In this document: positions 1 to 64,000 of the stretch, in pieces | How positions within the stretch are numbered: the first letter of the stretch is position 1 | Layout: every line of letters starts with the position of its first letter | Source: an uncultured Clostridia bacterium | GTDB taxonomy: Bacteria; Bacillota; Clostridia; Christensenellales; UBA1242 | Direction: 5' to 3' | NCBI GenBank assembly: GCA_945919375.1 | Contig: CAMEJD010000002.1 | Span: 35,643-99,642 of the forward strand | Length of the DNA: 64,000 bases | Program-made: the position numbers and the translations under genes | The notes under the pieces: model-generated | Database searches by the model: none | What the model saw: only the letters and a program-made list of their open reading frames with translations | Told to the model about the DNA's origin: nothing

Positions 1-2800
1 TAAACTTACAATAACTTCTGTTGATTCAAGGATATTTGAAAGTGTGATAATGTTGTCGGTTGAATTATAGTTTGCAAGAACAAATCCATTTTCTTCCAAC
101 AATTTTAATGTTACAACTTCGCTTGCAAGTGTGGATATTTCATAAACTATTGCATTTGTTTGTGTTTCTGTTCTGATTAGTTTTGTAACTGCATTTTCGG
201 TTATTTCAAGTTTTCCAAAATCAGTTACGGGTTCCAAAATTTCTTCTTCTGGTAAAACTAATTTTACAGTTATCACGATAGATTGACCTTTAAAGATTGC
301 AACAAATTCCATATCACTCTTTACATTTGTTAGTTGTAAAATTTCATCAGTTGAATAATCTTGATATACACCATCAACCACTTTTACCCATTTTTCAAAA
401 ACAAAGTGTTCACTATTTTGTGCTTCAACTTTTTGTGCGTTATAACCATATCTTACTGTTATTGCAAAGTTTGTTTGTGGAATACCATCGTTGTAAGTTA
501 TATTGCCTTTTTGATAATCATTTGTAGAAAACTTGATTGTATATGTGTTAATTGTATAAATCAAATATACTGTTATGTCATCAATAATTTCCAAGTCAAT
601 TGAGTTGTCGTCATATGATGCAACAAGCCCTTCTAAACTTGAAAGCATATATTCACTTGACCCACTCTTTGACCAACTGCTGAATGTGTAACCTTCTTGG
701 ATATCCAATCTTGGAATAAGTTTTACTTGTGTTTTGTAAATTGCTTCGTATGGAGAATTTGAATTAAGAACAACATCACTTTGACCACTTCTTTGCAAAG
801 TAACCAAGTTATCTGCGTCCAAATCTCTGTTGAATGTATTTTCATTTCTATAAACTGCAACAAATTTTACGTTGTAACTATTTGTTGTAAATGGAATATT
901 TATTGTTCCATTTTCATAGAATTTTGTAAATGTTATTGTGTAAACATTTCCGTTTTCTCTAATTGCAAAATCGCCTTTATTTGTTGATGTTGTTTCAAAG
1001 AGCCAGTTTGCTGTGTTTGTATCAACTGAATACCCATGGTTTGCTGTTACTATGAAAGTGAATGGACTATCAACCAAAGCCCCATATGTATATGAATATA
1101 CATTATTGATAACTCCGTCAATGGTTATTGCACCTTTCATTTCGTCTGCAATAAGTGTGATATTAACAGGTTTTGGTTCAAAGTTTACTGTGATTGTTAT
1201 GTCACAAATAAAGCCTGACAACTCACGAATTGCATCTATATCACTGCCTGACAAATTGAAATTGATACCATTTGAATCAACAAGCCAACCACTTAATTGA
1301 TAACCTTCAAGGGACATTGCTGTAAGATTTACAACACTTTCGGTTTTTGCTGTGAATGTAATCTCTCCAACATCTTTTGTTGAATATTCTCCACTATATA
1401 CATAACCTTTTGTCTTGTCATTAACTTTTAATGTAATTGTATTTTCTTTAAAGTCGTAATTTGCAGTTAGTGTTTCATCTTGCATAAATTCCAAAATTTG
1501 AATTGTTGCACTTTGACTATCTGTCAAATTGTATGTTGATGTCCAATCTTTAAAGATATATCCCATGGTGTCTGTTGCTGTGATTGTCGCATTGTATGTT
1601 GTCATAACATCAATAGTCAACCTATCACTATTGCCTGCTGTGAGTGAATAGTTGCTAATTAGCACATTATCTTTATTTTTTATCTCAACTTTTATGTCAT
1701 GATGCTTTGAAATTATTGTCAAAACATAATTGTTTTCTGTATATTGTGCATCCGAAGTTAAATCGCCTAATTGTTTGAATACAAATTCAGTTGAAATAGA
1801 ATTTGTGTAAGAATCAAATGTCCAACCTTTCTTTGTTGGTTCAATAAGTTCTCCGAGTTTGCTATTGTAAGCAACATTTTTTGATACCTTAATAACGTTT
1901 CCGTTTTCATCTCTTTCTTCAACTGTCCAAATGTTTGAATCAAAGTTGCTATAAACTCCACCATTTGCATTTAACACAAGTTTATAGTTACGAGGAGTCC
2001 ATTTTACATACAATGTTATTTTTGGGAAATAACTTTCGCCCAAAATTGTGTTTGCATCAAATAAAACATCTGCTCCATTCTTGTCTTCCCAGCCACTCAT
2101 TGCATAGCCATCTCTTGAAACATCCGGAATTGTTATACCATAATCACTTAATTTACTATTAAAGTCAACTTCAACAATTGCCAAAGTATTACCGGATTCA
2201 AATGTCCATTTTTGAGAATTTGTAAATTGTCCTTCATTGGCAAATAATGTTAACATTACTGTTTTTGGGTCAAATTTTGCATAAATTACATTATCTTTTG
2301 CCAAAACAGTGTATCCGTTGTTAATAAAGTCGTCATTTACCGATGCGTTAATATCATCACTAAATCCAACAAATACATAACCATTTTTTGGAGTTGCAAC
2401 ATTGTTTAATGCTACGGTTGAATAGTAGTTATATTTGCCATCAACCGTAATTGTTGTTCCACCTTGAAGTGAAGCATCATCACTATAAATGCCATTAACC
2501 TTTGTTACATTAACAATTTTCACATCAAATGATTTGATTTCCCATTTGGCGTATGCAGATTTTTCAACTTCGTCAATTGGCCAGTTTGAAGAATCAATCA
2601 TTGTATCCAACTTAACTTGGTTTGTATATTCTTTGTCAAAGTACCAACCAACAAAGGTGTAACCTTCGTGTCTTGGTTGTGGCATATAGGTGTTTGTATC
2701 ACCAATCTTTTTGTCATAAATCAAATCAAAACTTGAAGTTTCGTTATCTTCAATAAGGTTTGGATTTATAATTGACTTTTCATCAAAATTATATACAAAG
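1..2800 (-). repeat. Coding tandem repeats inside the giant ORF: at least nine modules of about 90 aa of Listeria-Bacteroides (Flg_new-like) type. Boundaries are approximate.
   Basis: Recurring signatures in the translated frame: EGYTFVGWYFD (~2650), NGYVFVGFSDD (~2370), DGYAMSGWEDK (~2100), KGWTFDSYTN (~1830), MGYIFKDWTS (~1560), EGYQLSGWLVD (~1300), HGYSVDTN (~1040), EGYTFSSWSKS (~690), EHFVFEKWVKV (~390). Spacing is about 270 nt. Confidence 0.6.
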
Positions 2801-5800
2801 TTAAGTTTTACAAGTTTATTTGTGATACTCCCTTTAACATTGCTTGCAAAATAGTTTTTACCATCTGTTCCCGACAATGTAAAGATTACAATTTTGTCTG
2901 TTGCAACACTTGAATCTTCTTCCAACTTGTCATTATAGAACTTGGCACTTATTTCTACAACATCTCCCGAAATTAGTCCGCTTTCAATTGTAAAGTCACC
3001 CAAAACAATGTTATCTCCATCAAATTCTTTGATAAAGTTCTTTGAGTTGCTTATTGTCAATTCTTTTTGGGTTATTGTAAATTGTACACCGTCATCAAAT
3101 GAAAGATTAAAGTTATTTGATGTTATATTTGATTTTATTTGATAATTGCCAACAACATATTTTGTTTCCCCTGCCAAGAAGTCAATGTATAAATTTCCAG
3201 TAACTTCGCTGTTTATGTCGCCATTAAAGTCTGTTGTGTCCAAATCTTCAAGAGAATACAAAATGTCTAAATTATTTGTGCCATAAATAGCTTCTTGCCC
3301 TTGGTTTGGAACAACTTTTACATTTCTCTTTGTTATTTTACCAGATAATGTATTTGTTACATTAAAGTTAGAAGGGCTTTCACCTGCAAGGTTTACAACA
3401 ATATTTACATTGTCACTTACCATTGAATCTGCATATTGTCCATACGCACTCAAATGGTAAATGCTTTCATCAAGTTCTATATTTGATGCATCAAGTATTG
3501 TAATTGTTCCATAAAGTTTTGTAGATTTGTCGTAAGGTTTGTCAAGGTTTTCACCTTTAAGGACAATATCCTTTTGCTTTATTTGATATTCAACTTCGCT
3601 AATTAGATTAAATTGTTCAAAGTTTGAACTTGAAAGTGTCCAAGACTCAACTTGGTACGAGCCAACATTAACACCCGCCTCAAAAGTAATTGTTCCGATT
3701 AAAGTTTCACCACTGGCTTCATAATCTAACAATGTTACATCAACTGAACCAATATTTTGTGTATCATATTGTTTTTGTAACAAATTTATATTTTTTGCTG
3801 TTGCAAGAATAGTAACTGTTGTTGAAGATGCTTTTTTGATTGTAAACAAGCCCTTGCCACTTTCAAGTGTAACTGTATAGTTTTTGTTATCCCAATTTTG
3901 CAATTGGATATCATAAACGCCAACACTTTCGCCCAAAGTTCTTGTAAAGTACAAATTGATAAGTTCATTTAGTGGTGTTGTCATTGTAAATGAAAGTTCT
4001 GGATCTATGTTATTAAAGTTTTTGCTAAACCTGTCTGTTGGAACATCAGCATCATTTACAACAAAAGTATATGGTGTTATTTCAAAAGCAAAAGTATTAC
4101 TTGTTGCAAATTCATAGAATGTTGAATTTAGTAAAACTGTGAATGTATAATTTCCAACATTTTTTGGTGCGTCTTCACTATCATATTCTTGTGATTTATA
4201 GTTGTATACAAATGTTGGCAATGTGTCACCATTGCTCACATCTGCAAATGCTATAATCGGATTTACTTGTACTATACTATTACTATATATATATGTATTA
4301 GCAATATCAGAAAAATCAATTGTGATTTGTGATTTTACAACACTAACCTTTCCGTCTAACCTAAACAAGTAGTTTGATGTTTGATTTATGCTTTCTCCGT
4401 CAATAACTGTAAGCCCAGATAAATCAATTTGTGTTAGGTCAATAACCCCCAAAGTGTCTTGTTTTGTGAATTTTACAATTCCTTCCAAGGTTTGTCCATC
4501 AACAAGTGTACCAACCATTGTAAAGTTTTCCGGTTTATATGGAATTGAGTATTCACCGCTAGATTTGTATGTTAGTTCTTTATTTACATTAAGTGTGATA
4601 ACCCTTTGTGTAATTTTCCCGTTGCCAGTTACATTTAGCATATAGTTCTTTGCTGGGAAAGTATCTGCATTTTTAATTGCAAAGATAATTGAATAATCAT
4701 CTTGACTTGCATTTTTTACTGCAATATTATCTCTATCAACATAATTTCCTTCAATTTCAATGCTGTCACCTGCAAATACTTGTGATGAAGTTAATGTTTT
4801 ACTGCCAATTGAATTTATGACACTGCTTGTTGCATCATATTCTTTTTGGCTTACATAATCAATTTCTGTTATTGTAAATGGGATAATTTCAAATTCATAC
4901 TCATCTCCATCAACAAGTTCACAGTTTTTGATTGAAACTTTAATATGATATGTCCCAACATTAACTGCACTATCTTCAACCAAACTAATTGTTCCTAGTT
5001 CTGTGTTTTGGGTCGTAATTGTTTGCAATTGCTTATTTGCATCAAAGAATGTGAATGCCAAACTATCTATTGCTTCGGTCTTTGAATATACAACTTGTGT
5101 TTGACTTAAATATGCATCACCTTTTGATATTTTAAAAGGAATAATTTCAATCGTCCCAAACTGGGCAAGAATATTATAGTTTTTGTCAAGGATATTCTCG
5201 CCTTTTGCAATTATTTCTAGGTTTTCAAATATAATATAACCATCTTTATTATCGTTAGGGTCTTGTGTATATGTGCCAACATTAAGCCCAACTTTTGACA
5301 ACCTGTATTCACCTTTAAGTTCTTGCCCTGCAATCAATCCAATTACGGATGTTGGTTCAATTTTTGACCTATGGTCACTTGTTGGGTTATATGATTTTTG
5401 TATATTCCCCAAAGTAAAGCTAATGTCACGTTTTTGCACTGTGAATTCAATTTTGTTTTCATTATAACCAAGAACGTTGAAAACAAAATTGTTTGTGTTT
5501 GAAGATACTGTTGCAACATAATCACCAGCGTCAACAACTTCCTTGTCATATGACACTGTTAATGCTGTTTTTGCAACATCTTGTAATTCTTCTTCCAAAC
5601 TATCAAATGTCAAATATTCGTCAATTGTTTGAACTGTTCCGTTGTATTCCAAATTAAATGGATTAACTGTTACATCAACATTCTTACTATTTATTGTTAC
5701 TACACCTGCAAAAATAAATTCATAGTTGCTTGTAAAGTCATTCTCATCTTTTTTGACTTTTAGTTCTGTTATGTCAATATTTGATAAATTAAGGTCATAA

Positions 5801-8800
5801 GTTCCTGCGTTTTGGTTATTAACCTTTATTCTTCCTGCAAGTGTTTGACCACTTACAACAGAACCAGCGGTCATTGTCAAGTTTTCGTAATCAATGTATT
5901 GAACTTTGTTATTAAATGTCAAAACATAGCCATCTTTGATTGTAAGACTTATTTTTCTTGCTTTAATTTCGCCCTTTAGGTTTAAGTTGTCAATAACATA
6001 GTTTGAACTATCTTGACCTGATATTGTAAATTTGATTACATAATCATTACCAATTGTGTTTACAATGTCGCCATTGTCATTATAGTAATTACCAACAATT
6101 GTAACATCATCAATATTCCCATCTTTTGAGCAAATGTCTTGTGAAGTCAAATTGCCCAAAACATCACTTGTTGAATCATATTCTTTTGAAGTGTTGCAAT
6201 CAACAACAAGAATTTCTTTTTGTTTAACTTCAAATGTAAAAGTTGTGTCAATTGGATTAAACCCTTGAACTGATATTTGTAATCTTACACTATAACTTCC
6301 TGCATTGATAATTTTGTCTGTACGTGTATTGTTGTAAGTAAAATCGCTTATAATTGTTTGCCCATTATATGTGTTGTTGTTTACATCAAATCTGTGTTCA
6401 GTCCCATCAATTAAGAATGTTACATAAACTTCGCCACTTGCAAATTTATCTTTTCCGTTATAAACAAGAGATTCCAACGCTTCTGTATCAAATTCTTCAC
6501 TTGTGTTTGATATGATAATTGTACAAGTTAAATATTCAATACTATAATTTTGAGTTACATCATCTTTCATTTGGGTGATTGCTAGTGATTTGATGTAGAT
6601 TTCGCTTGAATTGTCAAATACCAAATTGTTTGGAAGTCCATTAACTTGATATGTTTTTGCAACACTGCCATTTGTTGAAAGAGTTGCAACCAACTTGTGA
6701 ATAGAAAGCAAACCTTCTGTTCTTTCTGCTGTTGGATCTATTATGTCTTTTGCTTCAACTTGATATGTTGCATTTATTCCGTCTTTATATCTTCTGTTAA
6801 TTGTGTCACGTACGTCAATTGCAATTTTTCTCTTTGCAATTTTTAGTGTTTCGTTAAAGATAAGTTCTTTTTGTTGAATCGCTTGACCATTATCAATTCT
6901 TACAAATCTATAGTTGCTATTTTCCGGCAAACTGATTTTGATATTATATTCACCCGCATTGATAGGTGTAACACTTACATTATTTTGCAAGTAGTCAACT
7001 TTATATTCAAAGTCGTCAACAATTTCTCCTTTAGAATCATATATTGATTCTTCAAAGGTTGGCAGTTGTTCTTTTGCATTATATACATATTGCAAATACT
7101 TTACATTAACTGTAACAAGTGCTGGTTTTATTTCTAGTGTGCCTACAAAACTTAGGTTATAGTTATCCAACCCTTCGCTTGTGCCAGATGCCAAAATAAT
7201 TTTTAATTTTGATAAATCAAAAGTATTCGTTGATATGTCATACTCACCAACATCTTTAATGTTAATCAAGACTTTCCCGCTCAAGATTTCTCTGTTTTCA
7301 AGTTCTGTAGGTGTAAAGTTAGAAATATCAATTTCAACAGTTTTTCCATCATAGAATTTTGAATATGTTTTTAGTGAAATAGTTTGATCTAATTTTGTAA
7401 TATCACCAAAGCCAAATGTTGTTAAAAGATTGTATGAATTTTCAATAAGTGGATTACCGCTTTTTAATACAAATTTAATTTTTTTCTTTTCTCCAACATT
7501 TTTGTTGTCATAGGTTGCTTCAATATATGCAAGATTTTCATCTTCTTTACAAATGTTTTTGTCTGCTTTGAACTTATAATCAGTGTCTTCAACATCTATA
7601 GTTCCGTCATACACTTTTGAAATTTCCAATAAATCCAAATCAACATCTCTTTGAGTAATTGTGTATGTGAATGGTTTGTTGTTTGCAATTTTATAGTTTT
7701 GGAGTTCAATTTCTAGTGCATATTCACCCGCATACTTGATATTCTCTTCACCTTGAACCAAAACGCCACTACGTTTTATTGATTTATATGTAAAATCTTC
7801 TATAGCACCATTTACACTGAAGGTTAATGAATGTGTTTGAGCATTATATTCATTTTGACTGCTTGAAATTATAACTTGACTTCTATCAATTCCCGCCTGT
7901 TTGATTATAATTTGTGCTTCGGCATGAATGATAATTTCATAGTTACGTGTGTAATCTTCTCCATCTTTGTAAATTGTTATTTCGGCTGGGTTTACAAAAT
8001 CCCTTTGTGCAACATAGTATGTTCCACAATCTTTTCCAGTAGTAACAAAGTTCCAAGATATACTATCTCCGGCACCCAAAGTGTTGTCTGCTATATCCTT
8101 TGACAAAATATAGATGTCGTCTTGTGCCTTGTCTACCTTGTAAGTGATTTTGTTGCCTGTGTACGCATACTCGGTTTGGAATCTTATTGATAGATTTCTT
8201 TTTATAATTGTGTAATTAAATTGTGTTTGAGTTGAAATAATCTCAAAGTTTATCTCATCGCTTGCACTCAACCTAAACTCAATTTGATAATCTCCCACTT
8301 GTAATGGTTGATAATTTATCTGTTCATAAGAACTTCCATTTTTAATATAGTAAACTTTTTCAAGTGAATTTGGCAAACTTGCATTCTTAATGTTATCGCT
8401 TCTTGTGAGTTCATATTTTATATCAATTGCAAGACCATTGTATGTATATGGACTAGTTGGACTGCACGCAAGAACAAGTTTTGCCTTGATAATTTCGATA
8501 TCATAAGCAAATGACGATATCTCATAGTTTGTGCTGTATACTTTGTTGCCAAATAACAAAGCGTCTTTGTTTATTTCAAGTGTGCTGTTATGGTTTGTGT
8601 ATCTTGCAACTTCTTTTGCTATAAAATTAACACTTCCATCAACATCTTCACCTGTAACAAGTCCTGTAACTTGTATGTTGTCTGAATTAACTTCAAATAT
8701 GTTTGTTCCGTCATATTGTTTTGAAACACCACTAACAACCACATCAACTGATACTTTGTTAATTGTTCCATATATTGTGCCATTTGGGAATGCCAAGATA

Positions 8801-11800
8801 TAGTTCTTGTTATTTTCGCTATTTTCATCTAATAGAATATCAATTGCAATATTTTCACCAGCATTTACTGTTCTATAGTTATAAACAAATGTTGGCTCAT
8901 AACCACTTACAATTGTTTCTATATTAAATTGGCTAATATCTTTTGTTACAACGTTTGTTGAATCGTAATATTTTTCTATCTTACCATTTGAAGAATCATA
9001 AGTGATATTTAGGATTCTTTGGGATATGTTTAATGTTGCTTGAATTTCTTCTTGAACATTATAACCACAATTTTCTTTGAATTTTGCGATTACTTTATAT
9101 TCGCCAACTGTTATTGGCAAAGATGAAAGAGTTACATTATCTTTTTCGTACTTATAACTTTCTACCGCATCTTTAAATTCATCAGAAAGTGTTAATGTGT
9201 GTTGTTTCCCGTCAAACACAACATTTCTATCACCAACCCATTCAACATCTACATTAGATATTGACTTATAATTGATTGTAAGAGTTCCTGACAATGTGAT
9301 ATTAAAGTTTGAGAGCAATTCGTTTTTAATTTCAATTTTTAGATTGCCATTTTGTTGGTTGTATGTTCCAACATCTCCACATTCGGTTAAAATGTTGTTA
9401 ATGACTTTTGCTGTTTTTATTGTGTAATTGAAATTTATATTTTTTTCATTAAATTCGCCAGTTACTTGCAAAGGCAATTTGTCAAACACTTTTGAGGAAT
9501 CGTTAAAGTTGATTGAAATGTCTTTTGCTACAATTTTGCTTTGGTCACTAATTTTTGACAAATCAAGATTATAGTTATCGTTATATTGACTTTCAATTTC
9601 AACATCTCCATTTTTTACAACATACTTAATTGAAGATTTATTTAACAATGCGCCTGCATTTTTGTCATAATACGAACCTGTTATATATACTTTTTCGGTT
9701 GAAACGCCATCAAGCATCATAGTTGACATATCTGCCGATTTGTCATATTGCTTTAAAATTTCAATATTTGTTTTCAGCAATTCATATGGTGTTATTGTTA
9801 CATCAACAACTCGTGTTAAAGATTTTGACAAACCCTTGTTTGTTGCTGTTATTGTTAGTGTGTAAACACCACTATTCTTAACATTTTTAACTCTTAATGT
9901 TGAGTCTGCTTGCTCGCCGGCAATTTTTGCTGTGCTTGACCACTTGTATGTATATTCAATTGCTTTTGTATTTGAATTTGTAATAGTGAATGTATATGTG
10001 TGCTTTACTGAATCATACACAAAATTTTCTTTTACGTTACCATTATCAACCGCAATATCTTGCAACTGCCATATCGCAGTAAGTTTTGTATACTTTTTGT
10101 CCCAAATTGTTGAATTTGTGACATTTGTTGTACCATTTGTCCAGGCAACAAAGTCAAAACCATCTCTTGTTGGAATTGGGAATTTTGCATTATAATTTGC
10201 GATACTATAACTGATAGGTTTTGCATACGCAAACTTTGTTGACGAAACTTTGTCATCAAGATTTTCGCCGTCTGCCAAATTGTAATCATATTCAACACTT
10301 GACAATGTTGTTATATAGCAATTGATAATAATTTGTTTTACTGAACCATTTTCAATTGTGTAAGTGATGTTTGAATTGTCTGCAAAGTTGTTATCTACAA
10401 TATTTCCATCACATAAAACTTGCCAACTTTCAATCCAATAAATATAACCATAATCTTTTGATTGCTCATTGATTATCAATTTTAGGTTGATATTTGGGTT
10501 TCTTAAAAGGTAATCACGCTTTTCAATGATAGTAATATTTGATGAGTTATTATTGTTTATATTAAAGATATGGTCCTTGTCGCCATCTGAACTTATGATT
10601 GAATTTGCACTGATATATGCCAAACTTTTATCAACTTGTTCATTTGATTTGTTGTCATTTGACAAAACTTTGATACTTATTGTAATGCTGTTTTCATCTG
10701 ACTCTTTGATAAAGAAATCATCATTCACTTTTCCAATAAAGTTGTTTTGATTTCCTGATTTTAATGAGAATGTTAGCAATATCTTGTTTGCATTTTGACT
10801 TTCAAAAGAATATCCCCCAATAATGTTTTGTGATGTCTTTAGTTGATAATCAATTGCAAAACCATACTTTTGTATAAAACTTGAATCGTCACTTGCAATT
10901 GTGTAATATTCCTTGATATTTATTTGTAAATTATCTTCACCATTCTTAACAATATAGTTGTTTGAGTTGTTCTTTAAAACAAAGTTAAGTTCATATGGTG
11001 TGATTGTACCTGTAATATTTGTTGGATATGTGTAGTTCCTTACATCTGTTGTTGAACCAATTGATGTTATTGTAATTGTCATTGGAATATTTGTTCCAAC
11101 ATTAACATTATCATAAATGGCAATTACTGTTATTGAATCGCTACCACAAATGCCACCATAATCAACAGTGCTATTGATTTTATTTGTATTATCAAAAACT
11201 TTTACAAGTTCTGTTGTTATTTCACCATTTTGTGTGAACCAAATTTCTTTTGGCGAAATTGTTATTAAAAATTCTTGAGTTTCTTTTTCAATTGGACTCT
11301 CAGTGAAAGCGTACTCGTTTTGAGCATTAACTTTTATTTTGCAAGTATATTTTCCACTATCCACAACATTTTTGATATTGTCCAAAATTACATCGGTTTG
11401 CCCAGCAAGTGTTTTTCCGTCTTTATACCACGCATAGGAATATGTTAAAACATTTGTATTTTGCTTACCAGCAAAATCAATGGACAAACTTCTTGATTGA
11501 GCATCATATGTCCAACTTGATTCATTACCAACAACGGTCGGAGTAACAAAGTCAACAACCTTATAATATGCAGTGAATACCATTTCTCCACTAATTTCGT
11601 TGCTTTGAATAACATATCTTCTTGCTTCATCGGTGCTATTTGGGTCAAAAATTTTGTTTTTGTTTCCGTTGAATATAAAGTAAGCAAATTCATATGTTGC
11701 ATAATCGGTTTGCCAAGTTGGAACAAAAGTTGTTAAATTGAACAATTCACTTTGATAATTACTTGTTCCAAACATAACTTGTGCAGTGTATTCTTTTTGT

Positions 11801-14800
11801 CCGGAAACAAATTTGCCTTCGTTATTTATCCCACCTGCTCTAAATATTATGTTTGATATTATGTTTGCATCATAAACTGCAACAAAATCAACAGTTTTTG
11901 ATTGAATGTCAAATTTTTTACAAGAATTTTGAACAATCTTTCCATTTTGAATTGTCACATAAATTTGACCATCTTTTGATTTGTTTACTTCGCCATCGCT
12001 ATCTTTGTACATATATTTCCAGCCAGCAAGTGTGTATCCAAACTTTGATGGTTGTGGCAATTTTGAGTAATCGGTTGTTCCATAACTAATTGTAATTGTA
12101 GAAAATTGTGTATTTGAATCACTATACAAAGTCAAGTTTACGTCCGTTGGATTTGCTTTTATTTTAAATGTAACAGTGTTATTGTTGTCATCAATTACAT
12201 ATTTTTCATCAGTTCTAAATTCTCTATTATTTATTTGAACTGTTCCACTTTGCCAACATACAAAATCATACATTCCTTCAATTTGTACATTTGGTAATTT
12301 GCTTGCAAGCATAGTGGCGTTATATTCAATTTCAACCTTTTCTGTGCTTGAAAGTGTTACATTAAGATTTTGATTTGTTACTTCGTCTTTTAGTGTTTTA
12401 TCAAAAATTGCAGTAAGCATTTTTGCTTCATAAACTCTAACAATATACAATGTTGATTTTTCAATTGTAATTTGTGTTGCATTTGCACTTTGAGTATTCA
12501 ATGAATATTTAAAACTTGTGTTTCCAGAATACAAGGTGCTTGCAAATGTATCACCCAAGACTTTTCCGTTTGAATCTTTTTGAACCACATAAAAACCAAG
12601 GAATTTGTACCCCAATTTATTATCTGCCAAAACCGTATCAACACTTCCTGCAATTTGATTATCACTTGTATCAAGTGTAAAGTTGTCAATTGTTGTTGAA
12701 GCATTTTTTATTAAAGCGTCACCAGTATGAACACTTATTGCTCTTGTAGTATATTTTAGATATAGTTTATAAGTGTCAGATGTATCATACTTGCTCAAAT
12801 TTGAATATGTCAAATACATCTTCCAATCAACAACGCTGTTTGATGTTATTTTTATGTTTGATGCTTGCCCATTTTCAAACAATATTGAAAGTTGTTCTAT
12901 AATTTTTGAATCCAAATCATAGTTAAATACTTCATTTATTCTTTGGGCTTCGTTTTTGATTGATACTATTAACTTATCACTTCCAGCATCTTTTGTTACA
13001 GCAAGTATGGAGCCGTAAGGCACTGTTGCATTTTTTGTGCTTAACACTTTTACTGTTTCTTGCCCACTAATATTTGCAATACTTTGGTTAATTATTGAAA
13101 GGTCAACTTTTGGAACAGAACAATCAATTCCAATACTATACTCTCCTGCATTTTCGTCAACAATAATGTTTGAAATTACAAATGAGTTTGGTTCACTTCC
13201 TGCACCTACTATATATCCATCACGAATACCTTTTACAGTGATATCGCTTGCACTTAATCTAATATTGTAAGGGAGTCCATTTAATGTTAATGTCACTTCG
13301 TCATCAGTCAACAAACTTGTATTTAATTGACTCATTTTTCTTGGCTCTATTGACCTATCGGTTTTTGCGCCATCAACCGAAATATTTATTCCAAATTCAA
13401 AGTTTTTCCAGTCATCATTGTTTATATCAACATCGTTGAGTGAGAATGTAAAGTCTTTACCTATTCTATCAATATTAAATATAATTACAATATCGTCAAC
13501 ATACAATGCCTTTGCACCAATAGAGTTTAATGTCAGTTCCACACTATAACTGCCATCTGCCGATTGTTTTATATCAGATTTTGTTATTCCTATAGTGTTT
13601 TTGCTTAATGTTTCTGTTGGTAATACTATTGAATATAATTTGTAACCTTGCTTTACTTTGATGTCTTTTATCAAAATAGTTTCATTTACACTAAACAATT
13701 TTTCATTGTCCTGCAAATTTGTTCCATTGGCAAGAATTTCTGACAAGCGAACACCATTATCTCTTGTTATATTTTTATTTTTTATCGTAATTGGTGCTTC
13801 ATTATAACCATTTATCAAAGATTTGATATTTGTTTTTACAAGTGCATCATATTCATACTTTTGGAAATTGAATTCAATTTTTTCAATACCAATTAAAGTT
13901 TCAAAATCAAATACATAGTTCCCGCTTTCTTGGCTTAGTGAATATCTAAAGCGAGATTTAACTTTATACCTATTTTCATTTGCATTGTAAGATAATTGAC
14001 AACCATAATAATCAAAATCTTTCGTTGTGTCGTCAATGGTAAATTCTTGAGATTGATTCCCAATTTTCATGGTAAGGACAACTGACTTTAACTTATGTCC
14101 ACCTTTTTGAACAACATTAAATGTATATGGTGTTGTGCTTGTTGTTGTGTTAAGCTTCCACATTCCATTATTGCTTGATGTTAATGTTCCACCATTTTTG
14201 TTTTGTATGCTATCAACAGTATTAATTTCTTCATTTTTACTGTTCTTTAGGGAATTAGTTACAATTGTTATTGTTTGGTTTTTCGCTCTCCAAATTGGAT
14301 ACCATTCCAAAGAATTTGCTTTCCATCTTCCAAGCCCACCATTTGGTGCCAATCCACCACTTGTTGGTTGGAAATATGTAACTGCATCTCCATTATCCAC
14401 TTTTTCTGTGATTCCGCCACAAGCAAAATCACTCCAAAATGGATATAATTCGTCGCCTTCATAAATGTCTTTTATAATCTTGCCATTATACCCAATACCT
14501 TTGTCAGCAATTTTTTCATAAAGCATAACACCTACAGCAACTTTTGTTCCGCCACTTTCACTATAATTTGAATACCATTTTTGGAAAAGTGCTTCAAATC
14601 TCGCTTCAGCTCTGCCATCGCCTATTGTTACATTAAACACATTATCAAAATAGTAGTTTATAACACAGTCTTGTGTTACTCCTGAGCTTTCAGTAAAAAA
14701 ATAGTTCTTTGACAATTCCCCAGTCAAGCTAACACTTTTGTCAGCCGCTTTATCTGCCGAATTTATTGAACTTTGGTTACTGCTTGAAGATGTTGTCGAA

Positions 14801-16512
14801 GTTGATTGATATCTTTTGTACCCCTTTATCTTTCCAAGATAATTAAACCCATCCGTTATTGTTTTTCCATTGTTTGCGAATGTAACTGTGTATGCTTCGC
14901 CATAAGGTCTATAGAAAAGTTTTAGGTTCTTTCCAACCTTTTCACTTATTAAATTAGAATAATCTTTATTGTAATCGTCATTACGTCCCCCAGATATTGT
15001 CATAGTTATATAATTGGATATTTCAAACTTTGACCCTGTTGAACTTTGTTCCTTTCTATTTGAATTTACATAAGTTTTTGCATTACTTTGTATGGCAACA
15101 AGTTTGCCTCTCTCGGATGTTTCAATACTATAATATCCTTGCAAATTTTTTGGAACATAAAAGTTTTTTGAAGCCGTGTTATACGATGTTTCGGGTTGAT
15201 ATTGACCCGACGAAAAAACTCCGTCAGCACGAAATGTGATTTTTGAGCCACCTTCTGTAAGCAAAATTTTAGAATTTTCATCAGGACTCACAATGAATGT
15301 ATTATTATTGTTTCCACCGCTTGTTCCATTATTAAAGAATGAACCCCTTTGCGCTATTGCTTGCCTTTGGTCCGGAACATTTCTTTTATATCGTACCCAT
15401 GTGAACACATTATTTGTATCTGCTTTTATTTCCTCACTGGTGTTTGTTGTTGTTGATGTATCATATGTAACCACCTTCACAAATGATGTGCTACTACTTG
15501 AAAGTGTGTACTCGCCTGTTGTCTTATTAAAAACGTTCTTTATTTTTTCTAATATTATATTCCCAACACCCTTAAGGACTTGCCTACCTGAGCCTTGTGA
15601 CATCATACCATTAGTGTCTTTTATCCAATATGAAGTATTGTCAACCTTTTTGTATTGGACAATTGCATTTATTGTTTCCTTTGTAAATCCTCTATAACTA
15701 TTATACAAAGGTAAGCAACCAATTGTGTAGCAATCCGTTACATTGGCAATCCCGCTAGCATACAAGCCAGAATATCCACTTGATGTTATGCCCGCAAAAA
15801 ATGAATTTTTTATATTAGGTTCATATGGATATTCATCTTCATCATAACTATACCCTGCATACCCAACAAGACCGCCAACATATGAAGGATATGCCCCATC
15901 AACTCTTGCATAAGAATAGCAATTTGACATCGTTCCAGAGACGTCAAGATCGCCAGCAATCCCTCCAATATTGGCATTTCCATTTGTTTTAACCGAACCA
16001 AATGTTGCACAATCAAAAATATTTGTTTCTTTTGCACAACCAACAAGTGCACCAATACTTACTGCAGTTGAATTGTAATCAATGTTCACCAATTTAAGAG
16101 TAAGGTTTCTTATTGTTGCACCATAAGTGTAACCAAAAAGTCCAATATGACTAAGGGATGGCGTTAAATCACTCAAAATTGTAAGTCCAGAAATTGTAAA
16201 ACCACGACCATCAAAAGTTCCATCAAATGGGTTTGTTGAACTACCAATTGGCGTCCATGCTCTTCCAGACAAATCAATATCTTTTGTCAAGTAAACAATT
16301 TTGCCCGAGTAACTTGTTCCACCATTTACACTATCCGCAAAATTTGCCAGGTCTGTTTCAGATGTAATCTTTTCTATATATCCCCCGGCAGCATAAGCAT
16401 TTTCTGTTTTTTGCATTGATGCATTTTGCAAAAAAGCACCCCCAAAACATGCGAATGTCAAAAGCACAAATGCAATACTTAAAATAAATTTTGAAATGTT
16501 GGACTTTTTCAT
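1..16512 (-). CDS. Giant secreted repeat protein (putative adhesin). The N-terminus and first 5,504 codons are in the window; the C-terminus lies beyond the window start.
   Basis: Absent from the supplied ORF track because there is no in-window stop. On manual reverse-complement translation, ATG is at 16512-16510 with AAGGATGGG just upstream. No tta/cta/tca was encountered in plus-strand triplet phase 1,4,7... down to position 1; individual lines were re-checked triplet by triplet. N-terminus MKKSNISKFILSIAFVLLTFACFGGAFLQNASMQKTENAYA looks like a signal peptide. It is followed by PFDGTFDGRGFTISGL and IGALVGCA / IGGIAGDL / VGGLVGYA (GLUG-type beta-helix turns, about 15700-16390), GY(T/A)FxGW repeats and many KxYDGT / ITPxEL modules. 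Confidence 0.9.
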   Translation of the reverse strand, partial: MKKSNISKFILSIAFVLLTFACFGGAFLQNASMQKTENAYAAGGYIEKITSETDLANFADSVNGGTSYSGKIVYLTKDIDLSGRAWTPIGSSTNPFDGTFDGRGFTISGLTILSDLTPSLSHIGLFGYTYGATIRNLTLKLVNIDYNSTAVSIGALVGCAKETNIFDCATFGSVKTNGNANIGGIAGDLDVSGTMSNCYSYARVDGAYPSYVGGLVGYAGYSYDEDEYPYEPNIKNSFFAGITSSGYSGLYASGIANVTDCYTIGCLPLYNSYRGFTKETINAIVQYKKVDNTSYWIKDTNGMMSQGSGRQVLKGVGNIILEKIKNVFNKTTGEYTLSSSSTSFVKVVTYDTSTTTNTSEEIKADTNNVFTWVRYKRNVPDQRQAIAQRGSFFNNGTSGGNNNNTFIVSPDENSKILLTEGGSKITFRADGVFSSGQYQPETSYNTASKNFYVPKNLQGYYSIETSERGKLVAIQSNAKTYVNSNRKEQSSTGSKFEISNYITMTISGGRNDDYNKDYSNLISEKVGKNLKLFYRPYGEAYTVTFANNGKTITDGFNYLGKIKGYKRYQSTSTTSSSSNQSSINSADKAADKSVSLTGELSKNYFFTESSGVTQDCVINYYFDNVFNVTIGDGRAEARFEALFQKWYSNYSESGGTKVAVGVMLYEKIADKGIGYNGKIIKDIYEGDELYPFWSDFACGGITEKVDNGDAVTYFQPTSGGLAPNGGLGRWKANSLEWYPIWRAKNQTITIVTNSLKNSKNEEINTVDSIQNKNGGTLTSSNNGMWKLNTTTSTTPYTFNVVQKGGHKLKSVVLTMKIGNQSQEFTIDDTTKDFDYYGCQLSYNANENRYKVKSRFRYSLSQESGNYVFDFETLIGIEKIEFNFQKYEYDALVKTNIKSLINGYNEAPITIKNKNITRDNGVRLSEILANGTNLQDNEKLFSVNETILIKDIKVKQGYKLYSIVLPTETLSKNTIGITKSDIKQSADGSYSVELTLNSIGAKALYVDDIVIIFNIDRIGKDFTFSLNDVDINNDDWKNFEFGINISVDGAKTDRSIEPRKMSQLNTSLLTDDEVTLTLNGLPYNIRLSASDITVKGIRDGYIVGAGSEPNSFVISNIIVDENAGEYSIGIDCSVPKVDLSIINQSIANISGQETVKVLSTKNATVPYGSILAVTKDAGSDKLIVSIKNEAQRINEVFNYDLDSKIIEQLSILFENGQASNIKITSNSVVDWKMYLTYSNLSKYDTSDTYKLYLKYTTRAISVHTGDALIKNASTTIDNFTLDTSDNQIAGSVDTVLADNKLGYKFLGFYVVQKDSNGKVLGDTFASTLYSGNTSFKYSLNTQSANATQITIEKSTLYIVRVYEAKMLTAIFDKTLKDEVTNQNLNVTLSSTEKVEIEYNATMLASKLPNVQIEGMYDFVCWQSGTVQINNREFRTDEKYVIDDNNNTVTFKIKANPTDVNLTLYSDSNTQFSTITISYGTTDYSKLPQPSKFGYTLAGWKYMYKDSDGEVNKSKDGQIYVTIQNGKIVQNSCKKFDIQSKTVDFVAVYDANIISNIIFRAGGINNEGKFVSGQKEYTAQVMFGTSNYQSELFNLTTFVPTWQTDYATYEFAYFIFNGNKNKIFDPNSTDEARRYVIQSNEISGEMVFTAYYKVVDFVTPTVVGNESSWTYDAQSRSLSIDFAGKQNTNVLTYSYAWYKDGKTLAGQTDVILDNIKNVVDSGKYTCKIKVNAQNEYAFTESPIEKETQEFLITISPKEIWFTQNGEITTELVKVFDNTNKINSTVDYGGICGSDSITVIAIYDNVNVGTNIPMTITITSIGSTTDVRNYTYPTNITGTITPYELNFVLKNNSNNYIVKNGEDNLQINIKEYYTIASDDSSFIQKYGFAIDYQLKTSQNIIGGYSFESQNANKILLTFSLKSGNQNNFIGKVNDDFFIKESDENSITISIKVLSNDNKSNEQVDKSLAYISANSIISSDGDKDHIFNINNNNSSNITIIEKRDYLLRNPNINLKLIINEQSKDYGYIYWIESWQVLCDGNIVDNNFADNSNITYTIENGSVKQIIINCYITTLSSVEYDYNLADGENLDDKVSSTKFAYAKPISYSIANYNAKFPIPTRDGFDFVAWTNGTTNVTNSTIWDKKYTKLTAIWQLQDIAVDNGNVKENFVYDSVKHTYTFTITNSNTKAIEYTYKWSSTAKIAGEQADSTLRVKNVKNSGVYTLTITATNKGLSKSLTRVVDVTITPYELLKTNIEILKQYDKSADMSTMMLDGVSTEKVYITGSYYDKNAGALLNKSSIKYVVKNGDVEIESQYNDNYNLDLSKISDQSKIVAKDISINFNDSSKVFDKLPLQVTGEFNEKNINFNYTIKTAKVINNILTECGDVGTYNQQNGNLKIEIKNELLSNFNITLSGTLTINYKSISNVDVEWVGDRNVVFDGKQHTLTLSDEFKDAVESYKYEKDNVTLSSLPITVGEYKVIAKFKENCGYNVQEEIQATLNISQRILNITYDSSNGKIEKYYDSTNVVTKDISQFNIETIVSGYEPTFVYNYRTVNAGENIAIDILLDENSENNKNYILAFPNGTIYGTINKVSVDVVVSGVSKQYDGTNIFEVNSDNIQVTGLVTGEDVDGSVNFIAKEVARYTNHNSTLEINKDALLFGNKVYSTNYEISSFAYDIEIIKAKLVLACSPTSPYTYNGLAIDIKYELTRSDNIKNASLPNSLEKVYYIKNGSSYEQINYQPLQVGDYQIEFRLSASDEINFEIISTQTQFNYTIIKRNLSIRFQTEYAYTGNKITYKVDKAQDDIYILSKDIADNTLGAGDSISWNFVTTGKDCGTYYVAQRDFVNPAEITIYKDGEDYTRNYEIIIHAEAQIIIKQAGIDRSQVIISSSQNEYNAQTHSLTFSVNGAIEDFTYKSIKRSGVLVQGEENIKYAGEYALEIELQNYKIANNKPFTYTITQRDVDLDLLEISKVYDGTIDVEDTDYKFKADKNICKEDENLAYIEATYDNKNVGEKKKIKFVLKSGNPLIENSYNLLTTFGFGDITKLDQTISLKTYSKFYDGKTVEIDISNFTPTELENREILSGKVLINIKDVGEYDISTNTFDLSKLKIILASGTSEGLDNYNLSFVGTLEIKPALVTVNVKYLQYVYNAKEQLPTFEESIYDSKGEIVDDFEYKVDYLQNNVSVTPINAGEYNIKISLPENSNYRFVRIDNGQAIQQKELIFNETLKIAKRKIAIDVRDTINRRYKDGINATYQVEAKDIIDPTAERTEGLLSIHKLVATLSTNGSVAKTYQVNGLPNNLVFDNSSEIYIKSLAITQMKDDVTQNYSIEYLTCTIIISNTSEEFDTEALESLVYNGKDKFASGEVYVTFLIDGTEHRFDVNNNTYNGQTIISDFTYNNTRTDKIINAGSYSVRLQISVQGFNPIDTTFTFEVKQKEILVVDCNTSKEYDSTSDVLGNLTSQDICSKDGNIDDVTIVGNYYNDNGDIVNTIGNDYVIKFTISGQDSSNYVIDNLNLKGEIKARKISLTIKDGYVLTFNNKVQYIDYENLTMTAGSVVSGQTLAGRIKVNNQNAGTYDLNLSNIDITELKVKKDENDFTSNYEFIFAGVVTINSKNVDVTVNPFNLEYNGTVQTIDEYLTFDSLEEELQDVAKTALTVSYDKEVVDAGDYVATVSSNTNNFVFNVLGYNENKIEFTVQKRDISFTLGNIQKSYNPTSDHRSKIEPTSVIGLIAGQELKGEYRLSKVGLNVGTYTQDPNDNKDGYIIFENLEIIAKGENILDKNYNILAQFGTIEIIPFKISKGDAYLSQTQVVYSKTEAIDSLAFTFFDANKQLQTITTQNTELGTISLVEDSAVNVGTYHIKVSIKNCELVDGDEYEFEIIPFTITEIDYVSQKEYDATSSVINSIGSKTLTSSQVFAGDSIEIEGNYVDRDNIAVKNASQDDYSIIFAIKNADTFPAKNYMLNVTGNGKITQRVITLNVNKELTYKSSGEYSIPYKPENFTMVGTLVDGQTLEGIVKFTKQDTLGVIDLTQIDLSGLTVIDGESINQTSNYLFRLDGKVSVVKSQITIDFSDIANTYIYSNSIVQVNPIIAFADVSNGDTLPTFVYNYKSQEYDSEDAPKNVGNYTFTVLLNSTFYEFATSNTFAFEITPYTFVVNDADVPTDRFSKNFNNIDPELSFTMTTPLNELINLYFTRTLGESVGVYDIQLQNWDNKNYTVTLESGKGLFTIKKASSTTVTILATAKNINLLQKQYDTQNIGSVDVTLLDYEASGETLIGTITFEAGVNVGSYQVESWTLSSSNFEQFNLISEVEYQIKQKDIVLKGENLDKPYDKSTKLYGTITILDASNIELDESIYHLSAYGQYADSMVSDNVNIVVNLAGESPSNFNVTNTLSGKITKRNVKVVPNQGQEAIYGTNNLDILYSLEDLDTTDFNGDINSEVTGNLYIDFLAGETKYVVGNYQIKSNITSNNFNLSFDDGVQFTITQKELTISNSKNFIKEFDGDNIVLGDFTIESGLISGDVVEISAKFYNDKLEEDSSVATDKIVIFTLSGTDGKNYFASNVKGSITNKLVKLNFVYNFDEKSIINPNLIEDNETSSFDLIYDKKIGDTNTYMPQPRHEGYTFVGWYFDKEYTNQVKLDTMIDSSNWPIDEVEKSAYAKWEIKSFDVKIVNVTKVNGIYSDDASLQGGTTITVDGKYNYYSTVALNNVATPKNGYVFVGFSDDINASVNDDFINNGYTVLAKDNVIYAKFDPKTVMLTLFANEGQFTNSQKWTFESGNTLAIVEVDFNSKLSDYGITIPDVSRDGYAMSGWEDKNGADVLFDANTILGESYFPKITLYVKWTPRNYKLVLNANGGVYSNFDSNIWTVEERDENGNVIKVSKNVAYNSKLGELIEPTKKGWTFDSYTNSISTEFVFKQLGDLTSDAQYTENNYVLTIISKHHDIKVEIKNKDNVLISNYSLTAGNSDRLTIDVMTTYNATITATDTMGYIFKDWTSTYNLTDSQSATIQILEFMQDETLTANYDFKENTITLKVNDKTKGYVYSGEYSTKDVGEITFTAKTESVVNLTAMSLEGYQLSGWLVDSNGINFNLSGSDIDAIRELSGFICDITITVNFEPKPVNITLIADEMKGAITIDGVINNVYSYTYGALVDSPFTFIVTANHGYSVDTNTANWLFETTSTNKGDFAIRENGNVYTITFTKFYENGTINIPFTTNSYNVKFVAVYRNENTFNRDLDADNLVTLQRSGQSDVVLNSNSPYEAIYKTQVKLIPRLDIQEGYTFSSWSKSGSSEYMLSSLEGLVASYDDNSIDLEIIDDITVYLIYTINTYTIKFSTNDYQKGNITYNDGIPQTNFAITVRYGYNAQKVEAQNSEHFVFEKWVKVVDGVYQDYSTDEILQLTNVKSDMEFVAIFKGQSIVITVKLVLPEEEILEPVTDFGKLEITENAVTKLIRTETQTNAIVYEISTLASEVVTLKLLEENGFVLANYNSTDNIITLSNILESTEVIVSL
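2800..11280 (-). repeat. Coding tandem array inside the giant ORF: roughly 25-30 beta-rich modules of about 85-100 aa of YDG/MBG-like type. Boundaries are approximate.
   Basis: Repeated pattern I(T/S)Px(E/K)(L/I) ... K.YD(G/S/K)(T/S) ... G(L/I)V.G(E/D) ... N(A/V)G.Y ... NY. Anchor motifs: KVYDGT ~7600-7617, KQYDGT ~8704-8721, KEYDST ~6170-6190, KEYDAT ~4830-4850, KPYDKST ~3510-3550, KEFDGD ~3010-3035, KQYDKS ~9730-9755, KYYDST ~8950-8975, KFYDGK ~7335-7360, KQYDTQ ~3750-3775. Confidence 0.55.
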
Positions 16513-16738
16513 AATTAACCCATCCTTATTATTTTCAATATTATTATATATTTTTATTCAAATAAACACAAGCAAATAAACTATTTTTTAGAATAAGTAA
16601 TATATGTAATATATTAAGGCAACCTTTTTGAATAATCAAAAACAAAAATTTGAATATTTTTTTAAATATTTGCTTTTAATCATAAAAATTATTTTTATTT
16701 TTTTTTATTTTGTGGTAAATTAAACATAGGAGTATTTT

Positions 16739-18214
16739 ATGAAAAAACTTTGGGGAATTTTTATTTGTTTTATGCTAACATTAAGTTTGTGTGTTGGCAT
16801 TCCATTTTTAAACCAAAATGTAAATGCAGAACCTTACACCGTAATTGGCATTTCCATTGATATAAATAATGAAGACACTTCCAAGCCCACTCCTGACGAA
16901 AACGGGAATTATCATGCAAGTTTTAAAACTAACACCGTAAAGGAAACTGACCCGCATTATTCCACATTTGTAATAAAATCAAACATTTCAACAAACCCAC
17001 AAACTTCGCTTATTGACCAATCAACAATAAATGCAATTGTTTGGAAAATTAACGGATCTGCATTGAGTTTTAACAATGGTGCAATTGACAACAATGAGTA
17101 TACAGTTCAGTTAATTGGCAAAGACATAAAATTTACACCAAAACTTCCAAAAACTTTTACATTTAAAAATTCATTAAACGGTTTTGATTCAAATACTATT
17201 TCACTTATTAGCGATTATGCAACCCCAACCCAAATAAAAATTGTTCCTTCCGGCGGGAATTTGCAACAATTATATGAAGACTACAGCCCAATTACATTAA
17301 AAGCAGTTTTAAACTATCAAGAATATCTTGACCCAAGCATAAATTACACTTTCAGTTGGTACAAAAATTCAACTGATAACACAAACAAACTTCCAGAAGC
17401 ATCAAACACTTTGGTAATCACAAAAAGCATGCTTGAACTAAAGAAAATGAAGTTTTTTGTTAAATTGAATAACAGCACACTAAAGGATGATAGCATTGAA
17501 ATTGAAATAACAACAAATGCATCATACTCAATAAAGATTTCCACTTTGGGAAAACTTGAGCAAACAATTGGCAAAGATCTGGAATCACTTTCAATAACCG
17601 CGAGTTTGTCACTTAACGAAGAAAACAATATAAAAATTCCAGACAAAGCAATTATTAACTGGTATGTCCTTACCCCAAAAAGCAATGTATATCAAAAACA
17701 ACAAACAACAAATATTGAGTACACATTTAATCCTCTTGAATATAGTGCAGGAAATTATAATATATTTGCAAGACTAATAATTGACGAGAATGAATATGTT
17801 TCAAATGTAATAAGCATAAAACTTAATCCAAAAGAAAGAACTGCTCCAACACTTGAAATTCAAGTTGAAAAGTTCAACAATAATAGCACCGGGGTTGAAG
17901 GCTTTAAATTCTCTGTTGATTTGCAAGACTATTACAACCCAGAAAATATTGTTTGGCTTATTGAAGGTCAAACCCAAGGCACAGGAAATGAAATTACATT
18001 CAGTCCAACAGTTGCAAACGACTATAAAGTTGAAGTAAAATTACTTGACAGCAAAGGCGAACCTATTAAGAGTTTGACTTGGAAAAATGTTGAAGCAAAA
18101 TCAATGCAAGCAACTCATATGTGGATATACATTACGGTGGCAGGGATTGTGCTTATAGGAATTTGCACAGCATCAATAATTATCTCAAACAAAAAAAGAG
18201 AAAAAATTTGGTAA
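16739..18214 (+). CDS. Secreted protein with a C-terminal membrane anchor and Ig-like repeats; function unknown.
   Basis: 491-aa ORF with TAGGAG RBS 7 nt upstream. N-terminal signal peptide MKKLWGIFICFMLTLSLCVGIPFLNQNVNA. C-terminal TM helix plus basic tail MWIYITVAGIVLIGICTASIIISNKKREKIW. Beta-rich, N/T/S-rich body. Divergent from the giant ORF. Confidence 0.8.
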   Translation: MKKLWGIFICFMLTLSLCVGIPFLNQNVNAEPYTVIGISIDINNEDTSKPTPDENGNYHASFKTNTVKETDPHYSTFVIKSNISTNPQTSLIDQSTINAIVWKINGSALSFNNGAIDNNEYTVQLIGKDIKFTPKLPKTFTFKNSLNGFDSNTISLISDYATPTQIKIVPSGGNLQQLYEDYSPITLKAVLNYQEYLDPSINYTFSWYKNSTDNTNKLPEASNTLVITKSMLELKKMKFFVKLNNSTLKDDSIEIEITTNASYSIKISTLGKLEQTIGKDLESLSITASLSLNEENNIKIPDKAIINWYVLTPKSNVYQKQQTTNIEYTFNPLEYSAGNYNIFARLIIDENEYVSNVISIKLNPKERTAPTLEIQVEKFNNNSTGVEGFKFSVDLQDYYNPENIVWLIEGQTQGTGNEITFSPTVANDYKVEVKLLDSKGEPIKSLTWKNVEAKSMQATHMWIYITVAGIVLIGICTASIIISNKKREKIW

Positions 18215-18281
18215 TTTTAAAAATAAGTATTGACAAATAAAATTAGTATGTTATAATATGGCAACACTCCAAAAGAAAATA

Positions 18282-18320
18282 AACAAGAAAATTAGGTGAA
18301 ATTTTCTTGTTATTTTTTTA
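18282..18320 (+). terminator. Rho-independent terminator of the 16739-18214 gene.
   Basis: Perfect 11-bp inverted repeat aacaagaaaat (18282-18292) / attttcttgtt (18301-18311), 8-nt loop, followed by a T7 run. Confidence 0.6.
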
Positions 18321-18525
18321 TTATATTTACTTTTTATTATTTGTAAATTTATTTCTATTTTAACACCGGTATTTTAAAGCAACTTATGTTATAAAATAAT
18401 AACAAAAATATTATTAAAAAATAAAATATTTTGCAAATTTATTACTACTTTTATTTATTTGTTTATAAAAATAAAAAACAAAAATCAATTAATATGGTTT
18501 TTGTTTTTTTATATATTTTTAATAA

Positions 18526-20565
18526 TTATTTATTTTTATTTATATTTTTAATAAATTTTGACACATCATTTACTGATGTTAAATACAACTTATGCAATGC
18601 CCTTGTTGAAGAAACATAAAGCAAGTTTTTATCCAAAAAGTTATTATAATTTTTGGTTGAAACATTTGGTAATATTACCATATCAAATTCAAGACCTTTG
18701 CAAATTGATGCAGGCATAATCATAATTTTTGAAAGTGAACTTCCTTCATCCATAAGTTTCAAGTCATCAAGTTCATATAAGTAACTATAATACTTTTCAG
18801 CTTCTTTTTTGTTTTTGCAAATAATTGCGATGTTATCAAATTTTGGAGCATTTTCTGTTACAAGATTTGCAATTTTTTCACATTCGCTTTCAATGTTATC
18901 AAAAGTATACACTTGTGGTTCTTCGCCATGCCTATCAACAGTTTGAGAATGTATTCCTTTTATACTATCGGCAAAGTGAGTGATTTCACAAGTTGAACGA
19001 TATGTTTTGTTTAATGTAAGGATTTCTTTTGCCCCAACAATTTTGGCAATTCTATCCAAGTCATTTTGGTCAAGCAATTTTTCAATACATTGACTCATAT
19101 CTCCAAGCATTGTTTTTGGGCAAGAGAATATTTCATCAAACATTTCAAATTGAAGAGGATTATAATCTTGCATTTCATCAATAACAAGATATTTTACCTT
19201 GCTTAATTTTGAAAGCCCAAGCAAGTAGTTTTTTATATATAATATTGGTGCAATATCTTCATACCTAACCCTTTTTTGATTTGTGTAACTAAATTCCAGT
19301 CCAATATTTGCCAAAAAATCAGCATAAATTTCTGTCAAAGATTGCGAGATAAACATTGGATATATAACCTTTTTTATTCTCGCATAAACTTCACCCTTGT
19401 CATCTTGTACATCAATCTTATCTAAAATATAGTCTGCAATCCAACTTATTCTGACTGCCGGAGTTTTGTCTTTATATTTTTGACTATACAATTTTTCAAT
19501 TTCTTCTTTCTTGATTTTAAGGTCACCAAAAACAAAGTCTTTTGGCCTAAAAGAAAAATCTACATATGCATTAAGGTATTGTTTCAAACTATCTGCAAAC
19601 TCAAAGCAGTTTTTGTATGCGACTTCATTAAGTCTTTTTGTGTTTGTTGTTAAATCTTCAAGTGCCTGTTCTCTTGTTTCAAGTTGATTTGTTAGTGTGC
19701 TCAATTCATTTTTTGCAATATCCATAAACGAAATATTAACAATATTTTCTTCGCCAAGTGATGGCAAAACATTTGAGATATACTCACTAAAAATTGAATT
19801 TGGCGAAATAATCAAAATATCGTTTGATTTGTATTTATCTCTATACTTATACAAAAGATAAGCAACTCTGTGCAATGCAATAGAAGTTTTTCCACTACCT
19901 GCAACACCTTGTACAAATAATACATTGCTCTCGTCACGAATAATGCTATTTTGCTCCCTTTGAATTGTAGAAACAATGTTTTTCATTTTTTGAGATGAAT
20001 TTTGAGAAAGTTCTTTTTGCAAAATATCATCGTCAATGGTAAGCGAAGAATCAAAACACCACTCCATCTTGCTGTCTTTTATTTTAAATTGCCTTTTGCT
20101 AGTTATATCGCCAGAGATTAGTCCAATTGGTGCCCTGTAACTCGCCTTGCCTATTTCATAATCATAAAACATTGTTGAAATTGGTGCACGCCAGTCACAA
20201 ACAACCGGAATGTCAGTTCCATTTGTTAAATTAAAAATGCCAATGTAATAATCTTTTTCTTGAGTGTCAGTGTCATGTTTGAAAGATATTTTCCCAAAGT
20301 ATGGCGATAATCTTTGTTTTTTTAACTTGTAATATTGCTCTTTTGATTGATTGATAAGCGTTTCTTGGTCGTCAAGTTCATTACCACCAACAACTGTTTC
20401 TTCATCATCCAAAAAATAATACTGGTCAGAAAAATGATGGTTGAGTTCAGCCATCTCTTTTTCCAAATCTTCAATTTGTTTGTTTTTGTTATCTATCTGT
20501 CCATCAATTTCTTTTAGGACATTATCTAAATGCTCTTGTTCTTGTTGTTTTTCTATTTCGTTCAT
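18526..20565 (-). CDS. helD: HelD-like UvrD/Rep-family SF1 helicase (RNA polymerase-associated helicase IV type), paralog 1.
   Basis: 679 aa with an N-terminal coiled-coil-like acidic segment. Motifs seen: VVCDWRAPISTMFYDYEIG (HelD-type), Walker A GVAGSGKTSIALHRVAYLLY, motif II LVIDEMQDYNPLQF, LNKTYRST, and C-terminal GLEFDMVIL. Confidence 0.75.
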   Translation of the reverse strand: MNEIEKQQEQEHLDNVLKEIDGQIDNKNKQIEDLEKEMAELNHHFSDQYYFLDDEETVVGGNELDDQETLINQSKEQYYKLKKQRLSPYFGKISFKHDTDTQEKDYYIGIFNLTNGTDIPVVCDWRAPISTMFYDYEIGKASYRAPIGLISGDITSKRQFKIKDSKMEWCFDSSLTIDDDILQKELSQNSSQKMKNIVSTIQREQNSIIRDESNVLFVQGVAGSGKTSIALHRVAYLLYKYRDKYKSNDILIISPNSIFSEYISNVLPSLGEENIVNISFMDIAKNELSTLTNQLETREQALEDLTTNTKRLNEVAYKNCFEFADSLKQYLNAYVDFSFRPKDFVFGDLKIKKEEIEKLYSQKYKDKTPAVRISWIADYILDKIDVQDDKGEVYARIKKVIYPMFISQSLTEIYADFLANIGLEFSYTNQKRVRYEDIAPILYIKNYLLGLSKLSKVKYLVIDEMQDYNPLQFEMFDEIFSCPKTMLGDMSQCIEKLLDQNDLDRIAKIVGAKEILTLNKTYRSTCEITHFADSIKGIHSQTVDRHGEEPQVYTFDNIESECEKIANLVTENAPKFDNIAIICKNKKEAEKYYSYLYELDDLKLMDEGSSLSKIMIMPASICKGLEFDMVILPNVSTKNYNNFLDKNLLYVSSTRALHKLYLTSVNDVSKFIKNINKNK

Positions 20566-20566
20566 T

Positions 20567-21442
20567 TTACCACTTGTCTATTTCGCCAAAAGTTTTGGTT
20601 TCTGCTTTGTTTTTTGTTGATTTATAACTAACTATATATCCACAAATGTCATTTTCAGTTGATTGTGCAAATTTGTCCAAAGATAAATTGCTTTCCAAAG
20701 CATCGGTTTCTTTTCTCTCAATTTTGGAAATCTTTATATTTGAATCAATTGCTTGTTTGTATATGTTAAAGGAATATAATAATGCATTGTTCCCACTGCC
20801 AAAAATTACATTGATTTGGCTTGCAGTGTGATTATTTACCAATTTATAAAAGTTTTTTGAAACTTCAATTTTTTCAATTGTTTCTTCATTTGTTGAATAA
20901 TAAGAAATTGAATCAATTTTTAAATGACTTTTTGCTTTGTCAAAAACTACAGTTGAAGAACAATCTTTTTCTTCTCCCAAAATTGTTTGCTTGTATCTCA
21001 CCTTATAATTTGAAGATGCAGGTTCTCTTTGAATAGAAAAAGTGTATTTTATTTCTTGACCATCTTTTGAGAATGAACATTCATAGTGGGTTTTTACTTG
21101 TTTCACAGCAATTAACTCAACACCATTAACACCCTTAAGTACACATTCTTTTAGTTTTGATGTCAAATTATAACACTCTATTGACGAAACAATTGCAAGT
21201 TCTTCAACTTCAAGATAGTTTTGCCCATTCCACGCAAAATTAACTTTTTCTTTTTGTGAATTGTCAGCATCCAATCTATTCAAATCTGATTTATAACCAC
21301 TTTGTGCCGATAAAAGGTTATCAACATAAAAATCATAAATACCCAAGTTGGTTTCCATAAAGATAGACTCTGTCATGCCACCACAACCGACAAGAGCGAA
21401 CACACAAAACATCATTAAAATTGACATCAAAAACTTTTTCAT
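20567..21442 (-). CDS. Lipoprotein of unknown function, translationally coupled to helD paralog 1.
   Basis: 291 aa. N-terminus MKKFLMSILMMFCVFALVGCGG carries a lipobox (LVGC). RBS AAGGGA. The stop codon ends 1 nt before the helD ATG. Confidence 0.75.
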   Translation of the reverse strand: MKKFLMSILMMFCVFALVGCGGMTESIFMETNLGIYDFYVDNLLSAQSGYKSDLNRLDADNSQKEKVNFAWNGQNYLEVEELAIVSSIECYNLTSKLKECVLKGVNGVELIAVKQVKTHYECSFSKDGQEIKYTFSIQREPASSNYKVRYKQTILGEEKDCSSTVVFDKAKSHLKIDSISYYSTNEETIEKIEVSKNFYKLVNNHTASQINVIFGSGNNALLYSFNIYKQAIDSNIKISKIERKETDALESNLSLDKFAQSTENDICGYIVSYKSTKNKAETKTFGEIDKW

Positions 21443-21512
21443 AATTTCCCTTTTACTTCTATTTTTATTTTACTAAATTTTATCAATCTATGCAAACAAA
21501 ATACCGACAAAA

Positions 21513-22202
21513 TTAAATTTTTAAAGATTTTAGATATTTTTTCTTTTCTTCACTTACCCTAAAACTTTCCACACATTTTTGTATTGACTTATTATGCACA
21601 AATTTGTTTTTAATAATATTTTTTTCAAACAATTTAATGGTTTCGTTATATTGTTTTACAATTGCCACACTAAAATACCAAGCAAGAGCCATATTAAAAT
21701 AATAATCGTCTTCGTTATAATTTGCCAAGATAAATAAATCATTTTTGTCAAAATTGCTGTCCAAGAAATAATCAAGTAAAATAACAACTGCAAAGCGTTT
21801 TATATAAAAATTGTCATTTTTTAACCATATTTTTATGTTTTTTTTGAAAAAATCAGGCATTTTTTTAACAATTTTAAGATTCGAGCAAGTAATATCACAA
21901 CTCAACCAATTATCCAAATGACTTAAAAATATATTCAAGTACCTTATTAATACATTTACATCAACATTCAAATAACCAAGCATAAGCCCATAAATATTAG
22001 TTTCATCAAGTGTTGTAAATTTGCAATTTTCCAAATAATCAAAACCATTAAAAGTGTTTGCATACATTTTTGCAATTTCTTTTGACTTTGGAACACTTAT
22101 ACCACACATTTTTGAAAAATCAATTGTTGGAACCAATTTTTTATTGAATATTGCGTTCTTTTCCAAATAATTTGCTTTTATCTCTTCCAATATTTTTTTC
22201 AT
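21513..22202 (-). CDS. DNA alkylation repair (AlkD/AlkC-like HEAT-repeat) family protein.
   Basis: 229 aa, all-helical. Segments resembling the family: LDNWLSCD, IKRFAVVILLDYF, FNMALAWYFSVAIVK, SIQKCVESFRVS. Assigned from memory of the family pattern only. Confidence 0.5.
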   Translation of the reverse strand: MKKILEEIKANYLEKNAIFNKKLVPTIDFSKMCGISVPKSKEIAKMYANTFNGFDYLENCKFTTLDETNIYGLMLGYLNVDVNVLIRYLNIFLSHLDNWLSCDITCSNLKIVKKMPDFFKKNIKIWLKNDNFYIKRFAVVILLDYFLDSNFDKNDLFILANYNEDDYYFNMALAWYFSVAIVKQYNETIKLFEKNIIKNKFVHNKSIQKCVESFRVSEEKKKYLKSLKI

Positions 22203-22221
22203 AAGTTAATTATATAACAAT

Positions 22222-22257
22222 AAAAAAAGACTGTAAAGAATTATCTTCAATACAGTC
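22222..22257 (-). terminator. Rho-independent terminator downstream of ppa.
   Basis: Inverted repeat gactgta (22229-22235) / tacagtc (22251-22257). A plus-strand A7 run at 22222-22228 gives a U-run after the hairpin on the minus strand. Confidence 0.55.
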
Positions 22258-22266
22258 AAATTACTA

Positions 22267-22797
22267 TTATTTTCCAAATTTTTTCTCAAAATCTACAATA
22301 TTTTCTGCAATTACTTTTTCTGCCGCTTCATAACCTTCAATTTTCGTTACTTCAACAACTTTGTTTTCAAGTTGCTTGTATACTGTCAAAAAGTGTTTTA
22401 GTTCATCAACCAAATGAATTGGCAATTGAGATATATCTTTTATAAGATTATATTGTGGGTCGCCAAAAGGAATTGCGATAACCTTTTCATCAACTTCATC
22501 TCTATCAAGCATGTGAACTATTCCTATTGGATAACACCTTACCAAACTCATTTTTTCAATAGGTTGACTGCACAAAACAAAAACATCAAGTGGGTCACCG
22601 TCTCCCGAGATAGTCCTTGGGATAAATCCATAATTCATAGGATAGTGAGTTGATGTATATAAAACTCTATCCAAAATGATTAAACCTGTTTCTTTATCTA
22701 ATTCATATTTATTTTTTGAACCCTGTTCAATCTCTATGCAAGCAACAAAATCTTTTGGGGTTATTCTTTCTTTTCTAATATCTGTCCAAATATTCAT
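22267..22797 (-). CDS. ppa: Inorganic pyrophosphatase, family I.
   Basis: 176 aa. Motifs CIEIEQGSKNKYELD, YPMNYGFIPRT and GDGDPLDVFVLC. RBS AGGAGAAAAG. Confidence 0.9.
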   Translation of the reverse strand: MNIWTDIRKERITPKDFVACIEIEQGSKNKYELDKETGLIILDRVLYTSTHYPMNYGFIPRTISGDGDPLDVFVLCSQPIEKMSLVRCYPIGIVHMLDRDEVDEKVIAIPFGDPQYNLIKDISQLPIHLVDELKHFLTVYKQLENKVVEVTKIEGYEAAEKVIAENIVDFEKKFGK

Positions 22798-22899
22798 TTT
22801 CTTTTCTCCTAGTCAAGTAATTATACACATATAATAAAAAAAAGCAAATAAAATCATAAACTTTATCGGTTGAATAATTGTTCAACCTTTATTTTACAT

Positions 22900-22928
22900 A
22901 AAAAAAGCAGTTGGGTTAAACTGCTTTT
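22900..22928 (-). terminator. Rho-independent terminator downstream of tuf.
   Basis: On the minus strand: aaagcagtt-taaccc-aactgcttt followed by a T7 run. Confidence 0.6.
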
Positions 22929-22983
22929 CTTATATAGAACCTATAATTGGGTTAAGATTATAGATTAAAATCGTTTACTCAAA

Positions 22984-24186
22984 TTATTTAATAATTTTTG
23001 TAACTACGCCTGAACCAACTGTTCTGCCACCTTCACGGATAGCGAATCTAAGTCCTTCTTCAATAGCGATTGGTGTGATAAGAGAGATTTCCATTGAAAT
23101 GTTATCTCCTGGCATTACCATTTCTACGCCATCAGGAAGTTTAATTGTTCCAGTAACGTCTGTTGTTCTGAAGTAGAATTGTGGTCTGTAACCATTAAAG
23201 AATGGAGTATGACGTCCACCTTCTTCTTTCTTAAGAACGTAAACTTGAGCTGCGAATTCTGTGTGTGGGTGAATTGAACCTGGTTTTGCAAGAACTTGTC
23301 CTCTTTCGATTTCATCTCTGTTGATTCCACGAAGAAGAAGTCCTACGTTATCTCCTGCTCTTGCTTCATCAAGAAGTTTTCTGAACATTTCAACGCCTGT
23401 AATAACAGTTTGTTTACCAGAATCTTTCATACCGATAATTTCAACGGTATCATTCATTCTTACAACACCTCTTTCTACTCTACCTGTTGCAACTGTACCA
23501 CGACCTGTGATTGTGAATACGTCTTCAACTGGCATCAAGAAAGGTTTGTCTGTTTCACGAGCTGGGTCTGGAATGTATGAATCAATTGTGTCAAGTAATT
23601 CTTGAATAGGTTTTAACCATTCACTATTAAGATCTCCAGCTTCACAAGCTTCGCAAGCCTTAAGTGCTGAGCCTCTGATGATTGGAGTTGTATCTCCTGG
23701 GAATCCATAAGATGTTAATAAATCTCTAACTTCCATTTCAACAAGGTCAACAAGTTCTGGATCTGCTTGATCCATTTTGTTTAAGAACACTACAATGTAT
23801 GGAACACCAACTTGTCTTGCAAGAAGAATATGTTCTCTTGTTTGAGGCATTGGACCATCTGCTGCTGAAACAACAAGGATTGCTCCGTCCATTTGTGCAG
23901 CACCTGTAATCATATTTTTAACATAGTCTGCGTGTCCTGGGCAGTCTACGTGTGCATAGTGTCTCTTTGCTGTTTGGTATTCAACGTGTGCTGTGTTAAT
24001 TGTAATACCTCTAGCTTTTTCTTCTGGTGCTTTATCAATATCTGCATATTTCATTGATTCAGCAAGACCTTTAAGAGCACTATATTGGCAAATTGCTGAA
24101 GTAAGAGTTGTTTTACCATGGTCAACGTGTCCGATTGTACCAATGTTAACGTGAGTCTTAGTTCTGTCAAATTTTTCCTTAGCCAT
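22984..24186 (-). CDS. tuf: Elongation factor Tu.
   Basis: 400 aa. Motifs [18 protein letters not shown] and NKMD. Full-length, unmistakable EF-Tu sequence with RBS AAAGGAGAA. Confidence 0.98.
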
Positions 24187-24229
24187 TTTTTAATTCTCCT
24201 TTATTTTATTTGATTTTTTAATCTCTATG

Positions 24230-24258
24230 ATAATAACACAAATTTTTATAATTGACAA
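24230..24258 (-). promoter_or_regulatory. Candidate sigma70-type promoter for tuf in the fusA-tuf spacer.
   Basis: On the minus strand: TTGTCA (24258-24253), 17-nt spacer, TATTAT (24235-24230). Confidence 0.4.
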
Positions 24259-24394
24259 ACATTTTTCATATTTTTATAAAAATGTGTTTTATCACACAAC
24301 TTTTTGTCGGCTGTTGGGTCTGCCTTAAAAAGTTTATATTTGTTTTGCCCATTCTTGTTGCTTTCGCTAAATACAAAAACGGGCAAGCAAATTT

Positions 24395-26470
24395 TTAGTT
24401 GGATTTTTTACGTTCTCCAACAATTTTTTCGGTAATTGATTTTGGAACTTCTTGATATTTAAGTGGTTCCATAACAAATGTACCTCTTCCTTGTGTTTGA
24501 GAACGAAGGTCTGTTGCATAACCGAACATTTCTGCAAGTGGAACTTCTGCTCTAACTCTTTGATATCCTGGGATAGAGTCATTTCCAAGAAGTATACCAC
24601 GTCTTGATGTCAAGTTACCCATAACTGTTCCAAGATAATCATCTGGAACATCAACTTCAACCTTCATAATAGGTTCCAAAAGCACTGGGTCAGCTTTTGC
24701 TGCACCTTCTTTAAATGCAAGGCTTCCTGCGATTTTGAACGCCATTTCACTAGAGTCTACATCGTGGTAAGAACCATCAAATACAGTTGCTCTAAAGTCT
24801 GTTGTTTCATAACCGGCAATAACACCATTCATTCTTGCTTCATCAATACCTTTGTTAACTGGTTGAATAAATTCTTTTGGAATTGATCCACCAACTGTTT
24901 TATCAACAAATTCATATCCTGAACCTGGTTCAAGTGGTTCAAACTTAACCCAGCAGTGTCCATATTGACCTTTACCACCAGATTGACGAATAAATTTACC
25001 TTCTGCTTCAACAGTTTTTCTTATTGTTTCTCTGTAAGCAACTTGTGGTTTACCTACATTTGCTTCAACTTTGAATTCTCTAAGCAATCTATCAACAATA
25101 ATTTCAAGGTGAAGTTCGCCCATACCAGAAATAAGGGTTTGTCCTGTTTCTTGATCAGTTTGTACTCTAAATGATGGATCTTCTCTTGCGAGTTTTGCAA
25201 GGGCAAGAGCCATTTTTTCTTGCATATCTTTTGTTTTTGGTTCAATTGCAAGTTGGATAACAGGTTCTGGGAATTTCATACTTTCAAGTTGAATTGGGTG
25301 AGCTTCATCACAAAGTGTGTGTCCTGTTATTGTGTCCTTAAGTCCAACAATAGCAGCAATATCACCTGCTTTAACTTCTTGAATTTCTGTTCTGTTGTTT
25401 GCATGCATACGAATAAGTCTTCCAACTCTTTCGGTTTTTCCATTGTTTGCATTATAAACATATGAACCTGCTTTAAGTGTTCCGCTATATACACGGAAGA
25501 ATGTCAATGAACCAACATATGGGTCAGTTGCAATTTTGAATGCAAGACCTGCAAGTGGTGCATTTGCATCTGGGTGTCTAAATTCTTCTTCGCCTGTTTC
25601 TGGGTTAATTCCTTTAATTGACTCAACATCTGTTGGGCTTGGCAAATAATCAACCATTGCATCAAGAAGGTTTTGAACACCTTTGTTTTTGTATGATGAA
25701 CCACAAAGCATTGGGGTAACTTTCTTTGCAATTGTTGCCTTTCTTATTGCCTTTTTAAGTTCGTCGATACTAATTTCTTCTCCAGCAAAATATTTCTCAA
25801 GCAAAGCATCATCAGTTTCTACAACTGATTCAATAAGTTCTTCATGACGTTTCTTTGCTTCTTCTTGATATTCAGCTGGGATTTCAACTTCGTCCAAGAT
25901 TTTTCCCAAATCATCTTCTGGAATATATGCTTTCATTGTCAAAAGATCAATAATACCTTTGAATGATTCAGCCATTCCAATTGGCATTTGAAGTGGGAGT
26001 GGTTTTGTGCGAAGTCTATCTCTTACAGACTCAACACATTTGTCAAAGTATGCATCATCTCTATCCATTTTATTAACAAAGATGATTACAGGGACTTTGC
26101 ATTCATTTGCTTGACGCCAAACAGTTTCTGTTTGAGGTTGAACTTTATCTCTTGCAGAAAGTACCAAAACGGCACCATCAAGAACTTTTAATGAACGCAA
26201 AACTTCAATTGTAAAGTCAACGTGTCCCGGTGTATCAATAATGTTTATTTTGTGACCTTTCCAATGGCAAGTTGTACAAGCAGAAGTAATTGTGATACCT
26301 CTTTCTTGTTCTTGTTCCATCCAGTCCATTGTTGCAGCACCATCGTGAACTTCACCAATTTTGTGGTTGATACCTGTATAGAAAAGAATTCTTTCGGTTG
26401 TTGTGGTTTTGCCGGCATCAATGTGCGCCATTATACCGACATTACGAGTTAACGCTAAATTCTCGTCCAT
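24395..26470 (-). CDS. fusA: Elongation factor G.
   Basis: 691 aa. Motifs [23 protein letters not shown] and NKMDR. RBS AAGGAGAAAA. Confidence 0.98.
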
Positions 26471-26613
26471 AATTTTCTCCTTATTTTTATCTAAATAATT
26501 TTTTCTAAATTAAATAAAACTATTCGTTTTTTACTAAAAACGACAAAAACTATTTAATAAATATAACTCTCGAGCGAAATATTTATATAAATTTTAAAAA
26601 TTTTTATTTTGAA

Positions 26614-26641
26614 ATATTAAGTATTTTCAAAATTTTTTCAA
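26614..26641 (-). promoter_or_regulatory. Candidate sigma70-type promoter for fusA-tuf, downstream of the repeat array.
   Basis: On the minus strand: TTGAAA (26641-26636), 16-nt spacer, TAATAT (26619-26614). It lies about 140 nt upstream of the fusA ATG. Confidence 0.4.
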
Positions 26642-26683
26642 GTTTTATGCAAATTATTTTTTAATAACAAAAACTTGAATAGT

Positions 26684-27029
26684 GTAAATTTTTAATTTTT
26701 AACAAGAAGTGCTAGGCTCTATTTCAACTAGCCCCTTTTTGCAAAACTAAAAATTGTTTCTTGTAAATTTTTAATTTTTGTTAAGAAAGACGAGGCTCGC
26801 TTGATAAATTTGCGTAGGAGTTTAGTTCTATCTAAATGACTATGCAAATTTCGTCAAGCAGAAACAAAGTATCCAAAACAAAAACTTTGATTTACGTAAA
26901 TTTTTAATTTTTAACAAGAAGTGCTAGGCTCGACAAATTTGTTCACGCAGGAGTTTGCTGACGCAAATGACTGTGTGACGAATTTGGCAGTAAACGACGC
27001 AATTCGCAGTTAAAAATTAAAAATTTTAC
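26684..27029 (+). repeat. Array A of nested-hairpin elements: three head-to-tail copies in the rpsG-fusA spacer. Candidate structured RNA or REP/MITE-like element.
   Basis: Copies: A1 26684-26762 (central hairpin deleted), A2 26763-26895, A3 26896-27029. Each starts with gtaaatttttaattttt. A3 has outer arms gtaaatttttaatttttaac / gttaaaaattaaaaattttac and a core of aagaagtgctaggctcg ... cacgcag-GA-gtttgc-tgac-gcaaat-GA-ctgtgtg ... agtaaac ... cgcag. The right arm overlaps the rpsG stop codon (27026-27028). Confidence 0.7.
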
Positions 27030-27499
27030 CATTTGTAATGAGCAAAAGCCTTATTAGCTTCAGCCATTCTATGCATTTCATCTCTTCTCTTAATTGCAGC
27101 ACCTTGATTGTTATAAGCATCAAGTAATTCGCCAGCAACTTTTTCTTCCATTGTTCTTTCACTGTTTCTCTTTCTTGCGAATAAAACAATCCAACGAATG
27201 GCAAGAGTTTGTCTTCTTTCAGGTCTGATTTCCATTGGTACTTGGTATGTTGCACCACCAACTCTGCGACCTTTTGTTTCAAGAACAGGTTTAACGTTTT
27301 CAATTGCTTGTGTGAACACGTCAATTGGGTCTGAACCAGTCTTTTCTTTTATAATGTCAAAAGCACCATAAACGATTGATTGAGCAATACCTTTCTTTCC
27401 ATCATACATAACTTGGTTAATAAATTTTGTAACTAGTTTGTTGTGGAATTTTGGATCTGGTAATACATCACGTTTTGGCACACCACTTCTTCTTGGCAT
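27026..27499 (-). CDS. rpsG: 30S ribosomal protein S7.
   Basis: 157 aa beginning [18 protein letters not shown], ending ...AFAHYKW. RBS AAAAGGAGAA. Confidence 0.97.
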
Positions 27500-27540
27500 A
27501 GTGTTTAGTTTCTCCTTTTAATAGATTTTAGTTAAATTTT

Positions 27541-27912
27541 TTATTTAGGTTTTTTTGCGCCATATTTTGAACGGCTTTGCATACGTTTTGCAACACCTGA
27601 AGAATCAAGTGCACCACGAACGATGTGATAACGAACACCTGGAAGGTCTTTTACACGTCCACCACGAACAAGAACAACGCTGTGCTCTTGAAGGTTGTGT
27701 CCGATTCCTGGAATATAGCAAGTTCCTTCTTGACCATTTGAAAGCTTAACTCTGGCAATTTTACGAAGAGCTGAGTTAGGTTTTTTAGGTGTTGTTGTTT
27801 TAACAGCCAAACATACACCACGTTTTTGTGGGCAGTTTTCAAGGAGTGGTGATTTGCTCTTTTTATCAAAAGATTTTCTTCCACTGCGAACCAACTGGTT
27901 AATTGTAGGCAT
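27541..27912 (-). CDS. rpsL: 30S ribosomal protein S12.
   Basis: 123 aa. Begins MPTINQLVR; also contains [10 protein letters not shown] and [30 protein letters not shown]. Confidence 0.97.
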
Positions 27913-27951
27913 ATTTTTCTCCTTTTATAAAAATTTGCTATTTCACATAAC

Positions 27952-28000
27952 AAAAAAGCGAATTCATCAAAGTATGTTTTACTAAACTTGACAAATTCGC
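27952..28000 (-). promoter_or_regulatory. Terminator-like hairpin plus U-run in the rpsL leader. It could be an attenuator, or a terminator insulating rpsL from upstream transcription.
   Basis: On the minus strand: GCGAATTTGTCAAG ... CTTTGATGAATTCGC (about 14 pairs including G:U), followed by TTTTTT, ending about 38 nt before the rpsL ATG. Confidence 0.4.
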
Positions 28001-28164
28001 ATTGCAACAGTGTTCAACTTATTAAAGTATTAAACACAACACGCATATACACCAATTTGTGTAGTTTCGGTAAAACAAAGTTAATTGCTACCTGCTGTTT
28101 GTTAATATGGCCTAACTAGCAAAATTAGGACTTGGGTGCAAATGAAAAAAACATTTACGAAGTA

Positions 28165-28193
28165 AATATACACGATTTTACCCAATTTGTCAA
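28165..28193 (-). promoter_or_regulatory. Candidate strong sigma70-type promoter upstream of rpsL.
   Basis: On the minus strand: TTGACA (28193-28188), 17-nt spacer, TATATT (28170-28165). This implies a leader of roughly 245 nt. Confidence 0.45.
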
Positions 28194-28295
28194 CCACTTA
28201 TAAAAACTTTTTTACAAGCGAATATAAATATATTTATTAGGAAAGTGAACAAAGTAAGTTATTATAAAAATAAAAACATGGCAAAGTGCCTTGCT

Positions 28296-28541
28296 TTAAT
28301 AACTACCTTCAAGTGTTTTGTCTTTAAACATCTCATCATTAAAAAAATCAAAAAGTGAGATATCCAAAGCATCACATATATCTAGCAATGTTCTTGTGCC
28401 TGGATTCTTACTTTTTCCATAAAATATACTTGTTATTGTACTAGGGTCAAGACCTGCAATTGTTCCCAACTTATTTGGGGTACTATCCTTGTCTTCACAT
28501 AGTTTCAATATTCTTTTTGTAATTGCTTCAGTTAATAACAT
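28296..28541 (-). CDS. XRE-family helix-turn-helix transcriptional regulator.
   Basis: 81 aa. HTH-like PNKLGTIAGLDPSTITSIFYGKSKNPGTRTLLDICDALDISLFDFF. Divergent from the 28772 operon. Confidence 0.8.
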   Translation of the reverse strand: MLLTEAITKRILKLCEDKDSTPNKLGTIAGLDPSTITSIFYGKSKNPGTRTLLDICDALDISLFDFFNDEMFKDKTLEGSY

Positions 28542-28553
28542 ATCAATGTATCT

Positions 28554-28582
28554 TTGACTTTAAAATATCATTATGCTATTAT
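28554..28582 (+). promoter_or_regulatory. Candidate promoter of the 28772-31758 operon, back-to-back with the XRE gene start.
   Basis: TTGACT (28554-28559), 17-nt spacer, TATTAT (28577-28582), followed by AAT. Confidence 0.4.
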
Positions 28583-28771
28583 AATATCTAAGGATATATC
28601 GGTGACTTATTTGTCTTGTTTATACAGAGCATTCTTAAATATCGTCAAACTTTAAACTTGAGAACAATTTATTAAAAGATAAATATAAAATTCTGGAAAA
28701 AGGAATTATTGTAACAATGAAGAATAATAGTATTAGAGCATATCACTTCTAACAAAGGAGAAAGAATTGAA

Positions 28772-29869
28772 ATGGAAGAAGATAATAAACAAATATGGAA
28801 TAACATTATAATAAATTGCTTTAATGAAAATAAAGGTACTGAAGAATTCGCAATTCAAACATTGTGGGAAAATATATTTATAGAATATTTAAATTATAAA
28901 AAACTAGAAGACGACATCATCTCACATAAGGAAATGATGATTGGTTCAACAAAAAAAATAATCACAGATATTGTATTGAGAAAAGATAACAAAGATTTTG
29001 CTGTTGTGGAATTAAAAAAAGAATGTTTTGATGCTTGTGATAAGAAACATTTTGAACAACTTTTAAGTTATTTAAAATTATTAAAAATTCCAATTGGTAT
29101 CCTTATTGCAAACAAAATAAATTTAATTGTATACGATTACAATAAAGATGATGAAGACCAACAATCAATACAAATAGAATTTGATAAAGATAATCCACTT
29201 GGCGAAAAATTTGTAAATTTATTTAAAAAAGAGAATTTGAATGAAGCCAAAATTAAAGATTTTGTAAATGAAAATTACAAAATTGAAAAGAACAAACAAG
29301 AACTTGAAAAATTTATAAATGATGAACAATTTATAAAATCAATATTGGCCAATTATTTCAAAGAAAATGGTTATAATCAAACTACTATTGATTTGCTTTT
29401 CAACGATTATAAAATAATCACCACTCATAAAGTAATATTACCATTAACTCCCACTCCCAGCACTAAGCTATCTCCCAAACTACCTACACATACATTAAAA
29501 AAAAGTATATCACACAAATTAAGCAAAGAGAATGCGATTGTTCTTTGTGAAAAACACAACATATCCATTCCAGTATATAATACTTTTGCGAATTATAACG
29601 GGAAAATATATCCTGCAAATGTAAAATTAGATTATTTGAATCACGACTGGTTTATTTTGTTAAATAATAATGAAGAGAAAAAATTACATATCCTAAAAAT
29701 TCCAGCAAACACATTCTGTCAAGCTAATTTTTATATAAGACCTGATAAAAACCTAATTGTGTTAGCATTTGATAGTGATTTTGTGGATAATCATCCATTT
29801 TATGAAATAGATAATGATTTTAGTAAATATATAGTTGGTGAAATAGATTATAGTAAGGGGGTTTTATAA
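28772..29869 (+). CDS. Protein with an N-terminal PD-(D/E)xK nuclease-like domain (HsdR-N-terminal-like) and an uncharacterised C-terminal domain.
   Basis: 365 aa with RBS AAAGGAGAAAG. The N-terminal segment IITDIVLRKDNKDFAVVELKKE gives a D...ExK arrangement, followed by FEQLLSYLKLLKIPIGILIANK. A proline-rich linker (LPLTPTPSTKLSPKLP) precedes a C-terminal domain I do not recognise. Confidence 0.5.
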   Translation: MEEDNKQIWNNIIINCFNENKGTEEFAIQTLWENIFIEYLNYKKLEDDIISHKEMMIGSTKKIITDIVLRKDNKDFAVVELKKECFDACDKKHFEQLLSYLKLLKIPIGILIANKINLIVYDYNKDDEDQQSIQIEFDKDNPLGEKFVNLFKKENLNEAKIKDFVNENYKIEKNKQELEKFINDEQFIKSILANYFKENGYNQTTIDLLFNDYKIITTHKVILPLTPTPSTKLSPKLPTHTLKKSISHKLSKENAIVLCEKHNISIPVYNTFANYNGKIYPANVKLDYLNHDWFILLNNNEEKKLHILKIPANTFCQANFYIRPDKNLIVLAFDSDFVDNHPFYEIDNDFSKYIVGEIDYSKGVL

Positions 29870-29871
29870 TT

Positions 29872-30198
29872 ATGCCATCAGAATTAGGATTTAAAGAATA
29901 TTTAATAGAAGAAGAATATAAACATTGGACAGGGTCTGGTTATCCTAGCACCGTTCTTCAATATGTATCAGCAATTGAACAAGTAATGAAACAAGAAGGA
30001 ATCCAAGATTGGTTAACTCTTGTCGAAGAATTACCAAACTTAATTCTCAAATACGACAAACATGGCTCAATGGAAAAATTTGGGGCTAAAGGTCATAACA
30101 CAGTCATAAATGCACTAAAAAGATTTAGTGAATATGTGTTAAATGCAACAGATTATGCCGAAACATTAACAGCAAAATGGACAAAAATGGGGTGTTAA
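29872..30198 (+). CDS. Small hypothetical protein (108 aa).
   Basis: The ORF starts 2 nt after the upstream stop (GGGGG upstream) and ends 2 nt before the ARH start. No motif recognised. Confidence 0.6.
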   Translation: MPSELGFKEYLIEEEYKHWTGSGYPSTVLQYVSAIEQVMKQEGIQDWLTLVEELPNLILKYDKHGSMEKFGAKGHNTVINALKRFSEYVLNATDYAETLTAKWTKMGC

Positions 30199-30200
30199 AT

Positions 30201-31043
30201 ATGGAGAAAAATAGTATAATTGGAGCAATTATTGGAGATATTGCAGGTTCAAGATTTGAATTTAATTCAATAAAAAGTAAAGAGTTTGATTTATTACTTA
30301 AAGCAGAACACCGCCCTGAATCGTGTTACGAATATCGTTTGACATGTCATTTTACTGATGACACAGTTATGACAATTGCAGTGGCAAATGCCCTAATTGA
30401 ATCAAATGGAAATTGGGAAACCCTTAAAAACGCAACAATAAAAAATTTGAAATATTATGGACAAAAATATCCGCATGCAGGTTATGGCTCAAGGTTTAAA
30501 ACATGGCTTAATAGTAATACCTCAGAACCATATAACTCATTTGGGAACGGAAGTGCAATGCGTATTAGTTCTGTACCATATTTTGCAAAAAGTTTGGAAG
30601 AAGTTAAAATATTGTCATCTCTCGTGACTGAAGTAACACACAATCATCCAGAAGGTGTTAAAGGTGCAGAAGCTGTAGCGGTTTGCATTTGGCTTGCAAT
30701 GAATGGTTATGATAAAAATTACATAAAAAATTATGTTGAAGAAAATTATTACAAATTAAATTTTGATTATGATGATTTACTTAAAAACTACACATTTAGT
30801 GAATCTTGTCAAGGTTCGGTACCACAATCAATATTTGCATTTATAATATCAAATAGTTACGAGGATACACTAAGGACCGCTATATCAATGGGAGGAGATT
30901 CTGATACGATGGCATGTATTGCTGGCTCAATTGCCGGTGTGTACTATGGAATACCAAAAAAGATTTATGACCAAGCATTAGAATTTTTACCCCCTGACTT
31001 TATAAATGTTATTAAAAAAGTTAATAACAACAAAAATAATTAA
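30201..31043 (+). CDS. ADP-ribosylglycohydrolase (ARH/DraG family).
   Basis: Motifs GAIIGDIAGSRFEF, HFTDDTVMTIAVA, GYGSRFKTWL, SFGNGSAMRISSV and GGDSDTMACIAGSIAGVYYG. I prefer the ATG at 30201 (MEKNSIIG...) to the track start at 30177, which overlaps the upstream gene. Confidence 0.85.
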   Translation: MEKNSIIGAIIGDIAGSRFEFNSIKSKEFDLLLKAEHRPESCYEYRLTCHFTDDTVMTIAVANALIESNGNWETLKNATIKNLKYYGQKYPHAGYGSRFKTWLNSNTSEPYNSFGNGSAMRISSVPYFAKSLEEVKILSSLVTEVTHNHPEGVKGAEAVAVCIWLAMNGYDKNYIKNYVEENYYKLNFDYDDLLKNYTFSESCQGSVPQSIFAFIISNSYEDTLRTAISMGGDSDTMACIAGSIAGVYYGIPKKIYDQALEFLPPDFINVIKKVNNNKNN

Positions 31044-31068
31044 ATTTATTTATAAAAATGGAAAAAAT

Positions 31069-31758
31069 ATGATAAAAATTTCAATAAAAAAGCAATTACA
31101 AAAATATATAGCTGAAAATTATATTGATGAAGAAATTCAAGAAAATTTGTTTAGTAATGACCAAGATGATGAAATATTATCTGATCAGTGTGATGATAAA
31201 TTAGAAGAAGTCAATCACACTATTAAAAACAAAACGAATAATAATACAAATATCACTCAAAAAGATTATACAAAAATGCCAAATTATAATGAAATGAAAG
31301 AAGTGATAACTAAATGTTTTAAACATTGGAAAAAGGATGATGTAAATTATGCTAATACGAATCGTTCTTGTTGCATTTTACCAAATACCAATTTATTACC
31401 CTCAAATCTTAAATTTGAAACAAAACCAAAGTTTTCAGAAGTATTATTAGAATATATTGATAAAAAAAATATGACTGATGCTGAATGTTATAAAAAGGCA
31501 GGAGTTGATAGAAGATTATTTTCCAAAATACGTAGCAATAAGGATTATTCCCCATCAAAGAAAACCGTATTTGCTTTTATTATTGCATTAAAATTAAATA
31601 TGCATGAAGCAGAAGATTTGATGATGAGTGCTGGTTATTGTATTTCTAATAGCCACCTGAAAGATGTTATTATTTCTTTTTGTATTAAAAATGCTATTTA
31701 TAACATTTATGATATCAATTCATTACTTGCACAATATGGAGCAGAAACAATTGATTAG
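31069..31758 (+). CDS. Protein with an acidic N-terminus and a C-terminal helix-turn-helix domain.
   Basis: Preferred start is MIKISIKK at 31069; the track start at 31006 overlaps the ARH gene. The C-terminal part MTDAECYKKAGVDRRLFSKIRSNKDYSPSKKTVFAFIIALKLNMHEAEDLMMSAGYCIS resembles a recurrent Firmicute HTH module. Confidence 0.6.
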   Translation: MIKISIKKQLQKYIAENYIDEEIQENLFSNDQDDEILSDQCDDKLEEVNHTIKNKTNNNTNITQKDYTKMPNYNEMKEVITKCFKHWKKDDVNYANTNRSCCILPNTNLLPSNLKFETKPKFSEVLLEYIDKKNMTDAECYKKAGVDRRLFSKIRSNKDYSPSKKTVFAFIIALKLNMHEAEDLMMSAGYCISNSHLKDVIISFCIKNAIYNIYDINSLLAQYGAETID

Positions 31759-31775
31759 GAATTCTATAATAATTT

Positions 31776-31805
31776 GTCGCCCAAAAGGCGACCTTTTTTA
31801 TTTTA
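31776..31805 (+). terminator. Rho-independent terminator ending the 28772-31758 operon.
   Basis: gtcgcc (31776-31781), loop caaaa, ggcgac (31787-31792), followed by cTTTTTTATTTT. Confidence 0.65.
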
Positions 31806-31846
31806 TTTGCGATAATATATCCTTGTTATATTAAAAGGAGAAAAAA

Positions 31847-32524
31847 ATGACAAAAGAATTTATAGATGTAATAATATTATTAGATCAAAGTATTTCTATG
31901 ATAGAATTAACTGATGACACAATTGGCGGATTCAATTCACTAATTGAAACCCAAAAAAAGGAAAATGAAAATAAAGATGTTTTTGTTACAACGTATTTAT
32001 TTAATACTGAAATCAAAACATTGTGTGATTCTAAACGAATATCCCAAATTAAGCCTTTAACAAGGCAAGAGTACGTTGCATCAGGAAGCACTGCACTTTT
32101 TGATGCTATTGGTTATGCAATCAAAAGAGAAGAAAATAAAGTTAGGAGACTTAAACGAAATCATAAAGCAATCCCCTCAAAAACACTTTATGTTATTACA
32201 ACAGATGGATATGAAAATTCAAGTAGGAAATATAGGACACTTGATTCGATTCGTGATTTAATAAAAAAGAAGAAAAAAGAAGGTTCATGTTTCGTGTTTA
32301 TTGGTGCAGATATTGATTCCGATGAATTTGCTGAAAAACTTGGTATTGGTTCAGATTACGCATTTAATGTTAATAGAAGTTCAATAGGTATAAGAGATAT
32401 GATGGATAATGTTTCGTGTTGCATGATAGACTTAAATACTCCTAATTTTGATGAAAAAATAAGGAATAGATCTTTTTTAAGAAGAAATATGATTAACAAC
32501 TCTCACACAAATAAAAGAACATAA
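31847..32524 (+). CDS. von Willebrand factor A (vWA) domain protein with an intact MIDAS motif.
   Basis: 225 aa with RBS AAAAGGAGAAAAA. Motifs VIILLDQSISM (DxSxS), SGSTALFDAIG and VITTDGYENSS. Confidence 0.75.
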   Translation: MTKEFIDVIILLDQSISMIELTDDTIGGFNSLIETQKKENENKDVFVTTYLFNTEIKTLCDSKRISQIKPLTRQEYVASGSTALFDAIGYAIKREENKVRRLKRNHKAIPSKTLYVITTDGYENSSRKYRTLDSIRDLIKKKKKEGSCFVFIGADIDSDEFAEKLGIGSDYAFNVNRSSIGIRDMMDNVSCCMIDLNTPNFDEKIRNRSFLRRNMINNSHTNKRT

Positions 32525-32557
32525 AAATTTTCATTCTGATTCTTAAATATAGAGTTT

Positions 32558-32606
32558 AAAAACTTTACTTACTGAGTTCTTTGCTCATTCGGTAAAGTTT
32601 TTTAAT
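32558..32606 (+). terminator. Rho-independent terminator downstream of the vWA gene.
   Basis: aaaactttac (32558-32567) / gtaaagtttt (32592-32601), with an inner tgag/ctca extension, followed by a T-run. Confidence 0.5.
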
Positions 32607-32898
32607 TACTTTTTGCAGTATTTAATTATTATAATCTATCCAAGCTTTATATTTGTCTTGACAAAACAAGCACATGTTAGTTAAATATCCTTTTTTATTA
32701 TTCCTTTCTTTTGCCCCATGATAGTAAAATAACTTATGACTTTCATCTATAATAAATTGGATGAAATTCGATTTCAAGGTGGGTTAATTAAAAGCAAAGA
32801 TTTAATATGATGGACTCATACTCTTTTGATGAAAGCAAAGAAAAGATGATTATAAGTTAAATCAAATATTTACAAAAATATTGTGTAATTTTAACAAT

Positions 32899-32935
32899 AA
32901 AAAAACTCAATCAAATCTATGATTGAGTTTTTTTG
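32899..32935 (-). terminator. Hairpin terminator downstream of secA, bidirectional in form.
   Basis: actcaatca (32905-32913) / tgattgagt (32920-32928), flanked by an A7 run on the left and a T7 run on the right. Confidence 0.55.
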
Positions 32936-32949
32936 TAATTTCAAAAATA

Positions 32950-35634
32950 TTAGTTTTTATCTTTTCCACAGCAGTTTTTATATTTTTTCCCACTTCCACA
33001 TGGACAAGGGGCATTTCTTCTTATTACCCTATCATTCTTTTCAACTGTTTTTGGTGGTGCATTATCAACAATGTCTGCTGGTTTGAAAACATGTTGCTTT
33101 GGCATTTCAACCTTTCTTTCGATTTCAATTTTTGTGTTAAGCAAGAATGCTGTCACATCTTCATGAATTCTATCCACCATATGGTCAAACATTTCAAACC
33201 CTTGACGTTTGTATTCAACAACTGGGTCTTTTTGTCCATATGCTTGAATCCCAATTTCGTTTCTTAATATTTGCATTTGGTCAATGTGATCCATCCAAAG
33301 TGAATCAACAACACGAAGAAGAATTAACCTTTCAAACATAGAAAAGTCTACGCCAACTTCTTTTGTTTTTTCAACATTAACTTGATATTTGTCTGTGATA
33401 ACTTTTAAGATTTTGTCAACAACATCACTTACTTCACAATTTTCAACAAATTCTTCTGTAACAAGGTTTGTTCCCTTTGGGAAAAGTTTGTCTTCAAGAG
33501 CAGTGTTAAGCGCCTTTAAATCCCATTCAAAATATGGTTTGTCGGCATCAAGATATGTGTTACAAATATTCCCAACAACTTCTGGATACATTTCCATAAT
33601 TTGTTCGTGAACGTCAACACCATCTAAAACTTTATTTCTTTCACCGTAAATAATTTGACGTTGCTTGCTCATAACATCATCAAAGCGAAGAACATTTTTT
33701 CTTGAAGCAAAGTTTTGAGCTTCAATTCTCTTTTGTGCTACTTCAATTTGTCTAGATAGCATACGCATTTGAAGTGGTGTTGAATCATCTATTTTCAAAA
33801 AGTCGGCAATTTTTTGTAATCTTTCACCACCAAATCTAACCATAAGGTCATCTTCAAGCGAAAGGAAGAAAACTGATGAACCTGGGTCACCTTGACGACC
33901 TGCACGACCACGCAATTGGTTATCAATACGCCTTGATTCGTGTCTTTCAGTTCCCAAAATATGGAGGCCTCCCAAAGCAATTACTTTTTCTTTTTCTGCG
34001 TCGGTTATCTTTTTAAATTCATCATAATATCTTCTATATGTCTCTCTTGCAGAAAGCAAATGCTCGTCATCGCTTGGAGCAAAAGATGTTGAGAATGAAA
34101 TTTGTTCATCATCAAAATTCTCTTCTCTCATTCGTTTTATCGCCATAAATTCTGGGTTACCACCAAGCAAAATATCTGTTCCACGACCTGCCATATTGGT
34201 TGCAATTGTTACCGCACCAATTCTACCTGCCTGGGCAACAATCTCACTTTCTTGTTGGTGATTTTTTGCATTAAGGACAACATGGCGAATTTTTGCCTTG
34301 TTTAGTGCATCACTTATTTCTTCACTCTTATCAATGGTGACTGTGCCAACAAGAACCGGTTGACCTTTTGCATTTCTTTCTTTTATCTCTTCGACAATTG
34401 CCGCTACTTTGCCCTTTTCGGTACGATATACAACATCATTATAGTCAATTCTTTGTGGCTTTTTGTTTGCTGGAATTGTGATTACATCCACATTATATAT
34501 CCCGTTAAATTCATCTTCTTCTGTTTTTGCAGTACCTGTCATACCAGAGAGTTTGTGGTACAAACGGAAATAATTTTGGAAAGTTATTGTTGCAAGGGTT
34601 TTGTTCTCATCTTTAATTTTTACACCTTCTTTGGCTTCAATTGCTTGATGAAGTCCGTCACTATATCTTCTCCCCTGCATCAAACGACCAGTGAATTCAT
34701 CAACAATCAAAATTTCATCGTCTTTGACAATATAGTTTTCATCTCTCTTCATAATGAAATTTGCTTTTAAAGCATTCATAATATAGTGGTCAAGTTCAAG
34801 ATTGTTTACATCTGACAAGTTGTCAACTTTAAAAAATCTTTCCGCCTTTTCAATCCCTTGTTCAGTCAAGTGGATTGCCTTTATTTTTTTGTCAATTTCA
34901 AAATCATCTTCTTCTTTTAAAGTTTTTGCAAACTTATCTGCCGAGTAATATGAATCACTTGATTTCATTCCACGACCAGAAATAATAAGTGGGGTTCTTG
35001 CTTCATCAATCAAAATGCTATCAACTTCATCAACAATAGCAAAGTTTTGTCCCCTTTGGACTTTTTGTCTTTTGTCTACAACCATATTATCACGAAGATA
35101 ATCAAAGCCAAGTTCGTTGTTTGTGCAATATGTGATGTCACATAAATATGCATTACGTTTGTCTTGTTCGTTCATTCCACTAATTGCAACACCAACGGTA
35201 AGTCCAAGAAATTTGTAAACCTTTCCCATCCATTCTGCATCACGACGAGCCAAATATTCGTTTACTGTTACGACATGAACACCTTTGCCCGTTAGTGCAT
35301 TAAGATAAGCGGGAAGGGTTGCAACCAAAGTTTTACCTTCACCTGTTCTCATTTCTGCAATTCTGCCTTGGTGAAGTGCAACACCACCCATAATTTGAAC
35401 CTTGAAGTGTCTCATATTGAGAACTCTTGCCGATGCTTCTCTTACAACAGCAAAAGCGTCTGGCAAAATATCATTCAATGTTTCGCCTTTGTTTAATCTT
35501 TCTTTCAAAGCATTTGTTTGTGCAACAAGGGTATTGTTGTCCATTGCTTTATATTTATCTTCTAATGCCAAAACTTGGTCGGCAATTTTTTCCAACTTTT
35601 TTAATCTTTTCTTTTCGCCTGAAAATAAGCCCAT
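32950..35634 (-). CDS. secA: Preprotein translocase ATPase SecA.
   Basis: 894 aa. Motifs MRTGEGKTLVATLPAYLNAL, DEVDSILIDEARTPLIISG and TNMAGRGTDI. C-terminal zinc motif CPCGSGKKYKNCCGK. RBS AGGAGAA. Confidence 0.97.
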   Translation of the reverse strand: MGLFSGEKKRLKKLEKIADQVLALEDKYKAMDNNTLVAQTNALKERLNKGETLNDILPDAFAVVREASARVLNMRHFKVQIMGGVALHQGRIAEMRTGEGKTLVATLPAYLNALTGKGVHVVTVNEYLARRDAEWMGKVYKFLGLTVGVAISGMNEQDKRNAYLCDITYCTNNELGFDYLRDNMVVDKRQKVQRGQNFAIVDEVDSILIDEARTPLIISGRGMKSSDSYYSADKFAKTLKEEDDFEIDKKIKAIHLTEQGIEKAERFFKVDNLSDVNNLELDHYIMNALKANFIMKRDENYIVKDDEILIVDEFTGRLMQGRRYSDGLHQAIEAKEGVKIKDENKTLATITFQNYFRLYHKLSGMTGTAKTEEDEFNGIYNVDVITIPANKKPQRIDYNDVVYRTEKGKVAAIVEEIKERNAKGQPVLVGTVTIDKSEEISDALNKAKIRHVVLNAKNHQQESEIVAQAGRIGAVTIATNMAGRGTDILLGGNPEFMAIKRMREENFDDEQISFSTSFAPSDDEHLLSARETYRRYYDEFKKITDAEKEKVIALGGLHILGTERHESRRIDNQLRGRAGRQGDPGSSVFFLSLEDDLMVRFGGERLQKIADFLKIDDSTPLQMRMLSRQIEVAQKRIEAQNFASRKNVLRFDDVMSKQRQIIYGERNKVLDGVDVHEQIMEMYPEVVGNICNTYLDADKPYFEWDLKALNTALEDKLFPKGTNLVTEEFVENCEVSDVVDKILKVITDKYQVNVEKTKEVGVDFSMFERLILLRVVDSLWMDHIDQMQILRNEIGIQAYGQKDPVVEYKRQGFEMFDHMVDRIHEDVTAFLLNTKIEIERKVEMPKQHVFKPADIVDNAPPKTVEKNDRVIRRNAPCPCGSGKKYKNCCGKDKN

Positions 35635-35709
35635 AATATTCTCCTAACTTTTTTATTGTACAATACTTGCAAAAATAATCAAAACATTTTTCAAGAAGTT
35701 TTTATATTT

Positions 35710-36435
35710 CTAATCTTTTTTGTCAAAATCTTTCATTGTGTGTGCAACTGTTATCACAAAAACTTGACTTGCCCCGCCTTTCTTTAATGCCCTTGCACAA
35801 CACTCAATTGTTGCGCCCGTTGTAAAAATATCGTCAACAAGCAAAACTCTTTTTCCTTTAAAAAATTTTTTATCCTTTGTTTTGAATGCATCAATTAAGT
35901 TATTTTTTCTTTCCGAAAAGTCAAGTCCTACTTGACTTTTGGTATCTTTTATTTTTAAAAGGTTGTTCTCATCATATGGCAAATTTATCAGTTTTGAAAG
36001 TCCATTCGCAAGAAGCCCAGCCTGATTATATCCACGAGATTTAAGCCTTGCTTGTGTCATTGGAACAGGAATAACAATATCACAACTATACTTTTCGGTT
36101 TTATAAAGTTTGCACAAATCTTTCGAAAAGTCTTCTGCTAAATATTGTGCATTATTGAATTTTAAATTATGAATAAGTGTAACAATTTTACCCTTATATT
36201 CATAACACGACCTTGCCATTTCATATGGCTTAGATTTTTTACAAAAATCGCAATACCTATCTATGGAATGAATTGGTATCCCACATCTAAAACACACTTG
36301 CCCAACAATTTTTGGAAGTGTTTTTTGACATTCACTGCAAATACCATTACTACCTTCTTCAAATATATCTTTTGAACAAACATTGCAGGTGATATGCTTT
36401 GGAAACAATAAATCAAAAATAATGTTATTTTTCAT
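35710..36435 (-). CDS. comFC: ComF-family phosphoribosyltransferase-like competence protein (ComFC).
   Basis: 241 aa. N-terminal CxxC zinc-finger pairs (CNVCSK...CSECQ, CFRCG...CDFC). PRTase motif RVLLVDDIFTTGATI. The start overlaps the recD2 stop by 4 nt. Confidence 0.8.
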   Translation of the reverse strand: MKNNIIFDLLFPKHITCNVCSKDIFEEGSNGICSECQKTLPKIVGQVCFRCGIPIHSIDRYCDFCKKSKPYEMARSCYEYKGKIVTLIHNLKFNNAQYLAEDFSKDLCKLYKTEKYSCDIVIPVPMTQARLKSRGYNQAGLLANGLSKLINLPYDENNLLKIKDTKSQVGLDFSERKNNLIDAFKTKDKKFFKGKRVLLVDDIFTTGATIECCARALKKGGASQVFVITVAHTMKDFDKKD

Positions 36436-38663
36436 TCGAACATTTCCTTTACTTTTTGATTTGCTGTTATCAAAAAATCTTTTAGCATTGTAAATCTTGT
36501 TTGAGTGTATACATTTGAAATCATACGTTTTAGATTTTTCTTTTCGCCCACCAAAACAACCATTTTCTTTGCTCTTGTTACTGCTGTGTAAATTAAATTT
36601 CTTGTAAGAATAAGTCCTGTTCCTGCAATGATTGGAATAACAACAACATCAAATTCACTACCTTGGCTTTTGTGAATTGTAATTGCATATGCAAGTGAAA
36701 GTTGGTTTAATTCGGTTCGTGGGTAAACACATTCTCTGCCGTCTTCAAACCAAACAATAGTTTCCCCTGTGAACCTATCAATTTTGTGAATATATCCAAT
36801 ATCACCATTAAACACGCCGGCACCTTCTTCGGTGTAGTACATATCTCGTTTTTTCCAAACAATATCATAATTGTTTGATGTTTGCATGACCTTGTCGCCT
36901 TCCCTAAATATTGTTGCCCCCACCATTTGTTCCATTTTTGTGTAACTTGCTGGGTTTATTTCTTCTTGCAAACATTTGTTAAGGTTTTCAATTCCACACA
37001 CTCCTGCTTTTAGTGGTGCAAGCACTTGTATTTTTGAAACATCTATTTTTTGAAAAGCAGGAATTCTTTTTGTAACCATCTGAATTATTGTGTCTTTTAT
37101 TTCATTCAAATCACTTTTTTGGTCAAAAAAGAAATCGTTTGACGAATTGTCAATAACCGGCATTTCGCCATCATTTATCATATGTGCATTGGAGATAATC
37201 AAACTTTTTTCACTTTGTCTGAATATCTTTGTTAAAAAACTTACATTGACTATTCCACTCTTTAGAATATCATCAAGAACATTCCCCGCTCCAACACTTG
37301 GCAATTGGTCTTTATCCCCAACAAGTATAAGTTTGCAATCACGCCTTAATGCCTTTAATAGTGAGTTCATAAGCATAACATCAACCATACTAACTTCATC
37401 AACGATTACAACTGTTGCATCAAGCGGGTTTTGCTCGTTATGAACAAATGTATTTTTGCCACCCCTAAAATCAACTTCAAGCCCCCTATGAATTGTTTTT
37501 GCTTCTTCGCCTGTGCTTTCGTTTAGTCTTTTTGATGCTCTGCCTGTTGGTGCAAGCAACATAACCTTGTTACCTTGTGCACGTAAAATTTCCATAATAC
37601 ATTTTATTATGGTTGTTTTTCCTGTTCCGGGACCACCAGTAATCAAACTCACTCCATTTGCAATGCTTGTTTTGATGGCTTTTATTTGGTCGCCATCAAA
37701 TTTGATTTTGTTTATATTTTCAAAGTGCTCAATATCTTTTGTTATATCTTTATCGGTAAGTGTTGCACTAACTGAAAGCAATGCCAATTTTTGTGCAACA
37801 CTTGTTTCTACAAAATAGTATTTTGTTAGCATTACAACATTATGTGGTTTTTTGAAAAACATTGTAATAACCTTGTCAAAAGCAAGATTATCAAGCACAG
37901 CCAAAAAGTCGGCTTCTCTTTCGTCTTTGTCAAGCCCCAAAAGTTTTGCCAAACTTTCAAGTAACACTTCTCTTGGCATATATGTGTTTCCGTTCTTTTC
38001 GCTATTTTCGTTGAGTATATGCAAAATGCCTGCTCGCATTCTAAAAGGACTATCATATTTTATGCCCATAGTTTGAGCAATTCTATCTGCAGATGAAAAC
38101 CCAATGCCATCTATATCTTCAACAAGTTTATAAGGATTTTCCTTTACTATATTGATAGTCTTATCTTTGTATGCTTCATAGATTTTTAGTGACATATTTG
38201 TTGTAATGTTGTAACTTTGCAAAAACATTACAGTGTTTTGTATTTTTTTTAATTCCGAAAACGACTCGCCAATTGCTTGTGCTTTTTTGGGACTTATTCC
38301 TTTTACTTCGCTCAATTTATCTGGCGTAAATTCAATAACTTGCAAAGTGTCTTTTTTGAATCTATCAACAATGTTTGATGCAGTAACCGGCCCTATACCT
38401 TTAATAAGTCCACTTGCCAAATATTTTTTTATTCCATTTATGGTGTTTGGATAAATAACTTCACTTGTATCAAAACTGAATTGTTCGCCATACTTTGCAT
38501 TTGTAACAAACTTTCCGTCAAGGCGGACATTTTCGCCAACATTGACCGACAAGAATTTGCCAACAATGGTTGTATATTCTTCGCCATGAGAAAGCATGGC
38601 TACGGTGTAGCCATTTTCTTCATTCCTAAAAATAATTTCTTCTATTGTCCCTTCTAGTACCAT
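36432..38663 (-). CDS. recD2: RecD2-type SF1B DNA helicase.
   Basis: 743 aa. N-terminus GTIEEIIFRNEENGYTVAML, HhH segment IKGIGPVTASNIV, Walker A ITGGPGTGKTT, then VIVDEVSMVD, LVGDKDQLPSVGAG and AITIHKSQGSEFD. Confidence 0.88.
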   Translation of the reverse strand: MVLEGTIEEIIFRNEENGYTVAMLSHGEEYTTIVGKFLSVNVGENVRLDGKFVTNAKYGEQFSFDTSEVIYPNTINGIKKYLASGLIKGIGPVTASNIVDRFKKDTLQVIEFTPDKLSEVKGISPKKAQAIGESFSELKKIQNTVMFLQSYNITTNMSLKIYEAYKDKTINIVKENPYKLVEDIDGIGFSSADRIAQTMGIKYDSPFRMRAGILHILNENSEKNGNTYMPREVLLESLAKLLGLDKDEREADFLAVLDNLAFDKVITMFFKKPHNVVMLTKYYFVETSVAQKLALLSVSATLTDKDITKDIEHFENINKIKFDGDQIKAIKTSIANGVSLITGGPGTGKTTIIKCIMEILRAQGNKVMLLAPTGRASKRLNESTGEEAKTIHRGLEVDFRGGKNTFVHNEQNPLDATVVIVDEVSMVDVMLMNSLLKALRRDCKLILVGDKDQLPSVGAGNVLDDILKSGIVNVSFLTKIFRQSEKSLIISNAHMINDGEMPVIDNSSNDFFFDQKSDLNEIKDTIIQMVTKRIPAFQKIDVSKIQVLAPLKAGVCGIENLNKCLQEEINPASYTKMEQMVGATIFREGDKVMQTSNNYDIVWKKRDMYYTEEGAGVFNGDIGYIHKIDRFTGETIVWFEDGRECVYPRTELNQLSLAYAITIHKSQGSEFDVVVIPIIAGTGLILTRNLIYTAVTRAKKMVVLVGEKKNLKRMISNVYTQTRFTMLKDFLITANQKVKEMFE

Positions 38664-38759
38664 TTGTATTATATTATTTTAATAGAAATAACAAAAAACT
38701 GCAACTAATATTCTGGTTTTTTGTTTGACATTAAAAATTAAAAACATTAACATTAAGTT

Positions 38760-39146
38760 ATGAGTATTTCAAGAAAAATTTTGGAAACAAAATCATTATG
38801 CCAAACAATATGCAGTCTTTCTCAAAACGAAGCAACACAAACTGAAATGAAATTGCTTTATTTTATTGATGAGTACAGCAACTGCTCCCCACAAATTTTG
38901 ATTTCAAAACTCGGGATAAGGAAAACAAACCTCGCACTTATCACAAAAAAGATGATAAATGCCGGACTTATTGTTTCAAAAAAAGGCACTTATGACCATC
39001 GTTCAATTTTTTATTCACTAACCCCAAAAGGAAAATCTATGCTTAATGAATACCTTGAAAACCTTGACAAAATCTTTCATGAACAAGATAGTATGCTTGA
39101 AAATAATTTAGATGAAATTTTAAAATACCTTAACAAAAAAATTTAA
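38760..39146 (+). CDS. MarR-family transcriptional regulator.
   Basis: 128 aa. Winged-HTH-like SPQILISKLGIRKTNLALITKKMINAGLIVSKKGTYDHRSIFYSLTPKG. No clear RBS, so the start is uncertain. Confidence 0.7.
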   Translation: MSISRKILETKSLCQTICSLSQNEATQTEMKLLYFIDEYSNCSPQILISKLGIRKTNLALITKKMINAGLIVSKKGTYDHRSIFYSLTPKGKSMLNEYLENLDKIFHEQDSMLENNLDEILKYLNKKI

Positions 39147-39237
39147 TTTTTAATATTGACTTTAATGCCGTCTTTTTGATATACTCAAAAAGACTTTTTT
39201 TATTAAATAAAAAAAATATTCTTTTGGAGGTAAATAA

Positions 39238-41268
39238 ATGGAAATTAGTCAAAGTGAACTTGACTTTCTTGCAATGGTTACCGATATTATTAAAAAAAAG
39301 ATTACTGACACAGAAAAAGCCAACAAAAAACTTTTGGAAAGTCTTAAAGAAAATATGTCGTATATGTGGGATAGCATTTACGAAATGGACAGTGCTGAAC
39401 GAGCATTTGTAAAAAATCAAATGTCTATGCTTGATACAACTCAACAACAAAACATCAAGGAACTTGTATCATACAGAGCATCATTAAAATCTCCATACTT
39501 TGGCGGAATTGATTTTGTCCGAGATAACTCCAATGAATTTCTTTCCTACAGAATCGGACTTAAAGGCATAAAGGTTGATACAAATGTTTATGTTGTTGAC
39601 TGGCGTGCACCTTTTAGCGAACTTTACTATAACTTTGATGTTGGCGAAGGATATTTTTTCACTGACGGGAACAAAGTTACCGGAAATATAAAAAAGAAAA
39701 GGCAATACAGAATTGAAAATGGCAAAATGATTTTTGAACTTGAAAGTGATGTAAAGATTGATGATAGCATTTTGCAAGAAGTTTTGGCAAAAACAAGCAG
39801 TGAAAAAATGAAAAACATTGTTTCCACCATTCAAAAAGAACAAAACGCAATCATAAGAAAAGAAACACAAAACAACATAATTGTTCAAGGTGTTGCCGGA
39901 AGTGGGAAAACATCAATCGCCTTGCATAGAATTGCTTACCTATTATATAAGCATAGAAAAACTTTGAATAGTAATTCCATTCTTATTTTGTCCCCAAACA
40001 AATTTTTCTCGGATTATATTTCAAATGTCTTGCCTGAACTTGGCGAAGAAAATATTGCAGAAACAACTCTTGACCAAATCTTGAAAGAAGAACTTAATAT
40101 TGAGCAAAAGATTGAAACAAAAACCGAGCAAGTTGAAAGACTACTTAATGACGAGTTTGAAGTAAAACTTTCAAATGTAAAAAACACAATGGAATTTTGC
40201 AAAAACATTCAAAAGTTTTGCAAAGACTACTTTGAAAGAGCATTTATTCCGCAAGACTTTGTATACAACAATTTTTGCATAGTCAAAAAAGAAGTTTTGC
40301 AAGAAAAATATTTTATCTCCTACAAAGATAGACCAGTATTTATGAAGTTTGAGTGGTTGAAAGACTTTATCAAAGATGAAGGACTAATTGAGTTTGAACT
40401 AAAAATTCCTAGAAGCGAAATTAACAGACAACTTGACAAAATGATGCAAAAATCTGATATATTTTCTGTTTATGACGAATTTTTAAAACAAAAATATAAC
40501 TCTTCATTTACTCTAAAAGACACAATAAAATTTGAAGATGCAGTTGCACTTTTGTATATAAAACAATATTTATATGGTTACACTTGTTTTAACAAAATAC
40601 AACATTTGCTAATTGATGAATTCCAAGATTATAATCCACTCACCTATCACATACTTTCAAAAATGTTCCCTTGCATAAAAACAATACTTGGGGATATTTC
40701 TCAAAATATTTCAGGAAGTCAAAGTGACCTATTAAAAAATCTTAAAGAACTTGACACATCAAGAGATAATGAACTTATTTCACTCAACAAGAGTTATCGT
40801 TCAACCTATGAAATAACAAGTTTTTCAAACAAAATAATTGGCAGAGAAAATGTTGAAATTGTAAACAGACATGGCGAGCCAATTCAAATTGCAAAATATA
40901 ACTCACTTGACCAAAAACTAAACTTTATTATATCTACTGTAAAAAAGATGTTGGAAAAAGGATACAAGTCAGTTGCAATATTAACAAAGTCAATAAAACA
41001 ATCAAGTGAACTAAACGAAGTTCTAAAACACAAATTGAAGTATTTTTATCTTTCACCAGAAAGTAATCAATTTGACGAGGGTGTAATACTTTCTTCAACA
41101 TTTCTTGTAAAAGGACTTGAATTTGATGCAGTCATACTTATTGACACCGACAGTGAAAACTTTTCAACCGAAATTGATAAGCAAGCACTTTATGTTGCTT
41201 CATCAAGAGCAATGCACGAACTTAAAATTCTTTTTGCAAACAATTTAACCAAATTTATCAAACTATAA
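39238..41268 (+). CDS. helD: HelD-like UvrD/Rep-family SF1 helicase, paralog 2.
   Basis: 676 aa with RBS GGAGG. Motifs VVDWRAPFSELYYNFDVG, GVAGSGKTSIALHRIAYLLY, LLIDEFQDYNPLTY, LNKSYRSTYEI and GLEFDAVILI. Confidence 0.75.
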   Translation: MEISQSELDFLAMVTDIIKKKITDTEKANKKLLESLKENMSYMWDSIYEMDSAERAFVKNQMSMLDTTQQQNIKELVSYRASLKSPYFGGIDFVRDNSNEFLSYRIGLKGIKVDTNVYVVDWRAPFSELYYNFDVGEGYFFTDGNKVTGNIKKKRQYRIENGKMIFELESDVKIDDSILQEVLAKTSSEKMKNIVSTIQKEQNAIIRKETQNNIIVQGVAGSGKTSIALHRIAYLLYKHRKTLNSNSILILSPNKFFSDYISNVLPELGEENIAETTLDQILKEELNIEQKIETKTEQVERLLNDEFEVKLSNVKNTMEFCKNIQKFCKDYFERAFIPQDFVYNNFCIVKKEVLQEKYFISYKDRPVFMKFEWLKDFIKDEGLIEFELKIPRSEINRQLDKMMQKSDIFSVYDEFLKQKYNSSFTLKDTIKFEDAVALLYIKQYLYGYTCFNKIQHLLIDEFQDYNPLTYHILSKMFPCIKTILGDISQNISGSQSDLLKNLKELDTSRDNELISLNKSYRSTYEITSFSNKIIGRENVEIVNRHGEPIQIAKYNSLDQKLNFIISTVKKMLEKGYKSVAILTKSIKQSSELNEVLKHKLKYFYLSPESNQFDEGVILSSTFLVKGLEFDAVILIDTDSENFSTEIDKQALYVASSRAMHELKILFANNLTKFIKL

Positions 41269-41281
41269 AAAGGGAATTAAA

Positions 41282-41665
41282 ATGCACAATAAATATCATT
41301 TTTCACTACATTTACAATTTAAAGATGATTGTAATGTTGACGAACTTGAAAAAGAAATCGGTTTACATGCATATAGAAAAAATATACTAAAGGATAGCAA
41401 AGGTAAAAACAAAACGGCAAAATTGTGGTTTAAAACAAAAAATTTTGATGCTCCCGACACCTACAATGTACTTGACAAATTTTTGGAAAGTTTAAAACCA
41501 AAATTTGAAATAATAAAAAAGGCAAACGAAAAATATAATGGCAGTACCACCTTAACCCTTTATTTTGATGAACTTAACGAAAAACCTTGTATAAGTTTGT
41601 CAAAAGAAAATATCCAATTGCTCGCTTTTTATGGTTTTGCTTTTGACACAGATTTTAGAATATAA
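41282..41665 (+). CDS. Small hypothetical protein, possibly DUF4279-like.
   Basis: 127 aa with RBS AAAGGGA, starting 13 nt after helD paralog 2. Pattern F.L......D.DE....G........KG........W.......D, ending F.FD.DFR. This is a weak assignment from memory. Confidence 0.4.
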   Translation: MHNKYHFSLHLQFKDDCNVDELEKEIGLHAYRKNILKDSKGKNKTAKLWFKTKNFDAPDTYNVLDKFLESLKPKFEIIKKANEKYNGSTTLTLYFDELNEKPCISLSKENIQLLAFYGFAFDTDFRI

Positions 41666-41670
41666 AAACA

Positions 41671-41703
41671 ACCCCAAGACTTGTTTGTCTTGGGGTGTTT
41701 TTT
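41671..41703. terminator. Bidirectional rho-independent terminator between the helD2 operon and the tetR-family gene.
   Basis: accccaagac (41671-41680) / gtcttggggt (41687-41696): a 10-bp GC-rich stem, with a T-run after it on the plus strand and an A-run before it. Confidence 0.75.
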
Positions 41704-42259
41704 AGTTATTTGTTTTTTTGTCAAATACTTCTGAAAGTCGAAATTGTTTTACAAGGTTAACAATGTTTTTTCCTATCTCTTCCAAAGTAAAATCCGACCT
41801 ATCTTGCAAATAGTCAAGATACATACCTGTTATTGCATTTGCAACAAAAGCCATATTAAATGCGTCAACTTTTGGATTTATTCTTCTAACTTCTTTTACA
41901 AACTCAATTTTAAGGTCATCTATCATTGACCTTGACACACCATTGACAACCTTTCTATATACATTTTCATTCTCTTTAAAGTGTTTTACAATTAAATTGA
42001 TAAATTGTTCAAAATCTTCAAAAGAAGCAATGCCCTTTAGTTCATTCAAAAGCATTTTCATTCTTTCGTTTTTTGACTCTTCTATAACTTCCATAACATT
42101 ATTATAATGGTTATAGAATGTTCCACGATTTATATTTGCCTTTTCAACAACATCTGATACAGTTATTGATGACAAACTACCCTTTTTGTCCAAAAGTTCA
42201 ATCACCGCATTCCTTATAAGTTGTTTTGACCTAATTTTATTCCTATACTCTTTTTTCAT
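41702..42259 (-). CDS. TetR/AcrR-family transcriptional regulator.
   Basis: HTH segment ITVSDVVEKANINRGTFYNHY. I prefer the start MKKEYRNK at 42259 (GGAGAG RBS) to the track start at 42289. Confidence 0.85.
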   Translation of the reverse strand: MKKEYRNKIRSKQLIRNAVIELLDKKGSLSSITVSDVVEKANINRGTFYNHYNNVMEVIEESKNERMKMLLNELKGIASFEDFEQFINLIVKHFKENENVYRKVVNGVSRSMIDDLKIEFVKEVRRINPKVDAFNMAFVANAITGMYLDYLQDRSDFTLEEIGKNIVNLVKQFRLSEVFDKKTNN

Positions 42260-42458
42260 TTTTCTCTCCATTATGTATTTTTTATACAATAATGCACTGT
42301 CTATTCAAAATTGAATATCATACACATATTTGTACTCAACATTCATTTTTTCTTGCCATATAATAACGCTGTATTCAAAATTAGTCAAGTGTATAAAATT
42401 GTAATTTTAACAATATTGGCTAATATGTACAAAATTAAAATTTAAGAAAGGAGAAAAT

Positions 42459-43391
42459 ATGAACATAATTGAAGTTGAACATTTAACAAAAGATTATGGA
42501 AGTGGTCGTGGCGTTTTTGATGTTTCATTTAATGTTCAAAAAGGCGAAGTTTTTGGCTTTTTGGGGCCAAACGGTGCTGGAAAAAGCACAACAATAAGAC
42601 ACCTTATGGGATTTAGTAAGCCAGATAGTGGCGACACAAAAATATTTGGCAAAGACACCTTTTTAAAATACAACGAAATTTTAGGAAAGGTTGGATATAT
42701 TCCCGGCGAAATTGCTTTGCCACAAGGACTAACAGGTTGGGAATTTATTAGAATGATTCAAGATTTAACCCATATACATAATGAAGAACAATTAAATAAA
42801 ATGCTTAAACTTTTTGAACTTGATGACATAACACTAAAAGGTGAAACAAAAAGAATGAGTTTGGGCGTAAAAAGAAAATTGGCAGTTGTAACTGCATTTA
42901 TGAGCGACCCAGATGTTTTAATCTTGGACGAACCAACAAGTGGGCTTGACCCCGTTATGCAAGAAGTTTTTATCAATTTTATTAAAGAAGAAAAAGAAAA
43001 AGGAAAAACAATTCTTCTATCCAGCCACATTTTTAGTGAAGTTGATGCAACTTGCGACCGTATTGCAATAATCAAAGATGGCAAAATTGTTTCACAGTTT
43101 GTTGCCAACGATTTAAAACATGCAACAACAAAATTTTATAAAATAGACTTTGCAAAAGATAAAGATTACAAAGACTTCCTTACAAAATACAGCAACAACA
43201 AAGCATTAAAAATCTTGAACAAAGACGACAAAGATTCTTGGGTGTTTATCAGCACAGAAGATAAAGATATAAACAAAGTTATTTCAATTTTATCACCTTA
43301 CGAGATAAAGGAATTTACAAACAAAAAAGAATCTCTTGAAGACTACTTTATGAAATTCTACAAAGAAGACAAGGAATTTGGAGGTGTTTAA
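42459..43391 (+). CDS. ABC transporter ATP-binding protein, first of a tandem pair.
   Basis: 310 aa. Walker A GPNGAGKSTT, signature-like MSLGVKRKL, Walker B ILDEPTSGLD. RBS AAAGGAGAAAA. Confidence 0.9.
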   Translation: MNIIEVEHLTKDYGSGRGVFDVSFNVQKGEVFGFLGPNGAGKSTTIRHLMGFSKPDSGDTKIFGKDTFLKYNEILGKVGYIPGEIALPQGLTGWEFIRMIQDLTHIHNEEQLNKMLKLFELDDITLKGETKRMSLGVKRKLAVVTAFMSDPDVLILDEPTSGLDPVMQEVFINFIKEEKEKGKTILLSSHIFSEVDATCDRIAIIKDGKIVSQFVANDLKHATTKFYKIDFAKDKDYKDFLTKYSNNKALKILNKDDKDSWVFISTEDKDINKVISILSPYEIKEFTNKKESLEDYFMKFYKEDKEFGGV

Positions 43392-44317
43392 TGGAAGATA
43401 AATCAACAAATGTAGACCCTATCGTAATTGAACATTTAACAAAAGACTATGGCGAAGGTCGTGGCATATTCGACTTTAACTTTACAATCAAAAAAGGCGA
43501 AATGATGGGTTTTGTTGGGACTAATGGTTCTGGCAAAACAACAACAATCCGTAGCATAATGGGATTTATTAAACCAACAAGTGGGCATGCATATGTAAAT
43601 GGTAAAGAAGCATATGAACATGCAAGTGAAAATACAAAGCATATTGGTTACGTTCCTGGTGAAATCGGCTTCCCTGACCTAAAAACTGGTACAAACTTTT
43701 TAAAAAGTCAAGCAGAATTTTTGGGACTTAAGGATATGAGTTATGCAAACGAGTTAATTAAGAAACTTCAACTTGACCCAAGAGCAAATCTAAAGAGAAT
43801 GAGCAAAGGTATGAAACAAAAAACAGCACTTGTTTCTTCCCTTATAAACAACCCTGACATTTTGCTTTTTGATGAACCAACAACAGGACTTGACCCACTT
43901 ATGCGACTTGCGTTTATGGACATCATAAAAGAAGAACACAAAAAAGGAAAAACAATTTTAATGTCAAGTCATATGTTCAACGAAATGGAAGATACTTGCG
44001 ACAGAGTTGCTCTAATAAACAATGGACACATAATTGATATTGTTGATATGAAAGATATTAGAAACAGACCTGTAAAAGATTTTAAAATTGAGTTCAACAA
44101 AAAAGAAGATTATGAAAAGTTTAAAAAACTTGATTACAAAATCATTCGTGACCAAGTTGAATATAACCAAGTAACTGTTGAGTTAAAGAAAGAAGATACA
44201 AGTAAGTTGTTTAATGATTTAAAGAACTATGATGTAAAATTCTTTAGCGAAGTAAAGTATACTTTGGAAAAATATTTTAAAGAAATCTTATTAAAAAAGG
44301 AGAATAAAAATGTTTAG
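43391..44317 (+). CDS. ABC transporter ATP-binding protein, second of the tandem pair.
   Basis: 308 aa. Walker A GTNGSGKTTT, then MSKGMKQK and LFDEPTTGLD. The ATG overlaps the upstream TAA; GGAGG lies upstream. Confidence 0.9.
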   Translation: MEDKSTNVDPIVIEHLTKDYGEGRGIFDFNFTIKKGEMMGFVGTNGSGKTTTIRSIMGFIKPTSGHAYVNGKEAYEHASENTKHIGYVPGEIGFPDLKTGTNFLKSQAEFLGLKDMSYANELIKKLQLDPRANLKRMSKGMKQKTALVSSLINNPDILLFDEPTTGLDPLMRLAFMDIIKEEHKKGKTILMSSHMFNEMEDTCDRVALINNGHIIDIVDMKDIRNRPVKDFKIEFNKKEDYEKFKKLDYKIIRDQVEYNQVTVELKKEDTSKLFNDLKNYDVKFFSEVKYTLEKYFKEILLKKENKNV

Positions 44318-46079
44318 TAAAGCGTTATATAAACAATCATGGAAAGCAAATGGCATTATGTGGTCAATCATCACATTTGCAGTATGCTTTATGCTTGCCT
44401 GTGTTATGCTCATTTCTGGAAGTGGAAGCATAGGCAATATGAAACAATCTATTGAAGACACAATAATAACTGGCGAAATAGATGCACAAATGGAAAGTAG
44501 AAGCATTAACTACTACTCTATCGCCACTGATGGCGAACAAAAATTTGATGAATATTTTGTAAAGAACTTTAAATCTGTAAAGACTTATGATGCTCTTGTT
44601 ACAAACTATTTAACACAAAAACTTTCTGGCGTAGATGCAGAATTTCCTACCCCACAACAAGATGATAATGCACAAGGTTTGTATGCTCTTGCAACACAAA
44701 CTTGGCTTCAATCAATGCCAACTGATCCAAGTGCACTTGCAACTTGGCAAACACAAAGACCAAACACAAATGAACAATTAGTTACATATGCTTACAAAGC
44801 ATCTCTTACTAACTTACAAAAGTATGAACAAGAAAAAGCATTACAAATAAATGAAAACTATGTTAAAGATTCTGATGAATCAAACGAAATTGTTGGTGCA
44901 AGTATATGTGCAGTTGACCCAAGTGCTAATGACACAATTAAAGAACTTTACACAAACAATAACGAAACATTACCTAGTATGTATGATGTAAATTCACTTC
45001 TTGCCCATATAACAGAAGAAAATGATGTATTTGAGTACAGGACAAGTGATGAAAGACTTTCTTACCTTCGTGAAAGAGCACAAAATTCAAGTGCAGTTTA
45101 TCTTGCCGGAAATATGACAACAGAAAAGAACAAAACAGCACTTATTAATGCTCTTTCAAGTTATGGAGTTACTCCAGAAAAATATGAAACATTTGGATAT
45201 ACATTCAGTTCAATAAATCACACAGCACAAACCACAATAGTTTCTTACCAAGGTAGATTTGATTATGAATTAGATTTAATCAATAAAAAATATACTCCTG
45301 AACAAAGAACAAGCGAAGCATATTTGAACGAAGTTAAAGAAATGAATGAGAAGTTGACAAAAGACCTTTCAAACAGTTTGCTAGATTCACTCCCAAAAGA
45401 AGTCTCAGACGCTCTTGAAGAAGTTGGGCAAATGGATTTGTATAGTTTAATTGTTGGTTCAATTTTCTATAAAATGGCTGGATTATTGCTCCCTATAATT
45501 TATATGATTATGGTTGCAAACAACCTTATTGCAGGTCAAGTTGATAGTGGCTCAATGGCTTATGTACTTTCAACTTCAACAAAGAGAAAACAAGTTGTAT
45601 TCACACAAGCAACATTCCTTGTTACATCACTTCTTGCAATGTTCACATGCACAACAATAACAAGTGCAATTTGTTTATCTATTGTAAAAACAGAAACTAT
45701 TACATTAACATATAGTGAACTTATCTTACTCAATGTTGGTGCATTTGTTACAATGTTTGCACTAAGTGGAATATCATTCTTGGCATCTTGCTGGTTTAAC
45801 CGTTCAAAATACTCAATGAGTATTGGTGGTGGACTTAATATGTTCTTCCTTGTTGCAACAATGTTAGGACTATTCGGTTCAAAAGTTCTTCCAAGTGTTG
45901 TAAGATTAAATGCCCTTAATTTCTTCAACTACACATCACTTATTTCATTATTTGATGTTATATCAATACTTGATGGAACAACAGCATTTATTTGGAAATT
46001 TGCAATCTTGATTGTAGTTGGACTTATCTGCTATATCGTAGGTTCAATAAAATTTCAAAAGAAAGATTTACCACTGTAA
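44310..46079 (+). CDS. ABC exporter permease with a large extracytoplasmic domain.
   Basis: 589 aa. One N-terminal TM helix, about 340 aa of polar sequence, then about 5 C-terminal TM helices. It overlaps the upstream ATPase gene by 8 nt. RBS AAGGAGAA. Confidence 0.75.
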   Translation: MFSKALYKQSWKANGIMWSIITFAVCFMLACVMLISGSGSIGNMKQSIEDTIITGEIDAQMESRSINYYSIATDGEQKFDEYFVKNFKSVKTYDALVTNYLTQKLSGVDAEFPTPQQDDNAQGLYALATQTWLQSMPTDPSALATWQTQRPNTNEQLVTYAYKASLTNLQKYEQEKALQINENYVKDSDESNEIVGASICAVDPSANDTIKELYTNNNETLPSMYDVNSLLAHITEENDVFEYRTSDERLSYLRERAQNSSAVYLAGNMTTEKNKTALINALSSYGVTPEKYETFGYTFSSINHTAQTTIVSYQGRFDYELDLINKKYTPEQRTSEAYLNEVKEMNEKLTKDLSNSLLDSLPKEVSDALEEVGQMDLYSLIVGSIFYKMAGLLLPIIYMIMVANNLIAGQVDSGSMAYVLSTSTKRKQVVFTQATFLVTSLLAMFTCTTITSAICLSIVKTETITLTYSELILLNVGAFVTMFALSGISFLASCWFNRSKYSMSIGGGLNMFFLVATMLGLFGSKVLPSVVRLNALNFFNYTSLISLFDVISILDGTTAFIWKFAILIVVGLICYIVGSIKFQKKDLPL

Positions 46080-46096
46080 AACACAAAAACAAATAA

Positions 46097-46128
46097 AAAA
46101 TACTCTCAAATTTCGAGAGTATTTTTTG
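46097..46128 (+). terminator. Rho-independent terminator after the ABC operon.
   Basis: aaaatactctc (46097-46107) / gagagtatttt (46115-46125), followed by a T-run. Confidence 0.6.
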
Positions 46129-46161
46129 TTATATTTTCATATAAAACAATGCACTACAAAT

Positions 46162-47001
46162 TTAATTAAGGATACAATTTTTTTGGAAATTTAAAAAATT
46201 TTTATAGAAAATTGCATCAATTTGTGATTTATTTATACCGTTTTTGATAAGTTCTTGCTCAATTTTTGAAAAATCTTTATATGTACTTATTCCTTTTGGC
46301 AAGTCGGTTGTTCCATAAAAATCACTACCTACAGCCAAATTTTTATATCCAAAATTATCAACAAAATACTTAATATTTTTTACAACATCTTTAATCTGTA
46401 CCCGATTTTTTGAAATGTATTTCCCAACAAAATAAAGTCCAATAAGTCCGTTTGATTTTACTATATCTTCAATTTGATTTTTCGTTAAATTTCGCTTATC
46501 TGGAACAATATCATAAAAACCTGTATGCGAACAAAAAATTGGTTTATTTGTTACAGACAAAAACGAATTGAATGTGCATATGTTCATATGTGCAGTATCA
46601 ACATATATGTTTTCATTTTCAAGATTTTGAACAAGTATTTTGCCTTTTTTTGTTAAATTACCTTTACCATATGCTCCACCAGCATACTTGTTATCATCAT
46701 TCCAAACAAGACCGGCATAAAATATTTTTACTTTTTTTAAGAAGTCAAAATCACTGCCAAAAAATCCCATATCTTCAAAGCATAATTTAATATCATAATT
46801 TATATTTAAGCTTTTTATTAAATTCAATTTATCAAATGTAAATGCCTTAACATCTTTAAGTTTTGTTGTCCAAATTGGCGAAAGTAAAACCTTTAATTTT
46901 TTTTGATTTTGCAAATAATTTTTTATTTCTTTATTATCTTTTAATTCTGTTAAATAATCATTATGTAGTTCACATATTTGCATCACAAAAAACTCCTGCA
47001 A
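46162..47001 (-). CDS. Membrane-dipeptidase-family (peptidase M19-like) protein.
   Basis: 279 aa. Motifs ELHNDY, VDTAHMN, IFCSHTG, RNLTKNQIEDIVKSNGLIGL and VGSDFYG. The start may instead be the internal MQICELHND at 46983. Overlaps the upstream gene. Confidence 0.65.
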   Translation of the reverse strand: MQEFFVMQICELHNDYLTELKDNKEIKNYLQNQKKLKVLLSPIWTTKLKDVKAFTFDKLNLIKSLNINYDIKLCFEDMGFFGSDFDFLKKVKIFYAGLVWNDDNKYAGGAYGKGNLTKKGKILVQNLENENIYVDTAHMNICTFNSFLSVTNKPIFCSHTGFYDIVPDKRNLTKNQIEDIVKSNGLIGLYFVGKYISKNRVQIKDVVKNIKYFVDNFGYKNLAVGSDFYGTTDLPKGISTYKDFSKIEQELIKNGINKSQIDAIFYKNFLNFQKNCILN

Positions 47002-47809
47002 CCTTTTTTATCATATCAATTTGACCTTTTTTTATTTCATCAAGTTTATCAAATTCTATTGGATGTGAATAGTTATCATTGCCAAGTTCAATGGTTACAC
47101 TTGGGATATTTTTTACATAAGACATATAATCACTGAACCCTGCAAAACTATTTTTTGACCTTATTTTTTTATATTTTAATGATTTTGACACCATTTTTGC
47201 TAATTTTTTTGATAATTTTAGTTGTTTTTTATTTAATTTACAAAAACCATAATATATAACTTCGCCTTTTGAATGATATGACAAACTTACTGCAATCTTT
47301 TTCTTTTTAACAAAATTAAGCAAATATTTGTTCTCATAACTATTAGGTTTTTCTCCCAAATAGCCATTACTATTGGGCAAAAATTTTATAAATTTCCCCT
47401 CTCCAAACCCCGCATCAAAATTTTCGTTTAAATCAACACCATACGCATTTGCTTTAAAAAGACTAAAATCTTGACTTTTGTTTATTCTTTTTATCATATG
47501 TTTTGTTTGTTCATCTTTTATCCACTCAGTTCCATCAAGACATAGTCTTATCCCATCTGGATTAAGCATTGGCAAAATATAGCAACCAACATCAGTTTTT
47601 AGATTTTGAACAAGATACAAGCAAAGCAATGTTGAAATATATTCTCTTGCATGTATTCCCCCAGTTATTAAAATTTGCTTACTTGTATATCTTCCAATAT
47701 GAAAAGCAATCAAATCTTGACCTAGCATACTTTTGCCATAAACATAACACTTATAAGATTTTTTTAGTTCATCAATTCTTGATTGCAAAAATTCAAAATT
47801 ATCTATCAT
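46970..47809 (-). CDS. Peptidase M14 carboxypeptidase (gamma-D-glutamyl-meso-diaminopimelate peptidase-like).
   Basis: 279 aa. Motifs GGIHAREYIST (HxxE zinc site), LPMLNPDG, VDLNENF and LSYHSKGEVIYY. The ATG overlaps the upstream TGA (ATGA). Confidence 0.8.
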   Translation of the reverse strand: MIDNFEFLQSRIDELKKSYKCYVYGKSMLGQDLIAFHIGRYTSKQILITGGIHAREYISTLLCLYLVQNLKTDVGCYILPMLNPDGIRLCLDGTEWIKDEQTKHMIKRINKSQDFSLFKANAYGVDLNENFDAGFGEGKFIKFLPNSNGYLGEKPNSYENKYLLNFVKKKKIAVSLSYHSKGEVIYYGFCKLNKKQLKLSKKLAKMVSKSLKYKKIRSKNSFAGFSDYMSYVKNIPSVTIELGNDNYSHPIEFDKLDEIKKGQIDMIKKVAGVFCDANM

Positions 47810-49671
47810 AACAAACTTTCAATGGTCTTTTTAATTTTATTTGCAATCTTTTGTGCTTTTTGGTTATCTATACATTCAACTGTTATTCTAATCTTTGGTT
47901 CAGTTCCACTCGCTCTAACAATAATTCTTCCACTGCCTGCAAGTGCTTTTTCTTGCCTTTTGATTTCAAGCAATACAGCATCGCTCTTGATTATCTTTTT
48001 ATTTTCTGTTTTTACGCTCAAATTTACAGTTGAATACATATTCAATTTCATTGCTTTATCAAATAGTTCAGGTTTCTCTTTGAATATCTTTAACAAATAT
48101 AGTGCAGTCAATATTCCATCTCCCGTTGTTGAAAGTTCACTTATGATAATATGCCCACTTGTTTCAGCCCCAATGTTATACTTTTTTGATTTCATTATCT
48201 TTGCGATGTTTCTATCTCCAACATCAGTTCTTATTAACCTTGTGCCAATTTTTTCCAAATGTTTTTCAAGTGCCATATTCGTCATTATTGTACCAACTGC
48301 ATATTTTTCGTTTTTATATTTTGCAAGTATCCAAAGAATTTTATCTCCGTCAAGTACAATATTGTCTTTTGTTATGCACATAACTCTGTCAGCATCTCCA
48401 TCAAAGCAAAAACCAATATCACATTTTGATTTTTTCATATTCTGTATAAATATATTTTCATCTAAAACACTTGCATTTTTGTTAATTTCACCACTATCAT
48501 TAACAACAACAGTTTTTGCGCCCAAACTTTCAAAAATTGTCTTTGCATATGAACTTACTGCACCATTTGACAAATCTAAAAATATTTTCAAATCACTTAA
48601 ATCTTTGTCGCAAACTAGGTTTAAAAATTTAATATAAGCATCTGTACTAACCTTTTTGATTACGGGTTTTTTATTGGATTTTTGCAGTTTTAAGCCTTTT
48701 TCAAGCAAAATTTCTTGATTTTCATTTAATTTATACCCATTTTTATTAAAAATCTTTATTCCATTATATTCACTTGGATTATGACTGGCAGTTATCATTA
48801 CACCATAATCAAACTCAAAAAATCTGGTTAAAAACGCAACACCAGCCGTTGAAATGATACCGGCATCAAAAATTTCAGCACCGTTTTGCGATAGACCTTT
48901 TGCAAAACTTTGCAATATTTTTTCGCCACTTTCTCTTGTATCTCTGCCGATAAGAACTTTTGCATTTTTTGTCATTTTTGCAAGAGAAAATCCAACTTCT
49001 TGACAAAGTTCAAGTGTCAATTTTTCACCAAATACTCCACGAATGCCATCTGTTCCAAAGTATTTGAGTGGACTAGAAAAATTTTGCAAATACATATTTA
49101 GCACACCATGTTTAATTTCATTTCGACTTCTGCCAATACAAAATTCACCTTTTGAAACATTGTCCGTAACGGTAGTGCCTGCTGCAATAAATGTTTCATC
49201 TTCCAAAATAACAGGTGAAATTATATTACAGTTACTACCAATAAAAACTCTATCTCCAACAACACTTCTTGTTTTATTCTTTCCGTCATAATTACAAAAA
49301 ATAACACCACAGCCGATGTTGCAATCTTTTCCAATGTCAGCATCACCAACATAACTTAAATGTGGGATTTTTGACCTTTCACCAATTATGCTATTTTTTA
49401 TTTCACAAAAGTTACCAATACTGACTCCGTCCATAATAACACTGCCTGGTCTAATTCTTGCATATGGCCCAATTTTAACATTATTATGTATTTCTGCCCC
49501 ATCAATATTGCTATCAATAATTGTAACATTATCGCCGATAGCAACATTGTTTAATCTTGAATTTTGAATTTTACAATTTTTCCCAATAGTAATTTCTCCG
49601 GACATTTTAACCGATGAATCAATAACCGAACTACTATCTATATTAAAAAAATCACCCATAATATTCTCCAA
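47806..49671 (-). CDS. glmM: Fusion protein: N-terminal left-handed beta-helix acetyltransferase (GlmU C-terminal-domain type) joined to C-terminal phosphoglucosamine mutase (GlmM).
   Basis: 621 aa. Residues about 1-190 contain hexapeptide repeats and PHLSYVGDADIGKDCNIGCGVIFCNYDGKNKTRSVVGDRVFIGSNCNIISPV, which is GlmU acetyltransferase-like. Residues about 205-621 contain FGTDGIRG, the active-site segment ITASHNPSEYNGIKIF, GFCFDGDADR and AETSGH, which are GlmM-like. Confidence 0.85.
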   Translation of the reverse strand: MENIMGDFFNIDSSSVIDSSVKMSGEITIGKNCKIQNSRLNNVAIGDNVTIIDSNIDGAEIHNNVKIGPYARIRPGSVIMDGVSIGNFCEIKNSIIGERSKIPHLSYVGDADIGKDCNIGCGVIFCNYDGKNKTRSVVGDRVFIGSNCNIISPVILEDETFIAAGTTVTDNVSKGEFCIGRSRNEIKHGVLNMYLQNFSSPLKYFGTDGIRGVFGEKLTLELCQEVGFSLAKMTKNAKVLIGRDTRESGEKILQSFAKGLSQNGAEIFDAGIISTAGVAFLTRFFEFDYGVMITASHNPSEYNGIKIFNKNGYKLNENQEILLEKGLKLQKSNKKPVIKKVSTDAYIKFLNLVCDKDLSDLKIFLDLSNGAVSSYAKTIFESLGAKTVVVNDSGEINKNASVLDENIFIQNMKKSKCDIGFCFDGDADRVMCITKDNIVLDGDKILWILAKYKNEKYAVGTIMTNMALEKHLEKIGTRLIRTDVGDRNIAKIMKSKKYNIGAETSGHIIISELSTTGDGILTALYLLKIFKEKPELFDKAMKLNMYSTVNLSVKTENKKIIKSDAVLLEIKRQEKALAGSGRIIVRASGTEPKIRITVECIDNQKAQKIANKIKKTIESLL

Positions 49672-49707
49672 AAAATATATATGAATGATTTAATTTTTTT
49701 GTTTATT

Positions 49708-50049
49708 TTATAACACAACAAATGTTATTCCTGGGTTATTTGCACCCAAATCATTATCATCGTGATAATTTTTTAAATTTGTAACAATATTAAAACATTT
49801 TTGATTTGCCAAATCCCATTCATTGCCAAGCAAAAAATCTTTTATTTTTTTCTCTTTTTTTAGTTTAAAACACAATGTCCTTAAATTTCTGCAAATATCT
49901 CCACCTTTCCCATGAGAACCATAGCCATGCAAGACTTTTATAACTTTAACACCTTCCAACTTACATCTTTCCAATTCAATTTCAAACATTGCAAGTGCTA
50001 GTTCAACAGTTGGGGAATCTTCTTTTAAATTTAGTTGTTTATAGTCCAT
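49708..50049 (-). CDS. Small Smr-like domain protein.
   Basis: Preferred start is MDYKQLNLKE at 50049. Segments VELALAMFEIELERCKLEGVKVIKVLHGYGSHGKGGDI and the ending NPGITFVVL resemble the Smr fold, but the canonical N-terminal DLHG is absent. Confidence 0.4.
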   Translation of the reverse strand: MDYKQLNLKEDSPTVELALAMFEIELERCKLEGVKVIKVLHGYGSHGKGGDICRNLRTLCFKLKKEKKIKDFLLGNEWDLANQKCFNIVTNLKNYHDDNDLGANNPGITFVVL

Positions 50050-50986
50050 TTTTTGCAACCTTTTTGTTATCATTTCCATATATGAGCATAAGAACAACAA
50101 CTAAAACTATTGTTATAATTAGTGCCAAAGCATACCAAACTTTTGCATTTGCATAGGTGTTCCAAGTGCTGATTTCTCTGTCAGCATTATCTATACTCAT
50201 ATTCCATTCGTGATAGTACATTCCATTTATATTTCTTATTTGGTCAGCATCGCTATGCAATCTTCTTGATGAAGTCCCATATCTATATAAGAAATCTTTT
50301 GGTGGAATTTCATTGTAAATTTTTTCTTTTTGCTCATCGGTTAAAATTGTGTTATCTTTTAACTCATCTTCAAGAAATTCTTTTGAAATTTTATTAAGAT
50401 ATTTCGCAAAACTCATGTTTGTTGCGTATTCAACATTAACAGAAAAAATGGTTTTGTTTGTATAGATTTTGTCTGTTGTTAAGAAATTATGAACAATTTT
50501 TGCATCATCTTTTTTCAATTCTTCAACAAGTTCATTATATTTATAATCTGTATTGAAATAATAATATGCAAGAGCATTTTTAAACTTAAATTCATAGGTT
50601 ATTCCTGTGCTGGTTGAATTGCCAAACAACAAGCCTTTTCCACACATATCTTCTTGTGTTGGGCAAAATGATTTAAGCAAGTTTTTATCATCATCAGTTA
50701 AGCCGTCATCACTTGCTAACTTTGCTAGGAAAATTTGGTATCTGTTTTCAAATTTATCATCAATTTGTTTTTTCACATGCCGACATATTTTGTCCGCAGT
50801 TTCACCATCTATTCCATATGCCTTGTCAGCATTAACAAATTCATAAACAGAAAATGGAACATAAATAGTTTGTGTTACTTCACCATTTTCTTTTTGTTCC
50901 AAAGTGTATTGTGTGGGCACAGTGCAACCACACAACAAAAACATACATAAACAAATTATAACAACTAATACTCTTTTTGCTTTCAT
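50039..50986 (-). CDS. Lipoprotein or membrane protein of unknown function.
   Basis: 315 aa. N-terminus MKAKRVLVVIICLCMFLLCGC is lipobox-like. C-terminal TM helix VWYALALIITIVLVVVLMLIYG. Confidence 0.7.
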   Translation of the reverse strand: MKAKRVLVVIICLCMFLLCGCTVPTQYTLEQKENGEVTQTIYVPFSVYEFVNADKAYGIDGETADKICRHVKKQIDDKFENRYQIFLAKLASDDGLTDDDKNLLKSFCPTQEDMCGKGLLFGNSTSTGITYEFKFKNALAYYYFNTDYKYNELVEELKKDDAKIVHNFLTTDKIYTNKTIFSVNVEYATNMSFAKYLNKISKEFLEDELKDNTILTDEQKEKIYNEIPPKDFLYRYGTSSRRLHSDADQIRNINGMYYHEWNMSIDNADREISTWNTYANAKVWYALALIITIVLVVVLMLIYGNDNKKVAKNGL

Positions 50987-51061
50987 ATATAATATATTAA
51001 CATATTTATGTGTAAAAATAAAAATATATTAACAATATTTAAAAATAAGTGTAAAAAACCG

Positions 51062-51619
51062 TCAGCTTTGCCGGCAATTTTGTTTATTTGCTCTTAACAT
51101 CCCATAGTCGTCTTTTGTTATTTCATAGTAATCGCACACATATGTTTGATTATTTTTTTTCCGTGTAAGAATTTCAGTATGGTTATATTTTAATCCACAA
51201 CTTTGTTGCATCTTTGCCGAAGGAATATTATTCCTATCGCATGAACAGATAATTTTTTGTGCATTTTTTGTTTTAAATAAATAGTCCAAAAATGCGTTTA
51301 ATATTTGCCTTCCATAACCTTTACCAACATAACTTACACCAATTCCTATTCCGCTATCTTCATAAACATTTGGCATTATTTCAGTCATTCCCGCCATTCC
51401 AATAGCCTTTTTTGTTGCTTTTTCATAAACAAAAAATGATAAATTGGTTTTTTGATATTCAATAATTTGTTTTAATCTTTCCTTTGCTTCTTGCAAATTT
51501 TTGCAAGGAGACCACAACATATATTTTGCAGTTTCTTCATACTTCCAATAATTGTTATATATGTCGTCAAAATCTTCCATCTTTGCTTTGTCCAAAATTA
51601 AATCTTTTGTTTCTAACAT
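51062..51619 (-). CDS. GNAT-family N-acetyltransferase.
   Basis: Start MLETKDLIL at 51619 with AGGAG 7 nt upstream. Segments GIGVSYVGKGYGRQILNAFLDYLF and IICSCDRNNIPSAKMQQSCGLKY. The track start at 51748 runs into the tRNA gene and is rejected. Confidence 0.75.
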   Translation of the reverse strand: MLETKDLILDKAKMEDFDDIYNNYWKYEETAKYMLWSPCKNLQEAKERLKQIIEYQKTNLSFFVYEKATKKAIGMAGMTEIMPNVYEDSGIGIGVSYVGKGYGRQILNAFLDYLFKTKNAQKIICSCDRNNIPSAKMQQSCGLKYNHTEILTRKKNNQTYVCDYYEITKDDYGMLRANKQNCRQS

Positions 51620-51671
51620 ATTTTGCTCCTTAGAGTAGATTGCATAGTTGTAACAAAAATAAAATGTTTCT

Positions 51672-51755
51672 TGGTGCAGATGACAGGACTTGAACCTGCA
51701 AGGTTTCCCACTAGAACCTGAATCTAGCGCGTGTACCAATTTCGCCACATCTGCA
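51672..51755 (-). tRNA. tRNA-Leu (anticodon CAG), class II with a long variable arm and an encoded CCA end.
   Basis: Minus-strand sequence tgcagatgtggcgaaattggtacacgcgctagattcaggttctagtgggaaaccttgcaggttcaagtcctgtcatctgcacca. Acceptor tgcagat/atctgca, anticodon stem ctaga/tctag with loop ttCAGgt, T arm caggttcaagtcctg. Confidence 0.9.
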
Positions 51756-51946
51756 TACCTTGTAAGTTTACAACATATTTATCTTTTTTTCAACTCAAAA
51801 ACATAACCAAAATATATTTTTATATTTAATTGTGCAAAAGTTTATATCGTATATCTTAATGTTACTTTTATAGAATATAATTGTTTGGTAAACAATTGTC
51901 AAAAAAATACTTTCTAATCAATAAAAAAAGACTAAAAAAGTCTTTT

Positions 51947-52771
51947 TTAAAATGTTAACTCATCGCTATTTTCTTTTGGTATATATTTCTCAACGGTTGT
52001 ATATTTTGGTGTTGACACTGTTACATCAAACTTTAGATTATCGTTATTTTTAACTTTGTATACACTATTTACCATTTCCAAATCATCTTTTGTTAAGTCA
52101 TGAATATAGTTCGGACCTTTGCCCGATTCATAATACATTATCGTTTTATTTATTTCAGCACTATCATAAATATCAACAAAACCCAATGTGTGTAACATTT
52201 CATGTTTTATGATACCTTTTAAGTAGTCAGTGTCATTTTTATCTAAATTTTCTTGTGGAACAATTTTATCAATTTGCACTTCCATTTTTATTGGATAATT
52301 TATATATCCCCAAAACCCTGTCGAATTAATTTTTGTAACCGCAAGACCATAACCGCTATCGCTTTCTGCCCTATTGATATTTATTGACTTAAATGCCTTT
52401 TTTGAGTTATCTAATTCAACCTTATATGTAACCCCTGTAAGTTCAACGTCAAGTTCTTCAACTGCATTTTTTATGCATTGTTTTTGTTCACTAGAAAAGT
52501 TTTCATCTATCATAACTTGAATATCTTTATTGGTTAATGGCAATGTTAGAGGCACTCTAAATATATTTTGCATAAATCTATCTTTTTCAACACCATTTGT
52601 TTTGTAATTTGAATTTACCATTGTATATACAAAACTTCCGCCCAATGCAATCATAAAAACTATTGACACTTTTTCGGCAATATTCCAAAATTTATCTACT
52701 ATTGTTGGTTTTTTTTCGCCTCGAGATAATGATAATATATCTTCTATGTCTACTGTTTTTTCTTTCTTCAT
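51947..52771 (-). CDS. Membrane-anchored metzincin-like zinc metalloprotease (HExxHxxGxxD type), paralog 1.
   Basis: 274 aa. N-terminal TM helix VSIVFMIALGGSFVYTMV. Catalytic motif IIKHEMLHTLGFVDIYD, followed by the Met-turn-like KTIMYYE. RBS GAAGGGGA. Confidence 0.7.
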   Translation of the reverse strand: MKKEKTVDIEDILSLSRGEKKPTIVDKFWNIAEKVSIVFMIALGGSFVYTMVNSNYKTNGVEKDRFMQNIFRVPLTLPLTNKDIQVMIDENFSSEQKQCIKNAVEELDVELTGVTYKVELDNSKKAFKSININRAESDSGYGLAVTKINSTGFWGYINYPIKMEVQIDKIVPQENLDKNDTDYLKGIIKHEMLHTLGFVDIYDSAEINKTIMYYESGKGPNYIHDLTKDDLEMVNSVYKVKNNDNLKFDVTVSTPKYTTVEKYIPKENSDELTF

Positions 52772-52881
52772 AAATCCCCTTCTTTGTTTTTAGTATACCA
52801 TAGGCATATAATAATTTCAATAAGATATATAAATTTGACAAAACAAAAGTTATATGATATATATAATTATAGGAGAAATTT

Positions 52882-53316
52882 ATGAAATATATAATTTTTT
52901 TGGCAAGTGTTGCAATGATTGTCCTGACTTTTGCATTTCCTTGCTTTGCATACCCAGTTGGAAGTTATAATGGTTCAAGCGAAATTGTTTCTGGAGTTAA
53001 AGTTGAATATTCAATATCTTTCCACTTTGACGGAACAATTGACTATCAAATTGCAAGTTTATCAAACAAGGACTCTGACAAAAAAACTTATTACAAAATT
53101 GTTGATGGAAAGATATACATATCAAACAACAAGGATTTTGATGTAAAAGACGGAGTAGTTCTTGCTTCAATGAAGAACTTGTTTACTATAAGTGACAAAG
53201 ATGGTTCAACCGAAGTGACTTTAACAAGTGTTGCAGGGATTATATTCACTTGTGCTTATGGTGTGCTTGCACTTGTGTCACTTCTTACAATGTTTAGAAA
53301 AAAGAAAAGAAGATAA
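52882..53316 (+). CDS. Small secreted protein with a C-terminal membrane anchor; function unknown.
   Basis: 144 aa with RBS TAGGAGAAA. Signal peptide MKYIIFLASVAMIVLTFAFPCFA. C-terminal TM helix plus RKKKRR. Confidence 0.7.
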   Translation: MKYIIFLASVAMIVLTFAFPCFAYPVGSYNGSSEIVSGVKVEYSISFHFDGTIDYQIASLSNKDSDKKTYYKIVDGKIYISNNKDFDVKDGVVLASMKNLFTISDKDGSTEVTLTSVAGIIFTCAYGVLALVSLLTMFRKKKRR

Positions 53317-53335
53317 AACAAAATATTACAAACAA

Positions 53336-53369
53336 AAAACAAATCTCAAAAAATGAGATTTGTTTTTTA
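53336..53369. terminator. Bidirectional hairpin terminator between convergent genes.
   Basis: acaaatctca (53339-53348) / tgagatttgt (53354-53363), flanked by A- and T-runs. Confidence 0.6.
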
Positions 53370-54113
53370 TTACATAGAAAGTTCTTCTTCTTTTTGTTTC
53401 ACTTTGCATTCAATTTTCATATTTTCCGGTCTTGCTACAGAAATATAATCATTGTCATACATTGATTTTATATTATTTTTGTCAAGTTCAGAAAAATCAT
53501 CTAATTCCATACCATTGTCAACGGAATGCCACATAATCGTTTTGTTGAAATATTGTTCGTCATATATATCTTTAAATCCAAGGGTATGCATCATTTCGTG
53601 CTTTACGACATAATCAACCAAACTTACTCCGTTTGAACTATAGTAATTTACGATACTATCATCAATTGTGATGTTTAGTGGATATATTAGATAACCAGTG
53701 TCTTTTTTGTAAGTGAAATTTATATTTCCTAAAGCTTCTTTTGCTTCTTGCAAATTCTTATCAACTGATATGTTTATATCAGCATATATTGAACTATTAT
53801 CTGTGTCAATAATTTTATAATTTAGTGTATTACTAATACTATCAAGGTCATGTATTGCTTTTATTGCTTGCTTTCTTTCTTCGCCTGTCATATCAACATT
53901 TACAACAATAGGGTCTTTTACTTTTGCTTTGATTGGAACACCATTTTCAGTTTCAAGCAAAAATGGTAAAACATCTTTGTATTTTTCTCTTTCAACCTTT
54001 CTTACCTTGTTATTTATATTAGTATTTATTGCAATTGACCCAAGTATTCCGGCGGGTACACCAAGAATAAATGACACTGCAATAAACATTCCGCCCAATT
54101 TTCTTTTAATCAT
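53370..54113 (-). CDS. Membrane-anchored metzincin-like zinc metalloprotease (HExxHxxGxxD type), paralog 2.
   Basis: 247 aa. N-terminal TM helix GGMFIAVSFILGVPAGILGSIAI. Catalytic motif VVKHEMMHTLGFKDIYD, followed by KTIMWHS. RBS AAGGGGGA. Confidence 0.7.
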   Translation of the reverse strand: MIKRKLGGMFIAVSFILGVPAGILGSIAINTNINNKVRKVEREKYKDVLPFLLETENGVPIKAKVKDPIVVNVDMTGEERKQAIKAIHDLDSISNTLNYKIIDTDNSSIYADINISVDKNLQEAKEALGNINFTYKKDTGYLIYPLNITIDDSIVNYYSSNGVSLVDYVVKHEMMHTLGFKDIYDEQYFNKTIMWHSVDNGMELDDFSELDKNNIKSMYDNDYISVARPENMKIECKVKQKEEELSM

Positions 54114-54168
54114 AATTCCCCCTTTTTTGCATTATAACATTACTTGAAAATATTTTCAATATATATCG

Positions 54169-57100
54169 CTATCCCAATTTCTCTATTTTTGCAATTTTCT
54201 TTTTTAATGCGTTAATAACCTTTGTCTTGCTGAGCCACCAATCTCTGCTCCAAACTCTGTATATATTCCAACCACGACTTTGCATAAATGCTGGATGATA
54301 TACATCTCGCTCTAGTATACTTGAACTACTGTCAAATACTGAATAGTCAAATTCAATGCCAAGAATATACTTATCTTTTTTCTTGTTATATACTGCAAGT
54401 GGGAGTTTATAGTTTGCATTCCCAATGTTTCTTTCAACAGTATAACCTTCACCAATAAGCATTTCTTCAAGTTCGGCAACCATTTTTTCATTAAGGTCAA
54501 TAGGTGGTAATTGTTTTTCTGGGAGCAAGTTATCCAAAATTATTTTTGTTTCTATTTTGTTATTATTTGAAACTGCACGAACATATCTTAAATATTCTTT
54601 AAAGAGTTTTGGCCCAACATTTTTTGAACCAGTTACATTCAATTCTTCAGGCTCTATACTTGTTACAACATAAATTTTTTGCTTTGCTCTTGTTATGGCA
54701 ACATTAAGTCTGTTTTCCCCACCTTCATTTGAAAGTGAACCAAATCTTGCAACAACCTTGCCATACTCATTTTTTGCATATCCCGTTGAGAAAATAATTA
54801 TATCTCTTTCATCCCCTTGTACATTTTCAAGGTTCTTTACAAACAAACTTATATCTTCGCCATCTTCCTTTCTGTTTTGCTCCATCAAAAGTGCATTGTG
54901 GAATTCAAGGTCTTTTGATGCAAGTTTGTCAATTTCATCTTCAATTGCATTTTCTTGTTCAAGGTTAAATGTAATTATTCCAATACTTCCCGTTCTCTTT
55001 TTATCTTTTAACAGTTTACACAAAAGTTCAGCAACCGTTTTTGCTTCAACTTCATTTTTGGTGTTAATCCATTTGCCTTCAACTTTGATTCTTTCAATTG
55101 GAAGTTCTTTGTTATTTTTTGTAACATCCGGTGCAATTTGCAATTTCTTTGAATAGAATGCATAGTTTGAAAAATTGATAAGTGCTTCACTTCTGCTACG
55201 ATAGTGATATGTAAGGTTGCTACTAAAATATCTGCTTGTGGCAAGGTCCAACAAACTTTCAACTTCCAATGCGGCTTGTGTTGAATAGTCCATATCTTCC
55301 AAATCGTCATTTCCCATATATCTTTTTAGGAATGTTGCAGTTGGCCTTAATTGCTTACTATCGCCAGCAACAACAATATGTTTTCCACGATAAATGCATG
55401 GCAAAGTATTTTCAATAAACACTTGAGAAGCTTCATCAAATACAACATAATCAAACATTTCTTTTTCTAGTGGTAAAATTTGACTTGCAATTTCTGGGCT
55501 GAGCAAAAAGCATGGAAATAGTTTTAACAAATAATCTTTATACACTTGCATACATTTTCTTATTGGCCACAAGTTTTGTTGTTTTGAAATTTGATATAAG
55601 AAGTTTTTGCTTGTTTCTTGATTTTCCATAAAGAACTCTTTATATTCACTTGCATTCTTCTCATAACACAAGCGTTTGTCAAGTTCAAGTTGCTCTTGTT
55701 TTAGGCTTAGAATTCTGTTTCTAATATTAGAAAAGTCCGACAACTTTGACAAATCTTCTTTGTGTAAATCTTCTTGTTTGATTACTTCGTTATATGTCCT
55801 AAATACAACAATTTTGTCTACAATATATTTAAAGTTTTTATAGTTGTCACTATTTTTGTATGCAAACTTTAATATTGCTTTTTCTTGGTCAGTTAGTTCT
55901 TCCAAACAAACATTGATATCCCTTATTTCAACATATTCATCAAGTGCATTTGCAAGCATTTTTAAGTACATTGTATTTCCGCTTACTATATTGTCAAGTG
56001 TTAGCAAATAACCTTTCGGCTCAAGCACCTTTTGTAGCACATCATATCCTTGAATATATTCTTTTAGGTCTTTTAATGTTGCATCAAAAGTGCTTTCAAT
56101 TTCCTTTTCTATTTTGTTTGTTTTATTTTTTATAAATGGATACATAGGCAAAAGGATATGACTTGCATTAAGTTTGGCATAGAGTTTTGGATATCTTGTT
56201 GATGCAATGTATTTTGTCAGTGGGGAATAGTCAATTTCTTCACTTTCGTTATGTTCAAGATAGTATGAAAGCAAATCTCTTGCATATGGCCTTTTTGTCA
56301 TATCAAAAGGAATAAACTTTGAAGATATTACGCTTTTGATTAGATTTTGTGCTTGGCTTAATGTGTGAATGTCAATTCCGCTTTTTATGTAGTCAATAAG
56401 TGGGTTTATTTGTTTTTTCTCTAGGAACTTAAAATACAAATTATCTTTTTTCTTGTCTTTTATCAATCTTTGAGCTTCGCTTATTGTTGCAAAATCCATA
56501 TTCATTATTTCTTCGTTTTGTTGCATATTTTGGAACACTGTGTAATCTTTGCTGTTTTTTCCAATTATTTCACTATTTGCATACATTTGTTGCAAAGTTA
56601 GTCCGTACTCTCTTTGTGCAAACAAAACATCATTCATACTTTCAAGTTCACTAATCTCGGTGTCAATTTGTTCTTGCAAAGTATGATACTTGTCAAGAGA
56701 TGCTGTTTCTTCAATTTGCATAATATTTTCGTGTTCCAATTTTGCTTTTTGATAAAACTCTGCTTTTGCCTTGTCACTATCGGCAATAAGCATTGCCTTT
56801 TGATTTAGTGTGGCAAGTCTGTTATACACAACATCAAGAGCCGCTTTCTTTTGACTTACAACCAAGACCTTTTTACCTTTTGTAAGAGCATCAGTTATCA
56901 CATTTACAATTGTTTGGCTTTTACCTGTTCCCGGTGGTCCATATATTACCATATTTGAGTTGATATTAAGGTTTTTTATTGTTTCACTTTGTGCATAGTC
57001 AAGGTTGCTAATTGGGAACATATCTTGATTAACTTTTTTATTTTTCTTTGCAGATTTTGCAAGAAGTAATTCATCAATGGCAGATGTTGTAAGTTGCTTT

Positions 57101-57954
57101 TTCTCCAAAACTTCGTAGTCATTATATATGCTGTTAGTTAAAGGGAATCTCCCCAAAATACAATAGTTAAAAACTTCAAGACCGCCTTGTTTTGGGTCTT
57201 TGTCTTGAACAAAAGGAACAAAAGAATTTGATGTATTATTTGTGATATGTATATCAAATTTTTCCAAATAGTCAACAACATCTTGAACATTTTTGAAACC
57301 ATTTGATTTTAGATCATCAAAATCTGTTTCCATTTCATCAATATTTAATTTTCTTGCTGTGGCATAAGCGAACAAAAGAACCTTGTTAAACTTTATTGTT
57401 TCATTGCTCAAAAGTTCAATGCTTGCTGTTGTTTCATTTTCTATATTTATGCCAACTGGAAACATAACAAGTGGTGCTCTTACCATTAAATCTTTTCCGA
57501 TATAGCCTTCAACAAAAGGATACCCAACATAAAGTTCGTATCTCCCTGTTTCTCTTTCAAACTCTTCTATCTCTCTTTTTAATTGTTTTAGGCAATTTGT
57601 TTCATGAATCATCATTCTTTTTAATTCTTGTTTTTTTGCCCTTTCAATTTTAAGGTAGTCAGTTTTTTCTTCTCCATTTTCATCTTGATATGTTGTTTTG
57701 TATCTGTTTAACTTATCTTCAACATTAAGATTTTTGTAAATTAAATCTTTGTCACTTTTGCCAATGATTTCAAAAGTAAGTTTTTTGCCTGACCATAAAA
57801 AATCTACAAGCAAATCTGTCATTTTTTCATCGCCCGCAAAAATTTTACCAATATCGTAACTAAATTTGTTTGTCACTCTTTTTGTATAAAGACTTCTATT
57901 TTTTCCGCTTATTTCAATCAATCTTTGTTTGTAAAATTTGTAAATTCTGCTCAT
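54169..57954 (-). CDS. Large SF1 (Upf1/DNA2-like) helicase with a DUF4011-like N-terminus and a C-terminal restriction-endonuclease-like domain.
   Basis: Preferred start is MSRIYKFYKQ at 57954. N-terminal LIEISGKNRSLY and YELYVGYPFVEG...VRAPLVMFPV. Walker A VIYGPPGTGKSQT, Walker B VVFDEASQV, then VVAGDSKQLRPT, YHYRSRSEALINFSN, VQGDERDIIIFS and RLNVAITRAK. C-terminal ILGIEFDYSVFDSSSSILERDVYHPAFMQSRGWNIYRVWSRDWW. Confidence 0.8.
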   Translation of the reverse strand: MSRIYKFYKQRLIEISGKNRSLYTKRVTNKFSYDIGKIFAGDEKMTDLLVDFLWSGKKLTFEIIGKSDKDLIYKNLNVEDKLNRYKTTYQDENGEEKTDYLKIERAKKQELKRMMIHETNCLKQLKREIEEFERETGRYELYVGYPFVEGYIGKDLMVRAPLVMFPVGINIENETTASIELLSNETIKFNKVLLFAYATARKLNIDEMETDFDDLKSNGFKNVQDVVDYLEKFDIHITNNTSNSFVPFVQDKDPKQGGLEVFNYCILGRFPLTNSIYNDYEVLEKKQLTTSAIDELLLAKSAKKNKKVNQDMFPISNLDYAQSETIKNLNINSNMVIYGPPGTGKSQTIVNVITDALTKGKKVLVVSQKKAALDVVYNRLATLNQKAMLIADSDKAKAEFYQKAKLEHENIMQIEETASLDKYHTLQEQIDTEISELESMNDVLFAQREYGLTLQQMYANSEIIGKNSKDYTVFQNMQQNEEIMNMDFATISEAQRLIKDKKKDNLYFKFLEKKQINPLIDYIKSGIDIHTLSQAQNLIKSVISSKFIPFDMTKRPYARDLLSYYLEHNESEEIDYSPLTKYIASTRYPKLYAKLNASHILLPMYPFIKNKTNKIEKEIESTFDATLKDLKEYIQGYDVLQKVLEPKGYLLTLDNIVSGNTMYLKMLANALDEYVEIRDINVCLEELTDQEKAILKFAYKNSDNYKNFKYIVDKIVVFRTYNEVIKQEDLHKEDLSKLSDFSNIRNRILSLKQEQLELDKRLCYEKNASEYKEFFMENQETSKNFLYQISKQQNLWPIRKCMQVYKDYLLKLFPCFLLSPEIASQILPLEKEMFDYVVFDEASQVFIENTLPCIYRGKHIVVAGDSKQLRPTATFLKRYMGNDDLEDMDYSTQAALEVESLLDLATSRYFSSNLTYHYRSRSEALINFSNYAFYSKKLQIAPDVTKNNKELPIERIKVEGKWINTKNEVEAKTVAELLCKLLKDKKRTGSIGIITFNLEQENAIEDEIDKLASKDLEFHNALLMEQNRKEDGEDISLFVKNLENVQGDERDIIIFSTGYAKNEYGKVVARFGSLSNEGGENRLNVAITRAKQKIYVVTSIEPEELNVTGSKNVGPKLFKEYLRYVRAVSNNNKIETKIILDNLLPEKQLPPIDLNEKMVAELEEMLIGEGYTVERNIGNANYKLPLAVYNKKKDKYILGIEFDYSVFDSSSSILERDVYHPAFMQSRGWNIYRVWSRDWWLSKTKVINALKKKIAKIEKLG

Positions 57955-58350
57955 TCTAATATTTTTCCCTTTGCTTAAAAATATTAACATAAATATTAAA
58001 AAAAATAAAGATTAAAATTGAAATATTCTCATCTTTTTAATAAAATAATTGACAAATATATATTTTCATTATTTTTGAAATTTTAAATACTGCCATTATT
58101 CTCACATTGGTTTGTTCATTCAAAATTTTATTTAATGTTTTTTCACAAATTCAACACTTTTTGCAAAATTTTTTTTGCTAATTTTTAGTTTTTATATAAT
58201 CAATTATTTTATTTACATTTAAACTATTTTTTAATTGCATATTACTATCCCCCTCCTTATATTTAATGTCTTATCAATTTATCTATATCATTACATCTAT
58301 GTAATACCAATAAATTTATTACACTTTTGTAATATCATAATTTGATAGAA

Positions 58351-58569
58351 ATGGAGATTTGTAATACGAAAGTATTTAGAGAAAGATTAAAAGAATTATG
58401 GACAGAAAAAGGGCTATCAAGCCTTGAGTTAATTAAATAGTTACAAATAAGTAATGCTAATATTTGTAGATGGGGAATTTATACAAATGACATTAAATGC
58501 GAACAGTTAATTATACTCGCAAAGTTTTTTAAAGTATCAACAAATTCTCTCCTTGGACTTGAAAGTTGA
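58351..58569 (+). pseudogene. XRE-family HTH gene interrupted by an in-frame TAG.
   Basis: Translation is MEICNTKVFRERLKELWTEKGLSSLELIK*LQISNANICRWGIYTNDIKCEQLIILAKFFKVSTNSLLGLES*. The TAG at 58438-58440 falls inside the HTH. TAG is a genuine stop in this genome, since gpmI ends in TAG. Confidence 0.6.
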
Positions 58570-58571
58570 AT

Positions 58572-58895
58572 ACTCGCATAAAAAATCTGGCAGGAGTTTG
58601 GTTTCACCCAAATGACTGTCAGAGAGTTTTCCTAACTAGGTGTGATGCATTTATTTTAGGCACAAAAAACAAGATATACGAGACTCGCATAAAAAATCTG
58701 GCAGGAGTTTGGTTTCACCCAAATGACTGTCAAAGAGTTTCCCCCAACTAGGTGTGATGTATTTATTTTAGGCACAAAAAACAAGATATACGAGGCTCGC
58801 ATAAAAAATCTGGCAGGAGTTTGGTTTCACCCAAATGACTGTCAGATTTTTTATGCAGTAAACAAAGTATATCGCAGTTTTTTGTGCCTAAAATA
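58572..58895 (+). repeat. Array B of nested-hairpin elements: units of 111 and 112 nt, then a 101-nt final unit that completes the full palindromic element.
   Basis: Units begin at 58572, 58683 and 58795 with (a/g)ctcgcataaaaaatctggcaggagtttggtttcacccaaatgactgtca. B1 and B2 are near-identical by eye (a few substitutions and small indels). The complete element B3 is 58764-58895, with a 19/19-bp outer helix tattttaggcacaaaaaac / gttttttgtgcctaaaata. Its right arm covers the gpmI stop codon (58888-58890). Confidence 0.75.
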
Positions 58896-60390
58896 GTGGG
58901 GTAGACATATCTTTTGGTATATCCCTTTCAAGCCCCATAATCTTTAATATCGTTGGCGCAACATTACACAACTTACCTTTTGCGAGTTTTACATTCTTAT
59001 ATTTTTCACTAATAAGCCAAAGCGGTACTGGGTTTGTTGTGTGGCTTGTGATTATATTGCCTTTTTTATCTAGCATTTCTTCACAATTGCCATGGTCGGC
59101 TGTTATTATACAGTGTCCACCGGCAGTTAGACAAGCAAGCGCAATCGCATATGCACATTTGTCCACAACTTGAATTGTTTGTTTTGTTGCGTCCAAATTA
59201 CCAGTATGTCCAAGCATATCCGGGTTTGATAAATTAACCAAAATAAAATCATATTTTTGCGATGCAATTGCTCTTATCACTTCATCGGTTATTTCGTATG
59301 CTTTCATTTTGGGCGTTTTGCTAAAATCTTGCACATTTTCACTTTCAATAAGTTTTCTATCTTCATTTTTGTATGGTTTTTCTATTCCACCATTAAAGAA
59401 AAATGTTACGTGTGCATACTTTGTTGTTTCACTTGTGTGAAATTGTTTTAAGCCTTTGCTTGAAATTATCGCCGACAAATTATCTTCAATTTTTTCAGGT
59501 GGATATGCAATTAGTACATCCTTAAAATCAGCATTATATTCTGTCATACAACAATATGTTAAATTGTTTAGGTGTTTTGTTTCAAATTTATCAAAAGGCT
59601 TTTGTGTTAATGCTTCTGTAATTTCTCTTGCCCTATCGGTTCTATAATTAAAGAATATAACAGAATCGTAACTATCAATTGTTGCAGGCTTTCCGATTAT
59701 TGTTGGCAAAACGAACTCGTCATAAATTCCATCTTTGTAACTATCGTTAAGTGCAGTTACTGCTTCTTGATAGTAGTTGTCTGCTTGACCAAGGGTTAGC
59801 ATATCATAAGCCTTTTCAATTCTATCCCAGCGATTTTCCCTATCCATTGCATAAACTCTTCCACAAAGAGATTTGATTTCTGCCTTGCCTTGTATGTGCT
59901 TTTTAAGTTGCTCAATAAACTTTACACCACTATCTTTCAAAGTATCTCTTCCATCCATAAAACAATGAATATAAACATTTTTTATGCCTTTATTTTTTGC
60001 CATATCAACAAGTGCATACAAATGATTTATGTGACTGTGAACACCACCATCGCTAACAAGCCCCATAATATGCAAACTTGAATTGTGTGCCAAGCAATTA
60101 TCCATTGTTTTGTTTAGTGCCGAGTTTTTAAAAAAGTTGCCATTTGCAATTTCATTATTTATTTTTGGCAAATCTTGATAAACAATTCTACCTGCACCTA
60201 GATTCAAATGTCCAACTTCACTATTACCCATTTGACCATCAGAAAGTCCAACAGCTTCCCCACTTGCAAGAAGCTTAGTGTGTGGAAAATGTTTTAATTT
60301 GTCAAGATAAGGTGTGCCCTGCAATTTTATTGCATTGCCATACTTACTTTTATTTATTCCAAATCCATCTAATATTACTAACGTTACCAT
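58888..60390 (-). CDS. gpmI: 2,3-bisphosphoglycerate-independent phosphoglycerate mutase.
   Basis: 500 aa. Motifs ILDGFG, NSEVGHLNLGAGR, SDGGVHSH, NLSNPDMLGHTG and ITADHGN. Confidence 0.95.
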   Translation of the reverse strand: MVTLVILDGFGINKSKYGNAIKLQGTPYLDKLKHFPHTKLLASGEAVGLSDGQMGNSEVGHLNLGAGRIVYQDLPKINNEIANGNFFKNSALNKTMDNCLAHNSSLHIMGLVSDGGVHSHINHLYALVDMAKNKGIKNVYIHCFMDGRDTLKDSGVKFIEQLKKHIQGKAEIKSLCGRVYAMDRENRWDRIEKAYDMLTLGQADNYYQEAVTALNDSYKDGIYDEFVLPTIIGKPATIDSYDSVIFFNYRTDRAREITEALTQKPFDKFETKHLNNLTYCCMTEYNADFKDVLIAYPPEKIEDNLSAIISSKGLKQFHTSETTKYAHVTFFFNGGIEKPYKNEDRKLIESENVQDFSKTPKMKAYEITDEVIRAIASQKYDFILVNLSNPDMLGHTGNLDATKQTIQVVDKCAYAIALACLTAGGHCIITADHGNCEEMLDKKGNIITSHTTNPVPLWLISEKYKNVKLAKGKLCNVAPTILKIMGLERDIPKDMSTPLF

Positions 60391-60437
60391 AATTTTATTT
60401 TATAAGTATCAAAAAAAATAGTCAACAAAATTAAAGT

Positions 60438-60749
60438 CTATTCAGCCAAAATATCGTGTGAATGCTCGCCGTCTTCTTTTTGTTTTTGGTGTGTTTTTTT
60501 GTGGAATAGAACCACCTTACCTTTGTTTTTTAGCATATCAAAAATAATATAAAAAGTTGCAACTCCAATCGCTATGTAAAGTAGTCTTGAAAAAATGCTT
60601 GCTTGCGTTCCAAAAAATCCCGCAATAAAATCATATTGAAGTAGTCCTATGCTCATCCAATTCATTCCACCAACTATTAAAATAATAAACGAAATTATTG
60701 TCATAATGCTTACAAAAATATTTTGTGAATATTTTTTTATTATATACAT
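60438..60749 (-). CDS. Small membrane protein of the DUF378 type.
   Basis: 103 aa with two TM helices. GGMNWMSIGLLQYDFIAGFFG matches the family pattern as I remember it. Confidence 0.55.
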   Translation of the reverse strand: MYIIKKYSQNIFVSIMTIISFIILIVGGMNWMSIGLLQYDFIAGFFGTQASIFSRLLYIAIGVATFYIIFDMLKNKGKVVLFHKKTHQKQKEDGEHSHDILAE

Positions 60750-60792
60750 ATAAAATTATGTAACGCTTTTGTGGCAAATGTGAGAATTTTTA

Positions 60793-60821
60793 TTGACAAA
60801 TATAAAAAATATTGCTACAAT
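60793..60821 (+). promoter_or_regulatory. Candidate sigma70-type promoter of greA.
   Basis: TTGACA (60793-60798), 17-nt spacer, TACAAT (60816-60821). Confidence 0.55.
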
Positions 60822-60837
60822 ACACAACGTTAATTTG

Positions 60838-60867
60838 GTGTGAAACTTTTCACGCTGAAATTTTTTT
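60838..60867 (+). promoter_or_regulatory. Terminator-like hairpin plus T7 run in the greA leader; a possible attenuator.
   Basis: gtgtgaa (60838-60844), loop actt, ttcacgc (60849-60855) with one U:G pair, then tgaaaTTTTTTT (T-run at 60861-60867). It ends 22 nt before the greA ATG. Confidence 0.35.
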
Positions 60868-60889
60868 ACATTAAAAAGGGGTAATTTTT

Positions 60890-61363
60890 ATGGAAGAAGC
60901 AGTTTATTTAACAAGAGAAGGATTAAAACAACTTGAAGAGAAGTTGCATATATACAAAACTGAAAAAAGACCGGAAGTTATTAAAAAAATCGGTATTGCA
61001 AGGGAATTTGGCGATTTAAGTGAAAATGCAGAATATGATGCCGCAAAAGATGAACAAGCAAGAATTGAAGCCGAAATTGAAGAAATGGAATCAAAAATAA
61101 GACATGCAGTTATTATTGACGATGTTGACACAAGCAAAGTTGGCATTGGTTGCACAGTTGACCTTTATGATAAAACATTTGAAGAAAATGTAACATACAA
61201 AATTGTTGGTTCAACAGAAAGTAACCCACTTGAAGGTCTAATTTCAAATGAATCTCCAGTTGGCAAGGAAATCCTTGGCAAAAAAGTTGGCGATGTTGTT
61301 AATGTTGAAACACCAAACGGAACCACTTTGGTTTTTGAAATAAAAGCAATTAGAAATAAATAA
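60890..61363 (+). CDS. greA: Transcription elongation factor GreA.
   Basis: 157 aa. N-terminal segment LTREGLKQLEEKLHIYKTEKRPEVIKKIGIAREFGDLSENAEYDAAKDEQ, and SNESPVGKEILGKKVGD in the C-terminal domain. Confidence 0.95.
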   Translation: MEEAVYLTREGLKQLEEKLHIYKTEKRPEVIKKIGIAREFGDLSENAEYDAAKDEQARIEAEIEEMESKIRHAVIIDDVDTSKVGIGCTVDLYDKTFEENVTYKIVGSTESNPLEGLISNESPVGKEILGKKVGDVVNVETPNGTTLVFEIKAIRNK

Positions 61364-61370
61364 TTAAGGA

Positions 61371-61402
61371 AAAGAGAACATACAAAATGTTCTCTTTTTT
61401 AT
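61371..61402 (+). terminator. Rho-independent terminator of greA.
   Basis: aaagagaacat (61371-61381) / atgttctcttt (61387-61397), followed by a T-run. Confidence 0.7.
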
Positions 61403-61510
61403 TTCTAATTGACCTTATTTTTTTTAATAAATACCACAAAAATTACAAAAATATAAAAATGGCTTGTTAGTTTTATTGCATTATTGCAATTATTAGAGTA
61501 CTAATAATAC

Positions 61511-61623
61511 AAAATTAACCACAAGAACGCAACTCGGCAAAAATGCCACATAGGAGTTTAGTTTTTTCCCAAACGACTATAGTGGCATTTTTGACAGAAA
61601 CAGAGTTAATGTGAGTTAATTTT
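61511..61623 (+). repeat. Copy C of the nested-hairpin element family: a single, more diverged copy.
   Basis: aaaattaaccac-aagaacgcaactcg-gcaaaaatgccacatag-GA-gttt..aaac-GA-ctatagtggcatttttg-ac-agaaac-agagttaatgtgag-ttaatttt. Same architecture as A2, A3 and B3. It ends 5 nt before the stop codon of the 61629-62030 gene. Confidence 0.6.
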
Positions 61624-61628
61624 ATGTT

Positions 61629-62030
61629 TTAAATGGCAATAATTTTCACCCTTGCATATATCGTACTCATTCCCCCACTTGCTCTTACTATTATAGTTAT
61701 TGTCCCAGTTTTGTTAAAGGATACTCCACCCCAAGACGTAACTTGGGCAACTGTGTTAGTTTTGTCATAAACAAATTCAACATCTTGTGATGCAGTTTCC
61801 GGATATACTTTCCATGTTATTGTATATGTTTTTGTTTCTTCAAAATCTAGTACTATATATTTATAGTCGCCTTCACTGTCACTTGTTTGTTTTAGGTCTT
61901 GGTTTGTTATTTCAACTTTCTCGGGCTTTATTACTTCATTATAACTTAACATCTTCATACCAAAAAATCCCACAAAAGCAATGGATGCTATGTAGATTAT
62001 TAGTATTAAGATTACAACCGATTTTTTCAT
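61629..62030 (-). CDS. Membrane-anchored protein with a bacterial Ig-like (Big_2-type) domain.
   Basis: 133 aa with RBS AAAGGAAA. N-terminal TM helix VVILILIIYIASIAFVGFFG. The segment VYPETASQDVEFVYDKTNTVAQVTSWGGVSFNKTGTITIIVRA resembles the Big_2 pattern. Confidence 0.6.
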   Translation of the reverse strand: MKKSVVILILIIYIASIAFVGFFGMKMLSYNEVIKPEKVEITNQDLKQTSDSEGDYKYIVLDFEETKTYTITWKVYPETASQDVEFVYDKTNTVAQVTSWGGVSFNKTGTITIIVRASGGMSTIYARVKIIAI

Positions 62031-62042
62031 ATTGTTTCCTTT

Positions 62043-63689
62043 TTATTTTTCTTTGTAATAGAGTTTGATTTTGTCGAAATATAAATAAATTCTTGAAGCA
62101 CAAAAAACCAAACTAATAATCATCAATTTTAACCAAGCAACATTAACATTTTCAATAAATAACAAAAGCGAAATTATTGCTGCAAGTGCCGATATGATAA
62201 ATGCAAACACAGTTGATTTTGTTTCATTTGGGTTTGTTTCTTCGTTCCCTGATGTTGCATATTGTTCATTTTGCGGGTTCATTATGTCCATCTCTGCACT
62301 CCAAAACAGATGCCCTGCATATAAGCCATAAATAAATAGAATACACATAATTATTTGCCATATGGAAAGTTTTGCAAATATTCCAAATACTATACTTGTT
62401 GCAACAATTCCAACAAACGAAATTACCAAACTGAATATAAGTTTTGGAAATAACACCTTGGCATAACTTTTTGGCGTGGTTTTAAAATAATAACTTGCCC
62501 TGCCATCTTTTGAATATATTGATGATATGATAACATTTGATGACAAAACGATTAGTGTTATAAGCAAAATGTTAAAACTTAATGTCATATATGTTCCAAG
62601 AAGTTTTGTGTTCATTGCATTGAATATTTTGTTAAGTAACAAAATTGAGATTGGCAAAACAATCAAAATTCCAATATAGTTATACAAAAATTGTGGATTC
62701 CTAAGGGACAACTTTAGGTTTGTAAGCACACCACTTTGCAAGTAGTTATGTTTTTTGTTTTCATATTGTTTTTTTATTATTCTCTTTTTGTATTCAAAAG
62801 GTTTTGATGCCATTTTAAAGAATAGTGGCCTTGCAAGAAAATATCCAATAAAGAACAATAAAATAATACTTGCAAGCAAGACAAGGAAAATAAACAAAGT
62901 ATTTATTGAAAATAACTTGAATGTTAAATTGACCATATGACCACATAACATTTCAACAAGATACGAAAATACAATAAATGAATTATTGAACCAAGCAAGA
63001 AAATCTTGAATTCGCCAATAAATTTTCCCCCAATCTTGAACGATATTTATGTTTGCCGGAATTATTGAGATTAGTTTTACAACACCAAAAATTATTGCAC
63101 CAAAAACCAAAGCAAAAAGCATTAGCCTTACAATCGGCACTTGTTTTAATTTTGATGAGATAAACATAAGTGGAATACTTAATATTGCACCAATAAGCAC
63201 CGGCAACATTGAGATAAAGAAAGAACAAATAATAAGCCAAGGATAAAAAAGTATTGAAAAATGTGCAAAAATTCCATATCCCAAAAACATTGGTATCATA
63301 AAATAGAAATTTTTTATTAACTCATAAATATAAAACACAATAAGTTTTGACACAAAAACTTGATTTGAATTAACTGGCATAGTAAGCAGAACTTGATTAT
63401 CCGGCGAAAAATATAATTTTTGCATCAAATTGTATGTGCAAGATATGCACGAAAGCAAAAACATTATTGTGAATGCAACCACAACAACTGACAATGGGAC
63501 TGTTGAAATAAGTGAAAATAGGTTTAGCATTGCACTGACTTTAAAGAATGTAAAGCATAGTGCAGTGATTGCAACAAAAGCCAAAATAGTAAACACTACT
63601 TTGGTTATTGTTTTCTTTTTGCTTTTTAGGAACGAAAAATCAATTTTGTCCTTTAATTGCATCATTACAAGTGGTTTTAAGTGATTCAT
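62043..63689 (-). CDS. Polytopic membrane protein, probably the permease of the upstream ABC ATPase.
   Basis: 548 aa with about 10-12 hydrophobic helices. It starts 13 nt after the ATPase gene stop. Confidence 0.7.
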   Translation of the reverse strand: MNHLKPLVMMQLKDKIDFSFLKSKKKTITKVVFTILAFVAITALCFTFFKVSAMLNLFSLISTVPLSVVVVAFTIMFLLSCISCTYNLMQKLYFSPDNQVLLTMPVNSNQVFVSKLIVFYIYELIKNFYFMIPMFLGYGIFAHFSILFYPWLIICSFFISMLPVLIGAILSIPLMFISSKLKQVPIVRLMLFALVFGAIIFGVVKLISIIPANINIVQDWGKIYWRIQDFLAWFNNSFIVFSYLVEMLCGHMVNLTFKLFSINTLFIFLVLLASIILLFFIGYFLARPLFFKMASKPFEYKKRIIKKQYENKKHNYLQSGVLTNLKLSLRNPQFLYNYIGILIVLPISILLLNKIFNAMNTKLLGTYMTLSFNILLITLIVLSSNVIISSIYSKDGRASYYFKTTPKSYAKVLFPKLIFSLVISFVGIVATSIVFGIFAKLSIWQIIMCILFIYGLYAGHLFWSAEMDIMNPQNEQYATSGNEETNPNETKSTVFAFIISALAAIISLLLFIENVNVAWLKLMIISLVFCASRIYLYFDKIKLYYKEK

Positions 63690-63702
63690 TTTTTACCTTT
63701 TA

Positions 63703-64000
63703 TTATTTTGTTTGAGTTTTTGGCAAAGCATTCTCTTTTTCGCCGGTTTTTACAACAATTGCGTCATTATCTTCACTATTTATTATGTTAAGATAAAACT
63801 CTTCAAGGTCAATACCCTTTGCTTCCAAATCTTTTACATATGCAGTTGCTCTGATTTGACCTTTTTTGATGATTGTAATTCTATCACAAATTTTTTCAAC
63901 AACATCAATAATATGACTTGAGAAAAATACAATATTACCTTCTTTTGCATGTTGTTTCATACATTCTTTTACTTGATAAATGCTTGTTGGGTCAAGACCT
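63703..64000 (-). CDS. ABC transporter ATP-binding protein, C-terminal part only; the N-terminus lies beyond the window end.
   Basis: The frame is open to the window edge. Reverse translation of 63961-63999 gives GLDPTSIYQVKEC, continuing MKQHAKEGNIVFFSSHIIDVVEKICDRITIIKKGQI (D-loop and H-loop region). Confidence 0.8.
   Translation of the reverse strand, partial: GLDPTSIYQVKECMKQHAKEGNIVFFSSHIIDVVEKICDRITIIKKGQIRATAYVKDLEAKGIDLEEFYLNIINSEDNDAIVVKTGEKENALPKTQTK

Follow-up and report, generated by a model that had tools for sequence, protein, structure and literature searches.

A tandem array of long hairpin elements between rpsG and fusA in the str operon of an uncultured Clostridia bacterium

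In the str operon of an uncultured Clostridia bacterium, rpsG and fusA are separated by 555 bp (26471-27025), and the part of this spacer nearest to rpsG is taken up by structured modules that are very probably members of a single family of hairpin elements. Coordinates refer throughout to the window, that is the whole stretch of 64,000 nucleotides that was analysed. We regard it as an even prospect that the spacer is a recombining array, composed of two full copies and a truncated one, which, lacking T-tracts, is read through in transcription and serves in the stability or processing of the message. The str operon is among the most conserved and most highly expressed of bacterial gene clusters, and here a structured element of variable copy number has become fixed inside it across an entire clade of gut bacteria that are abundant yet uncultured; the operon architecture of these bacteria is not readable from the rules of E. 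coli or Bacillus.

The rpsG-fusA spacer and its elements

The genes of the operon lie on the minus strand, with rpsL at 27541-27912, rpsG at 27026-27499, fusA at 24395-26470 and tuf at 22984-24186. The assignments are taken from the ORF list (fusA encodes EF-G, 691 amino acids), supplemented for rpsG (ribosomal protein S7, 157 amino acids) by a Pfam match (PF00177) to the identical protein on other contigs. The ribosome-binding site of fusA is AAGGAG, 8 nt 5' of the ATG, and tuf, as read by eye, has a good promoter-like site of its own. A sequence-only reading made before the present analysis had remarked on the unusual length of the spacer, on three structured head-to-tail elements of which the first begins on the rpsG stop, and on an AT-rich part next to fusA; all three observations were borne out. 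That the elements belong to a widespread family, retained at just this site in many species, had not been noticed in that reading. The modules, designated A, B and C, run head-to-tail on the minus strand and fill the rpsG-proximal 345 nt, A and B being complete and C truncated, and the TAA stop of rpsG (27028-27026) provides the first bases of element A. The segment 26600-27040 has a predicted folding energy of -104.7 kcal/mol, compared with -71.6 +/- 5.8 kcal/mol for shuffles (z = -5.7), and a 20-nt motif from the right arm occurs four times in the 64-kb window, where 0.4 occurrences are expected, every one of them inside the rpsG-fusA spacer.

Element A (27028-26896, minus strand; 133 nt) is a complete hairpin recognized by its fold, by covariance model R1 (90.1 bits, E = 2e-20) and as inverted repeat I4. 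Its arms are a perfect 18-nt inverted pair, AAATTTTTAATTTTTAAC / GTTAAAAATTAAAAATTT, with a predicted minimum free energy of -37.8 kcal/mol (z = -5.6); the model consists of the stems P1 (outer) and P2 (inner), a GUUU/GAGC helix from which ACU is bulged out, and stem P3, topped by a 3x3 internal loop UCA/CUC and the stem-loop UUUGC-GUCA-GCAAA. Its paralogue, element B (26895-26763, minus strand; 133 nt), identified by fold and by R1 (80.7 bits), is likewise a complete hairpin (-32.8 kcal/mol, z = -5.0), with a degenerate 5' outer arm; the core AGTCATTTAG..CTAAACTCCT is common to B and A, and the stem sequences differ. Element C (26762-26684, minus strand; 79 nt), found by blastn and folding, is an internally deleted copy whose last 36 nt match the 3' end of A throughout (36/36 by blastn). 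Its core has been lost, leaving a 'solo right end' in which a short hairpin remains; C folds weakly (z = -2.4) and is not detected by covariance model R1. Next to it is a solo left arm, ACTATTCAAGTTTTTGTT (26666-26683, minus strand; 18 nt), defined by comparison of the spacers of different strains; the same arm opens element B in other strains and stands here without an element, and is a likely substrate for unequal recombination.

Further copies of the family occur elsewhere in the window. The one with the best score (58776-58882, minus strand; R1 = 100.2 bits, and identified also by its fold) follows gpmI (58888-60390), and its outer stem reaches to approximately 58897, taking in the TAG stop of that gene. 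Two additional tandem units of 112 nt (58572-58767, minus strand; R1 = 43.6 and 32.5 bits), in which the 5' half has been replaced and of which the last is truncated, extend this array, for which Tandem Repeats Finder reports a period of 112, 2.5 copies and 96%. A diverged member (61513-61620, minus strand; R1 = 62.7 bits) comes immediately after the stop codon that ends a 133-aa ORF (61629-62030), between this ORF and the convergent greA.

A family of long hairpins at gene 3' ends

A strict pattern for the core matches at least 115 loci, mainly in MAGs of uncultured gut Christensenellales-like Clostridia, with a few copies outside the Clostridia in Bacteroidota and Spirochaetota (a Geofilum isolate, Phocaeicola, Rikenellaceae and Spirochaetales). 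The unit is a near-perfect hairpin of 105-135 nt in which the stems are specific to the locus and the apex and internal loops are conserved, with the consensus YGUUU(A)CUG ... AC-AGUCA-[UUURS-loop-SYAAA]-CUCCUG ... CGAGCCUYG. The conserved blocks in an alignment of 113 copies are GTTT(A)CTG, AGTCATTT, AAACTCCTG and GAGCC, the invariance of the core across the family being partly fixed by the retrieval of the copies, since the search pattern demanded it. The GTT..CTG motif 15-16 nt 5' of the core was not requested, and it is present in 111 of 121 copies among the matches listed. Over the 113 sequences, pairing extends to 83.8% of the cells; shuffles reach 63.6%, and sliding the partner gives no more than 48.8%. 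The covariation score of 0.452, compared with 0.129, was reached by none of 500 shuffles. G.U pairs (86) do not outnumber A.C mismatches (98) in the variable stems, which fits the maintenance of a palindrome at the level of DNA, or young copies, and not long-term selection for an RNA helix. Two G.U pairs are conserved in the GUUU/GAGC helix. Apical loops have G as the first base in 104 of 138 cases and A as the last in 107 of 138; GNRA tetraloops account for 22 of 57, and the reverse-complement type for none. A large subfamily has an extra hairpin on one side only, forming a three-way junction and breaking the symmetry of the palindrome.

Among the matches listed, the upstream gene is co-oriented with the element in 86 of 100 cases, and the gaps include 24 convergent and five divergent ones; this orientation bias could partly be one of replication strand rather than of transcription. 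The base of the hairpin overlaps the stop codon, the outermost pair being placed at -11 to +2 of the stop in 33 of 53 copies. The housekeeping genes found upstream encode S7 (seven species), AsnS (four) and NusG (two), as well as EF-G, GreA, Frr, DnaK, Obg, S1, L17 and GpmI; the upstream genes are enriched for those related to translation, yet they are diverse. Tandem arrays are common (two or more copies in 44 of 123 sources among the matches listed), and many near-identical copies can be found inside single MAGs. A T-tract (at least six T in eight positions) lies 3' of the hairpin in 79 of 127 copies overall, again among the matches listed, and an upstream A-tract often accompanies it. Because the hairpin is followed by a T-tract at most loci, the element is most likely the transcription terminator and 3'-end hairpin of its gene there. 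Depending on context, one element family may supply terminators, where a T-tract is present, as well as read-through hairpins, where it is missing.

The family appears not to have been described before. With Rfam (release 15) at the gathering thresholds, the window yields one tRNA and nothing else, and at E-values up to 10 both arrays and a three-way-junction copy give only hairpin matches far below threshold. Nor was a match obtained from the literature, queried by subject and by the sequence of the core, or from the supplements to a catalogue of structured RNAs from the human microbiome (PMC8040213). The single match in 2.9 million viral contigs indicates that the family is not phage-associated, and a search of 8-kb genome pieces for a recurrent transposase or 'master' gene near copies turned up housekeeping genes only.

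Among known repeats, there is an architectural likeness, and only that, to ERIC/IRU of Enterobacteria and Vibrio, an imperfect palindrome of approximately 127 nt that forms one full-length hairpin and is transcribed from intergenic positions, including intercistronic gaps. ERIC reportedly alters the stability of upstream mRNA in a manner that depends on its orientation. Size, a hairpin spanning the whole length and intercistronic sites are shared, whereas sequence and host clade are different (the ERIC consensus is presumably unrelated to the present element). Moreover, here it is the apex and internal loops that are conserved and the outer arms that vary with the locus, and the overlap with the stop codon, the strong orientation bias, the head-to-tail arrays and the presence or absence of a T-tract are further differences. 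Correia/NEMIS of Neisseria and BOX of pneumococcus are co-transcribed hairpin repeats of 100-150 nt, modular and variable in copy number, that act as RNase III targets or terminators; Correia elements end in conserved inverted repeats and duplicate a TA target, and BOX is made up of boxA/B/C modules, whereas in the present family the termini are unconserved and there is no target duplication. The REP/BIME elements of E. coli and Pseudomonas, mobilized by RAYT, are similar in being multi-copy extragenic palindromes at gene 3' ends, often in composite arrays. Three sources (PMC2817692, PMC3733652, bioRxiv 10.64898/2026.03.23.713779) present REPs as proposed mRNA stabilizers, terminators and modulators of translation near the stop codon. 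Assignment to REP/BIME was rejected: REP units measure 20-40 nt as opposed to 105-135 nt, their conserved terminal GTAG/CGTC tag is absent from the 113-copy alignment, and BIME units alternate, whereas the rpsG, gpmI and other arrays are all head-to-tail on one strand.

Several other identities were considered and set aside. An IS-derived MITE does not agree with outer arms (P1) that vary by locus around a conserved internal part, with neighbours that include no parent element, with flanking dinucleotides that are identical in four of 52 cases (about the chance level, the TA/TA flank of the gpmI copy being isolated), or with the lack of empty sites in ten strains at rpsG and ten at the 61513-61620 locus. 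An autoregulatory site for S7 on the mRNA was rejected in view of the motif being found also after asnS, nusG, gpmI, dnaK, greA and others, and of its distance of over 200 nt from the start of fusA. The AAC...GTT base that recalls an integron attC site is confined to copy A, being absent from B and the consensus, and is a coincidence; conservation is at the apex rather than at the base, and the neighbours are housekeeping genes. The remaining candidates were judged by inspection of the sequence. For a short antisense ORF (AGGAG..ATG, from the reverse complement of the core), the frames are unconserved when A, B and the gpmI copy are compared. Tandem G.A pairs, as in a kink-turn, are absent; the 'A-GUC' and 'CUGA..GAAA' resemblances to hairpin and hammerhead ribozymes are not in all copies and are without an Rfam match; and GAGCC is on the wrong helix strand for domain V of a group II intron. 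An anti-Shine-Dalgarno role for CUCCU was dismissed with many copies lying in convergent gaps that have no downstream gene, and comparison with CodY, DnaA and dif-type DNA sites gave no match.

The array in strains and related species

The element follows rpsG in species with 94, 84, 82 and 81% identity in S7. At approximately 80% the stems have diverged and the UCA/CUC loop is kept; the core is retained even where, as in L130 and L131, all of the flanking stems have changed. The distance from the rpsG stop to the core is 52-53 nt in seven of seven pattern matches. The rpsG copy is old, and it is more than junk because it has been kept after this gene across many species. A comparison of spacer lengths in related genomes, proposed in the sequence-only reading, agreed with it in so far as long spacers do carry elements; the relative at 77% S7 identity has no element and a compact spacer of 51 bp.

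Within the species, the arrays found after rpsG are A; B'-C; A-B-C; B'-B-C; and B'-C-B-C, in spacers of 343-720 bp. The fusA-proximal end (26471-26665, minus strand), a unique AT-rich region recognized by strain comparison, is common to all strains whatever the number of elements; these distal 210 nt or so, constant among the strains, have a GC content of 0.12-0.20. There are no empty sites among ten strains at rpsG or ten at the 61513-61620 locus, each having at least one copy (the 61513-61620 copy itself is present in 10/10), and at both loci only copy number and fragments vary between strains. For the gpmI locus the search for relatives returned the source MAG alone. Copy number would shift from strain to strain through unequal recombination between shared arms. 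Runs of N mark assembly gaps at the arrays in several contigs; arrays of this type break metagenome assemblies, and could serve as strain markers. Diversity within the species is 0.003 for A (one segregating site in 133 nt) and 0 for B', compared with 0.013 in the unique spacer and 0.022-0.024 at third codon positions, so that the element is approximately 7-fold less diverse than the latter.

Transcription across the spacer and competing explanations

Most members of the family resemble intrinsic terminators in being a hairpin followed by a T-tract at the 3' end of a gene, but the hairpin is 4-5 times the usual length and includes a core of conserved sequence, and almost all of the rpsG copies are without the T-tract. 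It follows none of seven rpsG copies as opposed to 79 of 120 others (66%; p = 8e-4), and one of 15 in an enlarged rpsG set as opposed to the same 79 of 120 (p = 1e-5). Counted over 8 nt, the most T-rich windows behind A and B contain four and three T, respectively; there is no U-tract directly after either hairpin, and both were rejected as intrinsic terminators. A terminator scan found no terminator-like site in the rpsG-fusA spacer. It should be noted that factor-dependent termination may be compatible with the absence of a T-tract. The rpsG copies without T-tracts argue for read-through rather than termination, and transcription probably passes from the rpsL promoter through the elements into fusA. 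The best promoter-like site of the region, TTGACA-17-TATATT (28165-28193, minus strand; 11/12), lies upstream of rpsL and is likely, as far as can be judged from its sequence, to be the promoter of the str operon.

The sequence-only reading also described TTGAAA-16-TAATAT (26614-26641, minus strand) as a good promoter. The site exists, but it scores 9/12 in the scan, is at chance level (nine such sites in the region compared with 7.6 +/- 2.6 in shuffles) and has no recognizable counterpart in the closest other species (L126, 94% S7 identity). Both hexamers are the same in every strain, but with so few SNPs this carries no information. A real fusA promoter may nevertheless be located within the AT-rich 210 nt.

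If the array is read through, a transcript from the rpsL promoter would carry the elements on into fusA, where the long hairpins could block 3'-to-5' exonucleases and offer double-stranded targets to RNase III. The rpsL-rpsG section of the message would then differ in stability from the fusA-tuf section, although the operon would not be fully split. Such a role in stability or processing for the elements after rpsG is put forward tentatively, as a possibility somewhat below an even chance.

It is unlikely that the operon is truly split, with the array terminating, or nearly terminating, rpsL-rpsG and a new promoter within the distal, AT-rich spacer driving fusA-tuf. The terminator-like character of most family members, the existence of the TTGAAA-16-TAATAT site with its invariant hexamers, a diversity of the unique 210 nt below that of synonymous-like sites, and the promoter-like site of tuf, by which internal promoters do occur in the str operon, would all suit a split. 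On the other hand, this genome ends its operons with ordinary terminators, for example after tuf, and the suggestion in the sequence-only reading that the hairpins are a terminator and fusA-tuf an independent unit finds no support in the sequence, given the lack of any terminator-like site or T-tract and the chance-level promoter, unrecognizable in L126. The other alternatives of that reading, a processing site or plain tolerance of the hairpins, may still apply. Somewhat less improbable, but still doubtful, is the view that the elements are neutral selfish or hitch-hiking DNA, MITE- or REP-like palindromes that are tolerated in 3' regions without any part to play in the str operon. Such DNA would be expected to show G.U pairs only as frequent as A.C mismatches, many near-identical copies and tandem arrays within single sources, and the copy-number polymorphism, truncated 'solo ends' and assembly gaps described above. 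It would not be expected to keep the same offset after rpsG down to approximately 80% S7 identity, to be so much less diverse than third codon positions, to be oriented 86:14, to carry a T-tract according to context or to break its own symmetry with a one-sided hairpin; nor is there a target-site duplication, a recurrent transposase nearby or an empty site in any strain.

Conservation of the core where the flanking stems have changed, and in other phyla, together with GNRA-like loops, the translation-related upstream genes and the three-way-junction subfamily, could be taken to mean that the UCA/CUC loop and the apical loop closed by G...A are bound or cleaved by a conserved protein that co-ordinates the fate of mRNA 3' ends of housekeeping genes. 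If the core does bind a factor, this would be a new post-transcriptional layer for Christensenellales housekeeping genes; but the partner protein is only putative, nothing comparable is found in Rfam, the upstream genes are diverse and the stems show no wobble asymmetry, and we consider this rather improbable. Still further from probable is a function at the level of DNA, by analogy with the BIMEs of E. coli, in which cruciforms, or the binding of gyrase or a nucleoid protein, would absorb supercoiling. The position of elements after highly expressed genes and stems maintained like DNA palindromes would accord with this, whereas the asymmetry of strand and orientation, the GNRA-type loops and the T-tract pattern are unexpected for a symmetric DNA site. 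A more far-reaching view, in which we place no more trust than in neutrality, would make the family a new functional class of 3'-end RNA rather than a selfish repeat. Its core would be recognized by a conserved protein or RNase, its placement on the stop codon would let the terminating ribosome control folding, it would mark housekeeping mRNAs across Christensenellales, with relatives in Bacteroidota and Spirochaetota, and the T-tract-less str version would tune the ratio of S12/S7 to EF-G/EF-Tu.

Closer to fusA, the AT-rich region includes a small hairpin (26509-26558, minus strand; inverted repeat I5) that has UCGUUUUU/AAAAACGA as its inner stem and precedes a T-rich stretch. Its fold is predicted at -10.9 kcal/mol (z = -2.0), the 3' arm ends approximately 39 nt, and the inner stem lies approximately 55-75 nt, 5' of the fusA ATG, and on this modelled structure it could be a leader or weak attenuator; a C>T SNP found in it in other strains preserves a G.U pair.

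The rpsG–fusA spacer and its hairpin modules

In the window, rpsL (27541-27912), rpsG (27026-27499), fusA (24395-26470) and tuf (22984-24186) lie on the minus strand. The gap between rpsL and rpsG is 41 bp, and that between rpsG and fusA, by gene coordinates, is 555 bp (26471-27025), as the sequence-only reading had stated; its description of what fills this spacer is also borne out. On the minus strand, the 345 nt next to rpsG are made up of three head-to-tail modules: A (27028-26896, 133 nt), which opens at the TAA stop codon of rpsG and has perfect 18-nt inverted arms; B (26895-26763, 133 nt), a second complete copy; and C (26762-26684, 79 nt), a truncated copy. The last ~210 nt are very AT-rich. 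On folding, A and B each give a single long hairpin (-37.8 kcal/mol, z = -5.6, and -32.8 kcal/mol, z = -5.0, respectively) and C folds weakly. A right-arm 20-mer common to the modules occurs four times in the window (0.4 expected), each time in this spacer. The ORF listing has no entry as long as 40 aa in the spacer, no Rfam family matches it and the site scan detects no terminator-like site. Its AT-rich part includes a hairpin, UCGUUUUU/AAAAACGA, which is itself small and AT-rich and is followed by a T-rich tail (26509-26558, minus strand). The inner stem of this hairpin lies ~55-75 nt upstream of the ATG of fusA; comparable small hairpins precede fusA in other species (loci L020 and L126), and a role as leader or attenuator is possible.

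A family of elements abutting stop codons

The finding at the rpsG–fusA spacer is real, and more interesting than a split operon is the conserved element family, abutting stop codons, that it brings to light. A profile search of the window with A and B also matched, unexpectedly, a 112-nt tandem repeat at 58572-58897. The copies have in common the core AGTCA-TTTNN-loop-NNAAA-CTCCT ... GAGCC, in which the small apical stem covaries (TTTGC/GCAAA, TTTAG/CTAAA, TTTGG/CCAAA). A scan of one genome per species with the pattern AGTCATTT N8-12 AAACTCCT N15-18 GAGYC returned at least 115 loci, about ten chance matches being expected by our own estimate; two of the matches (L013 and L111), both in coding DNA, look accidental. 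Nearly all the loci listed by the scan come from MAGs of uncultured gut Clostridia or ‘Christensenella sp.’, a single MAG often contributing many contigs, and a few from Bacteroidota (one a Geofilum isolate) and Spirochaetales. Among 2.9 million viral contigs, just one contains the pattern. Several shared features lie outside the search pattern, namely a GTTT(A)CTG block 15-16 nt upstream (111/121 copies), TYG after GAGCC, and the folding of each copy as a long hairpin.

From the outside inwards, the element consists of a locus-specific outer stem P1, often an A-tract/T-tract; a stem P2 and a 3x3 loop; a GUUU/GAGC helix with an ACU bulge; a fully variable stem P3 of about 14-17 bp; a 1x1 mismatch, CAG/CUG and a 3x3 internal loop UCA/CUC; and an apical stem with a 4-7-nt loop. 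In the alignment A1 (113 copies), 83.8% of cells are paired, compared with 63.6% after shuffling and no more than 48.8% with the partner slid, and the covariation score is 0.452, a value reached in none of 500 shuffles, versus 0.129. The covariance model R1, run unfiltered over the window, matches at rpsG, at gpmI and at a third, diverged copy (61513-61620). In one large subfamily, the most abundant, a three-way junction results from an additional AT-rich hairpin (GAAAAATTT..AAATTTTTC) that is present only on the 5' side; L016, L024, L034, L039 and L047 are among its many loci, and the copy at L021:5470-5660 folds with -63.4 kcal/mol (z = -7.2).

Counts of neighbouring genes, which rest on crude ORF calls, place the nearest upstream gene in the same orientation as the copy in 86 of 100 cases, with 24 convergent and five divergent gaps holding copies. 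The distance from stop codon to core peaks sharply at 39-55 nt, and in 33 of 53 copies the outermost base pair falls at -11 to +2 relative to the base immediately following the stop, so that the base of the hairpin overlaps the stop codon. The genes upstream are housekeeping genes, many of them translation-related: by species, S7 seven times, AsnS four and NusG two, together with EF-G, GreA, Frr, DnaK, Obg, S1, L17, GyrA and GpmI. The genes near the family copies include no recurrent transposase and no other recurrent candidate for a ‘parent’ gene, and the copies show no target-site duplication.

There is evidence pointing to action of the element as sense-strand RNA: the 86:14 orientation bias, a T-tract (the T-rich run after the hairpin) that depends on context, two conserved G.U pairs in GUUU/GAGC, and apical loops that begin with G (104/138) and end with A (107/138), GNRA accounting for 22 of 57 tetraloops and the reverse-complement type for none of the 57. 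The one-sided extra hairpin of the three-way-junction subfamily also breaks the symmetry of the DNA. In the variable stems, however, G.U pairs (86) are no commoner than A.C mismatches (98), which is what maintenance of the palindrome at the DNA level, or the youth of the copies, would give.

Read-through or termination after rpsG

In 79 of 127 family copies the P2 stem is directly followed by an 8-nt window with at least six T (typical form ..GAGCCTTGYCTYGCTTGTTTTT); with its position at gene ends, the typical member therefore looks like an elaborate intrinsic terminator. At rpsG, the T-tract is found in none of the seven copies from the pattern scan (Fisher p = 8e-4) and in one of 15 when those fetched by S7 are included (p = 1e-5; the copies are partly non-independent), and the tails are A-rich. 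Ordinary terminators do occur in the genome, for example after tuf and greA; the canonical one after tuf, AAAAGCAGTT..AACTGCTTTTTTT, was read by eye at about 22900-22929 (minus strand). The selective absence of the T-tract at the one locus where an essential downstream gene shares the operon suggests that RNA polymerase reads through the rpsG hairpins, and is the strongest argument for this that the sequence offers.

The alternative, that the hairpins terminate the transcript and that fusA-tuf has become an independent unit with its own promoter, fares less well. The proposed promoter TTGAAA-16-TAATAT (26641-26614, minus strand, within the AT-rich ~210 nt) is a 9/12 match, of which the scan finds nine where 7.6 +/- 2.6 are expected by chance in such AT-rich DNA, and no counterpart was recognised in the species with 94% S7 identity; the promoter-like site upstream of rpsL scores 11/12. 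In the 208-bp fusA–tuf spacer, a good promoter-like site, TTGTCA-17-TATTAT with a TG extension, was read by eye at 24230-24258 (minus strand). A promoter for fusA may lie in the rpsG–fusA spacer, but with the T-tract all but missing at rpsG, no terminator-like site and a promoter match at chance level, a split of the operon is not supported.

In the most likely mechanism, the element would be a 3' untranslated region in the transcript of the upstream gene. Copies with a T-tract would terminate transcription and leave a very stable 3' hairpin; after rpsG, transcription would run on into fusA. From the analogy of ERIC, REP and Correia elements we infer that the hairpins there, of the 50-bp class, would be barriers to 3'-exonucleases and likely targets of double-strand RNases, so that the rpsL-rpsG and fusA-tuf segments would be uncoupled in their stability. 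The family would work most like ERIC/IRU, REP/BIME, Correia or BOX, all of them hairpin repeats that lie between genes, at gene 3' ends, and are co-transcribed. It differs from REP in size and in lacking the GTAG tag and alternating orientation, and from IS-derived MITEs in lacking conserved termini, target duplication and empty sites; the defining features of attC sites are likewise absent. Rfam searches place it in none of the Rfam families. No description of it came up in searches of the literature by topic or by sequence; a human-microbiome catalogue (PMC8040213) includes unnamed palindromic candidates of ~110-130 nt, so that an anonymous prior sighting is possible.

Variation between species and strains

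In all seven rpsG matches of the pattern scan the core lies 52-53 nt past the stop codon, with one to three copies in spacers which, where complete, measure 408, 518 and 1039 bp. Relatives were also taken by decreasing identity to the S7 protein of the window. At 94% the spacer is 425 bp with two copies after rpsG; the element is present at 84% (430 and 392 bp, two samples), 82% (237 and 330 bp) and 81% (332 and 452 bp), and in one or two copies at 80% (261 and 417 bp), where every stem is changed and the loop kept (GG-UCA-CGUAU..AUACG-CUC-CC). At 78% a 187-bp spacer has an AT-rich hairpin without the core, and at 77% the spacer is compact (51 bp) and element-free. The sequence-only reading had proposed such a comparison: long spacers do go with elements, and a compact operon exists in one relative. 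Judged by this series, the element after rpsG is old.

Within the species (10 contigs with identical S7 protein) the spacer is 343, 424, 462, 555, 556, 635 or 720 bp, and the arrays are A, B'-C, A-B-C, B'-B-C or B'-C-B-C, B' having a B-type interior within the outer arms of A; each array leads into the 210-nt distal part, which is constant. On this comparison the array is unstable, and several of the assemblies are interrupted by Ns in it. The borders between modules and the end of the array share the recurring junction AAATTTAC|ACTATTCAAGTTTTTG, a pattern that fits unequal recombination between shared arms, and we infer that the array changes in this way. The arrangement of the window is identical in NCBI MAG GCA_019973165.1 (contig JAIFIH010000078.1), where the gpmI and third loci are also found. 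No strain is element-free at rpsG (10 contigs) or at the third locus (10 strains), so that no sign of transposition is seen among them. Module A has a diversity of 0.003, with one segregating site over its 133 nt, and B' a diversity of 0; the unique spacer reaches 0.013, and third codon positions in rpsG and fusA 0.022-0.024. These values point to constraint or homogenisation. Element arrays break short-read assemblies, and MAG copy numbers are therefore probably underestimates; in metagenome scaffolds (L004, L009, L058, L144) runs of N fall exactly inside the arrays.

The gpmI array (58572-58897, minus strand, 112-nt period) opens on the TAG stop of gpmI (58888-60390) and comprises one full copy and two units with an unrelated 35-nt segment (TAAATRCATCACACCTAGTT...) in place of the 5' half. 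Downstream is a 1273-aa ORF (54169-57990, minus strand), the identical gene of which in the source MAG has DUF4011, AAA_11, AAA_12 and MTES_1575 domains, so that its product is helicase-like. The diverged copy at 61513-61620 (minus strand) sits at the stop codon of a 133-aa ORF convergent with greA and is kept in 10/10 strains (L135-L144); beside it, some strains have an extra ‘solo right end’ fragment and a cassette of ~620 bp that comprises an HTH_XRE gene and an ORF for a small membrane protein. In one related species two copies (L094:6423-6528 and 6627-6732) follow the fusA stop, between fusA and tuf, and a second str operon junction can thus be occupied.

Follow-up and report, generated by a model that had tools for sequence, protein, structure and literature searches.

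REP and BIME sequences are extragenic palindromic repeats, conserved in structure, which occur, frequently as arrays, at gene 3' ends and within operons; they probably act as single strands and can affect termination and mRNA stability. REPs are simple hairpins of 20-40 nt with a conserved GTAG-type (GT(A/G)G) head, and RAYT (TnpA-REP) is an HUH transposase of the Y1 type, the gene of which is flanked by inverted REP copies. Bacterial MITEs (Correia/NEMIS, ERIC, RUP, BOX, bcr1), which form hairpins as RNA or DNA and in some cases act as terminators, are mobilised in trans by a transposase that recognises their shared terminal inverted repeats, and they are flanked by short direct duplications of fixed length. 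Class C group II introns, ribozymes of 0.7-2 kb with GUGYG...AY ends and in most cases a gene for a reverse transcriptase, integrate downstream of genes, directly behind the hairpins of intrinsic terminators; their orientation to transcription is fixed and they make no duplication. Imperfect hairpins recognised as one particular single strand, strand-biased insertion and the lack of terminal inverted repeats characterize the ends of IS200/IS605 elements and PATEs; IS200/IS605 elements have two separate subterminal hairpins and insert 3' of a tetranucleotide without duplication. Elements of the IS1634/IS1549 type, which are kilobase-sized and encode a transposase, make long direct target duplications of variable length.

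The folded repeats of ~130 bases that we describe here, seven copies of which lie in a 64-kb stretch of DNA (the window, by which we mean the whole stretch analysed), constitute an undescribed family, REP- or MITE-like in placement, of which we found no description in the literature. The window copies are of a "simple" subtype; a second, "long" architecture has an extra hairpin within the 3' strand of helix P2. Like REP/BIME, the element is extragenic, sits at gene 3' ends, forms arrays and is conserved in structure. Unlike REP, it has a 95-nt core, four helices, conserved internal loops and other motifs; its outer helix is specific to each locus and its orientation strictly antisense, and no RAYT gene was seen in the 8-kb flanks of the copies. 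With MITEs it shares the short, non-coding, multi-copy and intergenic character and the presence of near-identical copies within genomes; however, the simple subtype has neither shared termini nor a direct duplication, and the long subtype duplicates a whole terminator hairpin of 17-27 bp, of variable length. Its location at terminators downstream of genes and its fixed orientation are reminiscent of class C introns, from which it differs in having neither the size of a ribozyme, nor GUGYG...AY ends, nor a reverse transcriptase. As in IS200/IS605 elements and PATEs, there is a strand-specific hairpin, a strand bias and, in the simple subtype, no shared terminal inverted repeat, but neither tnpA nor tnpB is associated with the element. 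The long, variable direct duplications of the long subtype recall IS1634/IS1549, although neither a transposase gene nor a matching end was seen at the element copies. These comparisons, and those with RAYT and integron attC sites below, rest on general descriptions of the respective systems.

Copies, neighbouring genes and distribution

Six of the seven window copies (Table 1) are matched by a covariance model that we built from 44 simple copies, four of them from the window and the others from other genomes; A1 is too short for the model and was assigned by eye. All six matches are on the plus strand, as are the six matches to the core pattern GGAGTTT-N-AAAYGACT, of which shuffled sequences would yield 0. 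Every copy listed in the preliminary description was found in its place; only the phasing of the units in locus B had to be changed, because the 5' arm of the outer helix P1 begins at 58652 and at 58764.

Table 1. Repeat units, structural parts of unit B3 and adjacent genes in the window
Feature	Position	Strand	Covariance-model match (bits)	Description
A1	26684-26762	+		3'-truncated unit; P1 5' arm 26684-26700 plus AACAAGAAGTGCTAGGCTC, as at the A3 start
A2	26763-26895	+	26773-26886 (77)	complete internal unit
A3	26896-27029	+	26906-27018 (107)	complete, gene-nearest unit; P1 3' arm 27009-27029
B1	58572-58651	+	58561-58659 (36)	unit truncated at both ends
B2	58652-58763	+	58661-58771 (48)	3'-truncated unit; full P1 5' arm 58652-58670
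B3	58764-58895	+	58773-58886 (112)	complete, gene-nearest unit; -68.5 kcal/mol, z = -13.7
B3 P1	58764-58782 / 58877-58895	+		19/19 bp
B3 P2	58785-58791 / 58867-58873	+
B3 GCU/AGU	58795-58797 / 58857-58859	+		C58798 bulged
B3 P3	58799-58816 / 58839-58856	+
B3 P4	58819-58824 / 58831-58836	+
B3 GA/GA loop	58817-58818 and 58837-58838	+		terminal loop 58825-58830
C	61511-61623	+	61510-61624 (68)	complete single unit; AACTCG variant replacing GGCTCG
fusA	24395-26470	-
rpsG (ribosomal protein S7)	27026-27499	-		stop codon within the A3 P1 3' arm
gpmI (cofactor-independent phosphoglycerate mutase)	58888-60390	-		stop 58888-58890
133-aa ORF	61629-62030	-		no assigned function; stop 61629-61631 abuts unit C

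Locus A (26684-27029) occupies most of the unusually long 555-bp gap between rpsG and fusA. Its first unit shares with A3 a 5' segment of 27 nt that is exactly the same, and continues after AACAAGAAGTGCTAGGCTC with 43 nt of unrelated sequence. The 3' side of A2 (the P2 3' strand and the P1 3' arm) is decayed relative to an intact A2-type copy that lies beside rpsG in strains L001, L003 and L006. Locus B (58572-58895) is located between a small plus-strand HTH gene and gpmI; the 5' end of B1 falls within P2 and immediately follows the stop codon of the HTH gene, and the unit breaks off after CTGTCAG of the P3 3' strand. B2 nearly duplicates the B1 period. Locus C (61511-61623) is bordered by greA and its terminator on one side and by the 133-aa ORF on the other. 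The observation that each locus ends on, or a few nucleotides from, the stop codon of a minus-strand gene holds for all three: the P1 3' arm of A3 runs through the rpsG stop codon (27026-27028) and ends at 27029, that of B3 contains the gpmI stop codon and the last 5 coding nucleotides, and unit C ends 6 nt before its stop codon, to which the P1 pairing can be extended with mismatches. No gene of the window, those without annotation (searched against Pfam) included, specifies a transposase, a reverse transcriptase, an HUH nuclease or an integrase. The window is also matched by a gut metagenome-assembled genome, GCA_019973165.1, with 31% G+C.

Beyond the window, a pattern scan of species-representative genomes gave at least 115 loci; the covariance model found 116 copies in the first 100 of them and ~25 further new copies in the remaining ones. 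Altogether, the family has at least ~150 model matches in at least ~58 species-level assemblies, with several copies per genome. Among the matches listed, the carriers are nearly all uncultured gut Clostridia/Christensenellales; the outliers are a Geofilum isolate (Bacteroidota) with two near-identical copies and a Rikenellaceae genome with one, and a genome labelled Spirochaetales carries several. All carriers but one are draft metagenome bins. The copy numbers are lower bounds. Pattern matches in unrelated taxa (13) and in viral contigs (3) are attributed to chance; the covariance model confirms none of them. The units are 113-215 nt long and contain no conserved ORF, according to an inspection of the reading frames by eye; in particular, a small ORF with the conserved ATG of AAATGAC as its start codon was rejected, as neither its frame nor its stop codon is conserved between copies. 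In agreement with the preliminary description, which could assign the motif to no RNA family, Rfam 15 (which covers, among others, the small ribozymes, OLE, HEARO, ssNA-helicase and tracrRNA) finds only a tRNA in the window at the gathering score, and permissive scans of the three window loci and four related loci return only generic hairpin (miRNA-precursor) noise. In collections of plasmids and phages, blastn found nothing similar to a typical copy.

A widespread and strongly covarying family is thus added to the short list of structured bacterial repeats, and it is common in human and animal gut Clostridia, which are abundant and little studied. Such repeats break assemblies and inflate intergenic regions, e.g. 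that between rpsG and fusA, and they could be mistaken for regulatory RNAs, for which reason a model for their annotation should be useful.

A nested rod and its folding strand

The preliminary description presented the copies as nested hairpins with conserved internal loops and covarying stems. The nested rod is borne out for every complete copy of the window (z-scores from -6.8 to -13.7), and the conserved loops recur throughout a family that extends far beyond it. Within P1, the core of ~95 nt begins with P2, a helix of 7-9 bp with a G.A mismatch. It is followed by the conserved AGGCUCG opposite CAG(U)AAAC, which together form GCU/AGU pairs with a bulged C, and by P3, a helix of ~17 bp with fully variable sequence, the fourth pair of which is usually G.U. 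A conserved symmetric GA/GA loop then leads to P4, which is closed by G.U. The linkers AAGA and CGCAG, proposed as shared features, are common, although not universal, since P1 and P2 stack directly in some copies.

In the 116 aligned copies, standard pairs fill 87.5% of the cells, compared to 37-45% with the partners slid, and 40 of the 44 base pairs show compensatory changes, with both partners altered. The score for covariation, 0.49 vs 0.13 in shuffles, is reached by none of 500 shuffles. This alignment was fitted to the covariance model; an independent, anchor-based ungapped count agrees with it. Even the short P4 covaries, while the G.U pair and the GA/GA loop are retained, as in GUGAAC/GUUCAU, GCGUAC/GUACGU, GUUGAC/GUCAAU and GCAUAU/AUAUGU. 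Covariation is therefore supported for P2, P3 and P4, but not for P1 of the subtype found in the window, to which we return below.

The two strands are not equivalent. Among the 71 unique copies, the pairs of P3 include 119 G:T versus 4 A:C combinations, therefore it is the GGAG strand, i.e. the plus strand in the window, that folds, as had been suggested from the window copies. P4 is closed by G:T in 68 of these copies. Folding energies favour the GGAG strand over its complement in 70, by a mean of 11.7 kcal/mol under RNA parameters and ~5 under DNA parameters, which likewise point to the GGAG strand in 70 of the 71 copies. This asymmetry fits a folded RNA and a folded single-stranded DNA equally well.

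The outer helix and the ends of host genes

The gene on the 3' side of the element is convergent with it in 96 of 124 cases. In the simple subtype, a convergent stop codon lies at most 25 nt from the inner end of the P1 3' arm in 35 of 46 copies, and usually inside P1, whereas a same-strand stop codon of an upstream gene was found at the equivalent place in none of the 46, which makes the orientation bias 35:0. The core comes to lie a few bases beyond the stop codon, and the folding GGAG strand is always antisense to the adjacent gene. The copies flanking a gene in L052 and L082 have ordinary neighbours and obey the stop-codon rule. The hosts are partly recurrent, with S7 occupied in 6/6 orthologues in hand and an AsnRS-like gene in 4/4, and partly seen in single species (EF-G, GyrA, GreA and others); orthologues of the host genes elsewhere carry plain terminators.

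The preliminary description regarded P1, which is unrelated in sequence between loci yet remains complementary, as evidence of selection on structure. This interpretation is refuted by the nature of the gene-side arm, which is native sequence in gpmI and in the AsnRS-like gene of L050. In the simple subtype this arm comprises the T-tract, the stop codon and sometimes the last codons of the gene, and the far arm is an inverted copy of ~18 bp of it; the sequence of P1 differs at every locus. The ..PLF* end of gpmI is conserved in homologues and hence native, therefore the 5' arm of B3, TATTTTAG..., is the inverted copy. In L050 the 5' arm includes four native codons and the stop codon of the AsnRS-like gene (..SIQG*); the orthologue in L054 has the same C-terminus, but there the element lies 10 nt further away. 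The length of P1 (median 18 bp, IQR 14-19) does not depend on the position of the stop codon within it. No direct target duplication above chance was detected at the simple copies. On the other hand, P1 of the long subtype belongs to the element, with a shared CAGACTG..AAAAAC arm. In arrays, the distal P1 arm is repeated, identical, once per unit, while the gene-side arm is present once, at the gene; only the gene-proximal unit is complete, and the units can have unrelated P3 helices, as A2 and A3 do.

The gpmI gene provides a comparison of a filled and an empty site, the only clean pair, at 85% protein identity. In the window the order is stop codon-gcACAAAAAAc-element-gTTTTTTGTgcctaaaata. 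In L129, the 85%-identical relative, it is stop codon-taaaACAAAAAAg-9-bp hairpin (GTTATTTCT..AGAAATAAC)-TTTTTTTTGTT, i.e. an ordinary bidirectional terminator, its hairpin between an A-tract and a T-tract, occupies exactly the position of the element. Other relatives, of 74-85% identity, likewise lack the element; the covariance model detects none at 85% identity or lower, and the relative of 94% identity carries one truncated copy.

Evidence for insertion is most direct in the long subtype. Its copies are flanked by two direct copies of a whole intrinsic-terminator hairpin with identical loops (17-27 nt where the repeat spans the whole hairpin); 13 of 32 copies have a repeat that matches exactly for 10 nt or more, and in the others it is imperfect. 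The upstream hairpin copy retains the A-run and the downstream one the T-run, therefore the insertion point lay between stem and T-run, and the palindrome was duplicated in the process. Furthermore, copies near-identical within a genome, P1 included, occur in CASDQU01 (L009, L016, L038, L044, L092, L104) and Geofilum (L057, L107). Together with the terminator duplications, they imply active insertion. The preliminary description had named near-identical copies with target-site duplications as the mark of an ordinary MITE; they are found in the long subtype of other genomes, therefore mobility is part of the answer.

Strains differ in their arrays. Next to rpsG, the window, L002 and L005 have A3, and L001, L003 and L006 have an intact A2-type unit; at locus C, the arm sequence is present in four additional copies in some strains, one of which remains joined to the 5' part of an element, and other strains have deletions between arm repeats. 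As judged from these sequences, the differences would fit repeated gene-proximal insertion and unequal recombination.

Mobile repeat, cis-acting element or RNA gene

We consider it somewhat better than an even chance (roughly 0.55) that these elements form a family of mobile repeats, non-autonomous and defined by their structure, with gene 3' ends as their target. A protein encoded elsewhere would recognise the GGAG strand as a single-stranded copy, or move the element by way of such a copy, and P1 would arise by fold-back copying at insertion. On either strand the inserted element would still offer a hairpin with a T-run behind it. Termination would thereby be maintained, and this would explain why insertions are tolerated behind essential, highly expressed genes; terminators would serve as safe harbours for insertion. 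Arrays may grow at the gene-proximal end and be reshuffled by recombination between the repeated copies of the arm. Several facts speak against this explanation, among them the retention at rpsG described below and the recovery of a single clean filled/empty pair. No autonomous parent was found in the flanks or the window, and no recurrent transposase or mobile-element protein among the 680 ORFs in the 8-kb flanks of the copies, the clustering of which gave only housekeeping families. Moreover, the same few housekeeping hosts recur, namely S7 and AsnRS.

The alternative that survives best is that of a host-serving cis element, an asymmetric bidirectional terminator or a 3'-end insulator or stabiliser behind highly expressed genes, in which the hairpin, stronger in the antisense transcript and weaker in the sense transcript, would block convergent transcription. 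It would have spread without a dedicated enzyme, by recombination or template switching between terminators. We regard it as a serious possibility, although a less probable one, and it is compatible with the mobile-repeat reading rather than exclusive of it. Its basis is the resemblance to terminators: in 58 of the 71 copies, the 7 nt that follow the first base of the P1 3' arm include four or more T, a matching A-run is present in 55, and the inner P1 consensus is AAAAAC/GTTTTT (the closing C and G each in 49/71), therefore the element with its inner flanks looks like a bidirectional terminator. In addition, B3 sits exactly where the relative has its terminator hairpin, the hosts (S7, AsnRS, EF-G, GyrA, GreA and phosphoglycerate mutase) carry plain terminators elsewhere, the GGAG strand has its advantage in stability, and no mobilising gene was found in the window or among the flanking ORFs. 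The rpsG site is occupied in 6/6 species at a constant distance of 53-54 nt from the stop codon, and P1 and P3 have diverged between the six species yet still pair, which suggests long vertical retention under selection and not parasitism alone.

However, a terminator requires no conserved internal loops, G.A mismatch or GA/GA loop, and a simple terminator scan does not call the elements, in which 2-3 unpaired nucleotides separate P2 from the T-run. Three units lie between rpsG and fusA; termination there would cut the str operon in two, except if fusA is transcribed from a promoter of its own, for which there are consensus matches only. The orientation bias is not predicted by a symmetric role in termination, and the near-identical copies with terminator duplications imply active insertion.

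Returning to the mobile repeat, its mode of spread can be imagined as follows. The A-tract that follows the stop codon would be the point at which the gene strand acquires a single-stranded copy, as RNA or DNA, of the GGAG strand. The new hairpin would then act as a turning point from which synthesis runs back over ~18 nt of the flank, thereby giving an inverted target duplication. With every further insertion at that gene end, the native flank would be copied once more, and an array would be built. To our knowledge, there is no established bacterial precedent for an inverted target duplication, therefore the fold-back step is a conjecture. That the family spreads by such a mechanism, new to bacteria, and/or that old copies at rpsG and asnS have been domesticated as strand-asymmetric insulators, seems to us rather doubtful. 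In any case, the anatomy of the element raises the questions of the origin of the inverted flank, of the reading of one strand past the stop codon and of a loop-binding protein.

It is improbable that the elements are small structured RNA genes or antisense RNAs made from the GGAG strand, with protein-bound conserved loops and a P1 3' arm antisense to the stop-codon region of the neighbouring mRNA. The strand-specific wobble pairs and the strong covariation are what one would expect of such RNAs; tandem G.A and conserved G.U pairs occur in many protein-binding RNAs, the P1 arm of ~18 nt has a guide-like length, and the long-type copies are always followed on the GGAG strand by a hairpin and a T-run. 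Nonetheless, no conserved promoter is apparent upstream of the element, no plus-strand promoter-like site was found at locus A, and locus C lies downstream of the terminator of the only upstream plus-strand gene; moreover, in 54 of 135 contexts the genes on either side are encoded on the strand opposite to the element. These findings lower the likelihood of an independent plus-strand RNA gene. The G:T pairs, as noted above, suit single-stranded DNA equally, the DNA parameters favour the same strand, no Rfam family matches, and the many copies per genome, locus-specific P1 and truncated units are difficult to reconcile with a gene.

A relationship to attC, as a single-stranded recombination site of an integron-like or Xer-like system at gene 3' ends, is very improbable and largely refuted, as defining features of attC are lacking. 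The likeness is nevertheless considerable: in both cases a strand-specific fold is located at the 3' end of an ORF and overlaps its stop codon, only the strand complementary to the coding strand of that ORF folds productively (cf. the G:T to A:C ratio), structure is conserved more than sequence, and AAC...GTT closes the outer helix, here in ~70% of copies. But the boxes beside AAC/GTT are A-runs and T-runs, the opposite of the core-site consensus RYYYAAC/GTTRRRY, the outer helix is ~18 bp long and locus-specific, and the apical part, variable in attC, is strongly conserved. The hosts are scattered core housekeeping genes rather than promoterless cassette ORFs in an array next to intI, and no integrase is found nearby, either in the window or in the flanks.

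Several other readings were rejected. The core motifs of the self-cleaving ribozymes (hairpin, hammerhead, twister and others) are absent both by eye and by Rfam; a retron non-coding RNA is excluded by the single rod fold, in place of msr and msd hairpins between a1/a2 repeats, and by the lack of an adjacent reverse transcriptase. Insertion into the loop of an ordinary terminator is contradicted by the arrangement of P1, in which the A/T runs adjoin the core and the G+C-containing part is the outer one, and fails also because this outer part copies coding sequence. Palindromic targets, for which direct and inverted duplications would be the same, are ruled out by arms that are not self-complementary.

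Upstream of locus A, the plus-strand segment 26640-26683 (..atgcaaatt..aacaaaaacttgaatagt) may, by a weak resemblance seen by eye, be the decayed 3' half of an older A2-type unit; its 18-nt end recurs between units in strain L001.

Spread of the main element and a second repeat nested in it

The main element, a folded repeat of about 130 bases found just after stop codons, is present in a Geofilum isolate (Bacteroidota), with two near-identical copies, and in a Rikenellaceae genome, with one divergent copy; the family thus crosses phylum boundaries, unless the contigs concerned have been mis-binned. Copies of the main element contain in turn a second, small repeat some 105-110 nt long, which has the pattern ..GGGGnCCCC..aaaaag..ctttttGGGGAGAGGAGAA..gagcg..tttcgacgaa, occurs in both orientations and is found at varying positions. 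It has no match in Rfam.

Coordinates of the repeats and of the genes adjoining array B
Feature	Location
Main element, Geofilum	L057:1921-2030; L107:6892-7001
Main element, Rikenellaceae	L061:2229-2339
Second small repeat	L009:880-1010; L031 (~5530-5640); L077 (~380-500); L111 (~3830-3930); L026:5620-5720
Linker before distal arm	window 26666-26683; junctions at 26876-26895; L001 array
DUF4011/AAA_11/AAA_12/MTES_1575 helicase-nuclease, 1273 aa	window 54169-57990
Small XRE-type HTH gene	window ~58380-58570

Variation at unit C and array B

Downstream of the single unit C, strains L139-L143 carry, at 1102-1500, four additional copies of the P1 arm, i.e. of one strand of the outer helix (gttaattttgcgtt and variants), spaced by 50-70 nt, one of which is still attached to the 5' part of an element. 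Deletions between these repeats seem to have given rise to the versions in L145 and L148. In a 94%-related strain the unit C site is occupied by a different mini-hairpin (L135:318-470), composed only of P3 and P4, with AA/AA replacing the GA/GA loop and with an unrelated P3 sequence.

Array B, located by gpmI, is abutted by the helicase-nuclease gene and the small HTH gene; in the 94% relative (L135/L136 3102-3320), another HTH gene on the opposite strand truncates the single element copy at this site.

Array A and other features of the window

In array A, between rpsG and fusA, every copy of the distal arm is preceded by a 10-nt linker (cttgaatagt, or ctttgatttac), for which the hairpin model does not account. 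The AT-rich stretch of 213 nt that separates the array from fusA contains promoter-like -35/-10 matches (26591-26641, minus strand), and fusA-tuf may therefore be transcribed apart from rpsL-rpsG in the source organism.

At the start of the window, a single minus-strand ORF of more than 5519 codons (1-16557) extends past the window boundary; nothing in Pfam matches the first 1500 residues of its product. Finally, a strain-variable island (28772-32524) adjoins rpsL. In the window and in L002 it encodes a PD-(D/E)XK/HSDR_N protein, an ADP-ribosylglycohydrolase and a VWA protein, whereas other strains (L001/L003/L006 6152-8352) possess two TMEM164-like genes instead.

Follow-up and report, generated by a model that had tools for sequence, protein, structure and literature searches.

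Mobile elements of the IS1397/ISKpn1 type target the loop of extragenic hairpins, with the result that the arms of the target end up flanking the insert as inverted repeats. Repeats of the EFAR/YPAL type (Di Nocera group) are AT-rich stem-loops lying near the 3′ ends of coding sequences and possibly co-opted as terminators. Integron attC sites are imperfect hairpins of 60-140 nt that directly follow a gene's stop codon, and their folded (bottom) strand is antisense to the gene. The REP, REPIN and BIME repeats of Proteobacteria, which are mobilised by RAYTs, are short, extragenic, non-coding and hairpin-forming; they are largely inherited vertically, lie at gene 3′ ends and fold asymmetrically between strands. 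The hairpin repeat that we describe here shares these attC and REP-type traits. Moreover, REP-type repeats exist, as does ours, in three states: the intact hairpin, the decayed half (a 'singlet') and the ordered tandem cluster, in which element and flank are repeated together (PMC3116915). Among Firmicutes, the BOX elements of Streptococcus pneumoniae, boxA-(boxB)n-boxC, are modular hairpin repeats enriched downstream of genes, into which other repeats insert and whose internal module varies in copy number between strains via slipped-strand mispairing or unequal crossover (PMC3049150). The pneumococcal SPRITE, a rho-independent-terminator-like element, is an AT-rich stem-loop placed a few nucleotides from the 3′ ends of coding sequences and possibly co-opted as a terminator (PMC3049150).

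We analysed a 64-kb stretch of a contig from an uncultured Clostridia bacterium (hereafter the window). By far the strongest tandem repeat that TRF detects in it lies at 58572-58844, with a period of 112, 96% matches, a score of 502 and 2.5 copies, as assembled in a short-read MAG contig. Copies of one unit follow each other head to tail, as in a VNTR-like array: the 49-mer CTCGCATAAAAAATCTGGCAGGAGTTTGGTTTCACCCAAATGACTGTCA is found at 58573, 58684 and 58796 and nowhere else, and in none of 100 shuffles. An earlier note on this DNA had described three repeated units here, each starting one base earlier through counting of the preceding A, A or G, and had recognised one complete element behind two partial units; both descriptions hold. 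The array lies between two convergent genes. Its left border is an XRE-type HTH ORF on the plus strand (58351-58569, with an in-frame TAG at 58438-58440), and to its right lies gpmI on the minus strand (58888-60390; 500 aa, with Metalloenzyme and iPGM_N domains). The XRE-type site carries intact alleles in relatives and a non-homologous allele in some of them.

All units lie on the plus strand. The first, B1 (58572-58621), is a partial copy covering element positions 32-81 and comprises the end of the GGCTCG box, the P3 5′ strand, the GA/GA loop, the P4 hairpin and 8 nt of the P3 3′ strand. It has neither left arm nor P2, and on its left it directly adjoins the XRE-type ORF at the stop codon, a junction found likewise in the relatives L132-134 and L135. 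The exact 49-mer spans 58573-58621, and our covariance model (CM R1) matches in part, its positions 32-98 aligning with 58573-58639. B1 is followed by spacer x1 (58622-58651; 30 nt, GAGAGTTTTCCTAACTAGGTGTGATGCATT), which falls outside the 132-nt hairpin and has a homologous, much diverged counterpart in L135; judging from sequence, its 3′ part appears similar to the ..GTGT.. leader that other members of the family have ahead of their left arm. Unit B2 (58652-58732) covers element positions 1-81: from the left outer arm at 58652-58670 it runs through the 5′ strand of P2 (58673-58679) and the box GAGACTCG to the 49-mer (58684-58732), and is cut off inside the P3 3′ strand; BLAST aligns it with positions 1-81 of the full element at 98.8%, and nhmmer with profile positions 3-82. 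Spacer x2 (58733-58763; 31 nt) then leads into the complete element. The first unit measures 111 nt and the second 112 nt, and the 19-nt left arm is present twice (58652-58670 and 58764-58782), each copy being able to pair without mismatch with the one right arm (58877-58895).

The few differences that the earlier note saw between B1 and B2 amount to four transitions and one indel, all within the 30/31-nt spacer, whereas the 50-nt core (the 49-mer with its preceding A) and the 31-nt segment of left arm and P2 are identical. The spacers therefore differ at 5 of 30 positions and the element parts at 0 of 81 (Fisher p = 0.001), a pattern that points to homogenisation or constraint instead of simple youth. 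Selection on the partial units could also leave their element parts identical, which pure junk duplication does not predict. Each lone partial unit still forms the short GA/GA hairpin, as had been claimed; the 'T-rich tract' said to follow it is merely three to four T, and no terminator is called there by our scan.

The complete element (58764-58895; 132 nt) matches CM R1 over its full length with 113 bits (E = 4e-32). Its fold agrees with the one drawn earlier, with helices of 19, 7, 18 and 6 bp, a further short helix of 3 bp and a tandem GA/GA internal loop. P1 pairs 58764-58782 with 58877-58895 and P2 pairs 58785-58791 with 58867-58873; a short GCU/AGU helix (58795-58797 with 58857-58859) precedes P3 (58799-58816 with 58839-58856), and above the GA/GA loop (58817-58818 and 58837-58838) P4 pairs 58819-58824 with 58831-58836 around an apical loop at 58825-58830. 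The predicted free energy is −68.5 kcal/mol as RNA (z = −13.7) and −39.6 kcal/mol as DNA. The right arm covers, as noticed before, the gpmI stop codon (58888-58890), a Phe codon and two bases of a Leu codon.

This is one of three loci in the window at which such an element closes on the stop codon of a gene, the others lying behind rpsG and a 133-aa ORF. The sister array behind rpsG (26686-27026, plus strand) begins with a 34-nt 5′ fragment of unit A (26686-26719) followed by a spacer. Unit B, whose right arm has decayed, comes next (26765 to ~26890), and then a complete unit A (26898-27026) whose right arm ends on the rpsG stop codon; left-flank sequence is repeated between unit B and complete unit A. 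The third locus (61502-61631, plus strand) is a degenerate family member with the core CAACTCGG..ATAGGAGTTT..AAACGACT, found by nhmmer and scored by CM R1 at 52 bits (E = 4.5e-13), and adjoins the 133-aa ORF, which is on the minus strand, at its stop codon (61629-61631). The sequence CAACTAG follows truncated units at both gpmI and rpsG; it is not kept in L135 (TAACTTGG), and the agreement is probably a coincidence.

Beyond the window the element belongs to a large family. A pattern scan found at least 114 loci, nearly all in Clostridia/Christensenellales MAGs, and CM R1 gives at least 132 matches at E ≤ 1e-8, in Christensenellales-type MAGs with a few in Bacteroidota and Spirochaetota. Units are of a short type (~125-135 nt) or a long type (~155-190 nt) and share the fold P1-P2-P3-GA/GA-P4 and the boxes RAGGCTCG, AGGAGTTT, AAATGACT and CAGWAAC. 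Compensatory changes occur in 33 of the 36 predicted base pairs, the GA/GA internal loop is invariant, and 88.9% of cells are paired, compared with 63.4% in shuffles and 36-46% in slid controls. No family in Rfam 15 matches, be it hairpin, hammerhead, twister or another ribozyme, Y RNA, 6S or a known sRNA: at the gathering threshold the whole window yields a single tRNA, and at E ≤ 10 both array loci give spurious microRNA-precursor matches only, far below threshold. Viral contigs gave 0 matches to the family, and an exact 40-mer of the gpmI core gave 0 in the JGI metagenomes. In the literature we found general analogues, and neither a Christensenellales repeat of this kind nor terminator-duplicating MITEs described. 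It thus appears to be a widespread, uncatalogued ~130-nt hairpin repeat of gut Clostridia.

The family is strongly oriented. The plus strand is the stabler fold in 44 of 44 elements, and its mismatches are G.T more often than A.C (42 versus 17 in P1/P2; 76 versus 11 in P3). A mutational bias does not account for this excess, since on GC skew reasoning C-to-T deamination of the leading or non-template strand would enrich A.C on the plus strand, the opposite of what is seen. The folding strand is antisense to the neighbouring gene, the downstream ORF being convergent at 83 of 101 loci. At ~60% of loci the left and right neighbours run in the same direction. A passive passenger in a gene's terminator would leave such selection on the antisense strand unexplained. 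In 32 of the 47 short-type copies the outer helix closes on the adjacent gene's stop codon, which lies −18 to +5 nt from the P1 end; the range +6 to +60 is empty. Within P1 the inner 6-7 bp (AAAAAC/GTTTTT) recur widely and the outer ends are locus-specific, many members showing an A-tract/stem...stem/T-tract layout there, and the long subtype has a common 17-bp P1 (TCAGRCTG..), beyond which lies an unpaired leader of 19 nt. On either side of long-type copies stand direct repeats of 17-27 nt that are themselves terminator stem-loops (L005, L009, L024, L030, L051, L068, L101, L110); no empty site was recovered for them. A search for target-site duplications around short-type copies, including all of those in the window, found none, and many of these copies occupy orthologous housekeeping sites (rpsG at seven loci, an asnS-like gene, gyrA). 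For the short type, vertical inheritance, possibly with a host function, fits as well as selfish spread.

Arrays are a recurrent state of the family. Two to four same-strand units occur at 31 of 128 places (24% of loci); in 28 of these 31 the last unit is 3′-complete, and about half of the upstream units are 3′-truncated. The form seen at gpmI, with head-to-tail partial units upstream of one intact, gene-proximal unit, is common among them. The earlier note had proposed that copy number be compared among strains and that such arrays be sought elsewhere, and both variation (in relatives at gpmI and rpsG) and recurrence (at 31 other places) are found. Relatives whose GpmI is 94-95% identical carry one 5′-truncated unit (L116/117, L132-134), lacking the left arm such that no P1 can form, with gpmI intact. 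L135, which belongs to the same 94-95% group, has a decayed B1, a spacer and a full unit (~1.4 units), compared with three units (2.5 copies) in the window, and between these two the proximal core is better conserved than the spacer. We found no element in L118-L121, and L118-L120 have ordinary bidirectional terminators at this place. L116/117 also carry a core mutation, AGGAG to AAGAG. Behind rpsG, five haplotypes encoding an identical S7 protein differ in the length of the rpsG-fusA spacer (343, 424, 555, 635 and 720 nt), and the differences are accounted for by modules F, a't, B and A, of which a't has internal deletions. Unit number thus differs among close relatives at both loci.

Young arrays show 5-10 nt of microhomology at their junctions, for example ATATTTG (L046), TTCAAA.TTT (L029) and ACAAAAA at rpsG. 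B1 and the truncated units of the relatives begin at element positions 32-38. Several partial units end exactly after GGCTC(G), namely the left unit behind rpsG in the window, L035, L026 and three fragments in L093, an end that a site-specific nick would leave as well. Between GGCTCG and CAGTAAAC one unit of L093 carries other sequence in place of the entire P3-P4 domain, which marks a module boundary. The other breakpoints are scattered (profile ends 65-124).

The family resembles each of the systems introduced above and also differs from each. Tandem clusters that repeat flanking sequence and decayed partial units are common to it and to REPINs (PMC3116915). However, there is no sequence similarity, and in place of two inverted REP palindromes with a 5′ GTAG-type box the unit is a single nested hairpin of four helices with an invariant GA/GA loop; its halves are not small palindromes, it has no GTAG box, its locus-specific outer helix closes on a stop codon, and its hosts are Clostridia. 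Furthermore, our search for enzyme genes, which covered the 8-kb loci around the repeats and the 64-kb window, revealed no RAYT (Y1 transposase) gene flanked by repeats. The family has no similarity to boxA, boxB or boxC, no IS with matching ends is known, and the repeated module is the 5′ part of the hairpin with its flank, whereas in BOX it is an internal 45-nt box. SPRITE consists of a plain 18-bp duplex with a U-rich tract behind it; our element has conserved internal loops, an antisense bias and, at gpmI, no U-tract. IS1397 and ISKpn1 are autonomous IS3-family elements producing 3-4-bp duplications, whereas insertion into a loop is here suggested by the P1 A-tract/stem...stem/T-tract layout alone. 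Unlike attC, the locus-specific outer ends lack R''/R' sites (RYYYAAC/GTTRRRY), the inner ends of P1 being AAAAAC/GTTTTT, and the neighbours are housekeeping genes such as rpsG and gpmI instead of cassettes, with no integrase nearby; an attC identity was rejected on its absent core sites. Of the traits expected of a MITE, the terminal inverted repeats that copies share widely are the inner 6-7 bp of P1 and, in the long subtype, its 17-bp P1; the 17-27-nt direct repeats of that subtype are the terminator stem-loop, and the short subtype has none. A related autonomous IS with the same ends was not found: no transposase family is enriched among 599 neighbouring ORFs, none is present among the 20 window ORFs searched, and viral contigs gave no match. 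A short conserved ORF (AUG inside AAAUGACU, AGGAG before it) was discarded because the frames end after 3-24 codons and at differing places in each copy. A type III toxin-antitoxin or riboswitch-like tandem was set aside since the downstream gene is convergent and of housekeeping type, and a retron since no reverse transcriptase stands beside any copy. The element has what we take to be a vague resemblance to the hairpin ribozyme (CAGAAAC, UGAC.GUC); there is no Rfam match and the loop partner is different.

Several explanations other than local repeat instability have to be weighed. The strong covariation around an invariant non-Watson-Crick core, the G.U mismatches enriched on the plus strand and the sites conserved across species behind housekeeping genes would suit a functional, structured plus-strand RNA that runs antisense to the neighbouring gene at its 3′ end and stop codon. 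The array would then provide several RNA copies, or alternative left arms competing for the single right arm as a switch or decoy, and the retention of element parts while spacers drift, together with the better conservation of the proximal core between the window and L135, agrees with this. However, in the 125 of 128 upstream sequences that remain after removal of near-identical ones, conservation does not reach further than ~45 nt before GGCTCG, nor do any sigma-70-like hexamers stand out. Consensus-based scans called no plus-strand terminator in 58200-59000 or 26400-27100 and promoter-like sites at background level, and co-directional left neighbours at so many loci leave no obvious source of a plus-strand transcript. 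Moreover, upstream units decay freely in relatives (B1 in L135, a't at rpsG), the core mutation of L116/117 is tolerated, and Rfam holds no such family. We therefore regard a functional RNA as unlikely, and the tandem small-RNA array suggested earlier finds no support, given that the scans detect no promoter or terminator for each unit, that upstream hexamers are not conserved and that B1 is decaying in L135. Alternatively, the complete unit may act as intrinsic terminator or 3′-end stabiliser of gpmI, the extra left arms being redundant 3′ halves in the mRNA. Its hairpin does start at the stop codon, many P1 helices have the A-tract/GC-stem/T-tract layout, the sense-strand fold still reaches −59 kcal/mol, and the element-free relatives L118-L120 have ordinary bidirectional terminators at the same place. 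Yet pairing is selected on the antisense strand and not on that of the mRNA, a GC-rich stem followed by a U-tract is found at gpmI on neither strand, and gpmI is intact in the relatives in which P1 cannot form, which makes this role very improbable.

The earlier note had also raised abortive mobilisation, whereby a site-specific enzyme would have made the partial units: an HUH or RAYT-like nuclease, or a recombinase, nicking or exchanging strands at the base of P3 (GGCTC|G) and yielding one-ended, rolling-circle or Campbell-type partial copies. The independent 5′ fragments ending after GGCTC(G), the starts at positions 32-38, the domain swap in L093 and a strand-specific fold typical of ssDNA-handling enzymes are consistent with such activity. 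On the other hand, GGCTC|G is the foot of the most stable sub-hairpin, a place at which slippage should cause deletions in any case, the units at gpmI are interrupted within the P3 3′ strand and not at GGCTCG, and the remaining breakpoints are scattered, with microhomology at junctions. No candidate enzyme gene was found near the loci or in the window, and the folded strand is, by GC skew, the leading-strand template in the window, which is not the strand that IS200/IS605-type enzymes are known to use. We consider the enzymatic origin quite unlikely. It is similarly hard to credit that the third unit is an artefact in which a metagenome assembler chained two strain alleles (B1-x1-full and B1-x2-full). 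The contig does come from a short-read MAG, x1 and x2 differ by transitions and one indel only between identical repeats, the two-unit haplotype exists in L135, and one rpsG contig (L126) has an N-gap inside its array. However, as a unit measures 112 nt, reads of 150 nt or an assembly at k = 127 can bridge B2 and so connect x1 with x2, arrays of several units that differ in unit number were assembled independently in many samples (rpsG) and at 31 other places, and the rpsG array of the source contig is reproduced in the independent assemblies L124 and L131. Finally, it is conceivable, though we doubt it, that the family is no passive junk at all. It would then be a vertically persisting, REPIN-like replicator of Clostridia with a putative single-copy enzyme, or a functional antisense RNA or ssDNA hairpin, its outer helix built from and kept complementary to the housekeeping stop-codon region, and the extra left arms and GA/GA hairpins of arrays would persist through an activity of their own, for instance by offering the one right arm a choice of partners.

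Taken together, we consider it probable that the gpmI region is a locally generated, unstable head-to-tail array derived by local slippage and unequal recombination from one member of a large, REPIN/BOX-like family of interspersed hairpin repeats; known analogues behave alike. The origin by replication slippage put forward in the earlier note is thus supported, in the wider form of slippage or unequal recombination, by the unit numbers of the relatives, the five rpsG haplotypes and the junction microhomology. Of the 'recent amplification' it proposed, the derived nature of the three-unit state stands, and the drifted spacers point away from simple youth. The element would have arrived at gpmI after the split from relatives with ~85% identical GpmI, and an early partial duplication would have given the B1-spacer-full unit state retained in L135. 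Recombination between two direct repeats of 49-81 nt may then have removed a unit in L116/117 and L132-134 and added one (B2) in the lineage of the window, the spacers drifting and the element parts being held identical by gene conversion or constraint. Mechanistically, the long hairpin may stall replication and the nascent strand realign at short homologies, RecA-type unequal exchange becoming possible once direct repeats are present. As to its nature, the element may be a non-autonomous, REPIN/BOX-like repeat that settles within or next to the intrinsic-terminator hairpins immediately 3′ of genes, tolerated because its outer helix, or the duplicated target hairpin, preserves termination, and spreading via a single-stranded intermediate of plus polarity. 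Neither among the genes next to 114 loci nor among the 20 window ORFs did we find a transposase, a reverse transcriptase or a Y1/RAYT gene, nor is there enrichment of any transposase family among the 599 neighbouring ORFs, whose proteins cluster into housekeeping families only; the argument for mobility therefore draws solely on dispersal, flanking direct repeats and presence across phyla.

What the gpmI array shows is repeat instability of an ordinary sort; it can serve as a strain marker, and it cautions that short-read MAGs give copy numbers with uncertainty. The greater interest lies in the family, a strongly covarying four-helix element of ~130 nt with an invariant GA/GA loop that is absent from Rfam, present in more than 100 copies across uncultured gut Clostridia and also in Bacteroidota and Spirochaetota, fixed in antisense orientation, and closing its outer helix on the stop codons of genes including rpsG, gpmI, gyrA and an asnS-like gene. 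Should it prove mobile, REPIN/BOX-type biology would reach into the Christensenellales and a mobilising enzyme would be indicated; if functional, it would represent a new class of 3′-end-associated RNA. Either way, a covariance model is now ready for annotating these genomes.

TRF recovers a single array beside the minus-strand gpmI gene, at 58572-58844 (period 112, 2.5 copies, 96% matches), with a score of 502 against no more than 63 for all remaining repeats in the window. The window has exactly three copies of the 49-mer (58573, 58684 and 58796), and 100 shuffles yield none. The three-unit tandem structure described in the earlier note is thus real and well past chance expectation. The 19-nt left arm, TATTTTAGGCACAAAAAAC, is present in two copies, at 58652 and 58764, and the single right arm (58877-58895) is a perfect complement of both. 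The complete unit, 58764-58895, folds as the note had claimed (-68.5 kcal/mol, z = -13.7), with helices of 19, 7, 3, 18 and 6 bp arranged around a tandem GA/GA loop, and its right arm does contain the gpmI stop codon (58888-58890) and final two codons. The partial units B1 and B2 show no differences over their 81 nt of common element sequence; 4 transitions and 1 indel separate them, all confined to the 30/31-nt spacers.

Relatives with 94-95% identical GpmI retain the gene order. L116/117 and L132-134 (L-numbers denote other family-bearing or related loci) carry one 5′-truncated unit that starts at element positions 33-38, L135 has a full unit preceded by a decayed B1 and a diverged spacer, and the window has B1, B2 and a full unit. 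The XRE/B1 junction is common to L132-135 and the window, and is therefore ancestral. Relatives at 80-85% identity lack the element at this locus, where the site is taken by ordinary terminators or by a tRNA gene. We propose that the element would have been gained inside the 94% clade, that an early partial duplication would have given an L135-like state, and that exchange between the 49-81-nt direct repeats could then have cost some lineages a unit and given B2 to that of the window. The earlier claim that the amplification is recent survives only as part of this story: the spacers differ at 5/30 positions and the element parts at 0/81 (p = 0.001), which, together with a B1 that is perfect in the window and decayed in L135, indicates that the element parts are homogenised by gene conversion, or constrained. 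It is improbable that the third unit is two strain alleles chained by the assembler. The adjacent XRE-type ORF (58351-58569) has one in-frame TAG (58438-58440) and a divergent partner encoding a 1273-aa DUF4011/AAA_11/AAA_12/MTES_1575 helicase (54169-57990). Intact XRE alleles lie beside gpmI in L116, L117 and L132-L135, that of L116/117 being non-homologous though its flanks are 86-90% identical. Near this ORF, at 58300-58369, three TGTAATAYSA repeats resemble operator sites.

Another array sits in the rpsG-fusA interval (26686-27026). It opens with a 34-nt 5′ fragment (26686-26719), continues with a unit in which the right arm has decayed (26765-~26890), and closes with a complete unit (26898-27026), the right arm of which terminates on the rpsG stop codon. 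The third locus, at 61502-61631, is a degenerate copy that adjoins the stop codon of an ORF of 133 aa on the minus strand. Identity is ~64% among window loci and 70% between both rpsG units. No fewer than 22 contigs, originating from different samples, encode an identical S7 protein, and behind it the rpsG-fusA spacer measures 343, 424, 555, 635 or 720 nt. With F for the flank and a't, B and A for units, the haplotypes are F-A, F-a't-B, F-a't-B-F-A (the window), F-a't-B-F-B and F-a't-B-F-a't-B, and the repeat junction falls at ACAAAAA, common to F and the right arm of B. Copy-number variation, to which the earlier note had looked as a check, is therefore evident at both loci, with five rpsG haplotypes behind one S7 protein. 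The stretch separating the rpsG array from fusA has promoter-like hexamers (TTGAAA-16-TAATAT, 26591-26641, minus strand), and fusA may thus be transcribed from a promoter of its own that lies downstream of the elements.

Such arrays are not peculiar to this window. An HMM census gave 167 matches at 128 places, and partial-unit arrays, whose recurrence the note had also raised, were found at 31 of these (24%), with 2-4 same-strand units each. The gene-proximal unit is 3′-complete in 28/31 arrays, and roughly half of the upstream units are 3′-truncated. Units of one array have the locus-specific left arm in common and frequently reach 90-100% identity, compared with ~65% between loci, which argues that arrays arise locally and not via repeated insertion. 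In young arrays the junction of the left flank with the element 3′ part shows microhomology (e.g. ATATTTG in L046, TTCAAA.TTT in L029). Several fragments stop just past GGCTC(G), the foot of the P3-P4 hairpin, and in one L093 unit P3-P4 is swapped for a different hairpin between GGCTCG and CAGTAAAC; this position marks a boundary between modules, and is where hairpin-deletion slippage is expected. The L093 array (2270-2770), downstream of an asnS-like gene, has at least four units, 2-3 fragments of which end just after GGCTC(G). Its replacement hairpin (GGGTCATCCGAGGTGGGCGCATAGTTACC..) is unrelated to P3-P4 and occurs again in the L091 flank.

The pattern GGCTCG-N12-22-AGGAGTTT-N6-14-AAATGACT, scanned against one genome for each species, gave at least 114 loci, nearly all of those listed being Clostridia/Christensenellales MAGs. 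A covariance model built on 44 non-redundant copies made 132 matches at E <= 1e-8, from 96 sources that include Geofilum (Bacteroidota; L041, L082) and one Spirochaetales MAG (L011, L025), these clear members outside Clostridia scoring 66-86 bits, which suggests horizontal spread or bin contamination. On the covariance-model alignment, which is model-fitted and so tilts somewhat toward the structure, 88.9% of cells are paired, against 63.4% when shuffled and 36-46% with slid partners, and 33/36 pairs show changes on both sides. The boxes RAGGCTCG, AGGAGTTT, AAATGACT and CAGWAAC are invariant in this set, the first three being fixed by the search pattern and CAGWAAC not. Rfam 15 holds no family matching the element, and viral contigs gave 0 matches. 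Some members have a further small structured element (..TTGGGGAC(A)CCCCG...GGGGAGAGGAAAA..) nested in their P3 region, in either orientation (L002, L070 and L111, ~89 nt within the element; L019:5568-5680; L086:3847-3975), and a relative of it stands alone downstream of greA (L119/L120).

Mismatches on the '+' strand, the one that folds, are predominantly G.T over A.C, both in P1/P2 (42 vs 17, p = 0.0015) and in P3 (76 vs 11), and the '+' fold is the more stable in 44/44 elements, a difference to which the conserved core contributes part. What selection favours is thus the folding of one strand, of '+' polarity and either RNA or ssDNA. This strand is antisense to the adjacent gene: in 83/101 loci the ORF that follows downstream is convergent. 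Of 47 short-subtype copies, 32 have the stop codon between -18 and +5 nt relative to the P1 end (peak -1), and none has it at +6 to +60. Outer P1 is locus-specific, may take in coding sequence (e.g. L035) and frequently reads A-tract/stem...stem/T-tract; from this layout we infer that the gene's own terminator hairpin supplies the two arms and has the element in its loop. The long subtype is distinguished by an additional hairpin, a leader of 19 nt (..TGTAGACAAAT..) and conservation of P1 (TCAGRCTG..). On either side of it stand direct repeats of 17-27 nt, each a terminator stem-loop; the A-tract survives in the left copy and the T-tract in the right. At L034 (5934-6062) the final 4-5 codons and stop of a 449-aa ORF lie inside a family-typical right arm (GGCAGGCTGA), and the C-terminus of this protein appears to come from the element. 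Neighbours are housekeeping genes (rpsG at 7 loci, rpsL, fusA, an asnS-like gene, gyrA), with no conserved promoter-like sequence upstream of the elements. Transposase or reverse transcriptase genes are neither enriched among neighbours of family loci nor found among 20 window ORFs. Elsewhere in the window, a stop-free frame of more than 5519 codons (1-16557, minus strand) runs off the window start and has a signal-like N-terminus (MKKSNISKFILSIAFVLL..).

The reading with most support is that of a non-autonomous interspersed repeat, hairpin-forming and of the REPIN/BOX/SPRITE kind, which would reside within or next to terminators, immediately past stop codons, and would be subject to hairpin-driven slippage and unequal exchange. 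REPIN clusters are tandem repeats that include flanks, with singlets as decayed remnants (PMC3116915), a close match to these arrays, and the published behaviour of boxB arrays (PMC3049150) is closely similar. Antisense-strand selection, the invariant GA/GA core, conserved partial units and the lack of a candidate enzyme leave room for a functional RNA or an enzyme-driven process. The observation in the earlier note is confirmed and its interpretation supported in part: the gpmI array is ordinary repeat instability, and the family to which it belongs merits a covariance model.
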